Positions 1-64,000 of a stretch of 64,000 nt of DNA are shown here, piece after piece. The stretch's first letter is position 1. Each line of letters begins with the position of its first letter. The translations under genes and the position numbers were made by a program. The notes beneath the pieces are model-generated. The model was not told where the DNA came from and made no database searches. It saw only the letters and a list, made by a program, of their open reading frames with translations. Source of the DNA: Pavona decussata (lineage: Eukaryota); the NCBI GenBank assembly GCA_977016875.1, contig CDRNST010000289.1:248001-312000 (forward strand), read 5' to 3'.

Positions 1-647
1 TCGCTCGCGTGCGGATTGGTCTAAACGCCTCACGTGACCGAATATACCCAAGCTAAAACTGGGGAATATCCGAAGATATTCCCCAAGTGATAATTCCAAA
101 TTTCAAAAACTTCAAGGCGCGTCTTGTTTACAATTAAAATTAATGTGGGAACGGTTTGCTTTTGTGACAGAAGGAGAGATAAACCTGCTGGTCGATAAAG
201 CAGTATCAAAAAACAACATACGCTCTAAACGTTTTTGACGGTAAACTGTTCTTAAAAGACCAATTTATGTCCTCATAAATTTAAGTTAATGGGACAACCA
301 TGAGAGATTACGTGCTGGTTGTGTGACATGCTTTAAGGTAGGGGGTAGGGTTTCACAGTCCAAAGTTTATCGGGATCACATGCATTAGTAACGCAAACTG
401 TACGCTGAGCCAATCAGAATCGGCTGGTATTTCACTGTCAATCAATCCTCAGACATCGAGCACGAGTTCTGTGTTCATTCATTCCTTCGCTGCGAGCTAG
501 CAAACTGTAGTTGTCTTGTTCTACGACGTGTTTATTCTACGACGTGTCTTTTAATAACTTTCGCAGCCGTTCAATTTGTTTCTTCGCTCGCTTCTGAGAC
601 GGTTTCCCTATCCTGTGAGGCGATTTTAAGTTTCAGGATCGCAAATC

Positions 648-1829
648 ATGCCGCCACGAGCACGCCGGTCGACTTCCCGCCCAGGCGCACAACCGAATAT
701 CGACCCGACCGTGCTTGGAGCCCTATCCATCGCCGACCTTCGCTCTCTTTGCGTTCAACATGGGATTCCGTCGACAGGAGTCCGGAAGACTCTCGAACGC
801 CGGCTCCGGGAGCTGAACAATCCACCACCAACTCAAGTTCAAAACATCAATGAACATGAACCAGTAACTCCAAACAACGACGAAACGGCGGCACACAGGC
901 AAGAGCGCACTGAGTTTACAGACGGCCAGATACAGACGATCCAACAATTAATTGCGGACACTGTGAAACAATCTGCCAGGGAGATAGCGACCGAAGCGGC
1001 TAGGACCGCTGTGAGTGCTTCGTCGAGCCTCCTTGCCCAAAGGCCCGCTTCGCTTGTGCGTGGCACAGCGCCCGAAACGACAGTTCCCACGAACACTGCG
1101 GCGGTAAACTTCGCATCGCCCTTCCAAGACATCCCAGGGCAGTATATCAAAGACATCCAATGTGGTGAGTTTTTTTATCTTTCTAAACTACTTCCTAAGA
1201 ACCTGTCGCTGCACGACGAGGAGGATAATCTTGTCCTCTCCTTAGAGAACTCCGTCGTTAAGGTGTCGAAGAAATCGAAGCAGACGGCCTCCACCTCTAT
1301 TACCGATATTGAACAGTGGACCACTGCTTTTACGTCCTATATGAGTGTACTAATCGACAAGTTCCCAACACGATCGCAGGAACTCTTGCAATATGTGAGT
1401 TTAATTAGATACGCAGCCCGTGTGCACAAAGGGTTAGGATGGGCCATTTATGACTTTAAGTTTCGCCAGAAAGCTAGCGTAAATAGGTCTATTAATTGGT
1501 CAGTGGTTGACACTCAGCTTTGGTTAACCATTTTTACTGTGTCACCAGCGATACTCAAAGAAGAGTATCCGCTTTTTTCCAATGGACCCCAGCGAAATGT
1601 GTCTACAACAGGGGACGCGAACAGAGGCACATGCAACTTTTACAATAGGAGCGGCACATGTAATAGAGACCCCTGCTATTTTAGACATGTGTGTAACAGA
1701 TGTAGTGGATTGCACCTAAGGGTTGACTGCCCGGTCCACCCTGTGCGGCAACCAGAGCGGGAAGGGGGAAGGAATAGAGATAGTGACCATGGTGGCAGCT
1801 CAAAGTCAAGTCCCTCTCATCGAAAGTGA
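648..1829 (+). CDS. DIRS gag-like ORF1 with N-terminal SAP-like motif and C-terminal Cys/His zinc finger
   Basis: LSIADLRSLCVQHGIPSTGVRKTLERRL (SAP-like); ITDIEQWTTAF; W..YD..FR; CNFYNRSGTCNRDPCYFRHVCNRCSGLH. Confidence 0.85.
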   Translation: MPPRARRSTSRPGAQPNIDPTVLGALSIADLRSLCVQHGIPSTGVRKTLERRLRELNNPPPTQVQNINEHEPVTPNNDETAAHRQERTEFTDGQIQTIQQLIADTVKQSAREIATEAARTAVSASSSLLAQRPASLVRGTAPETTVPTNTAAVNFASPFQDIPGQYIKDIQCGEFFYLSKLLPKNLSLHDEEDNLVLSLENSVVKVSKKSKQTASTSITDIEQWTTAFTSYMSVLIDKFPTRSQELLQYVSLIRYAARVHKGLGWAIYDFKFRQKASVNRSINWSVVDTQLWLTIFTVSPAILKEEYPLFSNGPQRNVSTTGDANRGTCNFYNRSGTCNRDPCYFRHVCNRCSGLHLRVDCPVHPVRQPEREGGRNRDSDHGGSSKSSPSHRK

Positions 1830-3449
1830 GAACAATACTTGCCCCCTCCCGACCCCTATTAATGTACGACGACTTGAGGAAACATTGATTAATCATCCTG
1901 ATCAGGAATTTGTCTCCAAATTGTGTAATAATCTTAGGTATGGGGCCGATGTGGGTTTTACTGGGAGACGTGTTGCTAGATTCTCTAGGAATCTGTCCAC
2001 TGCCCTTTCCCAACCAAATAATGTTTCAGAAAACCTTTCCAGGGAAGTGGCCCTGGGGCGAGTTGCGGGTCCTTTCCCCAGCCCACCACTGCCCAATTTC
2101 CAGGTGTCACCCATCGGATTGGTCCCCAAAAAACATTCTACTAAGTTTAGGACCATCTTTTACTTATCTTTCCCAAAATCTGGAGAGACGAGTATCAACT
2201 CTTCAATCCCCAAGGAGGATTTCAGCCTTCAGCATATAACAATCGACAATGCAATCCAAGCGATTTCGAGCCTCGGTCAAGGGTGCTTTCTTGCGAAGAC
2301 CGACATCGAGTCAGCGTTTCGCCTCATCCCTCTTAGGCCTTCAGATTATGAGCTATTCGGCATGTATTGGGAGGGTAGCTATTACTATGACAAAGCTCTT
2401 CCCTTTGGCTTGAGGAGTGCCCCTTTCCTGTTCAATTTACTGTCCGATGCGATAGAGTGGATCCTCCTCAATCAATGCCAGGTTTCGTTTGCTTGTCATA
2501 TTCTCGATGATTTCTTGATCATCGAACCAGCATCATCCTCTCCTCCTCTAAATTTGCTATGCCAGCAGAGCTTGAATAGCATGCTCTTGACCTTTAGGAA
2601 TCTGGGTATCCCCACTGCACCCCACAAAACAGAGGGCCTTCTACTACCCTTGTGTTCATGGGAATTATCCTGGACACCGTCCGGATGGAGGCCAGACTCC
2701 CAGCAGATAAGGTAGAACGGATACAGGCCTCCCTTGCCCTCTTTCAAACAAAAAGGACATGCACCCTAAAGGAGTTACAGTCACTCACTGGGACTTTGAA
2801 CTTTGCATGCAAAGTTATCCCCCCTGGGAGACCCTTTCTTCAGCGCACGATTGAGCTAACTCGTAAAGTCGCTAAACCTCACCACCACATTAAATTAAGC
2901 AAGGGTTTCTTCAAGGATCTCACTATGTGGCAACAGTTTATCCACACCTAGAATGGGGCCGGGTTTTTCCTCTCTACTTCATGGCTAGACTCCGACTCCT
3001 TAGAACTCCATACTGATGCCTCAGGCAGACTTGGGTACGGTGGGATATTAGGTCAGAAATGATTTCAGGGTAGGTGGGAGACTCCCCACCAGCTCAATGC
3101 TCCTGGTATAAGCATTGCCTGGCAAGAGTTATTTGCTCTGGTGGTAGCATGCCACCTATGGGGGGATGAGTTCGCTAATAAGCGTATCGTTTTCTATTGT
3201 GACAACCAATCGGTTGTCAGTATAGTAAACTCTAAACGATCCCACATTCCTAGGGTTATGGATCTGGTTCGCCATTTTACCCTCTTAACTTTAAGACATA
3301 ACTTCTATCCAACGGCGGAACACATCGAAGGCAAGAATAATGAAATCGCGGATTCCCTCTCTCGATTTCAGAAGGAGCGATTTCGCAGACTGGCCCCTCA
3401 CGCAGACCCAGCCCCATGTCCTGTACCCCCAACAATGTTGGTGATCTAA
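1723..3449 (+). pseudogene. DIRS reverse transcriptase / RNase H, disrupted
   Basis: SPIGLVPKK, KTDIESAFRLIP, LPFGLRSAP, HILDDF, TDAS, CDNQSVV, NEIADSLSR; frameshift near 2640, stops at 2949 and ~3060. Confidence 0.92.
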
Positions 3450-5672
3450 ATGCCGACATCCAGAAGTACTTACGTCTCTCTGTTGCTGCCTCTACTAAAC
3501 AAACATATACCTCTGGTGAACGTAGATTTTTGGACTTTTTCACCCTCCACAGCCCACACAGGTCAATTTATTTGCCAACCAATGAAGAGACTCTTATTCA
3601 GTATGTTGCCTATTTAGCCAAAACAATTAAACACTCATCCATCAAGGGTTACCTGGCTGCAGTTAGACACCTGCATATCCGCTCAGGCTATGCCCTGGAC
3701 CTTAAGAAATTCTTGCGCCTGCAGTTGATTTGCCGCGGCATCAAGCGTTCCCAGGGCGATTCTACCCACATTCGACTCCCTATTACAATAAACCATCTGA
3801 AATTGTTCTTCCAACTTCTTGCAATCCCAACCACCACTCGTTATGACTCCATTATGGTATGGGCAGCCATGACCTTAGCCTTTTTTGGTTTCCTCCGCTT
3901 GGGAGAAATGACCTGCAACTCACCCTATTCATGTACACTCCACTTGTCTCCAGGGGATGTAACCTTTTTCCCCAGTATTTAGAACCCTGACCATATGTCA
4001 GTTAGGATAAAAATATCCAAAACTGACCCATTTCGTTCGAGTCAGACTATTGTTATTGGAAGGACTGACCAGAAGGTCTGCCCTGTTTTGGCTATGACAA
4101 ATTATTTGTCCTACCGGGGGACCACACTAGGTCCACTCTTTCAGTACTTGTCTGGCGCTCCCCTCACAAAAGCGGGACTTACCTCTGAAACTAGGCAGCT
4201 TCTCTCTATGTCTGGTTTTCAGCCTTTTCAGTATCCGGGACATAGCTATAGAATTGGGGCTGCCACAACCTGGGCTTCTGTGGGCCTTCCCCCTTGGCTA
4301 ATAAAAACACTGGGGCGGTGGTCCTCTGACTGCTATGAAACATCGCCCACAATGCCGCGACACATCCGGGGCTTTTATGTGGCGTCCGCGCGTAAATTCA
4401 AACTGAATAATGATCCCAGCTGTCCAGACAATAAGAAAAAATGGCCGACGTCTGCAAACAGTATGTGTGTTTTGCGCGATTACAAGCTTATTAGCCAAGT
4501 TTCGTAAAAGTTTGCATATGGCTTTTGAAGATGACACATCAGTAGAAGATACGAGACCTTTTCTGAGATTTTATCGCAATTAGAACTAGTCGCAAATTTT
4601 ATTTGAATCTGGTCTATTTCAAGGAATTTTTGGTACGAGAGTAAACTTCGAAGCTAAATTTTTCTTCGCTCGAGTACTTGATCAGAAAGTTTGCATATGG
4701 CTTTGACCGTATATTGCTTGAGACGGCTTTACGCCAAGTTTCAAATGAAACTGATAGTTCAAAGTGGTCGCAAACTCCAACTTTAGATTTTTTTCCACCA
4801 AAGTTCTTGCTTTCCCTCTCCTTAGAAACTCTCAGGGGAATAGAACGAACCTATTTTGAATATCCCGCTAGAATTTAAATGTAGTCGAAGCTCCGCCTCC
4901 GCAAACAATAGAACCCCCTTGGGACTATTAAGCGTTGAGACTGAACAAGAAAACAGCAGTTTAAAGGCTAATATAAAAATGATTAAAGAAGCAACAGTTT
5001 CGATTCCTAGGCCCCGGCGAATTCAGAAACTAACATTTTCCAGCATTAGCCCGACCTCCACCGATTAAACAACTCAAACAACTGGTTTGCACATCGCACT
5101 AGCTATGAAACTACGATCAGGTCAATTTTTTTTTTTGCTTTTCATTCTCTCGACGAGGTTCGCGCGAAAACCAACGAAAAGTGAGACGAAAAACGACGCG
5201 GAAAATTTCCTCTGATCGCAGGTCGATTTATTAAAGCGCCGTTTGTAAAACCACGCGTTCTTATGGTTTGAGAAGTCAGACGCTTGACCATCAGATTCCA
5301 TCGAGTTAAATAAAAATTTCGTTGCACGCGAACTTTTTGATAAAATTCTTTTTAAGAGTGCGGCGCACTTTTAATTAGAGCGCTATTGTTAACTTCATCC
5401 CACCTTGGGATTTACTTAGCGCGTCCAACCGTTTGATTGACAGCAGCTGAAATGTGCAAAGGGACTTACGTATTCCCAAAACTTGACCTGTTGACCAATT
5501 ACAGCCGAGTAGTTCCACATACGCAAATTATTATGCCGCCCGTTGATAAACTGGGCACTGCAAGTACATGTCGCCAAAGACAATAGCATTCTGGGCGATG
5601 AGATATGTTCAGTGCCCACCTTCCCTTCTTTCTGGGGTTTCCCGTCAGCTGTTAGGTGATACCTTTAATTAA
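3416..5672 (+). pseudogene. DIRS tyrosine recombinase, with a stop at 3980 and a split by the 4341-5600 insertion
   Basis: FFGFLRLGE, SKTDPF, GHSYRIGAAT, LGRWSSDCYE; the frame resumes at 5601 as RYVQCPPSLLSGVSRQLLGDTFN*. Confidence 0.9.
4341..5600. mobile_element. Non-autonomous TIR DNA element inserted in the DIRS recombinase
   Basis: Termini CATCGCCCACAATGC ... GCATTCTGGGCGATG (14/15 inverted match); removing it rejoins the YR C-terminus. Confidence 0.88.
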
Positions 5673-6129
5673 TTACTTATTTTAGGGGTCGGGGTTGTTT
5701 CGTCTATGGGGAACACACTTTGTGTATTTGTGGGGATGAAGTGCTCCCTTACAGGCACTCTTGGCCCCATAGGCTCACAGAATTTATGGGTTACCATGGT
5801 AACCATGAGTCTAGCTAGAGTTAGTTAGACATAATTTGCTGACTACCGGATACTATATATTATATTACATCATGAATGTTAAAATTGTAGTCAATAAGTT
5901 TCTTTTCCATTTTTCGATTAATATCTAAGTTAGAAGTGTTTTATTGTAAGTATTGTTGTATAGTAAAGCTGTACGTCTATAAGTTTTCTATTAGTTATTA
6001 AGTTGGTGGCGTTATATTGTAGTATTGTGTATTGTAAGTCCGCAAGTACTGTTGTATTTAAAGTGGTCTATGTCAATAAATTTATTCAATAAAAAAAAAT
6101 AAAGAAAAAAAAATAAAGAAAAAAAAATA

Positions 6130-6656
6130 CTTGTAGTGTTTCCACTCAGAATCAAAGACATGTTTTTCTGTTGTTCGTTTGAGACGGTACTGTAATTGTT
6201 GACGCTCTGGACGTCTCTGTTATCAGATAATTGGGTTATATGAGTTGTTGGAATGTTGTTGTCGTTCAGTTTTTGTATCATTGTTTTGCGTGCGCTGTGG
6301 TTGGTAAGTCTTCGCTTCTCATCAAAGCCTGCTTCCGTTGTCTGCCGTAGTTTTCATTAAGCTATTTAACTTGTTGACTCCCATAGCACTGGCCTTGAAC
6401 CATGGTTTTTCTGTAGGATTCTTAGTATGATTAATACCAAGATAAAACGGTGAATCGCTATCCGTCATCGAGCTAGGTCTTTTCTCAGAGTAAACTTTGT
6501 AAACAAACACTGGATTTCTGTCCGGTGTCCCATGAACTCAGTCAGCAAACTTATATCTCTTCGTGTCTTGGAAAGAGTGTTCTTGTTTTTTTGGTCTTCG
6601 ATAAACTTGTCTATAGGTTTGTCTAGAGACACAAATCTTCTTGATTGTTCAGCCAT
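6130..6656 (-). mobile_element. Crypton-type (DUF3504 / KCTD1-ZMYM-like) tyrosine recombinase remnant with internal deletion
   Basis: MAEQSRRFVS...KNKNTLSKTRRD; PVFVYKVYSEKRP..DSPFYLGIN..WFKASAMGVNKL; LTNHSARKTMIQKL...ITQLS..R.VQSVNNY. Confidence 0.8.
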
Positions 6657-8139
6657 CCTCAAAAATACCTCCTCGCTCTTGATAAGTTTGAATTACGAAC
6701 AACTCGAGTACACCGAAAATATTATCTTGTCAAAGCTGCCCGACAACGCTACCCGCGATGACTGCAAAAAAGCCTGCAAAAACACAATTCGCTTAAACCG
6801 TGGTTTGTGATTGGACGAAACGATTTTTTCACGTGTGAGAAACTCGTTTCGCCTCTCTGATTGGTCGAAGTAAAATCCGAAACGCTTTTTCACACAGCAA
6901 AATTTGATGCGAAAATCTCAGTATATATGAAATAAAAAGTGTTTCGTATCTGGCTGTCCATTCCGGGTCGGCACGCAGCTCATCCGTATTAAAACAAGTC
7001 TTCTTCGAGGTCGCTGTTATCGAATGGGTTTGCGCTTGCTGAAGCTTCTTGTCGATAAGCGTCCATTTCGATTTTGAAGATGTAATTCATTTCGGAGTCA
7101 TCCGAATCTTCTATATCCTCCTCGATCTCCTGAGACTACGGACTCCTCGGGCTCCTTGGACTCTTCTGATAACCGTAATGAAGAAGACGAACACATTCTG
7201 AGACGGACTATGTGGAGTAAATCGCAAAGAAATAAACCGAAAAAGAGACGCAATCGATATCGCGTGGTCCCTGGCGTGACGTCATAACCATCGCTCGTCC
7301 CAGGCTTCCTAAAACGCGGTGGTGAAACAACACAGTCCCAACTTCAAAAGCGCATAGAAAATCGAGAATTCAATCAATTCAAAAACTTTTTTCGCCGGAA
7401 CAGTCTAGAAAAAAAGTAGATCTATTTCGCTGAAAAAAAAATATCTGCTGTTAGGTGCACTTTAAGTAAAATCACACAACAATTTATTGTATATTTAAAA
7501 GTTTCAAACAAATACAATTGTAAGTTCTTTTTCCTTTGTACTTTCATCTTGTCATTAAATACACTTTTCCGTTGTTTAACACGTTTCTTTTCATCAATGC
7601 GTTTTCCCATTTCACATAGGCACCATGGGTCATTTTCAACTCTTTCAAACTTTCCTTCTTATTCTCATCATATAACCCGCACTCACCTGCCTCCCCAAGG
7701 CAGCATTCACTGCCGTTCCGGTATACAAGTTTAGTACTATCTTGTTATTATGGTTCAGTTGTAAGAGCACAGACATAGAGACAATGTGTGATGTTCCAAT
7801 AAGCAGTGTAGATATCATAGAAGTACGTGATGAATTATAATTATAGTTAAAAGTAAAGTTTGTCATTGTTTAAAAACAGATAGAGAGTGGATGAGATTTT
7901 CGCGGAATTGTAGTCGCAATGTTAATATTTGTCGGTACCGTGACCATGATCTAGATTTCCGAGATATAAGCTAAGCCTGTAACAAACATGACAAGGCAGA
8001 CCATAATTCAACACAATGAGCTTCATGACATTGTCCTGGAAGACTTTCCTTCCCATCAGCTCTCGAGCTTCCTTACTTAACAGAGCATTTGGATAGGCGA
8101 ATACAATTCATTTTGCTACACGTGCTCGCTTGGTTCTTT

Positions 8140-8653
8140 TTAATTTCCGAACAAGTTCTTGGTCGGCTCTTTCTCGTTTACAGCAACTTGCAAGACATCA
8201 GCGGTTATCCTCCGAGCTTTTAATACTTTCAGCTCATCTTCAATGATAGAATTTAAAAGGCACACCGCAATAACTATGGTCTTGGTGGTCTTAAAAGAAA
8301 CAACATGAGGATGGAGGTGAAAGAGCATTGATTTGTCAAATCCAGTGGATAAGACTCCAATAACATCCTGACCTTTCAGCATATATTCAAAACACTTTAT
8401 TTGAAGAGGTTTGAAACTTAACGATGGAAAATTACAGTAATTTAAAGAAAATCTAATTAAACAAAACACTGACGAAAACTTTGGCTCACTGGAAGTGACC
8501 GCCATCTTGAAAACTCTATTTAACATATGATAATTTAGTATACCCAAAATATTTGGGTGTTCTGAGATCATGTGACCAGCCGATCCCAGGGCCTTTTCCC
8601 GCCAAACCCTGCCCCGCCACCAAGCCATGGAAAATGCCCTGGGAACGAGGTTG
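8140..8653 (-). mobile_element. RecQ-like helicase fragment next to an Academ-like terminus (AcademH remnant)
   Basis: FKPLQIKCFEYMLKGQDVIGVLSTGFDKSMLF is a decayed helicase Q motif and motif I; the end reads CAACCTCGTTCCCAGGGC on the minus strand. The other terminus was not found. Confidence 0.6.
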
Positions 8654-10674
8654 CTTTCAAGCCCCATTTAGTTGCGTAGTAGCCTTTACTTATCAGTTAA
8701 AGTTCAGTTCAGTAAATCCTGACCCGTTCTTTATCTTGCCACAGAAAGCGGCCTGGCCGCAGACCACGTACCAGATAAGCAAGTGCGACAACGTTTATTA
8801 GCATACCTATCTCGACTAACTTTGATTGTCGAAGATGAATTTGGACTACATCTCCCAGAGGATCTACCCAAGGGATTTTACGTAAGCACTAGGAAGTTGT
8901 CTAAAAGAACCCTGTTCACCACTGATTCAGGGTTTGCCGTTATCCTCTCGAGGGAACAATCATGGAGCAACATCATGAGGAAAGAGAAATACAAGAAGTC
9001 AGTAAGTGAACTTTACAGTTTACAAAGAAAACGAGTGAAGGCAATTTTTTTGTTGCGGATTAGTAAACACAAACTGATAAAGTCTGTTAAGACAACCCTT
9101 CAGACTGTACGGTGTATAAAGGTAGGGAAATACGATATGCATCTTTTTGAAAGTCATGGCCAGTAAAAGCGTTTCGATGTGTACGGTGTGTAGACTGTAA
9201 AAGGATAATTCGGTCAGGTGACGGTCTGTTACTGATGTGCATCTCCAAAACGGTCGGGGCTCGTGATCCTTTGATGATCCGTTTTGTCTGTACTAGAGAC
9301 CTTAAAAGTCAGTCCGTACTTACGGTCCATAAAAATGGGAGAACAAACCCAGAGTAAAGCCAAAACAAAGGCTGTATGCATGTTTACCTCGTTCGTAAGG
9401 GAGAAGGGTCTTGTTTTCGTGGTCTAACAATTTCTGAATGACCCGGGTGACAGTGAATTAAACCACCAAAACAGCAAGAATATCAAAAAATCCACACTAC
9501 AACAGCTGACCATAACCAAAACAACCAGGCTACACTTGTATGAATAACCCTTTCTTTAAGCGCGCCATCCCCTTATCTACTTCTATTGTCAGTCGGAGCC
9601 GAGTTCCAGAAAACTTCAACTGGAAAGAATTTTTTCAGATTGATCTGTATCAAGTACTCAACAACTGATTAATACATATTGGCTGGGTCGAACGTCGAAC
9701 TTCACATTAGCCAAACCGAAACGCATAATTTGCCTGCAAGAGCTTTGTTGCAACTGAATAATCTTTAACCAATGTGGAAGTTTGGGTAAACTTAGAGTGT
9801 AACAAGGATCGGTTCGTGCGAAGCAGATCAGGGCGTTTGACTCACGCCAAGGGTTATTTAGGAGCAGCACAAGTACATTGCATAATCCTGATTTTAATGG
9901 AACAGCATTTACACGAACAAATATGATATGCATATTGTAAGGGACCGCGAAAGATGCTCACAACACTCTTTTCCAATGGTGCCCACATTGAATGAATTGT
10001 TATCTACAGGCCAAACTAAGCATACATGTATAGGTATGTGTCGCGATGAAATGAAGGGATTATGTGATATTTCTTAAGGACGTTGATACTAGGCTGATCA
10101 CTTTCACGATCAAAAACAAAGATACTAGTTACACAAATGTTTTGACAGATTTTAAGATTTCTGAAGATTTGTATATGTGATTTAATGATTCTTAATTCTA
10201 ATTTGTTTATACTATTCTAGTAATTCTTATTGTTCTAGTAATTCTCATTTGTTTTATGTACCATCCCACCAGCTCTGCTGATTTCTCTTATCGTGTTGAA
10301 ATAAAGTTCTTGATTGATTGATTGATTGATTAACGATAACCGGCTGACAAGCGTTTTCATCTGTTCTATTCTCTCTCGTCCATCTATATACTAATCGGTG
10401 AAACTATTTAATAGAACGCTTGCCGAGATTAAATATTTGAACGGCTAACTGTAAATAAATACAACTCTGCGTTTCATTATCTCCGTAGCGTCATCTCTAC
10501 TTACACTGTGAAGAGTGGGACAGGTTACTTAGCAGTGGAGTTTGGGAACCAGAGGCCATAGTGAGAAAGATACCCGAATTTCTTACGTTTGTAAGGGAGA
10601 TCAGTGAGATGCATGGGATCAACAGGAACAAGTAAGAAACACTAAGTCTAGTAATTCTATTTGAATCCCATGAA

Positions 10675-10963
10675 TACAGCTGTATAATTCGACAAAGGTT
10701 GTCCAAAAAAAGAGGCGTGAAAGCGTACGCGACAATGCGGAAAGGTAGTCTAGGAAATACTCAATAAATTTCAATAAAAGCTCGGAATCTATAATACCTC
10801 GACTGTACTTTGACCGCTATCTCAAGGCTTCGCAGTACGGTCGAGGTATTGTAAATTCCGAGCTTTTATTGAAATCTATTGGGTTTTTCCCAGACTACTC
10901 TTCGTTATTCTCGCGTACCCTTTTACGCTTTTTTTTAGCTTTCAGTTGTCGAAACAGCTGTAT
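10675..10963. repeat. ~290-bp palindromic (foldback/MITE-like) element
   Basis: ATACAGCTGT..TCGACAA pairs with TTGTCGAAACAGCTGTAT; the inner arms TCAATAAAAGCTCGGAAT..ATACCTCGAC pair with GTCGAGGTAT..ATTCCGAGCTTTTATTGA. Confidence 0.8.
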
Positions 10964-11635
10964 GCGAATGGCGGGTTAAAACCTGAACAGAAAGGCTTTC
11001 AACGCTAAACCATCCGCTTTCAACGCGAAACCATCCGCTATCCTTTTTTTCAAAAAACAGCATCAGCATTTTTGCTGTGAGCCACTACTAACTCCAGGAA
11101 TTGATACCGATTAACTCCACATTCTTTTTTTTTTTTTTTTTTTACATTAACTCTCGTATACACGACGCGTGACATGGCGTGGTTGATATTTGAAAGTAAA
11201 CAGATATGGGTCAACGATCTTGTTTCCGGAGTAACAATCACTTGAAGCTAAATTAAGTGTTTTTTGAACGGCTTATATTGTTAATATGGAAATTCTTCAC
11301 CAATAATTAGTTTTTTGTTTGATACCATTTCTGGTATATCAACTGATGAACATTGGGGAGATTGCTCGGTCCAATTTTATGTTACTCAGTGAGTACTAGA
11401 GGGTGGACTGTCAGCCACCTAAACAAGGTTTTCTTGTACAGAAAGGACAACTTTAACTGTAACGAGGGGTCCAACGGGTGTTTAACGTTTCTGCAACTTC
11501 CGGGGATGCAAACATGGTAAATGTTTGACCTTCCAGAGTCAGTTGAATATAATGGCTAGCAAGAGGATATTTATTCTTTCGTTGCTTTATATTCTAGTTC
11601 CTCCTGAAATTGTGGCCCTGCTGCTTTGGAAGCCT

Positions 11636-12594
11636 AGTAGGAGATAGCAAGGTGTGAGAGGCCTGCACAATTTCTAATAATGGAAACGTTTTTGATATGT
11701 AACCACTTTATATTTTTGCTCTGATAAGCGTGTCAGCTAGAGATTTTCCTTTTTCAAAGGCAATTAGTGGTGGCTCTTTGAAGATTTATCGTAGGAAAGG
11801 CTGGTTTTGTATTGAGTGCCATTTTCCCATTTAAACATGTTTGAGGTTGGGCACGTTCTATATCGTGTTTACCAGTGTCCCACAGAGAAAAGATATCGTC
11901 AACGTAACGTTTCCAAACTGTAGGTTTAACGACGCTGTAGCAAGCAATGTGAGTTTGCAAGCAAGACCGCGGTTTCGAAACTTACGATTCTCGTCCGTTG
12001 CTATTTGAAGATTTGTTATGGGGAAAGGTAGAGTGTTATACTCAATTCCGTTCCGCACACAGTGTGGCAGTTTTGGGTTTTTTATAGCCACTAATTTAGG
12101 ATGGTAGGATCGACAATGGTGCATTCTGATTGGTCCTTTCCAGCCAGTCAGATTGCTGTAATTTCGATCCGATGTGGGGCCAAGCTTTGGGTTGTGTTTT
12201 ATAAAAGGTATTTAAGTTTGAGTTTTTGCAATTTTTGTTGTATTTTTTAATACTTTCTTAGTCTAAAATAAAAGTACACAATGGGGTAGGTTTGTACCCT
12301 CGGTGTTAACAGAATATGCTGTGTAATTTACCTGTATTTCTCGATAGACGATTTTGGTTTTGTACAGTACAAGACTGTGTTTTGATGTGTTAATTAAGTG
12401 GTTTCACGCGTTCGAACGGGGCTCTGTCTGGAAAACATCACAGTAGGAGATAGCAAGGGGTGACAGGCCTGCACGACTTCTAACAATGTAAACATTTTTG
12501 ATGTGTGACCTCTTTATATTTTTGCTCTGAGAAGCGTGTCAGTTAGAGATTTTCCTTTTTAAAAGGAAATAAGTGGTGGCTCTTTGAAGATTTC
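11636..12594. mobile_element. Insertion bounded by ~155-bp direct repeats, carrying a Penelope-like RT fragment on the minus strand
   Basis: 11636-11788 matches 12442-12593; the minus strand encodes KPTVWKRYVDDIFSLWDT at ~11870-11930. Confidence 0.7.
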
Positions 12595-15500
12595 TCGGCC
12601 CTTGCTGCCAGAAGGAAGACCGTCTGACTAGAGGGTTCCAATAATGCTTATTGGACAAAACCGTGTGGGAAAGACAAGTTTAAAGAAATCGTTGAAAGGG
12701 ATTTCCTTTGATCCAGAGGAAAACAGTAGTGTGAGCATAGAGGTCGATCCTTCTCTTTTCAAGGTGACCACTGAGTGCTGGAGAACAGGGATGACCAAAA
12801 ACGACCAAAATGCTGAAGAAGCCATTTCCCTTGATTATCGCACAGCAATGTGGATAGTCGATAACTTAAAGGGAAGGAGGAAGGGAACCCAGCTTGAAAC
12901 AGAAACAGAAGAAAATGAAACTAATTTGGATTCTGAAATCACAGAAATACCAAGCGAACCAAGACCAACTGAGCAACTAAGTGATTCCGAGAAGGTTGAA
13001 ATATCTAGCAAACAACGAGCCGTATTGAGCAGAGATGAACCACAAGTATCACCGGGTCTATTGGAACAGAATCAAGAGGACGACTGTGACAGTCCCGCTC
13101 CTTACGTTCCAGAAGAGGTAGCCATGGTAACTGAGACCCTGCTTCCAGGTGGTTAGGAGAATAACATGGGAGACGTTTATTCAACTATGTGGGAATTTGC
13201 TGGACAGTCAGTTTACTATGTGACACATCCGCTCTTTCTAACCGCACGTGCAATGTCTTGTTTGGTTTACGACCTCAGCTTAAATCCACGTGACACGGCC
13301 AAGCAACTAGTGAAACAAAGAGTACACAAGAAATCTCAAGACAGCTTTAACCTTAAAACTAATTTGGATTATCTTGATTTTTGGTGATGTGACTGTGGCT
13401 TGCCTGGCCACTAGTCAAAATGGTGATATACATGGATATCCTAACTCATAGGAACTTCCAGACAAGCTTCCTTTGGTTTTCTTGGTATGCACTCATGCCG
13501 ATACACCTTATGACGATCGCGATCCAAGTGAACTAGCTCAGGAGATTCTTGGTTGTCTAATGGACAAGCCATACGGCGCCCATCTTTATGACGTGTTCGT
13601 TGTGGATAACACAAAATCAGGTACTGATTCTGAGTGTTCAGCGGTGAAGCATTTGCGAGAAGAAGTGCTTGCCGTTACTAAAGAGCTGCCACACATCACC
13701 GCATCTATTCCAATCAAATGGTTGAAATTTGATAACGCTCTCGAGGCAGTGGAAGAAAAAGGGGGAAAATTAACTTCTTTGGAGATCGCAAAGACATTGC
13801 ATCACAAGCCTGCAACATTAACAAAGAAGAAGAGTTCGAAACATTGATTAACTATCTGCATGACCTGCGACGCTTGATATGAGATTCATTTTGACGACTC
13901 TCCAGATTTGAATAAATTGGTAGTCTTAATCTTAGTCCACAGTGGTTGATTAATGTGTTTAAAAATGTGATAACTGTGAGGCCTTATAGCTGTAGTGAAA
14001 AGAGATTCGTAGAGCTATGGTATAAGCTTAAGAGGGAAGGAATCTTGGATCAAGAACTTTTATCACATGTGTGGGAGACATTGTATGACAACAAAGAATC
14101 CTGTGAGAGCCTTGTCAGAATCATGCAGAAATTTAGCTTGCTGTGCCCGTGGCCATTAGAAACATTAGGGAGTTACCTGGTACCATCAATGTTGAAAACA
14201 CATCCATCAAGCAAGATTATCAGTCTTATCGCGTCCGCAGAAACACCCTCTCTGTTTATAACATTTGAAACTGCTCAAGTCCCTCCAGGATTCTTTCATC
14301 GATTTGTCCTCCAGTTCTATCGGTGGGGGAAGGAAGCATTTTTGAGGCCAATAAAACCTCAGTTGTTTCAGAATTTTGCAAGATTTTTCACATCTGGAAA
14401 CGAGGGCGGTTCTGTGATCTTCGCATGCAACACTTTGACCGTTGAAGTTTTAATCCACACAGAAGACCACCATGACGCCGAGTTGTTTACCTGTGCTAGT
14501 ATTGTTCGCAGGCAGGTGGGTTTGATGCTTCAGCGTATGCGCAATGAGTTTTCCTGGTTGAGGAACATAAAAAGCGAAATGAGCGTTCTCTGTCCAGTCT
14601 GCTGTCCCGATGGTACAATGGATGCCTGCCATTTACATGGAAAAGAAGGATGCAAAAAGGAGCAATGTCTTCACTTCTGGTCATTGTCGGAGTTGTGCAG
14701 AGCGAAGCAGACTATTATTTGTCCCAAGTTTGCGTCTGCTCAAAAGGTCACAGTGGACGTCAAACAATTTCTGCCCTGGTATTCCCCTGCAGGAGATCAG
14801 GTAAATATCATTACACTAATTTAACAAGGAGAAATGAACCTTTGGGTGTGAGATGGTCTCTTTGCATGTCGTAAATATAACCGTTACATTTTTTAATTTC
14901 CTTATCATAGATAGCACTTGGTGAAGTGGACAAGGAACGTTTATCTCTAGATGAAGGTAAGTTGTTGGATTAGCATTTTCATTAAAATATTGCTTCATTG
15001 TGTTACACCACAGCTTAACCTCGAATGTTAAGTAACTTATATCTAAGAACTTCAAAATTTGAGTCAACGATGACATAATGCTTCTTATTTAGAGGAAGCT
15101 GCTCCCATTTTGTGTGAAAGAAAAACGCATTGATTGAAGTATTGTGAGTAAAGATACTCTGAGAGGCATCAATAGACGAAACAAGTTAAACAAACAAACG
15201 TTAAGTATAAAATGCATTGATGGAACAACGAACAGTAAGTATAACTAGCATAATGGGAACGATTACTAAACACTTTGTTTTGGTATATGCCGTCACTAAC
15301 ATTGTGCAACCCGCACTTCTAATGCATCACGATACAAAATTGCCTCATCCTTTTTCGAGAAAACATAACTCCAACACAGCTCTTTACTAAAATTGTTTAA
15401 ACTCGATTTCTAGGAAATGAAGAAAAAGTTCTTGCTCTCCCTGGTAGGGTTTTGGAATCTCTCAAGTCCCAGTCTTGTGATTCGAAACAGATTGCGCGTC

Positions 15501-16195
15501 TATTAAACGAGAGTTTGCAACTGGATGGGGCCTCTTTAGCACAGCCAGATCCTGACACCAAGAAAAAAATCCGCTGCTTGGCAAAAAAGGCTAAATGTTT
15601 AGACCGGCTAGACGTGGTCAAACATTTGAGGGAAATTACACCCGCTGGGAATTCTGGTTAGTGAATTAAAACGGAACTTTAAATAGTATGTTAATTATTT
15701 CCATTTTCGTAACTTACAATGTTTCCAAGGAAAAGTAAACTAAAAAGTCCGAAGCCTTGAGAGAAGATTAAATCCAATGTTCTTGCTCTAAAGATGCAAA
15801 CGCAAAAAATGATTTTATCGACGGATTTCCCTTCTCGACTGTGAAGGAAGATCATTATGGCGTCATTTGAATTCGTTCGCGCTTCACTCTATCAAAGGGT
15901 AACTCTAATGCAACGAGGAGATATGTGCCGTGTTAAGATAAAATTTAATGGATTGGTTTCATATGCGGCGAGGGCGACAACTTACTTTTCATCTAAACTT
16001 TTTGTTACTTTTTTGTTTGTTTGATTGTTTTATTAGACTTCTCGAGTTAAAACAAACACTTTTGGTTTACCGGATCTGTTAAATTTATATGTGTAATACA
16101 CACTCCTAATGAGACCTCCACTCTGACAATGATTAATGATGCAACAAATCATGCTTGATATAGATTTACAATGTAATTCAGTGCAATAACCTTAA

Positions 16196-19100
16196 AGTGC
16201 TACTACGATCAAATTTTCGAATACCTTTTATTTGCGGTTGATTGGTAGTTTATGTCCTAAAGTACATGATCTCCAAGTTATATCCTCCTAAGATGAAGGA
16301 AAGTGCGATTTTTTTGCGCTCAAACTCCACGAATTTTCATCCGCCATTGAACCGCCATGTTCCTGCGGCCTGGTTACCAAAGGCAGATGGTGTCCAATGA
16401 CAACAGAAGCCGGGTCACCCGGGAAAAACAAGTGACGTCAGACTCTCAACTCGAAGCCCAGGCGAGCCCTACGAGGCTAACTGCTCATACGGTTTCGAAC
16501 ACGTTTTCGAAAAATGTTTCGATCTTTCAATGGTGGGAAGTCGCTGTGTTGTTCAGTGGTATAACAACTGCTCTAATCGAGCGGCAGGAATTGCGCTGCA
16601 TGCGAGTCCGGCCGACAGAACGAGAGATGTGTGGGTCCAGTTTGTTGTCTTGCACGTTTTGCTATTTTCTCGGTTTAGTTCGAGGGACACTTGGGCATTC
16701 CACCCAAGTCAGTGAACACAAATTAAACCTGATCTTTTGAAAAGGGTAAGCGATCAGGAGATCGTGAACCTGAAAAAAATCTCCGAAGGGGAAGGAGCGG
16801 CAAAAGGTAAGCTTATGTAAAGTGGGCGAAATGTGTGAATATTGTTTTTTATCTTTGGTGATTCCTCGATACCTTGTTCAGCACCCATACAAATAGCAGT
16901 CACAAATTTTTATACACATTTTATATTGCGTTTCTAAAGTACTAAACTTTGATTGAACGAGTAAATAATGTAAGTGCAACTAGCTCCCGGAACTAGCTTT
17001 TCCCTCCGAAGCATTTCCAAAACATCTAAGTGCGATAAGAGTAAGCTTGTGTTTACTTTGCTTGTGCAAAAGCTTGTGGCAAAAACTCTGCAAACAAACG
17101 CGAAGAAAACCACTTTAATTATCCATTTTCACTCAGCTTTCGATAAGGTGGTCTTTGGCGTTTACAAAAGGGTTCCTTCTTTCTTTTAAGTGGTTTTCTT
17201 GAAGAAATAGTTTGAATTTTTGGTTTAAGAAAGGTTTTAAGAAAACCTCACATTCAGTTGTTTCTTATCAATTAGATTCAATTGGTAATGTATTTTAAAT
17301 TTTGATTTATTTTTCAGACGCTGAGTTGCAACAACGTCAAAACCCAGCTCTTACTATTAAATACAGGGCAAAACAAGCCTTGCAGAGCACAACACGTGAA
17401 AAATGTGGACAGCCAAGAAAAGGCCAGTGCTCCTCCTTAAACTAGCAGTTGAAGAGGACTGACCTTTCTCAAGGGCTTTTCTTGATGTTTTGTCATCAAC
17501 CACCAGTTGACAAGTAGAATCAATAAAAGAACTGTTTTCTCTTCATTCATCATGCCTCCTCTTTGTAACTCTTTCCATTACATAGGCTTCTGTTTTAGGG
17601 AATGGTCAGAAATTAGTGGGGACGGGAGGGGGGGGGGGAGGGGGGTGAGTGAGGTGGAGATTTTAAATTGAGCAATGAAAATGATGTGACCCTCCATAGC
17701 GATGCAAATGAAATTTCACGACCCTCCCCCTGAACAGGTAATACAATGTAGCTCAAATACCAGAAAAAGAAAACAAGAATGGAGGCAAACTGTAAGTTAC
17801 TTACTGGAACCATTTTGCCCCAACATAATTCAAATCATCTATAGAGCCCATTGGCATCATATAACTCCATTATGCTACACATTTCCTTTACATTAATATT
17901 TTAATACTTAATACTTGTCTTGCTTTTGTTAAATAATGACTTAAATTAACAAATTTTATTTTGTCTTTTGTATATAACTCGCTCTCCCTGTCATACTATA
18001 AATTATGATTGCAAGAGCATAAATTTATGTGACCCTCTGTTTTCACTGCTTATTCTTTCATGACACTCCACCTCCCCCCTCCCCACCCCCTGCTCCCTGC
18101 TAATAGGGAGCTGAAGCACAGACATTCCTGAGCCATGTATAGCAACCAGAACTCAAATGTTTTCTCTTTTGGTGTGGTTTTAAATAAATACTTATTTGAA
18201 TATAAACAATATTAATATGGTAGCCATTTTGGAATAAGGTTTATGGTTCATTGTCTGCAGTACATTAATAATTTTATTTTTATGTTCATTTGAAAAATAG
18301 TGCCAGAATCTTGTTTCACCAATAGATTTGTTGTTGTACAAAATGAAATTGAATCTACATTTTCTAAGAATAAACACTGATCAAGAAGAACAACCTTGAG
18401 AAAAAAATCAAAGGTGGCTCACAACAGTCTCAACTTTACTTCATTTTGGTAGCATGCATTTGCCCATCTCTCACTGCACCAAAAGTGAAAGTAACAAGAA
18501 CTGTTACCACAGCAACAGTGTATCAAACTCATCAACACTTGCTTGGGGGTTTGCCCTTAGACATGTAGGACAAAGGATGTTTGTTGTTAGGTTGATTTGA
18601 CCCTTCATTAGAATAAGCAAAAAAATTTCAATACCTGAATCACAAACTTTAACTCCCAAGAATATTGTTTTCAATTTATATTTGCAAAATTCCTACTTTT
18701 CCTCCCCTCATTTGCCTAGGTGGATGCTTGTTACCAGAAAGCATGCCTTAATAAATTTTCATTTATAAAGCTAGTCATTTCTTCAGTGTGTTAAAGCATC
18801 CAGTGCAGTGGTGTTTAACCTGATGTGAGCCACCTTAAAAAAAAATATATGTACACAGAAAAGACTGTTATTACATTGTTCATGATGGTGCAAGGGAAGA
18901 AAACAAATCATTGCAAATTGTTGTCACCTTGCAAATTTATTTGTTTATTGATTACTGTACTTATTCAAATCTGGATACAATGATGTCCATGCAGCACCAG
19001 CACTCTCCAGGCTTGGTAAGTCGCTCAAGGGAGCAATTTGAACATTTGCACCTGAGAAAATATTGAACCAAGAGGAAACTTAGCATCAATTACAAGGGAG

Positions 19101-19942
19101 CGATCAGCTTAAATTCAAGCCATTGCACAGAGCTTTTCACTACAATATATATTCTTTTTCCATGATAAAAAAGTGCAAAAACAGTAAGCTTACTCGGAAC
19201 CGAAACTTAACTGTGCACTCTAATTTAACACCAAGGCAAACTTTCGAAAGCAAAGCTAAAAACCTAAACTTGACTTCGATTTCAATTCAACTGAGTCTCC
19301 GGTAGCCTCCCTCCGGGGAATGAACTGGCTAGTAGTCAAGAGAAATTGTTGAGGATTCTCAGGCACTACACTTTTAAAGCTTGCCTGTTTTGTTAATACA
19401 GCAAATAACACATCTAAATATCAATCTCTATATCTAATATCTTACCCGAGAGATGAACGACTTAGCAAAGTCTGCTCTTCCTTCTCTTGTAGCAAAAGCG
19501 CTAGCTGCTGAACTTATTCGGCTGCCTCTTCTTCAGACAGAACTAGCTCTACAGAGTCAGGACTTCTTAATTTCCTTTGCCTATATCATGCAAAGACGAT
19601 CCAGGAGAGCTTTCTGTGGCCAAAACAGCTCTGAAATTCGTCGCCAGAAGGAGGACTACAGTACTCGCTCGATCAGCGACTTGAGAGTATTACGTCACGA
19701 CAAAAACACAATAGGTTTGAATAAAAATACCGCAACTCCAATCACTTTCATACCGCGGGCTCACTGGAACATAAATTCATAATGGCGGACTCGAAAACAC
19801 CAGTTTTCAAGGCTCAATATTTTCAATTTACGGGGCCCAAACTTCATTTCAGTGACCAAGACAGGTACAGCCACATCGGATAAGCTGTAAAGAACGTATT
19901 TTTGTTTCATACGTGACATGAAGTTTTGATCTTAGTAGCACT
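16196..19942 (+). mobile_element. Kolobok-like non-autonomous DNA transposon with THAP remnant
   Basis: TTAA duplication on both sides; TIR AGTGCTACTA(C/A)GATCAAA; MVGSRCVVQ..N.SN..GIALH.SP...R..W..FV at 16530 is a decayed THAP finger. Confidence 0.8.
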
Positions 19943-22900
19943 TTAAGCTAGTAGTAATGTTCGTGGATTGTTTCGATTCAACAAAAGCTATTTGTTAAAC
20001 AAAAAGCTGTGATTTTAAGTTCTCTAGCACATTTTTTTAAATGATTCTAAAATTCGTATGTATGTTGTCAGCTGTTTTTAACGATTTAAAATTTACGTTC
20101 ATGGAACTTTTTACTCAGCAGTTAATTTGTGCCTGTATATCTAATCCACAGGTCCACTTTTGCCTGAAGATCTCGATGTTGGAAGGATCCCTTTTTGTAA
20201 TAGAAGAAATCTAACCATCGCTTTGTCTGGTAAGAGTTAGCTACTAATAAATATACGCACTTGCATTATGACTGTCTTAGTTGCAAGACGTTCAACCCAT
20301 AAGAAGATTAATTTAGAGAACTGCTGTAGCCAACGGAAAAAGTTACACGTTTCGATCATTTGTTGCAATGGAACATAAATTAAAGACCCAAGAAGCCTGC
20401 ACCTGGTTAATTTACTTTGTATGGTTTTAGAGTGAAGAGCCTTAGGTATCGTGGGCTCAAATGTTGGGACACCGAACCACCAACCATTGTTTAAACAGGC
20501 CTTATAACATTGAGAAGCAGCAACTGCAACAGTACATGAGACACAGGCAGGAAAAGCTCGTGCAAGCAGCCTCCTCCCAAATGCGGCAGACATTCCATGT
20601 CCACTCTGTCTAAGAACTTTTCGAGCTAACAATACGCCTTGTAAGTCATATACGCACTCACACCACACAAGCCCCAACCCAACAACCTGAGGATAGCTGA
20701 AGTGGTCCTCATTATGATTGCCAGTGACAGGAGAACAAGCCAACAAACTAACAACATTGAGCAACTCTTCATGGTTCAGATGACCGTGCTATAAGGCGTT
20801 AACGTCAAACCTCTAGCTGGGCTTATATATAGCACGCTTTTTTTTACAGCTATTTAGTAGGACGTGATGTTGATGAACCTGCAATCTATTCAAATAAAAT
20901 GGCGGACATTATAATTCTTCTGGGCTGCACTGAGACCGATTCACATTCATTAAAAGGCTGTCATCATAACGAGAATTTCCGTATTATTAAAAAACAAAAA
21001 CGGATCAGGCAGTGGGGTGAACTATTCTTCTCCCTAACTTCTCCCTCCTACCTACTCTTCTGTATCCAGAGGAAAAATCAGACGGTCACGAAATTGTGCA
21101 CAGAAAAAAAGAAGCTATGCATTTAGTTACTACATCTCTTTAAGAGCACTATTTAAACGGACAAAGACAGCCTCGTATTCGTTTCTTGCGGCAGTTAAAT
21201 GCCGAGGAGTTGTTAAGTTCAATTACTTCCTTTTCCCTTTTGGGAGGTATGATTTCAAAATGACAAGTTTTTACAGAGAATGTCCTTTCGGCGCCATTTT
21301 CTTAAGTACAAGTGAACATGAGTAGTATTGTTGGAACTAGGACTTCTTTTGGACTAGTTGCATATATACTTTTTAGAACTTGGTACTCAACTGAACTACG
21401 CATTTTTGTTTCGCAGGCAGAGATGAGTGGAAGCTTATTGCAGAGAAGCTTGGTTTCAATCAAGACCAGATTCTATTCCTTGACAAACGCTCTAAAAACC
21501 CAGCTGAGGAGTTTTTGGATTGCATTGCCAGCGAACGATACCTAAGTGTAGGAGATCTTTACGACTTGTTATGTGATTGTGGTCTACAAGTAATAGCCGA
21601 TCACCTGTAAAAAAAAAAAAAAAAAAAAAAACTAGCCGAGGAGTTACTGGGCTGTATCTGTAGCTATCAGAGATCTTTACGCCTTTTTTTTTTCTTTTTA
21701 AGTGATTGTGGTGCACCAGTAATAACCGATTACCTGTACAAGAAAAGCAAAAACAAAAAACAAAAAAAAAACATTGATTGGAATTAGCTTTTGAGGGCAT
21801 TCTAAGCCGTCCTTCAGAGATTTTTAAGAGGGCCATTCTTATGAGAGGGGCCGAAGCAGTATTTCATTGAAGTTCACATAACAGGCATTAGCGATTAATG
21901 TAAGTTACTCTTTGTTGTTTTTGTAGCAGATTTTACAGTAGTATTAATAAAGTCGCAGACGTACGCAACTTCGTTGTTTAAAAGGTTGTTTACATGGAGG
22001 ATCTTTCTAGCACTAGGAAGATCCTAGAAGGCGGATCATCCTAGGCGATATGTTTTCTGTATTCAGCTTACATGCAAAAAGTTGCACTTGGCCCTAGTGC
22101 TAGGATCTTTTTAGCGTCATCTAAAGTACCTTCGATCGCTAGGATTAGGCCCTAATACCAGGGACCAAAATAAATAAATAAATAAATAAATAAAAAAAAT
22201 AACGTGGCGACGGCCGGGCGTTCAGCTGCTAAAGGCCAACATTACTTTTTTTTTTTTTTTTTTTCCAAAATTTCTGCATGTAACCAAACGAAAAGTTGTT
22301 TCACCTTCTAGGATCTTCGAGCAATGGAAGAGGGCACATTAAAGAGTCTCCACTGTCGTCTTCTATCCTCTAAGGCTGTTCTCTTTTCCGTTTTTTACTC
22401 TTCAGTTGGTATTTTCGTCACTAACCACTTACCATTTTTGCTGGACATACCTCGCCAAAATCAACACTTTTTCGCTAGTAAAGGAACTGGGGGGGGGGGG
22501 GGGGGGCAGGACAACAATTATGGTAACTCCTATCATTTTACCCCGGTATCTAACACAATTGGTCTTGTTATACAAGCTGCAGTCAGGAGATATCCTGGAT
22601 TGAAGTAGCTCTGTACCTTTCATTTTAGCTGGTTAAGTCTATTTACTCTCTGCACTCACTTCACAATGGTGGACACTTACTTCCTCCATGTTGAAGTAAA
22701 CGTTAAAGAAGCCAAAAAAGAAATTTATTTCCAAAGCAGCGAGGATCCGGAATTCGCCAATGACAGCCGACGTCCGTGATATAAATACTGAAGCGTGATC
22801 AATCGACCTCATCGCCCGATGTTGGCAATGGAAATGCCACATTCAATACAACTTACTATTTTTAAAAAGGATGATAATGCAAACGGCTTGTTTCTGGTTT

Positions 22901-25539
22901 AGCAAAATTTCACCTCATTAAAAACTGGCAATGCGCACTTATTTTAATTCGTTTCACCATACTTGCTGAAAGCAAGCGTTAAATACTGTATTCACCGTGT
23001 TGGCTGGGTTTTGTTTACTCAGCCCCTCAGTACGGTTGTTGCAACTGCCAGAAAAACTTTAGTTTTACGGTTCTATTTCCATTCCATTTTCTTTTGACCT
23101 TCGAGTAACAAAAACCAGAATTAAAAGCGAAATAGTTTTCTCTATTCAGTCCATTGTTGTAGATGTCTAAAGTTGGTCCGTGGGGCTTTCTTAAACGAAA
23201 ACTGGCAAAAACTGGTTGGCAGTCTGCATAAACTTCCACAATACAAGGGCAACGAGCAAGGAGATACGTTAAATTCTTCAACTCCGCCAAAAGAAGGACT
23301 GGTGGAAACTGATTCTACATGGCGTAATCATCTTGCTTGTGCTTGTGCTTACCTCACGCCGGTTCCCACTTCTGAAATAAGCACAAGCGTGAGAGAAGTA
23401 CAAGCACAAGGAATGGAGAAAAGTTTCTTTTTCTTGCGCTTATGCTTATGCCTAACTCTTGCTTATTTCATGCCATTCCCACACAATTTTTCTTATGGTT
23501 ATGCTTGTACATATGTCACAAGTGGGAACCAGGCATAAAACCTAACAGCCCTTTAGGAAACGTTTGACTTAAACATTATCTTATTTGCATTCGTCTTGCT
23601 AGAAAATAGAACAGCACGTGCGGATTTTACTTTAGGCTTAACACTTGCATATTTGGGACGAGAGGACGTGGACGAGAGAAATGAAAGCCATGGAATGTGC
23701 GCATCCGAATTATCACACTTTTACTATCAGACTGCATTTTAGCTCAAGGAAACACGATAAAGCAAGTGATAGCCATTCAGATGGACTCGAAAAAAGGCTG
23801 GAACGTTTCACATCCTAAGATGTAAAAATCGTGTATAAAAATCTTTTAAAAGATGTTTAAGCTTGGATTTTTCTACCCCCAACCCTGGCAGCCCGATACA
23901 CCCCTCCTGAGATCTTATTTGGCAACATCGAGTAACCAGGCTTTCTTGGGTCCTGACTTTTCAAGATGGCGTCGTATTTGTCTTGCTTTAGACTCAGTGT
24001 TTCATTGTTTTTATTGCTTGCGTGTTTTTCCAAGTTCAAGTGGGATGTATCTTTAAGTATATTCTACAGCAGATTAGGCTGGGAAAGCTTCAACAGCCAA
24101 ACTGACACAAAGATCGAAGTTACCTGAGATACTTGAACATCTTCGATAAAGGTAAGTTAAGGCCTAGGCAAGCTAAGTGATCAAAGAACTTGTTGTTTCA
24201 ATTACCCCAAAAGATTATTACTAATTTCCAAATAACAGAGTTAGGAGTGTACAATATAATATATATACATTTAGCCAAGCCTAAAAGCGGAGCTCCAATT
24301 TTTTTCATAGCATTTATAAAAATCTACTTAGTGTATGAACGTAATAACCTTACCAGTTCCTCATCCTTTCTGCAGTTATATTTTTGGTGCATATGCAACC
24401 AACTGCCCATACAATAACAATGCAATGCAGAGGGCAAATTTTTTTTGAATGCTGATTTGTTACAATGGAGGCTGGCTGAACACGCCAGTTCTACATTCCG
24501 TTGGTTTCTTAATTTTGTGTCCAAAAACAACGAGTTCTTTCAAGTTCTTTGGAGTTCGACTGTTTAAGCCGGGTTGTTTGTACCACAAATACATGGAAAT
24601 CAAGTGCTGCAGCTAGAAAGGGAATTCCTAAATGTTAGTTTTCGTGTTTCTTACAGGAATCAGCAAAAGCCGGATTATTTGTGTCAAAGCTAAAACTTGG
24701 ATAGGATTGACATTTGTTCAGTTGCGAAACTGAAATCAGTCATGGCGACCATGCAAGTACTTTCAACTCGCTACCTCTTCTTACAATTAGCAATTATCCT
24801 GCGAAATCGCGAGGAACAAGTATCGCCTGATACTTAGCCGACGAGACCGTAGGCCGAGTTGGCTAAAATCAGGCGATATTTCGCAAGATTGAGCAGGATC
24901 ATTGTTTTATTATTCAACACATTGAGGACAAAGCACAGATTTATAGCAGAATAGCTGAACTTTATTTGTCAAAAAAAAAAAAAAACTTGTAACATTTTCC
25001 CGCTCGCGGACCGGCATGAATGAAAGTGGCAGCTTTGTTCAAGTTTGAATGAAATCGAGAGCGTTTGGCATCAACCTCAGTAAAACATTGAGTACTCGTC
25101 TTGTGCGCCAATCGCTCCGGCAAGATTTTCTACAAATTTCTAGCACCAAAAGCTAAAGCCAAGCAGCGTTTTGAAGCTGCGAAGGATTTGTTGGAAATGC
25201 TTTTCAACGATTTCTCGGGTGAATGTTTCTTTGTTTACTACGCAAGCAATTTCACCATCCTTCTCAGTGTTTTGACAAACGCATCTAGTGCCTTGTTGCT
25301 TGTAAGAACTCTGGATCTTTTATGAAACTAAACGGTTTTCAAGTGGCTCTAGATCTGATGTTTCTGAGAACAATTACTTTGTACGAGTTCCGTCTATCTT
25401 TTTGTCTGCCAGATAGCTAAAATTTCTCGAGGCACTTCAGTGCGAGCTCGGATTTTCTCAGGTGGTTTTCCCCATCTCTTCAAGACGAGTCGAGATCTCT
25501 GTTTACCAACCAATCTAAGGAAATACTTGTACTAGAAGA

Positions 25540-26750
25540 AAGAATTTTCGTTTACAAATGATTTGTAAACGACCGTCGAATTACACGTCATGATAATATT
25601 TTTTTTGTGTAAGAGCAAGTTACCGGCCCGGGGGAAAATGTTTGGAAATTCAAAACTGTGTCAGACTGCTCCTATAGTAATAATTCTAGTCTCGTCAACC
25701 AAATGGAAAATACGGGAAAATAGTCTTTGGTGTATGGTAGAATTATTTCAGAGCTTTTAAACTTGTGTCTGTTTACAAACGCATGAGAGGCGTGTGGTCT
25801 GAATGAAAAAAACACGGCCACGAAACAATAGTGTACAAAAATTAATTTCTAAACGAATATCGATGGTATCGAGAATTTAATAAACGATAAAAGCATCTGC
25901 GTAAAGCTTTAAACACACAACATAATAAAATTATCGATTGTTGCCTGGAAGAAAGCATAAATTTTTTTCGTTTACAAATGATCTGTAAACGGCCGTCGGA
26001 ATCACGTAAACATGACATTTTCTGCGAGACCAAGCTCCCGGGGAAAAATGTTTGGAAATCCAAAACTGTGTCAATTCTGGTCTCATAGTAATAATTCTAG
26101 TCTCTAAATAAACGTTAAAAAATGGAGAATACGGGAAACTAGTCTTTGGTGTTTGGTAGAATTATTTCAGAGCTTTTAAAGTAATGTGTGTTTACAAACA
26201 CATGAATGCCGAAAGGTGCGAATGAAAAAAACACGGCCACGAAACAAAATGTTCAAAAATTAATTTCTACACGAATATCGATGGTATCGAGAATTTAATA
26301 AACGATTAAAATATCTGTGTAAAGCTTGAAACACGTAACATAAAGGAAAGTTATCGATTTTTTTCCGGGAAGAAACCTTTTTGGAATACAAATGATCTGT
26401 TGAAACGGCCGTCGTAATCACGTAAACATGGTATTTCAGTTTTGAGAGAGCAAGTAAGCTCCCGGGGAAAAATTATTGGATATTAAAAACTGTGTCAATT
26501 CTGCTCTTAATTAGTAATAATTCTAATCTCTAAGTTTAAGAAAAGGAGAATACCGAAAGTACTGTTTGGTGTTTGGTAGGATTATTTCAGAGCTTTGAAA
26601 CTTGTGTTTGTTTACAAACACATTTATAAGCTTAAGGGCCGTGCCGCTGCGAACGAAAAAACACACGGCCACGAAACAAATTTTTCAAAATCAACTTCTC
26701 GAATATTGCTGGTATCGAAAGCGATTAAAGTGTCTATGTAAAGCTATTTT
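25540..26750. repeat. Tandem array of three ~420-bp units
   Basis: TACAAATGAT(T/C)TGT..AACG(A/G)CCGTCG recurs at ~25553, ~25973 and ~26387; CACGGCCACGAAACAA recurs at ~25813, ~26232 and ~26664. Confidence 0.85.
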
Positions 26751-28253
26751 AGAGTTCTAAAAGTTACCATAACTGATCACGAACGGGTGATATAGGCAAA
26801 TGTGAGGCTTCTTTAAACTTAAGCTTACTTTTCTTTTCCGGTCGGCCTGCTCTAACTTGCTATCCGTCGCTCTCTTCCACGTTCAACTTTGCTTGATCGT
26901 CTCCGCTTTTTTGTTTTCTTTTTCTCTCTCTTTCTCTTCTTTCCACGTTTGTCAATAGCGAGCTTAAGATCCGACGACGGCGGGTGTCTGGGACGGCAAG
27001 CGGAAGTGAAATTACTGCCAGAATTACTTCCGGCTGACGTTGTTGTGAAGCTTCCCGCCGTTGCGGCCTTGTCTGTGACGTGAAGTCGACCATTTTGCCG
27101 TTGCGTCTAAAACGTGAGTAAACTTTATAAAAGTAACACAATTTAAACTTATTTTCAGCGAAATTCGTTCGAAATTTTGACAGTTTATTCTTATTAGAGG
27201 ATGCCTGTGAAAATTCTGAGCAAAAACAAACGATTTGTGCAAGAAAATTTTAACATTCATTCGTTTGCCTTTCTCTGAACAGTTCACGATCGACTTCGTC
27301 ATCGATGGCAAAGAAAGCAATCCAGTAAGTTTTACAGTGTTCTTATTTCTTGGTTTATTTCTTTAAAAAAATATCGTAGAGTTCTTCCGGTATAATATTG
27401 TGGTTCACTAGATTATTCCACTCGTCTTCTCTGAGTCGAACAACAAGCCTTATCTTAGAAAGTAATTTTAATCAAAATCGAGTTTTCAGTCAGGCTTTTT
27501 CAGACAAAAACAACATTGTTGATTAGATGTCAAACATTTGCTGCTAGAAATTAATTGCTAAAAATACATTTATCATGATAAGTTTATCTGGATTATGCCA
27601 TTTTCGATTTTATAAACAAACAAGACTGCTCTGATTTGCTCTGGAGAGTTCTGAACTGAACTTATAGACATTTCCAAGTTGTTGGAATAAAATTAAGTTA
27701 GCAGACTCAAAAATATTTCATATACACTTAAATAACGCATATAAGAACCTAATCATAAATTTCCGTTTAGATCTCTGTACATGTGTGCCAAATGTAGCCT
27801 AAATTTTGAAACAGGTAATCATTGTACAACTTACATAATCAGAATTGCCTTCTGGACTGAGTGATCTGGCTAGGCATTATAATTATTATTGTGTTCTTTT
27901 AGGAATATTAAAAAATAGTTTAGCTTTATTTTATTGATATTTCATCGGTTTAAAAGCATAGAGAGAAATAGAATAACTTGAAATATGGTTTGTATTTGCA
28001 AGTTAAGATTGCAGACATTAAGACATGATAAATATGCTTATTTCATATAAACAATGGACAGTGCCAATTTTCCTCCAGCAACAAATTGAAAAACATTTTT
28101 TTCTTAGGAAAACAAGAAATCACATGGCCTAATTTCACAATAGACACCAGGAAGAATCTTCTGAGGCTAACATGGACAACTTCAGGTTCTTAAATGAGGT
28201 TTTACTGTATTTTAAAATCTGCATATCTTACTTTCTCAAAATGTAGATCTAAC

Positions 28254-28991
28254 ATGGAGTGGACAGAAGATCACGACCACTCTCTTTGTCAAGAAATTCT
28301 GGCTCTAGAACCCTTCAAAGCTAAAAAGGGAAGCATTGCAAGAGGACAAATCTGGGATCAGATTGCCAATAATCTTAACTCCTTGGAACTTCCACGATTT
28401 AAAGTTACCAAGCGCTCGGTGAGAGAGCGTTACATGTTACTCATTGAAAAATTAAAGAGAAAGTCAAAAGAGGAGGAGAAGGCCAGCGGTATCGAGACCA
28501 ACATGAGTGATGTTGAGAAAGCTTTGGAGGAAATACTGGAAAAGGAAGCTGATGCTGACAACACAAAGGAAATTGAAAAGAAAAAAGCAGATAATGCTAA
28601 AGCTGTGGAGATGCGGAATAGGGCAATGGAAAGCATGCGTTCAACACTGAAAAGGAAGGAGAGTGATGAAGTCAAGGATGTGGAGAATGTGCAACCTAAG
28701 CCAAAAGTTACAAGGAGGAGTGGTGGGGACGCAGTGTCATATCTACGTGAGAAAAATGATATGGTTCAGAAGTGGAAAACTGAAGAATTGAATTTGCACA
28801 AGCAGCGCCTGGAAGTTGAGAGTAGAACGCACGATGAGGCTCAAAAGCAACATCAAGATATGATGCAAATGATGGCCCAGCAAGTCCAGCAGCAACAGAA
28901 TCAAATGCAACAGTTTCAGCAGATGTTTGTTGCCATGCAGCAGCAGCAGTCAAAAATCATTTTGAAGCTTTTAGAAAAACAAACTAAGTAA
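28254..28991 (+). CDS. Harbinger Myb/SANT-like DNA-binding protein
   Basis: MEWTEDHDHSLCQEIL...RGQIWDQIANNLN...VTKRSVRERY...KASG followed by a coiled, Gln-rich tail; the frame is open. Confidence 0.85.
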   Translation: MEWTEDHDHSLCQEILALEPFKAKKGSIARGQIWDQIANNLNSLELPRFKVTKRSVRERYMLLIEKLKRKSKEEEKASGIETNMSDVEKALEEILEKEADADNTKEIEKKKADNAKAVEMRNRAMESMRSTLKRKESDEVKDVENVQPKPKVTRRSGGDAVSYLREKNDMVQKWKTEELNLHKQRLEVESRTHDEAQKQHQDMMQMMAQQVQQQQNQMQQFQQMFVAMQQQQSKIILKLLEKQTK

Positions 28992-29393
28992 CATGAACAT
29001 ATTGAATGTAGTTGTAAAAGTTCTACCCTGAGTTTTGTTGAAATTTTGAGGATTTTTTGTATGATTAAAGAGGGTTTATTTATATGTAGAGGGGGGAGGT
29101 CAGGGGCTGTGGTGATTTATAAATTTGTCTGTGTATTTTGTTGGGAAGTCCCCCTCCTCCTCTACTCTCTTCTTATACTTTGCACCCTCTCAGTAAACAG
29201 ATTTTGAACCCTCCTTACACTAACTGTTGTTGTTGGTACATATCACTTGATCTGAGTACAAACACTAGAGAAAAAATTCCAATACTTTAACAGTTTAGTG
29301 GCAGATACACAATGTTACATCTTGTTTATTAGTTGTGTATTTTTACATCAATTAATTATTCAATTCGATTTTGGGTACAATTAATTTAAGTTG

Positions 29394-30596
29394 TCAAGAA
29401 AAATAATCCTGAAGGGTTGGTGGATCAACGTCAAAGAAATCTGAAGTGAAATTGCCATACAAGGAAGTCATGGCATTCCTTAAAATCCCACATACAATGT
29501 ACATCTTTCCCACTGCACTCAATGATATCTTTTGAGTTTTCTTAAAGTCAACAAATTTAAAATAATTAATAATGTCCCCAAAAAGCCACTCTACTGAAAT
29601 GCGGACACTACTCATAGCCTTGTTGAACTCTTCCATCTGTGGAGTTATACCTGCAGCACGATATGGCACGACAAGGTGAACTCTTAATGGGTAAGCAGGG
29701 TCACCATATAAGGCCATGGGGTTACCAGTCGGTGAAAAGCATCATGTTTGCGGCCCTCTGGAAGAAAAAGAACATATTGGTCGAATTTTATTTTTTTAAT
29801 TTCCAAAAATTGTATCTTTTTTATACTACTTTATATCTTTCACACGTAAAACTTATTCCATCCATCTGTCCTTCTGTTTGGCTTTACAGTTTGACAGATG
29901 GTTATAACTTGAGTAGAACTTGAAAGAAATAATTTCCATTACCTACTGGCCCATACAGGTTGGCTATCATACCACAAGGCAATGCAACAGACTGGTATTT
30001 CAATCCGTGGACTCGTTTGTGTCCGTTGTATACGATTCCCTGGTTTTCTTGTGGTCGGCAAATGGGTCTTACTATACCATCTATAAAGCCAAAGCAATTC
30101 GGCAGGGCACTTCCTTTCCTCTGTATAGCCTCAGCATATGTCTGAAGTAGAGCGGGGGCCATTAGGGTGTTGTTCCATGCCGTCAGACGGTGATGGTGTA
30201 AACTATAGACAGTTTCCATGACGTGATTGGTGATCATACAAATTTCAGGAACTGGGCGGCCAAAACGATGGATAAGATCACTGTACCTACAAGGGTACGC
30301 TAATCTTCTTAACAGAAGGCAAAGGCCTTCAATTCCGTCGCATACAGTCCCCATGTATAAGAGTCAGGCAACCCCATTACCTCTGCGAGAATAGGTATGT
30401 CCCTTTTTCGAAAACGAAATTCTGCCAGGCACTCACTTTCGTCGAGTCCATCCAGATCAAATTGCTCATATTGGTAGGGAAAATCGGGATTCTTTGAACT
30501 GTTAGCATCAAACAACAGTAAAAATTCATCTTCTGAAATGTCTCCATCATCGAAACTTGCGAGTAATAATTCACGAGCCTTTCTAAAGGTAGCCAT
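29394..30596 (-). pseudogene. Harbinger (HARBI1-like) transposase with one intron (~29942-29758) and deletions
   Basis: LRRLAYPCRY, CFGFIDG, YNGHKRVHGLKYQ, GPV/EGRKHDA, YGDPAYP, RISVEWLFG; frameshifting deletion near 30354 and a deletion after HDA. Confidence 0.9.
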
Positions 30597-31953
30597 TACA
30601 CTTTCTTAACTTCGATAGAAATAAGTAAATATATATAAAGGCTTCACAAGGCCTCACAACAGCCCGCCGTCGCGCCCGTGAACTTAAGCCTAATTTTCCC
30701 GCCGCTGCAACGGCAACCTCTCCCCAAGCCTCCTCAACCAAGTCCGCCGTCGCAGACACACCCGCCGTCGTCGGATCTTAAGCTCGCTAATATATCCAAC
30801 AAATACGTATAAATTGTCTTTGTTTTTTAGCATTTCTGTTGTAAACGCATCTTGCCAAACTATCTCGCCATGCATTTTCCCGCCAAACAAACACGGGCGC
30901 ATTAGCATTGTGGGATTGCGTACGGACGGTCGGATGGAAAGAAATGACGTCATATCCAAACCAAAATTTCTCGCATTCACGGGTTACCAAATTCTCTTAG
31001 CTATTGGGCTCCGCTGCGCGCGCCTGCGGCGCGCGCGAGAGCTCCGCTATTATAATCGGCTTGTTTTTGTAGCTGAAGTTGCGTGTTCTAGGCAGATCAG
31101 CTCAAAAGTGACTCATTTGTTAGGTTTATGTGGTTGTTTTGTGGTTGAATCACATTCAAGAGACAGTGGTGCTCAAGGGGGTGATGGAAGGTGATACTTT
31201 AAAGCTTACAGTGTAGAGGGTTTTCGGACAAACAGAGAATATTTGCATAAAAAAAAATTTTCCAAAAGGAAAACCAAAACGTTGTGAAAACTCTCTATTA
31301 ATACTGACTCAAACTGCCCCCCCCCCCTCCCCCCAAAAAAGAAAGTGTATGTCATACGAAACGGACCTGCAGTCAAGACTGAAAATGCATAGTGAAATTT
31401 TTAATTAAGCGAAAATGCTGTTAAGCTGCATTTCAATTAACTGGAAACCATTTCCTCCTTTACGCCAATCAAATAGACACGATAATTTGTTTGCATCATT
31501 GAATTACGTGTCAGTGATGTTGAACAATCCACAATATAGTAACCGAGATTGAGATCTGCAGCTTTTATATATCGTTTTCATTGAAGAATAGCTGACGTCT
31601 CAACAAAAAAAGATAAAAGAAATGATATTACTAATGTTGTACAACATTGCCCATAGGCTTGTGAAAAAAGGCTTCTAAAAGAGTGATATATCCCTTTATA
31701 TCGCTTGAGCTTACTTTCTTTACAACAAAGAGATGCATTACCTCCCACAGTTCGTCAATAAATTTCAGATATGTTAATCAGTTTTTCACCTTTGAATTTC
31801 ATATTGGAACAATATTTGTCACCCACTTGAGAATTCTGCGGCAGCTCCGATGCTGAGTACACTAAAAACTACCCAGTTTGGCTATCCAGTCCAGAAATTA
31901 GTTTTCAATGGATACGACTAGTGGATAGATTTTTGTCCAACATATAACAAAAA

Positions 31954-32913
31954 ATGCTGGGTAATTCATCGTTGACGACGCGCAACAGCCACGGTCTTCG
32001 ACTCAACTACTGCTTCTTCCTTCAAATCCGAGAGACGGAAACTTCAGTGCGTGGCATTCCCGCCTTGCTTATAGGGGTAATTAACGCTGTATTCTCGCTT
32101 GTAGCGGTGGCTGAAAACGCTCTAATATTGGCAGCAATTCGAAGAAAGTCTTCGCTCAGAACCCCATTCTACATTTTTCTGGCCGGACTTGCAGCTACAG
32201 ACCTCGCTACAGGTTTGATCACGCAACCAATGTATGCGACTTACACCATAGTAAAATTTAACCAGCCTGATCTGTTTCCGTGTGTAGCGATCACAATTTA
32301 CCATACCTTTGACCGATATATTTCCGCACTGACGATAGGAATAATTACAGCCATGGCAATAGAAAAATGGATTCACTTGAGACACCCGTTCCTGATTACT
32401 ACAAGACGTATATACGTAATTTGCGTGGTTCTCCTTGTTATCCCAGCGTTATTTACTGGTGCTCGTATATGGCTCATATCGGTGAGGGATTTTCGAGAAG
32501 TTTGGATGCCTGTTTTGCGGGGAATTGTAGGTGGGCTCTGTTTACTAGCACTGCTGTTTTCTTATCTCAAAGTCTTTAAAACGATTCACCGCCATCAGCT
32601 ACAAATTGAAGCCAGCCAATCAAGGCAAAGTACTGCTCAGTCCACTGTCAACCTAGCGAAGTACAAGAAATCGGTTTACACCGTGCTCTTCATTGTGGCC
32701 CTCTTCTTGCTCTGTTACGTGCCGAGTATTATTTGCATGTCTGTCGTAGTTCTCTTAAATTGGTTGAATGAACCTTTCTCTGTGGTATACCATGCTTTAT
32801 TCACACTATTTTATGTTTCATCATCGATTAATCCTGTTCTGTACTACAGCAGAATCAAAGAAATTCGAGTTGAGGTAAAATTGTTGCTAAAAAAGATCGT
32901 TTGCAAAGGGTAA
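31954..32913 (+). CDS. Single-exon class A (rhodopsin-like) GPCR, 319 aa, copy 1
   Basis: Seven hydrophobic segments; EN.L in TM1, LAATD in TM2, EKW at the DRY position, FLLCYVP in TM6, SSINPVLYY in TM7; N-terminal NSS sequon. Confidence 0.95.
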   Translation: MLGNSSLTTRNSHGLRLNYCFFLQIRETETSVRGIPALLIGVINAVFSLVAVAENALILAAIRRKSSLRTPFYIFLAGLAATDLATGLITQPMYATYTIVKFNQPDLFPCVAITIYHTFDRYISALTIGIITAMAIEKWIHLRHPFLITTRRIYVICVVLLVIPALFTGARIWLISVRDFREVWMPVLRGIVGGLCLLALLFSYLKVFKTIHRHQLQIEASQSRQSTAQSTVNLAKYKKSVYTVLFIVALFLLCYVPSIICMSVVVLLNWLNEPFSVVYHALFTLFYVSSSINPVLYYSRIKEIRVEVKLLLKKIVCKG

Positions 32914-34861
32914 CATTCGATCAAAATTAAATTGCAATATTAAAAGTTGAAAGAATAAGTTTGAGCCAAGGAACGAATATTAGTTATCGATATATTGTAC
33001 AGCTGCAAATGTAAGGGTCTCTGTACGTCACACTTACAGTTTCTGAGTCATCATTTTTTAAAGAAATCCTATATAACATCAATACGGACATACATATATT
33101 AATTAATCTAAGCGATTTGACTTCAAATTTGGAGCTGCGTAGAAAGTGTAAATTGTAAAGAGTGACATTCTAACCAAATTAAACCTAAACTGCAATAAAG
33201 TTGAAAGAATTACAGGGAGTCAAGGAACAAACATTAGTTATCAATATTGCACAGCTCCAAATGTGGTAGTCTATTTACGTGATACTTTATAAGTTTCTGA
33301 GTCATCATTTTTAAAAGAAATCCAATCTAACACCACGTGTACGGGCATAATTAATATATGTGGTAACAATACTTGACGGTTTGACTTTAAATTTGTATTT
33401 GCGGGGGCGATGTCACCAAAAAGGTTGTCTTGAAGATCACGGAAGGGAAATTTGAAATATTTGAGTCTGCCTAAATGGTTTGTATTCTGCAAACTAGGGC
33501 AGCTAAATAAATATCACTTATATTTCAACCTTGCCTTTTTTAATTAAATATATTTTTTGATAATGTTATTTGCATCCTCTATGTCAGAGTGTGTCAACCT
33601 ATTTAAAAAGTTTATTTTAACTGTCATTCATATTAAGGAGAACAAGACTTTTAAATTTGAAAGACATGTTTCGGCAACTCCTGTGCTAACGACAGTTTAC
33701 GGATGGAATTACATTGATGAACAATATATAGCGGAAAATTAGAATGGGAAAGTGTCGATAATAGGCTGATAACCGGCCAACCTATTCAAATGTGTGAAAA
33801 TTTTAATTTCCGAGTGAGTGACAAAGAAAAACTAAGCTGAGAGTTCATCTTCCAACAACATAATAGAAAGAAAAATTTGTCAAGTTTCATTTAGGGGATG
33901 ATAAGGGAACTTCCTTAACAGGGTATCAGAAGTGAATAAGAGGTTGACCAGTGGTCCTTGTGCCTGCCCTAGTAACAGCTTATTGTGTATATGTCGTAAA
34001 TGTTCATAAATGAAACGTTTTGATATGAAAATCGCGTCTAAAAGCGCCCCTTTCAGCCAGGAGTCTTGCTGGGTAGGTTCCCTGTTATGGCATGGAAAGT
34101 TCACCAAATTTCTGATAAATCGCAAACACGAGTGATTCTTTAAAAAGAAAAACCGCGAAAGAAACGATTATTTTATTTATTATTACATTTACTCCGTTAG
34201 TCGGTTTAGTCTGCAGTAAACAAAGGGTTAATAGATTTTATAACATAGCGCGCGTGCTTCCTAATTTAATTCTTATCGGCGTCATCATGGTACATTTCTC
34301 AACATACGCACGGCCGTGCGTCCATCAGATGACGTGTGCAAGTCAGATGGGGAAGCGTGCGCGCTACGTTATTAAAAACTTTTTACAGAGAGATTACACC
34401 GTAAAGTTGTATGTTTATAGGAGCTTGTCGAATTTAATGAAACGTTAAGATTAAACCGATATGAGAAACCACTTTCACCTTTCTTTGTGTTTTTTGTACA
34501 GCACATTTAGAGAACATTGTAATTAATCAGGAACAAAACCTGTTTCCCAGGAATCATTTACTTTATTTTCACTATGTTATAAAAGAATTGGTTCATGCTT
34601 TTAACTGTGCGTATATCGAGTTATCGATGCACTTGGATGCACTCAAGAAGCTAGAGTTGCCTTACTTTTCTCTCGTGCTCTCCAAACTTCCCTCGTACAT
34701 CCATAACTCGATATACGCACGCTAAGCATGAACCTCTTCTTAGGTACTAGCGTAATTTGTATAGAATGATGCTGTATAGATCAGGCGTTATGGGGGCACG
34801 GTATTGTCGATAAATATTTGGCATATCTTCTGTCGTTAAAAAGCATATAACTTGCCATTGA

Positions 34862-35117
34862 NNNNNNNNNNNNNNNNNNNNNNNNNNNNNNNNNNNNNNN
34901 NNNNNNNNNNNNNNNNNNNNNNNNNNNNNNNNNNNNNNNNNNNNNNNNNNNNNNNNNNNNNNNNNNNNNNNNNNNNNNNNNNNNNNNNNNNNNNNNNNNN
35001 NNNNNNNNNNNNNNNNNNNNNNNNNNNNNNNNNNNNNNNNNNNNNNNNNNNNNNNNNNNNNNNNNNNNNNNNNNNNNNNNNNNNNNNNNNNNNNNNNNNN
35101 NNNNNNNNNNNNNNNNN
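34862..35117. other. Assembly gap
   Basis: Run of N. Confidence 1.
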
Positions 35118-35871
35118 AAAGTTATAGTAACAGTAACAGTAATAGTAATAATATTATTTAAACCGGGAGACTCTCTTACCGAAGTGATTTTCAGAAAGAA
35201 AAACAAGATAACAAAGATACATTATCCATTACTAATCTATCGAAACATTAGGAGGGGACTCCAGTTTATAACATTGTATCCTGACTCAAGTACTTTCCAA
35301 AACAACGAGTAGACGGAAATGTTCACAGGCGGAAATTTGTGACGAAATTTTTAGACCAGAATCGCAACTTTCCTATTCAGTTACTTGAAGAAAAACGAAT
35401 CGATTTTCCAAAAGTGCACATTACAGTTCTCGATTTTTTTTTTCAATCGAATTGTTCAAATACTGTGGGTTGGTTCGTATGTGCAAATATGCTTTGTTAA
35501 TTATAATTTTACAAATTTGTCGCCGGAGACATTTTCAGGCCGGAATCGTAACTTCCCCATTCAGTTACTTGAACAAACACGAACTGATCGATTTCGAATT
35601 AAAAGTGCACATTACATTTTCGATTTTTTTTGTAATCGATTTGTTCATATACTGTGGGTTGGTACGTTTGTGCAAACATGCTTTGTTAATTTGTCACCTT
35701 TGAATTTCATATTGGAACAGTAACTGTCATCCAATTGTTAATTCTTTGACAGCTTGCATGCTGTGTACACTGATAACCTATTCACTCTATTCAGTTTGGC
35801 TGTTTATCCAGAAATTTTTCTTTCATTGGGAGCGACTAGTGGAGAGGTTTTTGTCCAACATAAAACAAAAA

Positions 35872-36825
35872 ATGCTGAGTAATTCATCGTTGATGACGCG
35901 CAACAGCCACGGTCTTCGATTTAACTACTGCTTCTTCCTTCAAGTCCAGGAGACAAAAACTTCAGTGCATGGCATTCCTGCCTTGCTGATAGGGGTCATT
36001 AACGCTGTATTCTCACTTGTAGCGGTGGTTGAAAACGCTCTAATATTGGCAGCAATTCGAAGAAAATCTTCGCTCAGAACCCCATCCTACGTTTTTTTGG
36101 CCGGACTTGCAGCTACAGACCTCGCTACAGGTTTGATCACCCAACCAATGTATGCGACTTACACCATAGCGAAATTTAACCGACCTGATCTGTTTCCGTG
36201 TGTAGCGGTCACAATTTACCATACTTTTGACCGCTATCTTTCCGCACTGACAATAGGAATCATTACAGCCATGGCAATAGAAAAATGGATTCACTTGAGA
36301 CACCCGTTCCTGGCAAGACGTATATATGTAATTTACGTGGTTCTCCTTTTTATCCCAGCGTTATTTACTGGTGCTCGTGTGTTGCTCATATCGGTGAAGG
36401 ATTTTCGAGAAGTATGGGTGCCTGTTTTGCGGGCAATTTTCGGCGGGCTCTGTTTACTAGCACTGTTATTTTCTTGTTTCAAAGTCTTCAAAACGATTCG
36501 CCGCCATCAGCTACAAATTCAAGCCAGCCAATCAAGGCAAAGTACTGCTCAGCCCACTATCAACCTAGCGAAGTTCAAGAAATCGGTTTACACCATGCTC
36601 CTTATTGTGGCCCTCTTCTTGCTCTGTTACTTGCCGAGTATTATTTGCATGTCTGTCGTAGTTCTGTTAAATTGGTTCAATGAACCTTTCTCTGTGGTAT
36701 ACCATGCTTTATTCACACTGTTTTATGTTTCATCATCAATAAATCCCGTTCTATATTACAGCAGAATCAAAGAAATTCGGGTTGAGGTAAAATTGCTGCT
36801 AAAAAGTATCGTTTGCAAAGGGTAA
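35872..36825 (+). CDS. Single-exon class A GPCR, copy 2 (tandem paralogue; likely start MLSNSS at 35872)
   Basis: Highly similar to 31954-32913 with the same motifs and a 2-aa deletion in ICL2; the flanks are duplicated too. Confidence 0.95.
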   Translation: MLSNSSLMTRNSHGLRFNYCFFLQVQETKTSVHGIPALLIGVINAVFSLVAVVENALILAAIRRKSSLRTPSYVFLAGLAATDLATGLITQPMYATYTIAKFNRPDLFPCVAVTIYHTFDRYLSALTIGIITAMAIEKWIHLRHPFLARRIYVIYVVLLFIPALFTGARVLLISVKDFREVWVPVLRAIFGGLCLLALLFSCFKVFKTIRRHQLQIQASQSRQSTAQPTINLAKFKKSVYTMLLIVALFLLCYLPSIICMSVVVLLNWFNEPFSVVYHALFTLFYVSSSINPVLYYSRIKEIRVEVKLLLKSIVCKG

Positions 36826-38624
36826 CATTCTATCAAAATTAAACTGCAATATTAACAATAAAGTTGAAAGAATAAGTTTGAGACAAGGAACAATCATTAT
36901 AGTTATCGATATATTGCACAGCTGGAATTTTTTTTTTTCCTTTGTACGCCACGCTAACATGTACAGTTTCTGAGTTATCATTTTTTAGCTAAATCCTATA
37001 TAACATAAATACGGACATACATATAATAAATGTAAGCGATTTGACTCCAAATTTGGAGCTGCGTAGAAAGTGTAAATTGTAAAGGGTGACATTCTAACAA
37101 AAGTAAACCTAAGCTGCAATAAAGTTGTAAGAATTACAGGGAGTCAAGGAACAAAAAATAGTTATCAATATTGCACAGCTCCAAATGTGGTAGTCTCTTT
37201 AGGTAATACTATATAAGTTTCTGGGTCTCCATTTTAAAAAGAAATCCAATCTATCACCATGTTTACAGGCATAATTAATATATGTGGTAACAATACTTGG
37301 CTATTTGACTCCAAATTTGTGTGTGCGTGGGCGATGTTACCAAAAAGGTTGTCTTGAAGATCTCGGAAGGGAAATTTGAAATATTTGTGTCTGCCAAAAT
37401 GATTTGTATTCTGCAAACTAGGGCAGCTAAGTAAATATCACTTATATTTCAACCTTGCCTCTTTTAATTAAATATATTTTTTAATAATGTTATTTGCATC
37501 CTATATGTCAGAGTGTGTCCACCTATTTAAAAAGTTTATTTTAACTGTCATTCAATGGGAAAGTGTCGATAATAGGCTGATAACCGGCCAACCTATTCAA
37601 ATGTGTGATAATTTTTTTTTCCGAGTGAGTAACGAAGAAAAACTAAGCTGACAGTTCATCTTTCAACAACATAACAGAAAGAAAAATATGTCAAGTTTCA
37701 TTTTGGGGATGATAAGGAAACTTCCTTAACAGGGTATCAGAAGTGAATGAGAGGTTGACAAGTGGTCCTTGTGCCTGCCCTAGTAACAGTTTATTGTGTG
37801 CATGTTCTAAATGTTCATAGATGAAACGTTTTGATATGAAAATCCCGTCTAAAAGCACCCCTTTTCCAGGAGTCTTGCTGGGTTCGTTCCCTGTTATGGC
37901 ATGGAAAATTAGCAAACACGAGTTATTCTTTAAAAAAAAAATCGCCAGAGAAATGATTATTTTATTTATTACTACATTTACTCAGTTAGTCGGTTTAGTC
38001 TGCAGTAAACAAAGGGTTAATAGATTGTATAACATAGCGCGCGTGCATTCTAATCTAATTCTTATTGGCGTCTTCATGGTACATTTCTCAACATACGCAG
38101 GGCCTTGCGTATGCGCGCGCTACGTTATAAAAAAACTTTTTACCGAGAGATAACACCATAAAATTGTATGTTTATAGTAGCTTGTCGAATTTAATGAAAC
38201 GTTAAGATTAAACCGATATGAGAAACCACTTTCACCTTTTTGTTTTTTGTACAGCACATTTAGAGAATATTGTAGTTAATCAGGAACAAAACCTGTTTCC
38301 CAGGAATCATTTACTTTATTTTCATTATGTTATAAAAAAATTGGTTCGTGGTTTTAAAAGTGCGTATATCGAGTTATGGATGCACTTGGATACGCCTCGA
38401 ACAACTCTTACGCTTCTCTCGTGCTCTCCAAACTTCCTGCGTGCATCCATAACTCTATATACGCACGCTAAGCATGAACCAATTCTTAAGTACTAGCATA
38501 ATTTGTATAGAATGACGCTGTATAGATCAGGCGTTATGGGGGCACGGTGAAGCGATATATATTTGGCATAATACTGTTATTAAACAGCATAGAAGCTGTA
38601 GAAGGCATTGAATGGCAGGTTATA

Positions 38625-38753
38625 TTAGTAATAGTAATAGTAATAGTAATAGTAATAGTAATAGTAATAGTAATAGTAATAGTAATAGTAATGGTAATGG
38701 TAATGGTAGTGGTAATGGTAATGGTAATGGTAATGGTAATAGTAATAGTAATA
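38625..38753. repeat. Compound microsatellite (AGTAAT)n/(GGTAAT)n
   Basis: Seen directly in the sequence. Confidence 0.98.
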
Positions 38754-39210
38754 GACTCAACCAACAGCTGCTGTCCTTTTCTAGAATTGGAACGAGAATT
38801 TGGAATAAAATTCCTCCTCAACTACGTGAGTTACGTAAAACACTTTTCAAGCGTAAACTGCATGAATTGCTCTTAAAGGTTTTGGAGACTGAGGAGGTGT
38901 ATGTTGATATAAATGCTGTAACTCGTATTAATCTCATGTCACAGCTTGGTTAGCTTACACTTAACTTTCTAAATAATACTTAGTCATTTAGGTGATTTAC
39001 TTATTCATTTATTTTCTTATTTAAAACTTCTTCTCTTTGTTTAATGAATCTATTTTGTGTTGTTAATTTTCTTTTCCTTTTGAACATGAAACAATTATCA
39101 ATGCTACCCACCTCGAATAGCCCAGCTAATTGCGGGTAACTAATATTGTAAAAAGTGTCTTCTTTTATAATAAATTTATTAATAAATTAATTAAAAATAA
39201 TAATAATAAT
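38752..39210 (+). mobile_element. 3' fragment of a CR1/L2-type LINE
   Basis: RLNQQLLSFSRIGTRIWNKIPPQLRELRKTLFKRKLH is a typical ORF2 C-terminus (SF...G..IWN.IP), followed by a 3' UTR and a (TAA)n tail. Confidence 0.7.
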
Positions 39211-39905
39211 AAATAAAAATGATAAAAAAGGAAAAAAAATACCAACAGTAACAGTAATAGTAATGATATTATTTAATCCGGGAGACTCGCTTACCGAAGT
39301 GCTTTTCAGTTTTTTTTTTTTGCTGGAAAAAAAAGCTGATAGATGATTAAGGAGTAAAGAATTAAGATCAGAATACAGTAGATAAAATCTAACAAGTAAC
39401 AGCCGAGTAAAAATGTCCTAAAATTGACATTTTATTGACTTTAAATTGATCCTGTTTTCGCGTAACGTACCAGTTAGGGCCGCGGAGATACCTTAATTAA
39501 GAGAGCTTTAGCAACGACGACGGCGACGGCAAAGGGCGGACCAAAAAACGATAGGATTAATGAGCAAAAACAATGGCCCTGTACGTGCGTTTTATGATTT
39601 GGTACATTTCTTTGCCGTCATCAGGAAAACAACAACGTGAAATAACCAAATTCAAGGTTTTCGGAGAACGTGAGCACAAGTCGGTGAATTTGTCATTATA
39701 CTTCGTATATAACGATGGATTCAAATCTGACAGCCAGTCCGGTCAGCTGCATGCATATTTCTTTACGGTAATTATCATTTCTTTAATACTAAAACAAGAT
39801 AACAAAGATACATTATCCATTACTAATCTATCGAAACATTAAGAAGGGACTCCAGATTATGAAATTGTATCCTGACTCAAGTACTTTTCACAACAACAAG
39901 AGTAA

Positions 39906-41133
39906 CGGTGAGGGTAAAAGAAGGAATGAGTTTGCGGAGTGGCATAATTATGCGAAATACGACATACGCGGAATGACTTAAAGAAATAAATTAATTGAAG
40001 AAAGGGTCCTGTTTTCGCGCCAATTTTATAAGAGCAGCAGTTTTTTCGACGTTGCGGACTCTAGCAGAATATTAAACAACCAAACAACAGATCGAGGATT
40101 AGAAAAAAAAGGGCCTGGGATAGAACATGTCCGGATCGCTGGTTAGAAAGTGAGAGCGAAGAAATCGATGAACACTGTTAGCAGTTTTCGCATTCAAGGA
40201 ACTTTGAATAAATTAAATTTCTAGTTGACAAAAAGAACGTGGCAGGAGTAACCTCCTTGACGGTTATATAATATAGCGAATAAATAATTTGTAATTAACT
40301 CATGAGAAAAATATTTTCTACTTTTTCTCACCTTACATTTTCGTCGAGCTACGAGTACGCAAGTCATTGTTGAGCTGCTAAGCTAGCTTCGGCGATTCAG
40401 GCAGTTCAGTTACGCGTTATCGAACTAAACATATCCGTCTTTAATTAAGGTCTTTCAGTGCCATGGACCTCCCAACCTATGTTCAGATTTAAAAAGCGAG
40501 AAAGCCCTAGAAAAAAAAGCAGATGACAAGAATGGTGTCTAATTATCGACACTGGTTGTGTGAAAGGTTGTGAAAGGTATCACCGTGCATTTTAATTTGG
40601 TTAAATTGTTGTTCAAACCCTTCAGATCTCAATATCAGTCAGCGCAAATTTTCCCGCTCATGATAAATGAATAATCGAGCATACAGGGTATGAGTATTGA
40701 TTTATTACCGAGGGTTTAAAAGAAGATAAATGTTTATTATTTGCCCTCGGTAAAGGATCAATCTTTGTCCTGATAAGACCTCACGCTGCAACGTTATTTT
40801 TGTCAACCGACGTCTCAACATGAATTTTAATTTACCAGGGATTTACTCATAGTTCCTTGAATGCGAAAACCAAACAGTTTTCATCGATTTCTTTACCCTC
40901 ACTTCTTCCAAATCAACGACCAGACGATCTAATCCTTAAATTGTTGTTTCAAATATTCGGCAAGAGTCCGCTGAGCATCAAAAAAGATGCTGTCTTATAA
41001 AATTGGCGCGAAAACATGACGCACTCTTCAGTTAATTTACTCCCCGCGTCAATCGTATTTCGCAGAATTATGCCATTCCGCACGCCATGCCACATGCCAT
41101 TTCGCAAACTCATTCCTTCTTTTACCCTCACCG
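39906..41133. mobile_element. Long-TIR (MULE-like) non-autonomous element
   Basis: CGGTGAGGGTAAAAGAAGGAATGAGTTTGCG ... CGCAAACTCATTCCTTCTTTTACCCTCACCG; imperfect TIRs of about 330 bp; flanks CAAGAGTAA and CGAGAGTAG (7/9); absent from the paralogous site at ~35310. Confidence 0.8.
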
Positions 41134-42187
41134 CGAGAGTAGTCGGCGGAAATTTGTGAGGACATTTTCAGACCGGAATCGCAACTTTCCCATTCAGTTA
41201 CTTAAAGAAACACGAATCGATTTTCCAATTGAAAGTGCACATTATATTTTTCGATTTTTTTTTCAATGGAGTTGTTCATATACTGGTGGGTTGGTACGTT
41301 TGTGCAAACATGCTTTGTTAATTATAATTTTACAACATTAATTTTACTGTTATTTGTTAGGTTTTATCTCTCACTATTGTCTGATCTTAGTTCTTTAATT
41401 CCCAATCATTTATCAGCTTTTTTTCTTTGTTTAATTTTTGTTTTCAGGTCTCGTTCCTCTTCTCATCTACTAGCTAAGTTACTGTGCCTATCTCTTTGAT
41501 CAGGGATGTTCCTTCGCCAAATATTAAACCCTCAACTCATCTTTATTTCGATGATGCATTGAAAAAAAAAAAAAAAACCTGTGGAGGGAAAGGAAGCGAA
41601 GGAAAGTTGTAATATGCCCAACAGAAATTAAAACGGTCTGAGTTATCAAAATGTTTTGAATAGAAAGCATGACGTAGACTTGTTGTTTTTAGGCTTGATT
41701 GCGGCTGAAATAGAGCCTTCTTCTAATTTACATAAGTGAACAAATCAACTGTCGAAAAACACAACCCTACATTAACAAAATTGAAGCCAAGAATTGAGTA
41801 TATTAAACTATTAAAACAACAACAATGGTCAGTTTTAACTTTCGTCGGTTCGATGCCAACCGGCAATTTGAAATTAAAGCTTGAATCGGAGCAACCAGCT
41901 TTGTACATCGAAACCACACAGCGGAAGTAGATGTAGTTGTTTATTAACATGTTATTGACGATAAATTGATGTACGTTTTCACATAAATAGTAATACGGCT
42001 GTAAAGGGCCGTAGATAGCTTAATATCGCTTATATGAAGTAGTAGCAACACGGTACTAGACAGAGAAATATTAGAAACAAGAAGCTGTTTCCAGCTTATA
42101 TTCGGACCATATTTGACTGAGTGGTGCGTAAAGCCTACAATCTTTTAACAGTTATAACCTCCAGCATCGCCAATTCCCCCAAAAAGA

Positions 42188-42270
42188 TAGCCTGCGAGCA
42201 AGCTCTCTTGGGGGTGGACCCTCTTTCCCCCTCCCGCCCCCCACCCCTAAGAGAGCTTGCTCGCAGACTA
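42188..42270. mobile_element. Short Academ-like MITE
   Basis: TAGCCTGCGAGCAAGCTCTCTT ... AAGAGAGCTTGCTCGCAGACTA inverted termini. Confidence 0.7.
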
Positions 42271-42519
42271 CCAAATAGGTAGATACAGGGATATAGAGAG
42301 GCAATAAGTAACCACCAGATAGAATTGCATTTCTTACAGTTAGAATGAAATACAGGAGAAAACGACATTTTTCATACGAATGTTTTTTATAATCCCCGGG
42401 CTTTAATCCTTACGTTTTCACCTTTCGTTTAGAGATAGAAACCATTTGTACGGTCCTAATATGTATGTGATGCCGGGTCAATGACGGATCGTAATTTTCG
42501 GTATGATTTGGACCCAGTG

Positions 42520-43148
42520 GGGGGTGGGGGGGGGGGGGAAGGTACTCCCTCATGTGACTTTAACGGGGACGTGCGACCCGATAGGGTATGGTTTTCAAAG
42601 TGTTCAGTCTTGAACGGGGTATCTATTTCATCACTTTCTACCTTAAACAGGGTATCCCCTCTCTCCTCCGCAGAGGCTCCATCAGTAAAGAAACGTAAAA
42701 AAAGGAGGGGAAAAAAAGGAAAACGGGGGAAATAAAAAGTGGGGGGCCCGCGGGGGACGATGGTAAACGATGCCCTTCCCAGCGTCCCCCGCGCGCTTTA
42801 ATATTTCTCTCCCCCAGGCTCTACTTGTTTAATTTCCCTCTCCCCAGGCTTTCTAAGAAGCCTCTGCGGATGAGAGAGGGGTATCCCTACATGACCTAAT
42901 GGCTTAAACAGATTGTGATTGCCAATGCATTAAAATACAGTAAGAAACTAGTGTATTCTTATTTCATTCTAGTCTTAAACCTGTTGTGATTTTAGGTTAA
43001 ATGTCTTAGAAAGAGCCTGAACATTTTGAATTCTGTCTTAAACGGGATAGGGAAATCGGAGAATTGTGTCTTAAACAGGGTCAGGGTTTGAACGCCCGGG
43101 CCGCACCTCCCTACCCAAGGATCTGTTGAGTACCCCCCCCCCCCCCCT
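42520..43148. mobile_element. Poly-G/poly-C-ended MITE containing a nested ~220-bp TIR element (~42658-42878)
   Basis: Outer ends G-run-GTACTC ... GAGTAC-C-run with repeated TTAAACAGGG; inner ends CCTCTCTCCTCCGCAGAGGCT ... AGCCTCTGCGGATGAGAGAGG with GGTATCC duplicated. Confidence 0.65.
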
Positions 43149-43672
43149 CCGTGATCTACAGCAACGTTACGCATCACGCGTACGTTTATATCCTTGTACG
43201 TTTTTTAATGTTTCGCTGTTTATATTTTTAAATGAAATTCAGGGGAAAGCATTTGTTATTAACCTTTCATTTGAAGACAGAAACCGTTTCTACATTGATT
43301 GTTTTTGTATAGTAAACGTGAGACATATTTTTATCTATCTTGGACCGCGAGGTCATAGACTGATTTAATTGCCAAATTTTCGGTTAAACAAAACTAGCCT
43401 TGAGACACTAAGGTTAGCCTAAAAAACACTCCGGTTAGCCTAAAGAGCACTCCACTTAGCCTAAATAGCGCTTAGGTAAGCTTAAATAGCTCCCTGGTTA
43501 CCTTAACGGTTAGCAGTTTATGTTGGGGTTGTTCATGTCTTGCATGCCTCGCATGTTTTGTTCAGGCCTCGCACGTCTGGCTCGCATGTTGTAAACACTC
43601 CTCACGGCCCGAAAACAAAGAACGCGACCGAGAATTTAAAGAGTTTGATAACACGACGGAAAACGTAACTCG

Positions 43673-45021
43673 TAGCGTAGCTGGCGGTTTTTATGGGTGG
43701 GCTCACCGGAAAGCCAGGCTAGAGGGCCAAAACGAGTGCCGAAGCCGCGGGGAAATGGGGCGAGGGCAACGAGAAACCGCCTGCCCGGATTCGCGGCATT
43801 TTTGAGTAGTCCGTACGCTGGCGTACGGACCATTTTCATTGGATGAGATTCTACAAACGTGAGATTCTACAAACGTCAATCAAATGTTTTATTAAACTCC
43901 CATGGGAACGTTCTCCTTTTATACGGCTCTCAGGATTTATCGCGAAAAGCAAAACGACAGAAGAAGCATTATTTAAGCTTTATCGAACCTTAATATTCGA
44001 CGACAAACCCTCATTCTCACAGCATTGAAAGAAGACAGCGAGCTTCATCGAGCAGAATATTTGATCCGAAACGTGGGTATAAATTTCGAAAAAAGAGCGC
44101 GTATTCTGAAAGGATACCGAGAGCTCTATCATTTCTAAAGAATCGGCAACTGAAGAGATCAATCCACAAGATTTGGATCGAAACCGCGGTCTTGCCTGAC
44201 CATAGCCTAAAATGCCACAGAATCAACGAACAGCTAAAGGACTCGTAGCAGCCCCTGGCCATAGCAACACAGAAGAATTGCCTAATAATAATATAGCGTA
44301 ATCAAAGCACAGGAGGAAAATACTAAGCTCCCCCGCCCGCAACGCAAACCTCACAGTTATAGAGCGGAGCGGAGCGATAAAAAAAAAAAAAAAAACACAG
44401 CCGTGACTACAGCGGCCTTTAGCCCTCAATTTAACGCATTGCATAGCTTTCAAAGAAGCTACTTTGCTAGAGAAAGGATCAAGAGAAAAACAACAGTGAC
44501 AATTAAGAAACACAACATCTTGCCACAAAAGTAAATAGCCGGGCCCGGCAATACAAAGGTTGCAAGATAATGATAACTACACGGTTAAAATCCTATCCCT
44601 ACAATTATAAAATGGGAGACTATATTGTCACCGCTGGCAAGAGCACAATCGACAGTTATCATTGACACTTGTTGTAGAACTGGAAAGCTTTTATCCCTTG
44701 ACAGGCTTTTTCGGAGTGTCGGCATTTGCCGCCATCGAAAAAAACATATCGAATTTCCAGGATATGTTTTGATAGCCAGCCGAGAAGGTTTCATTTTACC
44801 ATCTGCCATCTGATTGGTTGGGTTAATTGGATATCGACAGGTTGTCAAATATGTAAATTTTGGGGGCGGTGGAATCCGGGCAGGCGGTTCGTCGCGGCGA
44901 AGCCGCTCGTTGACGCGGCTTCGCCGCGACTGTCGCGGTTCTCTCCCCATTTCACCCGCAGCTGCACCACTCGTTTTGGCCCGTCTTTCCCGCCCACCAA
45001 AACCGCCAGCTACGCAGGCTA
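43673..45021. mobile_element. Academ-like non-autonomous element with 9-bp TSD
   Basis: TAGCGTAGCTGGCGGTTTT ... AAAACCGCCAGCTACGCAGGCTA, flanked by CGTAACTCG on both sides. Confidence 0.8.
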
Positions 45022-45439
45022 CGTAACTCGTACCAGCCGAGTACAAAAAACGAGACCAAGAACAATAACTTGTGGCCCAAAGTCTTATCTCTCGGCCCAT
45101 CGCGACCCCAAAAAGAAAAATAAAAAGAATTTGATAATGCTACCGAAACGTTAACTCGGTCCGCCTTAAAGCCCGAGTAATAACTGAGTGGAAACTAACA
45201 AAATACCAGGCGACGACGACAACCCGGCATTGTTTACGATCGAAACTCGTTCCAGGCGACGCGGCTTACAACGATCGAGGCAACCACAGTTATAGCCCGG
45301 AAGTACTTCGGCCGATATCGTCGTGAGGTTAGCTTTGAGTCGTTTTCAACCATTTCTCTTAGCCTGTTGTCGCTTACTTATCAGGTACGGTGCATCAAAT
45401 TACCTAAGCAGAAAAACAGCACTTTAAGGCCACAACACC

Positions 45440-48400
45440 ATGGCCAACTGGGGCTTTGAACGACGGAGAGAGCGGTAAGACATATTTTAGTTGGTGTATA
45501 AACAGATTACCAACCGATTCAGATATCGCTGCAAGTGAATAATTGTTCCCTTCACTAAATTTCCATTTGTAGGAAATAAAATAAGGTAATGTTTGTGACT
45601 CCTACTAGTCTACCGCTTTAAACATAAGAAAGCAGCACCAGCCTAAGTTGTGCATTTTGTATACTGACTCTAATAACTTGTCAAAAGAACTGGCACGGCC
45701 CGGAAATTTTCACTCGCGGCACGCACACGGCTAAACCAGCTTGATTCGGATATCCTTAGAATTGATTTCATCTCAGATTAAGTACGTTATACATTGTTGG
45801 ATTGCTTGAATGGAGTTGTTATCATAGTGTGGATCTGATTCGTCTTTACAAGTGTGCTTCGTCTAGTTTCAGAGTTGAGTTGAAATTAATACAACAGCTT
45901 ACGTCTGGTTTTGTTGTCAAATGCTCTCTAATTTCAAGATCTGTGTATATTTGACGCGCCTTGGGTTTAGAGTTTATGACTCGTATCGAACCGAAAAAGG
46001 ACTGCTCTGTTTATTTATTTTTGATGTTTAAGAGAAGTTATAAATTTTGGTTTGAAATTTTATGATGCAGTTTGATTTTGTGTTGAGTAACAGGCATTAT
46101 GCAAATGTGAGTCGTATTTAAGTGTTAAGGTCACGCTATTTAGTCTCGAAAATTTACATTCTCTGTAAACTCGATTTTTTTCATACACTCATCACGTCTA
46201 CAATTACCAAAGAGTTTTGTGTTATCGCTGCCATTATAGAGGCTTGGTCTCTACGCGTCCACATACACTCAGTAGCACGACCGCCGATTCACGAACTTCG
46301 TCGTGATGGTCACCCACTCCAGATATGCGGTTTTCGCTCGGTCAAAACATTCGAGAGTTGGAGTCACGGCCATGGCGGGGAGACTGATTACTAGGTAATA
46401 CTCCGGCAGCCTAAGTTAACTTAGATTAGCAGGGATTTCGGACGGAATGGAAGGAGCAAAAGTGCGATTGGATAAAGTCTGTTCTAGGGTATTAAGAGTT
46501 TGTTCCATTATATTTTTTGGTGCCGCGAAGTCGTAAAACTGTTAAAGCATGCAGTGAATGATTAAATACTATAAACTATTCCATTAGCTCAATTGTGCTG
46601 GGAGAAAAGGTTGAAAAATCTACGAGGCGTGCAGTGGGAATAAATGAGGCCGCTTATTTAGCTGGGGTGGGTGTTTGGGAAGGTGAGACGGCAAGCATCT
46701 TGTTTCCATTCAAACCTTTTTCAAGCTATTTTTCAAAGCTGCCATTTATTTTAAAAAGTTTTATTTTAATATATATCATATTATGCGACTGCCTTAATTT
46801 ATTATGTTGAAATTGACATAAATCTGACAGCTCTTCTCTAACCATGCTTTGTTACTCTTTACAGACCCAACTACGACAGCATCAAGGATCTTAGTACAGA
46901 GGAAATTGATAGCGAGTTTGTACAAGTGCCGAAAGAAATGAAAGGCCACGTGATCGGTAGGGGTGGCTATATGCTAAATGAAATTAGGGAGAAATCTGGA
47001 GCAAGCGTTTTCTCTGAAAGCAAGGAAGAGGAAGGGTTTACAGTGTGTGGTAATCAGGAACAAAGGACAATCGCTAAGAATCTTATCTTGCAGAAAGTGG
47101 TAAGTTGTACTGTCAACAAACAACAAAAAAAATACACTCACCACTAAGAACTATTAGTTCAACAGCTAATTCAGTGACTGAGTGAGTGACTTTCAGTTGC
47201 CCTTTGTGAAAAAATCGGTAAAACATGGTACAAGGGAAATATTTCTACACTGGAAGTGAAGAACTAATGACTGGAGACATTCTGCAGTCACTTAGGCTAG
47301 TGTCAGTATATTAGCACAATGTCAGTACGTTTGGGGGCACTTGCGATTTTCTCATGACTGCGTGCGATTTAATTTCTTTACACAGGAAGAGGTGCAGAGC
47401 ACGATATGGGAACGAGTGGAAATTGAACATGAATACAAGGGATATGTCATTGGTAAGCGGCAAGCAAATCTTCGAGAAATCAGTGGCCAAACGGGAGCAA
47501 AGTTAATTGTTAAAGATGGGGAGATATACATAATTCTTGGAAATAAAGAGCAAAGGAAGCTGGCAAAAGTACACATCGGAACTATAGTGGTGAGCCAATA
47601 TTATTACACTTTTTTCCTTCGGTTGTATGATGATTTCCTTAATTGTTTCATCTTTTTATTCGGCAATCATTCCTTGGGCAACNNNNNNNNNNNNNNNNNN
47701 NNNNNNNNNNNNNNNNNNNNNNNNNNNNNNNNNNNNNNNNNNNNNNNNNNNNNNNNNNNNNNNNNNNNNNNNNNNNNNNNNNNNNNNNNNNNNNNNNNNN
47801 NNNNNNNNNNNNNNNNNNNNNNNNNNNNNNNNNNNNNNNNNNNNNNNNNNNNNNNNNNNNNNNNNNNNNNNNNNNNNNNNNNNNNNNNNNNNNNNNNNNN
47901 NNNNNNNNNNNNNNNNNNNNNNNNNNNNNNNNNNNNNNNNNNNNNNNNNNNNNNNNNNNNNNNNNNNNNNNNNNNNNNNNNNNNNNNNNNNNNNNNNNNN
48001 NNNNNNNNNNNNNNNNNNNNNAGAAAAAGAACTTAGCAGTCAATTTTTACCTTTTTATTAATGGCCTTGCATTCATGCTTACATGGTCGTGATTACAAGT
48101 GGAAACAAAATTAGTAAAATGTGTGTTTCTTCCGTTTATACCATGTTTACATTTGTCATCGGAGAGTAATCGAAGAATCAGAACAGTTGACCTTTAAAAC
48201 TTATATACAGGCGTCGTTTGCCATACCCAAATTGCAAAGCAAGCAATCCGGCTGTTTGAATTTCCTTTGTCACTGACTCGTCATCAGTAAAAGGAGCGAA
48301 TCGCGTGACGTTTCAGGTCACGCATTATACTCTAATATTTAAGGCGAAATTACTGCACAAAGTTTAGGAAAACTACGTTCCTTTGGATTTTGTAAGACGT

Positions 48401-51400
48401 ATTGTGTGAGAATAAGTGAGTAGTTAGGAATTGGCGTATGGTGATGATCAAGAGTGAAAGAAGCGTTTGACATGTAAAGACTGAAAACGGTCTTTCTGTC
48501 CAATCTACTGCATACAACAAAAGTCTGTGACAGAGAGAATCGAAATGATATCATAGAAAGTGTGTAAAATGTTGATTGTTGTTTCTGAGAAGAGATCGAA
48601 GCTCTGAGAAATGCGAGACAAGAGAAGACAAGGGAAAATACAAAAGACGCGGCTATATCGGCATTCGCCCATTCCATTTATGAGCTTCTGGACTTACTTG
48701 CTCGTTTCGTTTTCGGCTCGTTTCGGCGGCTTCGGCTCGTTTGGTCCCGCCATGGTTAGGACCATGGAGAGACCAAACTCGCACGATATGCCACTGCAAC
48801 GTACTTAAAAGGTACGATTAGGTATAAATATCAAATCAAATTAAATCAAATCATATCACATCATATCACCAATAATTTAACTAACGCTCGGCTTCAATTT
48901 TAGGCAAGGAAAAGACTTTTTGGCGTCGAAAACCAATTTAACAGAGTTGTTTATTACATTGATGGTTGGAATCTCCCTAAGGACTATAAACTGAAAGTGG
49001 AACACGTGCAACACGAGAATCGTATGCTGCTACCGGAATCGCACCTGCAGTATCGACTGATACCAGCCAAACAATGTGAACCACAGGTGTACTATAGCTA
49101 TCTTGCATGTTTGGTTATTTGTTGTGCATACTGTGAAATTTTGTTTAGTTGTCTTTGGATCAATCTGGATGTGCCGCTTCGCCTATTTTTAGCATTTATG
49201 TCTACTCAGTTTACAAAGTAATAGTGATTACAGATATTTGTCCTCATGTTTCATTTTGCGGTTTTCGAGCATGCTTCCTTTAGTGGCTTTTGACTGTCAG
49301 GAATTTGTGGAGATATTTTATTATTAACCCCTCCCCCCGCCCCTTTTTTTACCTACATCACTTCTCCCTACGGTGCTAGCAGAGGAGGTACTTTACTCTT
49401 TCTCTTCTAGTTCTCTAATTGTCCGATGTTGTCCTCTGTCATAGGAATCGGACAGCTCCAGTAATCGCTCAGAATATGTGCTAAAACTCATGAAGGACGC
49501 TTTGGTTTCGCTTCGTAAGATCAAAGAGGGGGGCGAGTATGTGAAGGCCGACATGTGGTGCCACTTTGGAACGGCAGTCATCCGGATTCCTAAAGAAGGC
49601 ATGATATATTTGAACCCTCTTTACGTCTAACGATAATTATCTTCCATACAGAGATGGGTTTTTGACTTGTACTTTGTAGTGTTTGCTTGTTTTTTGAAAG
49701 ATCACACTTCTACAGTGCGCCCTCTGGTATGGATATTTGTTTGACAGCCTCGTGTTACACTGCATCACAATCAGGAGTCCTGAAACAATCTGAATACGAT
49801 TCGTGACTAGACTTGATGGCCAACAGACGTAAAACAAGCTACGGGTATATATATATGTATCACCGAAAGACATAATTTGTCATCTTTCCTCGTTTTGCTC
49901 ATTATCATACAGTCGAAGCTGTCCTTTCGACCGCTCTGTTAGGTGACTAGCTCTCGTTACGACCGACGCTTTAAAACCCCGTGTTTATTTTCATCCAAAC
50001 TCCTCTAATTTTAAAAAAAGCTCCCGTAAGCGACCACGACCACTTTTGGTAATTACCAAGAGGTTTTTTTGCTCTGTTTGTAAGCTGTTTTAAGAGACCA
50101 ATTCGAAGAGTTTGCTATACTGTACGTATAATTCAACACTTAATGGAAGTTGACACTTTCATCAAGTCCTATTGTCAAAATGTTGTCATGTGGAACTTCG
50201 ACGTTTAATGTGTGCTTTATACACTCGATTGCAAAAACGTTGACACCTAAAAAGCATAAACCGTTAACGATGAGACCCAACGGATCTGTAGAGGGAAGAA
50301 TTCAGCAACTAAAAATAAACTAAACACTGCTTTATTTCTTAGAGAACGTCAGTGAGGGAGATTGGACCGTTAATGAAGCAACTGAGAAACTGCAATCGTC
50401 AGATGAAAGAAGTAACTGGAAAATGGCATTTAGAGAAGGAGTAGACCTTAACGAGAGAATCTTCAAAGAAAACCACTACAGAGAGGATGAAAACGTTCCA
50501 TTCAAAGCAAGATACGACTTAACCTATCTGACGCCATCTCGTCGTCAGTTACGGTGTAAGGTTGGTAGGGATGGAAAGTGAGAAAAGATAGGAATTCCAT
50601 TTCCAGTTTTTGCCAATCCTTGTTGAAAAACATGCCCTCTACTTCTGTAGCCAATTAAATCAGTATTCATTCCTTTTAATGTGATCTTCTGTTTAACCTG
50701 AAATCCCCAACAGTATTAAACGAATTCAAAGCAGGTGCAAAGAAACAACAGCAAACAGTTATCAGGCACGTGAAAGATCTTGGGAAGTCTAAAGGCACTG
50801 ACAAATGACTTTTGAACCGTCAAATCCGCAACATGTACTTCAACGCTGAGTGTCGGTTTCACTACGATTGCAACTGAAGGCACTTTGGTAGTGACCAGAG
50901 AGATTCTTTTTGCTTAGAAGTGAACAACTGAATCCTTTTTCTTAAACAGGTGTGGGTTGCACACAACAAAGTCAGGAAGAGACTGGAGGATATTCAAATC
51001 CCTTTTAGTGACGTAAAGAACGTCTTGGACGAGGTTCACTTTCAAGACGAAGCAACACGATCACGGTGCCGAGGATGGCTGGTTCTTAAATCTCGGAAAT
51101 ATTTGCAAGCGGACATTTTGTTCCCTGGTTGCAAATATGATTGCACAAGATTGAGCATTCGTGGACGAACAGGTGTGTTTTTGCCTAGTTATTCATTTTT
51201 AATTTACATTTCTGGTAAATTCAGCTACAGAAATCGGGATTTAATCGTTCGACTGATGTTAGGGTGGTGGGAAGCACGTGGCAGGCAGCGCACTTGAGTA
51301 TTTTGAAGGGAAAAATTAGAATTCAAGTTAATCATTGCGACCCTTCCATTGACAGCTTTATCATTCGTCGCGTTTGCTTTTCATCCGAGAAAACGCCTGC

Positions 51401-54400
51401 AACGTAACAAGGCAAAATAAGTCAAGTTTCAGTTCCTGCCAAATACATTTCCAAAGCAACAGTAACATCAAACACCATAACAACGTTGTAACTCCCCAAG
51501 TGAAGAATCCTCACAAGTCGATATAAATATCGAGGATGACCACGAAGTGAAGAAGGTCCCCTAAAACCGCGTTGAACGTTTAGGCAGTTTTTCTCTGAGA
51601 TAATGTCCTTACTTTAGAAATCCATGTGAAACGTGCTGATTTTTGATGTGAAGGCTACTTTGAGTGCTCTATATGAAGTTGTTTATTTGTTTTTGAGTCT
51701 CATGACCTACCAGGATTGAGAATACATTAGGGGTCGTTTTCAGACCACGAGGTTGTTTTTGAGTATTGTATTTTGTTTTAGAAAAGGATTAAACCGTTAC
51801 TTAGAACTAACTTTTTTTAAAGTTACGTTAAGCCAGTTTGGTTTCTGCGACTGGGAAATCAACTTGAATGTTACCCTACGATCTAGATCATGTGACAGAC
51901 AGAGGCCTGGCCACAGACTACGAACCGGACGAGCAAGTGAGAAATGTTTTATCAACATACCTATCTCAAATGACTATGTGTGATGAAGATGGATTTGGGC
52001 TACGTCTTCCTGAGAATTTACCCGAGGGATTTCACTTAACCCATAAGAGGTTGTCTAAAAGAACCCTGTTCACCGCTGATTCAGGGTTTGCAGTTATCCT
52101 CTCAAGGGAACACACCTGGCGCTACGTCATGGGGAAAGCGGAATACAGGGAATCGGTAAGTTACTTCCATAGCTACCTAGCAAAAGTTATTTCTTACTTC
52201 AAGTTCTCTGGAAATTTCTCGTATTATAATAGAGTTAGATCATTGACTCAACCCAAGGTTGCCAGAACTTTTTGATCGGTACATTGTATTATAAATACTT
52301 ACCTGGTTGGTAAATAAATGAGGCATATGTATTTTATCTGTCAGTGACGCAGGCATATTCGGAGAAAGATTCGAGTTAGCCTTGCAGGAGTCGAACCCAT
52401 CGCCTTCCAATCACTCGCGTCAGGATGCTTCACCACTGAGCTGTAGACCCAGGTCTAAGAGTCTCCTATAGCTTTATTTTTTTTTAATTATAACGACCGT
52501 GCGCATTATTATAATATCAGGATTGAAGAAATACAGGCAATAATTAAATTATTCAGGCATTCGAAACATTTTGAAAACAGTCGCTCGACTCATCATTTCA
52601 AGTAGCTGCTGTCATATAAAAGAGGCTATCAAAATGACTTAACACGGAGGGCGAATCGAAGATACATATAATATTATACCCATCATCTGATGACCATGAA
52701 AGCCCTCTTACAAACAACAACAACAGCAACAACAACAACAGTAATAACACTTTTGCAGTTCATCTGAGGGCATTGGCCGCGTGTGGCCGGGGCGTACCTA
52801 ATAACAGCAACTAGCTGCTTTTTCTTCATACTATCCAGCCGATAAAAGGCTGTGTACTCCCTTTAGAACAGTTTGAGAACTACCATAAATACAGGAGATA
52901 CAGGAGAGAAAAACTCGTAAAATGGACTTTTTTTACCCGCTTTTCACCCTTCTTTTTCTTCACCTTTTATCATCAAGATTAATTTATATTTTCGTTATTG
53001 GCACTATAAATATAGACCCTTCGTTGTATCGTCTGTACTGTCTCTGCAGACTGATCTCCATTTACACTGCGAAGACTGGGACAGGCTACTTAGCAGTGGA
53101 GTCTGGGAACCCGTGGTCATAGTCCAGAAGATACCCGAATTCTTAGCGTTCGTGAAAGAAGTCCAAGGTCTGGTAGTTAGTGAGGTACAAGGAACTGGAT
53201 TAGCAGCAACAAGTAAGCAATAGAAAGGCCATGTGAAATTCACTTACGTTAATTCTAGGAAAGCTCTAGGATACTTATTTGTGGCAAGTCAATAATTAGA
53301 CATACATATTTCGCTTCTCATGTTTTACACAACAAAAATACTTGACGTCCCCCTAGCACACTTCTATGGTTCTTTCGTGGACTATTGCTTGAATTGGTCT
53401 CGTTTATGCTCGACAGATTTTCCTTAAATTATCCCCGAAAGATTACCATCGCGATAACATCTGGTTACGTTCTAGACAGTTTGGTTTAAGTTATAAGTTA
53501 TAAAGTTTGAAATGAGTTGTGACTTCGGGGCAGAATCTTACAATCTGCGACTCATCTTTTAAAGTAATGTTTAGTTTTATGAACAGAGCTTATAAGGTAA
53601 CTGTAAAGAGATTTGATTCCTGTTTCGAGCGTTAGCCCTTCTTCAGAGCGAATTTTTTATTTCTTTCTGACAAAGGGCTTAAACGTTCGAAACGTCGGGG
53701 CTTGAATTTTGTAACGGTGTCCAAAATACCTCATCGACTTTGTTGATAAAACTAAGCATTCGTTAACACTCTCCACGGACGCAGCACCACAATAGAGCAA
53801 TTTTGCAATTCTTTTTAGTTGAATAAGACTATAAATGTTATTCCTGCTTAATTACTGACCAACGGAATGGCTAATCGACTTCAATTATGTTCTTCATTCA
53901 CAGGCAAGGTATCTTATTCTCCTATATACTCCATCTTTTTTTTGTAACACGCTCATTGAAATGCGAACACAATTACTGTAACATGCCACGTAAAGTATGC
54001 ATGCTTTCATTTTTTTTCTTTTTATGCTGCAATTCAGTTCCCCCAGAAATTCGTGCACGTGGTATTTCAGCTGTAGAAGCTTATAATAGGGCCCTTGATG
54101 CTGGAAGAACTTCTGACAAGAGGGTACCAATAATGCTTATTGGACAACACCGGGTCGGGAAGACCAGTTTAAAGAAGTCGCTTCAGGGGATGCGCTTTGA
54201 CCCAGAGGAAGACTCTACTGTAGGCATAAATGTGGATCCTTCTCATTTCAAGGTGACCACAGAAACATGGAAACCAGGAACGAAGGAAAAAGACCAGGAT
54301 TATGACTCAGCGATTTCATTCATATATCACATGGCAAAGTGGATTGTTGACAGGTTAAAAGAGGAAAGTGCAAGCACGATGCTTGAGGGAGATACTGTAC

Positions 54401-57400
54401 AAATGGAAGGTGCCTTTGATTCTGAAATCACTGAGATGCCAAGCCAACCAAGTACAACGGATCCTACAAGAGAAGCCGAGCATATTCATACAGCTAGCGA
54501 TCAAGACCTAACACTCGACAACAGGGTAACCCGTGTATCAACATCTGGTCCAAGAGAACGGAATGAAGAAGACGTTAATCGTTCCACTTCGTACGTGCCA
54601 GAAGAGGTAGCAACTGTAACTGAAACGCTACTTCAAGGTGACTGGGAGGACAGTGGGGAAGACATTTTTTCAACTTTGTGGGATTTTGCTGGGCAGTCAG
54701 TTTACTATGTAACCCATCCGCTCTTCATGTCATCACGGGCAATGTATTGTTTGGTTTACGACCTCAGTCTAAATCCCGACGAGTTAGCTGAGCCTCCCTT
54801 GAAACAAGGAGTATACGAGAAATCCCCAGAGCGCTTCAATCCAAAAACTAATTTGGATTATCTTGATTTTTGGATGATGTCTGTGGCTTCTTTAGCCAGT
54901 GGTGAAAACGACAACAGAAACGAATCTCAGTCAGAGGGTCTCCCTAAGAAGCTACCTGCAGTTTTTTTGGTTTGCACTCATGCAGATACACCCTACACTG
55001 ATTGCGACCCTAGAGAACTGGCTTCCAAATCTTTGGTTGTCTGAGGAAAAAGCCATATGGCACCCATTTGATTGATGTGTTCGTTGTGGATAACACAAAG
55101 TCAGGGACTGAGTCTGAGTGTTCCGAGGTGATGCGCTTGCGACAGGAAATTCGCACTACTGCTCAAAATTTACCTCACATTAAAGAGGACATTCCAATCA
55201 AGTGGTTAAAATTTGAGAAGATTCTTAACGCAATGAAGGAAAGTGGACAGAGACGCATTTCGTTAGATTCAGCAAAAGTTATTGCGTCAAAAGACTGCAA
55301 CATTGATCAGGACAAAGAGTTAGAGACATTGATAAACTACTTGCATGACTTGCGAAGTCTGATTCATTTTGATGACTCACAAGACCTGAATAAACTGGTA
55401 ATCCTGGATCCTCAGTGGCTGATTGACGTATTTAAAAAAGTGATTACTGTCCAGCCAGCTCACCAATGCACAGAGAAGAAACTGTTAGAGTTATGGCTCA
55501 AACTTGAAGAGGAAGGAATCCTGGATGAAAACCTTTTAGTACATGTGTGGAAGCCTTTGCTTGAGGACAAAGACACTTGTGACAGTCTCGTTGGAATTAT
55601 GGAGAAATTCAGCTTACTGTGCCCTTTGCCATCAGATGCCTCTGAAAGCAAGAGCTACCTTGTGCCATCAATGTTGAAGTGTCATCCACAAAAGGAGATT
55701 GCTGAGCTTGTTGCATCTGCAAAATTGCCGTCTCTGTTTCTCAAATTCCGAAATGGTCATGTCCCTCTGGGTTTGTTTCCAAGACTGGTCCTAGAGTTCT
55801 TTCAGTGGGGAGAAGAAAATAATTTCTGGAGGTCAGGAAGATCTAAGATGTTCCACAATTTTGCCAGATTCTTTACCTCTGACGACGAAGAATGCTCCGT
55901 GATCCTTCTATCCCACTCCTCCTCCGTGGAGTTGGTTGTTCACAGAGCGAATATCAATCTTGAATTGGCCGAAGAACTATCCTCAAAGATGACCATGTCC
56001 ATCGATTTGCAAAATTGTACCACTGGGGTCACCTGTGCGCTTGCTGTTCAAAGACAACTTCATTTGATGCTTGAGTGCATGCGCAATGAATTTTGCTGGC
56101 TTAGAAATATGAGGTATGAAATGAGTGTCATTTGCCCAGTCTGCTGTCGTGGACGTGCAGTCAACTACTGCCGTACTCATCATAAGCAAGGATGCCGGGA
56201 AGAGCAATGTCTCCACTTCTGGACACTTTCTGAGTTGCGCAGTAGCGAGAAAAACGCGAATTGTACGAGGTCTGCCACTGCTGAAAACTGCAGAGTTCCG
56301 GTCGCCACCTTTACACATTGGCTTGCTTCTTCAGAGCACCAGGTGAACAAATAGTTAATGGCCATTAATTTTTTTTTAACAATAGTGCATCTTTTCAATG
56401 ATGCACTCCTTCCACCGTGTTTTATCGATGAAAGTGCCGTGCATTGACAATTTGGAAAGTCTGACAAATTACTAACAGGTAAAAAATTAAAGTCGAGAAA
56501 ATAGTTTTCTTTTATAAAAAGCACACTCCCGAATATTTATTTGATTGAGAACGTAGTGACACCAGCTAGTAGTATTTTAATATAATAATCGATAGGTCTG
56601 AAATTTCATGGAAAAGGAAGAGCTCATAAACTGGCATTTGTTGGTTACAGTAAAGTGGGTATTTTTCTTTTCCAATTTTTGTAATTATTTAGATCTCGCA
56701 GTTGGCAGTTGGTGAGCCCGACGAAAGATGTCCTCCGTCTGGTGAGGGTGAGCTGATTTTATCATCCTTTTTTATCAAAACCATTGATTTAGTACAAAGG
56801 AAACATGGCAGGTTATCCAGGTAGTGGTATTTATAAATTGCAATTTGTCACAGCCTATCCATGATAGGGAAGCAAGGATGGCGCAGTAGTGAGAGCACTC
56901 GCCTCCCACCAAAGTGGCCTGGATTCGATTCTCGGGCTCGGTGTTATATGTGGGTTGAGTTTGGTGTTAGTTCTCGTCCTTGCTCCGAGATATTTTTTCT
57001 CTAGGTTATCCGGTTTTCCCCTCTCCTGAAAAACCAACATTCCAAATTCCCATTCCATCTAGAATCTGAAGGTCTGCCAGGAATTTGACAAAAACTCTAC
57101 TGAGTCAAACAAAAGCTCTTAAGGAAAAGCCTAGGACACTCGAGAAGATCAATCCCACAAGCTGATCTGGGTAATTTTTAATAATTTTTTCATACTCAGC
57201 TATGGCTCACCGTTACAAAAAAAAACCCCCTTTTTTACCAGTCACTTTGGCTGGACTCTACACGCTGATTACGGGCGCCAGTCACACAACTTAATGACGC
57301 CATTATTGCCTCTGTATTCTTTTCAAACTCCGCGACACTAATCAATCGTTGTATTAATCAGTACCTCGGCTGGAACCCAGATAAGTCTGCAACTTTAGAT

Positions 57401-60400
57401 TGCAGATGTAATGGAGATGACAAACATAACCAAGAAGTACCTCCACCTACCCAATAAAATATTGCTCAGTTCAATTTTTTTTGGAGGTCAATGTCCATAG
57501 ATGATACATTCCTGCAGAAAGCAAGTATCAACAAAACGCTAGAAAATCTTAAACTTGTCCTAAATCAGTTTACTCTCTAGGACAAGGAGGAAAAGCACTT
57601 GCTCTACCCGAGAAGCTCTTGGAATCCCTTTCTTGCCACTCCAGTGATGCCGAGCAGATTGTGAATCAATGGAAGGAAAATCTTCAACTGGATCAATCCT
57701 CTCTTAAAGAACCAGACCCTGAGACGAAGGCTGTGATCCGCTGTTTCACAGCAACAGCCAAAAACTCAAACAGGGTTGATGTGGTCCAAGAATTAAGGAA
57801 AATCGTACCAGCTGGAACAACTGGTAGGTTCATACTTGGCTTTGATGCATTACTGGCTGTTTAAGAATTATACTACTGAATTTCTAAATGTATGAACTCA
57901 CAACCAACAAGGCCTGTAGCGTCAAGTTGGATCTCAGTTCACGTGGTTCGAGAGTAAGTGAGACAGTGGTTTTGTACTAAACAAAATTACGTGAAATGAG
58001 AAAAAGTAAACTTTGCCTGTTTCTTTTTGAAACTTGAGCATTCCAAACAAGACGTTAATGGTATATTGCATCATATATCTTGACTAGAAGACCAATCAGA
58101 TTCTGTTAGCTTGCCGATAACTGCAATACTCTAAAGTGAACACATTACTTGGAGTTGATTAAGACTGCTGTTAGCGGATCTAGTGCTTGCATTGTTAACT
58201 GTTACTGATCATTCGCTTTATACAGTACACTAACTCGTTACCACTGTCATATATTTTTTTATTTTGTTTTCACCCACCCATTGAGAACACAGAGCGTCCA
58301 TGGTAGACTCCACTTATTTCGACCGTTGATGAGCGGAAGACCGCTTTATATTCCCTTTATTTTCTTTCTTTATTTAAAGGGCACGTTCTTTAACCGTATT
58401 GTTGTGTTGAGTGGATTCTGCTTGTAACATCGCTAATACGATGTCACACGTAGTCACGCTTTGTTTGACTGTACGATGCCAACGTACTTTATATTCTAAC
58501 TCTGTACCCTGAGTTTATTTGCTATTCTCGACATCTCGGGTGGTTAATTAGCAGCCTTTGGGAGACCTAAGCATAGACTATGTTCGGATCTTTAAGGATT
58601 AAGACTTACAACCTTTGTATTTGTAGAGATTTCGTTACTTCCGTTCCCCTATCTACAAAGCTCTCTTCACGATGCTCTCAATATTGCCTGTTCTACTGCG
58701 ATTATAATATTATACTCCCGTCTTTGAAGCGCTGTCACTATAGTGATGCTTATAGATGTCTTTTATAGTGTTTTTTTTTTTTCAAATTTCTATAGGTCCA
58801 CTGTTACATGAAGGCCGTCATCTGCTGGAAGTCCCAATTCAAAAGGCGACAGAGCTCACTATCGCCCTAAGTGGTAACGCAAAAATCGTTTGCTATAGTA
58901 ATAAGAACGTTTTAATTTATATAGTAAAATTTAAGTACGTTACAACTGACTTTTGGAAGAGAGTCATCCCAAAAAGTTGAGCAATTTCCATCTCTAACCT
59001 TAATGGTTAATTCACAGGGTCCAGAGGAGTTCAATTCGAGTTCAATTCGATCATATAAAACACGCTAATCCGTTCGTTTTACCTTGCGTTACGATTGCGT
59101 TACACAAAATATTTACCGCCGGCCAAATTACTGTGGGCTCGGAAGTTTGCTTAGCTCGAATAACAGGGGCGTAGCGTGGGATTTTTAAGATGTACGCACG
59201 AGAATAAATTTTTCGTAAGCGCCAAAGTCGCTTACAACTAGGGTGGTCTGGGGGCATGCTCCCGCAGAAAATTTTGAAATTTAGGGTCTCGGAAATGTTA
59301 TCTCCTCGTTTTTCTGCGGGGCATTTTCAATAAATAATGCGGCAAAAATGCGGCAAAAAGTTGTTTATTTTAACCATTTTCCTGGTGTTTTCTGTAAGCT
59401 ACAGTGTCTCGAAAAGAAAAAAAAAATACTAAAACAGGAAGACAGGTCACAAGCAAAGGGTGAGGTGTCACCCTTAAGACGGGCAAATTCCGTTACCAAC
59501 CTGTCAATATCCACGTTCTCATGTCTATGTATATGAAGGATTGCTAAGGAGCTAATTTTTCGTCCGTCATCGTACTTCGCAGAGGAAATTTTAGTCTCTT
59601 CATGCTACTGAAGCTACATTCGGCAGTGCATGTAGACGAAGAATAAGTAAACAATGTTACGAGAGCAACAAATTCACCGGGATGAAATTGGGAGTTTGCG
59701 TGGTCAAGAGTCTCAACCAAAGTCTGCGGCGTCACATTCGGATCCATGCCACTCCATTTGCGCTTCCATCTTGTGAGGCGTTTTTCCTATTTTTGCTTAC
59801 CACTCAAATACACTTTGCCATTATTGTGTAATGTGAAAATATGAAATTATTACCCAGCAAATTTAATGGGAAAAATTTTCAGATCTCAACTGTACGCATG
59901 GGCGTACGTGCGTATATGGACGCTACGCCCCTGAATAACACTCAAGAATTCAGAAATGGAGGAAACCGATTTAGGCTTATTTTTTTCGAATCGCCATAAC
60001 TCGGGCGAAATTCAATTAAAAAGCTTCATTTTCCCTATCTGAGCTAGGATCTCTATATTCTAACCAAACATTGCGAAAATTCCGTCGAAACATTCGATAA
60101 ACCTACATTTTCGGCGAGCGAAATTTTCGGCTTGAACGGCATCGCTTTCGTACAATGTGCACCGCAACACCTGGTGACGGAAATTACGTATCCAATCTCA
60201 TAACCAGAGCCCGCGTTACCCTTATCCAGCGATCAGGTCATATGCGTATGCCCTAAAATCTGTTGACCCTGTCGTTTTACTCGTGCTTTTCCGTGAAACA
60301 CTCTGTTGCCGTTGCATACGTCTTGAGATTGGATCTTCATCTATTCAAAAAAGTGGTCTGTTTGGTCCGATACCTGCCACCCGAGCTCAGCAGTGAGTTT

Positions 60401-61764
60401 TGGCAGGTCTTCCCATCTTATAACATCAGCTGAGTGCGACTGCTGGGGATCGTTCGAGTTCAACTTTACAACTGAATACAGCCACGATCGGCAACCGTTG
60501 ACTCTCCTCTGTACTCTAGTCGCATCTGGGGAGACCTCCTTTAAGATCACTCCCATTTCAGATGAAGGTAAATCTATATTTTCCTTCTCCAGATAGTTGT
60601 TTTTGTAGTCCTCTAGAATGGCTTTCATCAGAGTGAAGGACTGATAATCTCTTATGTAATTCATTGAAAGCCTGAAAATAAAGTTGACCTAAAGAAATCA
60701 ATGCGCGTTCAAACATTCCATAATCTTACCGCTTAGAAACAAAAGCGTGCTTTTCCCTGCCAGATAATTTAGCTTGTTTCCTCTCTGGCGGATTTTCTTG
60801 CAGTGGAGGGGACCTTTTCGATGAATAATTCTCCATGTTTAAATCTCCCTCCACAGCTGATGTTTTGAATTTTGAACTAGTAACGGTTGATTGCACTTCC
60901 GTTTCCGGTAACTGTTCACTTCCGTCACCAGGTCATGCAGTACACATCAAACGAGTCACGTGATACAAGTTTCCTCCGTTTTCCTTTTTTCCTCTCGGCA
61001 CTTCGTGCCTCTTTGTCGGCACTTCCTGCCTCGTTCGGAAAGCTTCGCTTTCCGAAATATAATTACGCCCGCGAGCTGTTGTTTGCGGTTTACGAAGTAA
61101 AGAAAAACATGGCGAACGAACAGGCAAACGGCTCGATCGAAATTAGGATGTGGCAATTAGGTTCAGGATTTTATTGTATAAAGCCAGGATTTAGTTTAAA
61201 AGGTAAGACTTTCAAAGCGTGTTTTAAATGATCGAATTGAACTCAAATTGAACTCCTCTGGACCCTGTGGTTAATTCACAACTCTCCACAGCTAAGTTAA
61301 GGCAACAATTTCCAGGTCACCCCCATCCCCGTCTATCACAAACCTTTTAACGTTACAACGCTATCTACATGTGTTCATCATATGCAGATCGAGTTGAAAT
61401 TTATAGCTTTGAGAATTAAAAAACGAAAAAGCTGAAAAAACAAGTCAGGCGCTCGGTTAAAAGAAATGGTCAAACACCCGCGAGCATTTGATGGACAAGA
61501 CCAACTTCGTTCTTCAATGAATTTTGGATTAAGCAGTCAAACTGAACTGGTCCTCGCTTTTGTTCCGCAGGGGGAGATGAATGGAAGTGTGTTGCAGAAA
61601 TGCTGGGTCTGAATCCGGAAGAGATCCGTTACCTTGACAGACGCACTATGAACCCAGCTGATGCTGCCTTGGCTTATATAGCAAGACGCCGCCATCTGAC
61701 TGTAGGAGATCTTTATGATATCTTGTGCGAGTGTGGCCTACCTTTAATAGCTGACAAGCTGTAA
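45440..61764 (+). CDS. Multi-exon KH-KH / uncharacterised domain / Roc-COR / death-domain (Roco-family) gene, about 1519 aa. Exons: 45440-45474, 46865-47099, 47386-47589, 48904-49086, 49445-49598, 50343-50560, 50950-51172, 51887-52155, 53050-53212, 54038-56342, 56693-56747, 57581-57823, 58796-58873, 61571-61764. One -1 frameshift at ~55027.
   Basis: Hand splicing: every junction is GT-AG except one GC-AG at 49599, and intron phases match throughout (2,0,0,0,1,0,1,0,1,0,1,1,1). The spliced length is 4559 nt, or 4560 nt (1520 codons) with one base restored at ~55027. Exons 8-14 have positional counterparts in the paralogue at 8.7-21.6 kb. An extra exon could be hidden in the gap at 47683-48021. 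Confidence 0.8.
46865..47099 (+). CDS. Exon 2: type I KH RNA-binding domain 1 with intact GXXG loop
   Basis: FVQVPKEMKGHVIGRGGYMLNEIREKSGASV...GNQEQRTIAKNLILQKV matches the KH consensus (VIGxxG..I..I...SGA). Confidence 0.9.
47386..47589 (+). CDS. Exon 3: KH domain 2 with variant loop GKRQ
   Basis: VEIEHEYKGYVIGKRQANLREISGQTGAKL...GNKEQRKLAKVHIGTIV; tttacacag acceptor and gtgag donor. Confidence 0.85.
47683..48021. other. Assembly gap within intron 3 of the KH-Roco gene
   Basis: Run of N. Confidence 1.
52350..52446 (-). mobile_element. tRNA-derived SINE fragment
   Basis: Minus strand reads AGCTCAGTGG (A box) ... GGTTCGACTCC (B box), with no intact cloverleaf. Confidence 0.6.
54038..56342 (+). 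CDS. Exon 10: Roc GTPase plus COR domain
   Basis: PPEIRARG pre-Roc motif, P-loop GQHRVGKTS, G2 STVGI, G3 LWDFAGQSVYYVTH, G4 VCTHAD, G5-like VDNT; COR motifs IPIKWLKFE, YLHDL..LIHF, VILDPQWLIDVF, YLVPSML, VPLGLFPRL. Confidence 0.93.
56867..57065 (+). mobile_element. tRNA-derived SINE
   Basis: GGATGGCGCAGTAGTGAGAGCACTCGCCTCCCACCAA (A box), GATTCGATTC (B box), then the body GGGTTGAGTTTG...GGTTTTCCCCTCTCC. Confidence 0.8.
58796..61764 (+). CDS. Exons 13-14: C-terminal death domain
   Basis: [70 protein letters not shown], the death-domain pattern W..LA..LG....I...NP...L...TVG.L..L...G. This exon has no ATG-initiated ORF and is missing from the supplied ORF track. Confidence 0.85.
59013..61269. 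mobile_element. Non-autonomous TIR element (P-like) with 7-bp TSD, in intron 13
   Basis: TIR CACAGGGTCCAGAGGAGTTCAATT(C/T)GAGTTCAATTCGATCA of about 40 bp; GTTAATT on both sides. Confidence 0.85.
59164..59933 (-). mobile_element. Nested hAT derivative with dimerisation-domain fragment
   Basis: TIR CAGGGGCGTAGCGT; TAECSFSSMKRLKFPLRSTMTDEKL resembles the hAT C-terminal ERSFS.LKRIKT.LRSTM...RL motif. Confidence 0.8.
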
Positions 61765-64000
61765 AGAAGGTGATATTTGTAAATATCAAATTAAAGCAGG
61801 GCCCGGATTGTGTAAAGGAAAGAGGAAAACTATTTTTTTTTTGTTCAGGATGAGTTTCGAAGTTACCCTAAAACACTTTCAAACTTTTGTTATATTCATC
61901 ATATTTTACTTTTCAATCGAAGCGTAGTGAATAAAAGTGAATGGTTATGAAGCCAGACAAATGTCTTTGTTATTTGATTTTGTTAAAATTTTTGGCCTTG
62001 ACCGTGCACAAACCACAGTTAAATTTGGAAATGTGTTGGAGCAACTGTTCAATAGAAACGTTCCTGTTTAGATATTCAGCTGTAGTGTAATCAAAGGATT
62101 GTGCTCGGTCGCGGCCCTTCCAGCATAAATTGTAGCACCATATCGTGCTTTGAAGATGGCAGGGTTGCATAACCAGTCGATAATTAAACTAAGAGTAAAG
62201 TCTCTGGCTTGAAATAGTCGCTCGCCTTTCCAGGCCGGGAGTTTCGAATTCTCTAGGAGAAACAGTAAATCGCAAAATACATAATGAAATAGTATGAGTA
62301 AGAACGCACTCAACCAAAACTCGAGCTTTCTAAATTCAGGTATATTATACTGACATTCATATTGGGGATTGACTTATAATACTTCAAGGAGAAGTTCTGA
62401 TGAGGACATGAATCTGTTTTGTATCAGAATGAAACCGACCCAATACATCTTATATTAATCCTCAATCTAATCAATTTTCAAACAGTGTTAAAACGTCTGT
62501 GGATTTCTTTAGTGAATTCTTCATAGGGGCCGTTTCATAAGCATGTAAATTGCTTCAAAGAACCATGTCTTGTGTATTGGAACGACTGTGTTTTAAATAC
62601 AGTTAATCAAGTTTTACGAAGTGTTTTCTTTTCCTGGGTTCAAATCATTTACAGTTTTAAAGTATCAATGTAAGACGCAAACAGCAGGCTGACGCTAACC
62701 GATGGGGTCTAAAAAAACCCCCGTAATTTAGGCCAAATATGCGTTCTTTGGGATTAGTCTACACCTACGAAATAAGACCCAAGACAGTTGTCTGAAATGT
62801 CAGCCGTCTCCTTCCCCCAGGAGACGGGTGACATTTCAGACTACAAGACAGTCTGAAAGTCAGCACTGTAAAGTACAGACTGAGAACTAAGTTTACCTCG
62901 GCCTATTGGGCCTATTAGGCCATCGCGTCCCTTTAACAGCGAGGCATCCAACGCGCTGACGAAATGTTGTTTGAAGACATGGGAAAAACTGAAGCCTAAC
63001 TATTTTAAATCATTAATCACAACTGTAACAAGATTCTGGAATCTGATCGGCTATCAGCAGCCATGATTTTAGCAATAATAGGACATTGTACGCGCCATGC
63101 CTGCTGTAATTGCACAGTATGTGTCATTTGTGCGCGCTGTAATTTAATCGATCTCGAAACTTAACTCAACTGTTGTCTTCTATTTATTCACCAAAACTGA
63201 AACTGTTGGCTAATATTTCTCAAATGTTGTTAGAGTTATGATTAATTGGTAATATGACTTCGCGTCGTCCAATTCTGTCTGTAATCATACTCGTGATTAA
63301 ACAAATCGGACTCCCGCGATTTTGTTAATCACTCGTATTGATTACAGACGGAATTGGACTCCACTCAGTCCTATAATGATATTTATTGTTAGGGAAGGGA
63401 ACTAATATTCCCACTACTAATAACATAACCGTTTGCCGTCCCGTCCTTGCTGGCTTTCAACTCTGTACCTTTTTTTCTGTTGAAATTTTACGTAATAGTG
63501 GGAGCTCTCTCATTTTATCGCACACAAGTAACAGCGCGGACCCCTCCCCCGTTTCTGTTCCAGTTTAAGTCCCATTTTTCGGTGGTCCAAACCACCTGGC
63601 ACCCATCCACTAATAAAGTAATTGTCCGGGGCGACCCTTCACCGTTTGTAACGTCTTTCATGGTTGGTGGAGAGGACCAAAGAGCGAACAACAGAACAAT
63701 GTTTGCAACCTTTAAAAAATGATGCAGCAGGTTATCAGGGTCCAGTGAAAATAAAACTTTCGAAGGGAACAGATCTGCTTTATTGTGCAGCAATGGGCCC
63801 TTTGAAGCTAAAGGTCACATGGTACGAAAGATTACTGGGACATCCAAAATAAAGCGAATTCGTCAAGTCAAATTTGAATTTTCTTTGTTTAGGATGTCCC
63901 AGTGCGTAGCTTGCTCTCCTGCAAGGTGTTTTTTGTACCATTTAACCGTTAGCTGCAAAGGGTCCATTTCATTTTAATAAGACATTCTTTACCTTGTAAG

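Follow-up and report, generated by a model that had tools for sequence, protein, structure and literature searches.

What lies between the KH domains and the Roc GTPase of a coral ROCO gene, and what might it bind? The gene is found in 64,000 nucleotides of contig CDRNST010000289.1 of Pavona decussata (the whole stretch analysed, called the window below), and an original prediction made from the letters of the window had read the region between KH and Roc as a degenerate Cet1/CYTH triphosphate tunnel that could sense 5′-triphosphate RNA. A predicted structure supports this reading of the fold: the exons from 48904 to 53212 appear to encode the triphosphate-tunnel (TTM) fold of Cet1-type RNA triphosphatases, in a variant like that of RESC1 and RESC2, and the unnamed coral domain may serve a novel type of RNA receptor as its ligand sensor.

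Exons of the gene and distribution of the family

The tunnel domain, about 400 residues long, is spliced to a Roc-COR...Death chain (Table 1). The splice joints 49086/49445, 49598/50343, 50560/50950, 51172/51887, 52155/53050, and 53212/54038 are seen in contigs of 4 runs from 4 studies, which are presumed to be RNA and carry spliced forms; the intron at 49598/50343 is of the GC-AG type, and the phase-1 donor of tunnel exon 6 leads into the Roc exon by the joint 53212/54038, which is present in four runs. Upstream, the KH domain 2 exon has a GTGAGC donor at 47590 and is joined to 48904 across an intronic run of Ns (47683-48021), its 3′ end being spelled by loose RNA-like contig letters before 48903. 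Downstream, Roc and then COR lie on consecutive open frames, the arrangement of a ROCO protein (Pfam Roc, COR-A).

Table 1. Features of the coral gene, in window positions.
Feature	Position	Strand	Evidence
KH domain 1 exon	46926..47144 (approximate ends)	+	Pfam KH_1, E 3.2e-12
KH domain 2 exon	47398..47590	+	Pfam KH_1, E 8.4e-9
Tunnel domain exon 1	48904..49086	+	tblastn of family proteins; joint 49086/49445
Tunnel domain exon 2	49445..49598	+	joints in RNA-like contigs
Tunnel domain exon 3	50343..50560	+	joints in RNA-like contigs; tblastn of family proteins
Tunnel domain exon 4	50950..51172	+	joints in RNA-like contigs; tblastn of family proteins
Tunnel domain exon 5	51887..52155	+	joints in RNA-like contigs
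Tunnel domain exon 6	53050..53212	+	joints in RNA-like contigs; tblastn of family proteins
Roc GTPase exon, starts ..PPEIRARG	54038..55044	+	Pfam Roc, E 2.5e-16; joint 53212/54038
COR region, open frame	55068..56354 (approximate exon ends)	+	Pfam COR-A, E 2.3e-22
Death domain exon	61558..61761	+	Pfam Death, E 1.9e-7

All four peptide strings cited in the original prediction lie in the window, in the proposed order and on exons with joints in RNA-like contigs: i) VKADMWCHFG at 49541-49570; ii) SRKYLQADILFPGCKYDCTRLSIRG at 51091-51165 in exon 4; iii) THKRLSKRTLFTADSGFAVILSRE at 52039-52110 in exon 5; and iv) RES followed by TDLHLHCEDWDRLL, a string interrupted by an intron, such that RES closes exon 5 at 52155 and TDLH... 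opens exon 6 at 53050. Of the extent then given to the domain (49445-53212), the end at 53212 stands, but the domain already starts in the preceding exon (48904-49086), where the N-terminal β-hairpin is encoded, and a fifth internal exon (50343-50560, ARYDLTYLTP..RCKV) is to be counted in, adding two tunnel strands. The second half of the domain was also said to be conserved in a paralogue, and it is: 51895-52173 is 58% identical to 8741-9019 and, in the last exon, 53056-53172 is 72% identical to 10495-10611. The exons that encode the first half of the domain in this paralogue precede the window (C289:239070 and 241875).

The tunnel domain is present at no fewer than 25 loci of this genome (~26), with Roc 1.5-4.5 kb downstream at ~14 of the ~26; Roc matches in the genome number at least 141. 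Sequence relatives carry stony-coral names only, and the tunnel domain is preceded by KH domains in every case. In other corals the relatives are mostly KH-KH-tunnel proteins that stand alone, and these could serve housekeeping RNA functions. Database entries of this coral family, to which a fold can now be assigned, are labelled "uncharacterized" or, wrongly, "far upstream element-binding protein".

Predicted fold of the domain

The case for tunnel homology rests on structure prediction for a homologue: we modelled the closest full-length one, P0081 of Oculina (56% identical), in place of the joined window protein, with a 25-sequence family alignment as AF2 input; all of its members come from a single animal order. 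Residue numbers below are those of the P0081 domain. The family model has a pLDDT of 82 and a pTM of 0.83, and all five models have a mean pLDDT of at least 69. Foldseek against the PDB retrieved RESC1/RESC2 (E 1e-9 to 1e-7) and Pct1/Cet1 (E 1e-5 to 3e-4), and VIA-align gave Z 18.7 to RESC1 (8cdp_A; 282 residues aligned, model 7-397), 17.9 to RESC2, 14.5 to yeast Cet1 (224 aligned, model 65-393), 13.1 to Pct1, 12.8 to T. cruzi Cet1, 10.2 to mimivirus, and ~8 to CYTH. When 48,161 chains were searched independently of Foldseek, TTM proteins alone reached Z 8 or more; the top clearly unrelated chain had Z 5.5 over just 67 aligned residues, and the Mediator chains Med18 and Med20, which have the tunnel fold without catalytic activity, had Z 5.5-6.6. 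The fold check set beforehand (AlphaFold and Foldseek) thus recovered the degenerate Cet1/CYTH tunnel and no unrelated fold, with high-Z matches to triphosphate-tunnel proteins only, and the P0081 model fits the closed, hydrophilic tunnel of eight antiparallel strands, with helices at its flanks and one at its C-terminus, that defines a TTM barrel: its best matches are without exception TTM structures (Z 8-18.7), and every barrel strand has a polar face.

Exon 1 encodes the N-terminal β-hairpin region (..GVENQFNRVVYYIDGWNLP..QYRLIPA), whose counterpart in the alignment to RESC1/RESC2 is their domain-swapped dimerisation hairpin (model residues 7-60 within the RESC1 alignment range); exon 2, a long helix and then strand β1 (KADMWCHFG); exon 3, the two tunnel strands ARYDLTYLTP and RQLRCKV (with R170, D172, R184, and K186) along with helices; exon 4, strands CRGWLVL, YLQADILF, and YDCTRLSIRG (with R225, R227, W229, D241, D250, R252, and R256); exon 5, an inserted helix and small hairpin, then strands GFHLTHKRLSKRTLF (with H309, R311, S313, and R315) and FAVILSREHTW (with S329 and E331); and exon 6, the last strand TDLHLHC and then C-terminal helices. 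DSSP of the model gives strands at 13-18, 28-33, and 49-53, a helix at 271-281, and strands at 285-288 and 292-295. The motif order proposed from the letters also holds, with motifs on β1, β6/7, β9/10, and β11 and a helix after the last.

The likeness lies below sequence detection: neither PF02940 (mRNA_triPase) nor PF01928 (CYTH) matched the 25 family members or single exons at E ≤ 1, and PDB chains gave no sequence-level match to the coral tunnel domain. Searched against the whole genome, PF02940 produced one sub-threshold match, away from this gene. The null Pfam and PDB searches and the small, single-order alignment speak for a contrary reading, in which the motif resemblance would be chance, the domain no TTM barrel, and the AF2 model wrong. 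We consider this very improbable, given the scores of all five models, the agreement of two independent structure searches, the wide Z gap to unrelated folds, and the strand-wise alternation of residues described below, which supports the fold independently of the AF2 model; because of the fold (Z 18.7 to RESC1, 14.5 to Cet1), the motif resemblance goes beyond chance.

Residues of the tunnel face

In the family alignment, polar and apolar residues alternate strictly on each barrel strand and the polar face is near-invariant, which suggests that the conserved Arg and Lys residues face the tunnel lumen. The near-invariant basic residues of the polar faces are K97, R170, R184, K186, R225, R227, R252, R256, R311, and R315; three His, three Trp (W101, W188, and W229), and six acidic residues share these faces. 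Tunnel-face residues are the best-conserved part of the domain, across corals and 17 loci of this genome. Over these loci, 16 besides that of the window gene, the mean frequency of the commonest residue is 0.89 on the tunnel face, 0.80 on the outer face of the strands, and 0.68 in the rest of the domain, and the window gene keeps every tunnel residue, with S for T at 254. That charged, lumen-type positions should be the most conserved would be hard to explain if the barrel were empty. It is therefore quite unlikely that the domain is a ligand-free scaffold or dimerisation module, placing the KH domains relative to Roc-COR in the manner of Med18/Med20, even though these share the fold without activity and the N-terminal hairpin lies opposite the dimerisation hairpin of RESC in the alignment; the likeness to Med18/20 is also far weaker (Z 6-7).

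The proposal that basic positions are kept and metal glutamates replaced agrees with the family alignment. Strand β1 of the coral domain reads D-x-W-x-H for the E-x-E-x-K of its Cet1 counterpart, the last strand reads D-x-H-x-H/G where the Cet1 type has E-x-E-x-E, and the acidic glutamates of TTM proteins (E-x-E-x-K; E-x-E) are missing from both the family and the window gene. The residues equivalent to E305, E307, and E496 (residue list, PMC10201420) are D99, W101, and H352 or Gly, where equivalence to Cet1/RESC2 is taken from strand order and VIA range offsets, not from superposed coordinates. Could the tunnel still work as a phosphohydrolase, its metal site built in a non-canonical way from Asp and His, and so be an effector or processing enzyme (an RNA 5′-triphosphatase, tri-/polyphosphatase, or NTPase might be envisaged) rather than a passive sensor? 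Both structure searches match the TTM fold; the conserved D99, H103, E331, D348, H350, and H352 are on the adjoining first, last, and penultimate strands, where D99, D348, and E331 with H103, H350, and H352 could form another metal site; and the chemistry of TTM enzymes is highly diverse (PMC4641920). Such activity nevertheless seems unlikely: the coral has His at the site-1 position, whose Glu is described as common to every characterised TTM enzyme (PMC4641920); an invariant Trp stands in for the second β1 glutamate; one third of the family has Gly in place of H352; and RESC1/RESC2, with comparable losses, are taken as inactive (PMC10201420).

A candidate RNA receptor and its known relatives

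We put at roughly 0.5 the probability that the gene encodes a cytosolic sensor of uncapped 5′-triphosphate RNA, in which a non-hydrolysing tunnel and KH-KH are carried on Roc-COR-Death. By analogy with RESC2, which holds a 5′-triphosphate nucleoside within its tunnel (PMC10201420; PMC12936278), the modelled tunnel would bind 5′-triphosphate RNA and probably not hydrolyse it. The two KH domains would hold single-stranded RNA; the Arg/Lys ring of the tunnel would clamp the 5′-terminal triphosphate as in RESC2, without canonical Mn/Mg-dependent hydrolysis; ligand occupancy would be relayed to Roc-COR as a GTPase switch; and downstream adaptors would be drawn in by the death domain at the C-terminus. 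Alternatively, the ligand could be rich in phosphate without being an RNA end (a nucleotide or second messenger, polyphosphate, inositol pyrophosphate, or a cap), with the KH domains binding RNA independently: ATP, thiamine triphosphate, PPPi, and polyP are all ligands of TTM tunnels, and the invariant W101, W188, and W229 on the polar faces could stack on a base or suit a cap. We think this unlikely, as RESC1/RESC2, Cet1, and Pct1, all RNA-end proteins, are clearly closer to the coral domain than are the small-molecule CYTH enzymes (Z ~8), and KH domains always precede the tunnel.

A role of the candidate 5′-triphosphate RNA sensor in immunity is proposed solely from domain architecture and gene-family expansion. 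We suggest only tentatively that a whole family of cytosolic receptors of uncapped 5′-triphosphate RNA arose in stony corals by coupling a capping-enzyme-derived pseudo-triphosphatase tunnel and two KH domains to a Roc-COR switch and a death domain. What is at stake is a Cet1-type tunnel fold in an animal, without canonical catalytic glutamates, attached to KH domains and, at about half of this genome's loci, set on a Roc-COR-death-domain signalling chassis; it offers a hypothesis of how RNA that is foreign or uncapped might be recognized in an early-branching animal without the help of RIG-I-like helicases. If true, a RIG-I-like function would have arisen from entirely different parts, and RESC1/RESC2-like tunnels would be a widespread eukaryotic RNA-end-binding module, not a kinetoplastid oddity.

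The chassis itself is familiar. ROCO proteins (LRRK2, DAPK1) and invertebrate death-domain receptors share with the coral gene a Roc-COR core and C-terminal Death domain, but the coral gene lacks kinase, LRR, or ankyrin and has KH-KH and the tunnel as its N-terminal module, a combination of which we found no description. The ROCO genes of this coral form a large lineage-specific expansion, like the death-domain immune receptors that have multiplied in marine invertebrates, and the gene fits the cnidarian pattern of variable sensor modules on a death-fold chassis (PMC8195603).

Tunnel-type RNA triphosphatases have been described as confined to viruses (large DNA viruses), fungi, and protozoa (PMC10201420). 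The coral domain shares with this Cet1/Pct1 type (fungal, protozoal, and giant-virus; PF02940) the tunnel fold, the order of motif strands, the C-terminal helix, and a basic cluster on the motif-B strand, but differs in its extra N-terminal hairpin, its insertion, its replaced metal glutamates, its lack of a PF02940 match, and its occurrence in an animal. The top structural match is instead to RESC1/RESC2 (GAP1/GAP2; PDB 8cdp, 8fn4, 8fn6; Z 17.6-18.7, 274-284 residues), RNA-triphosphatase pseudo-enzymes of the kinetoplastid RNA-editing substrate-binding complex and Cet1-like barrels without two of three metal glutamates (PMC10201420). The alignment spans the whole coral model, N-terminal hairpin included. 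The P0081 model has both the added hairpin and a helix-plus-two-strand insertion; RESC1/RESC2 likewise have a helix and two short strands before the motif-B strand, which the order of elements suggests is the same insertion. The coral family too has lost two of the three metal-coordinating glutamates while retaining the basic tunnel residues, all at ~10% sequence identity. RESC1/RESC2, however, form a mitochondrial heterodimer in an editing complex and lack KH domains, whereas the coral domain lies behind two of them and is fused to Roc-COR-Death.

Shape matches in the ESM Atlas (TM by query 0.59-0.69 over 311-346 residues) include plant DUF7903 (PF25475), fungal DUF7905 (PF25482), fungal SLS1, which acts in mitochondrial gene expression, and oomycete KH proteins. 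None of these families is reported fused to Roc-COR-Death, and the Pfam profiles of DUF7903, DUF7905, and SLS1 gave no match on coral proteins at E ≤ 1; language-model features (0.82 for the oomycete KH cluster, 0.76 for the DUF7905 cluster) serve as a lead only. Several of the families nonetheless combine KH domains and barrel as the coral does (e.g. SLS1, KH plus SLS1_C barrel), and the comparison would link RESC1/RESC2 to wider, unstudied KH-plus-barrel families, namely DUF7903, DUF7905, and SLS1.

Gene architecture and splicing

The window is stony-coral DNA, as the named relatives of its proteins all come from Scleractinia, and its + strand carries a multi-exon gene encoding two KH domains, a Roc GTPase, COR-A, and a C-terminal Death domain. 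KH2 and Roc are separated by six exons without a Pfam match, together about 403 codons; these encode the domain called here the tunnel domain, whose first exon (48904-49086) was left out when the original prediction placed the domain at 49445-53212. Exon borders were drawn from splice signals and tblastn of transcript-derived homologues, and then compared with contigs of four public runs (four studies) that are RNA by guess only, not on record, the contigs covering roughly as much of the stretch as is exonic and containing spliced joints. Joints 49086/49445, 49598/50343, 50560/50950, 51172/51887, and 53212/54038 occur in all four runs, including those of the GC-AG intron 49599-50342 (donor GCATGA), for which one run has an alternative join, 49843/50342; joint 52155/53050 occurs in three runs, and the fourth joins slightly differently at that place. 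Splicing joins the tunnel domain and the Roc exon in frame, and the KH2 exon is joined directly to 48904, so that the intervening N run lies within an intron and conceals no coding sequence.

If the donor at 53213 is unused, the frame ends three codons later (SKQ, then stop; 53213-53223), which would yield a stand-alone KH-KH-tunnel protein resembling those of other corals; one low-depth contig (53209-53371) crosses this donor unspliced. Within two introns, RNA-like contig depth reaches 600 (50037-50418 and 53475-53665) versus 10-60 on exons, probably from dispersed repeats expressed elsewhere; loose contig ends are numerous at 50218-50220.

Features of the window, and strands and residues of the tunnel domain model (numbering of the Oculina homologue domain)
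Feature	Position	Strand	Evidence
Retroelement (reverse-transcriptase ORF 1723-2712)	648-4507	+	Pfam RVT_1, E 1.7e-12
Paralogue of the gene (Roc exon ~12605-13384)	8741-21607	+	
ORF with glutamine-rich tail	28194-28991	+	no Pfam match at E <=0.01
ORF, Harbinger-type transposase-like by eye	29902-30354	-	no Pfam match at E <=0.01
Rhodopsin-family GPCR gene	31954-32913	+	Pfam 7tm_1, E 4e-19
N run	34862-35117		
Rhodopsin-family GPCR gene	35746-36825	+	Pfam 7tm_1, E 2e-18
KH domain 1	46926-47144	+	Pfam, E 3e-12
KH domain 2	47398-47590	+	Pfam, E 8e-9
N run	47683-48021		
Tunnel domain exons	48904-49086, 49445-49598, 50343-50560, 50950-51172, 51887-52155, 53050-53212	+	splice signals, tblastn, contig joints
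Roc GTPase	from 54038	+	Pfam, E 2.5e-16
COR-A	55068-56354	+	Pfam, E 2.3e-22
C-terminal Death domain	61558-61761	+	Pfam, E 1.9e-7
VKADMWCHFG, first barrel strand	model 97-110		
SRKYLQADILF / YDCTRLSIRG, two consecutive strands	model 235-243, 250-258		
THKRLSKRTLF / FAVILSRE, next long hairpin	model 306-319, 324-337		
TDLHLHC, last strand (followed by helix 354-361)	model 340-353		
Polar face residues, first half	K97, D99, W101, H103; R170, D172, T174; R184, K186, W188; R225, R227, W229		
Polar face residues, second half	Q239, D241; D250, R252, T254, R256; H309, R311, S313, R315; S329, E331, T333; D348, H350, H352		

Elsewhere in the window, the two GPCR genes are tandem and intronless, separated by an N run. 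The retroelement has a gag-like ORF upstream of its reverse-transcriptase ORF and two downstream ORFs without a Pfam match that by eye resemble tyrosine recombinase (DIRS-like); it sits inside the long intron of the upstream paralogue, whose first tunnel exons precede the window (at 239070 and 241875 of the contig). This paralogue (8741-21607 in the window) is probably a pseudogene, because a genome-wide search revealed two in-frame TAG codons in its Roc exon.

Predicted fold and tunnel-face conservation

The closest full-length relative, Oculina protein P0081 (56% identical to the window exons), stands in for the window protein, and the model of its residues 171-568 has a mean pLDDT of 82 and a pTM of 0.83. 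The best Foldseek matches in the PDB are RESC1 and RESC2, proteins of the trypanosome RNA-editing complex (E 1e-9 to 1e-7), then the fungal RNA triphosphatases S. pombe Pct1 and yeast Cet1 (E 1e-5 to 3e-4), and lower down T. cruzi Cet1, the mimivirus capping triphosphatase, and CYTH proteins. VIA-align gave Z scores of 18.7 for RESC1 (282 residues, model 7-397), 17.9 for RESC2, 14.5 for Cet1 (224 residues, model 65-393), 13.1 for Pct1, 12.8 for T. cruzi Cet1, 10.2 for the mimivirus enzyme, and about 8 for ygiF, AtTTM3, and SaTTM; when 48,161 representative chains were searched independently of Foldseek, only these tunnel proteins reached Z >=8, the best clearly unrelated chain scoring 5.5 over 67 aligned residues. 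We conclude that the predicted fold is a triphosphate tunnel, as had been proposed from the sequence by eye, and not an unrelated one. Pfam searches with single exons and with all 25 domain sequences of our family alignment (shallow, from a single animal order) returned no family, including mRNA_triPase and CYTH; a profile search of solved-structure sequences with the tunnel domain gave no match, and PF02940 no usable match in the whole genome or control genomes.

The four peptide strings on which the original prediction was built are all present in the window where it placed them, and the helix expected after the last of these motifs follows the TDLHLHC strand in the model; three further strands had been overlooked (ARYDLTYLTP, RCKVWV, and CRGWLVL). 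Every barrel strand shows strict polar/apolar alternation in the family alignment, with a near-invariant polar side that we infer from the model to be the lumen of a closed, helix-wrapped barrel. When the exons of 16 further loci of the genome were placed one by one on the model numbering together with the window gene, the tunnel-face residues proved almost constant, with S for T at 254 in the window gene; its apparent Q at 186 arose because the alignment overran the exon by one intronic codon, the exon reading RCKV. On average, the commonest residue has a frequency of 0.89 at tunnel-face positions, 0.80 at outward strand positions, and 0.68 elsewhere. A lumen held constant through expansion of the gene family favours one conserved ligand; it argues against a diversifying recognition surface and against an empty scaffold. 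A domain serving as a scaffold without any ligand seems improbable.

The gene family and its wider relatives

In the window's own genome each tunnel exon matches 23-26 times, almost always on one of two contigs; about 14 loci are followed, 1.5-4.5 kb downstream, by a Roc exon of the same strand, and the remaining loci are not. Identical scores for the locus pairs C106:311068/433959, C106:238804/366726, C289:465598/941298, and C289:522368/1004634 (C289 being the contig of the window) point to recent segmental duplication or to redundancy in the assembly, and about 25 copies is therefore an upper estimate of distinct genes. The genome has at least 141 Roc matches; the Roc-COR-Death chassis is thus widely reused.

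An exhaustive HMMER search with a single-exon profile found 79 proteins, of which most are exon-sized fragments and four are full transcript-derived KH-KH-domain proteins. About 30 full-length relatives came from word-indexed searches, in stony corals only; they are annotated as "uncharacterized" or, mistakenly, as "far upstream element-binding protein 3". The majority are KH-KH-domain proteins 530-570 residues long that stand alone, and a small number carry a fused Roc (Montipora P0103, Pocillopora P0107). An ESM Atlas shape search returned first the cnidarian KH cluster itself; it also returned plant DUF7903 (TM 0.67), oomycete KH proteins (0.59), fungal DUF7905 (0.69), and fungal SLS1 (0.64), which has KH domains and a C-terminal barrel, and, lower, capping-enzyme beta subunits and CYTH proteins. 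Language-model features agree with these relatives, as a lead only. The shape matches suggest that KH domains with a RESC-like barrel may be an old eukaryotic module. Nothing points to a recent giant-virus origin, the BFVD mRNA 5'-phosphatase matches (E 4e-5 and worse) being weaker than RESC. Our literature search found no paper on DUF7903, DUF7905, or SLS1_C, nor on KH with a triphosphate tunnel, this coral family, or a KH-tunnel-Roco architecture.

Comparison with known tunnels and proposed function

In Cet1 the metal ligands are E305, E307, and E496, and the gamma-phosphate ligands R393, K409, K456, and R458 (PMC10201420). Judged by strand order and offsets from aligned ranges rather than by superposition, E305 and E307 correspond to coral D99 and W101; E492, E494, and E496 to D348, H350, and H352 (the last being Gly in a third of members); and R454-x-K456-x-R458 to H309-x-R311-x-S313-x-R315. 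By these equivalences, the coral tunnel has not retained the canonical acidic sites and has retained a rich basic lining, in line with the original prediction of replaced metal glutamates and kept basic positions. The Asp and His residues found there might be read as the metal site of an active enzyme, which we regard as unlikely; the site-1 glutamate of the last strand is called invariant among characterised tunnel enzymes (PMC4641920).

The analysis shows the tunnel fold (as predicted for the homologue) with its altered motifs and its conserved, charged strand faces, as well as the splice that adds Roc-COR-Death and the family expansion, and we propose that i) the tunnel would clamp the 5'-triphosphate end of an RNA; ii) the KH domains would hold the RNA body; and iii) occupancy would be signalled via Roc-COR and the death domain. 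A phosphate-rich or nucleotide ligand other than RNA is rather doubtful. A precedent is given by RESC1 and RESC2: both lack two of the three glutamates and are taken to be inactive, and the tunnel of RESC2 is occupied by the 5'-triphosphate nucleoside of guide RNA (PMC10201420; PMC12936278). In cnidarians, death-fold proteins that are fused to RNA-binding or RNase modules have undergone lineage-specific expansion (PMC8195603), which would be a fitting context for the coral tunnel-Roc-COR-Death family.
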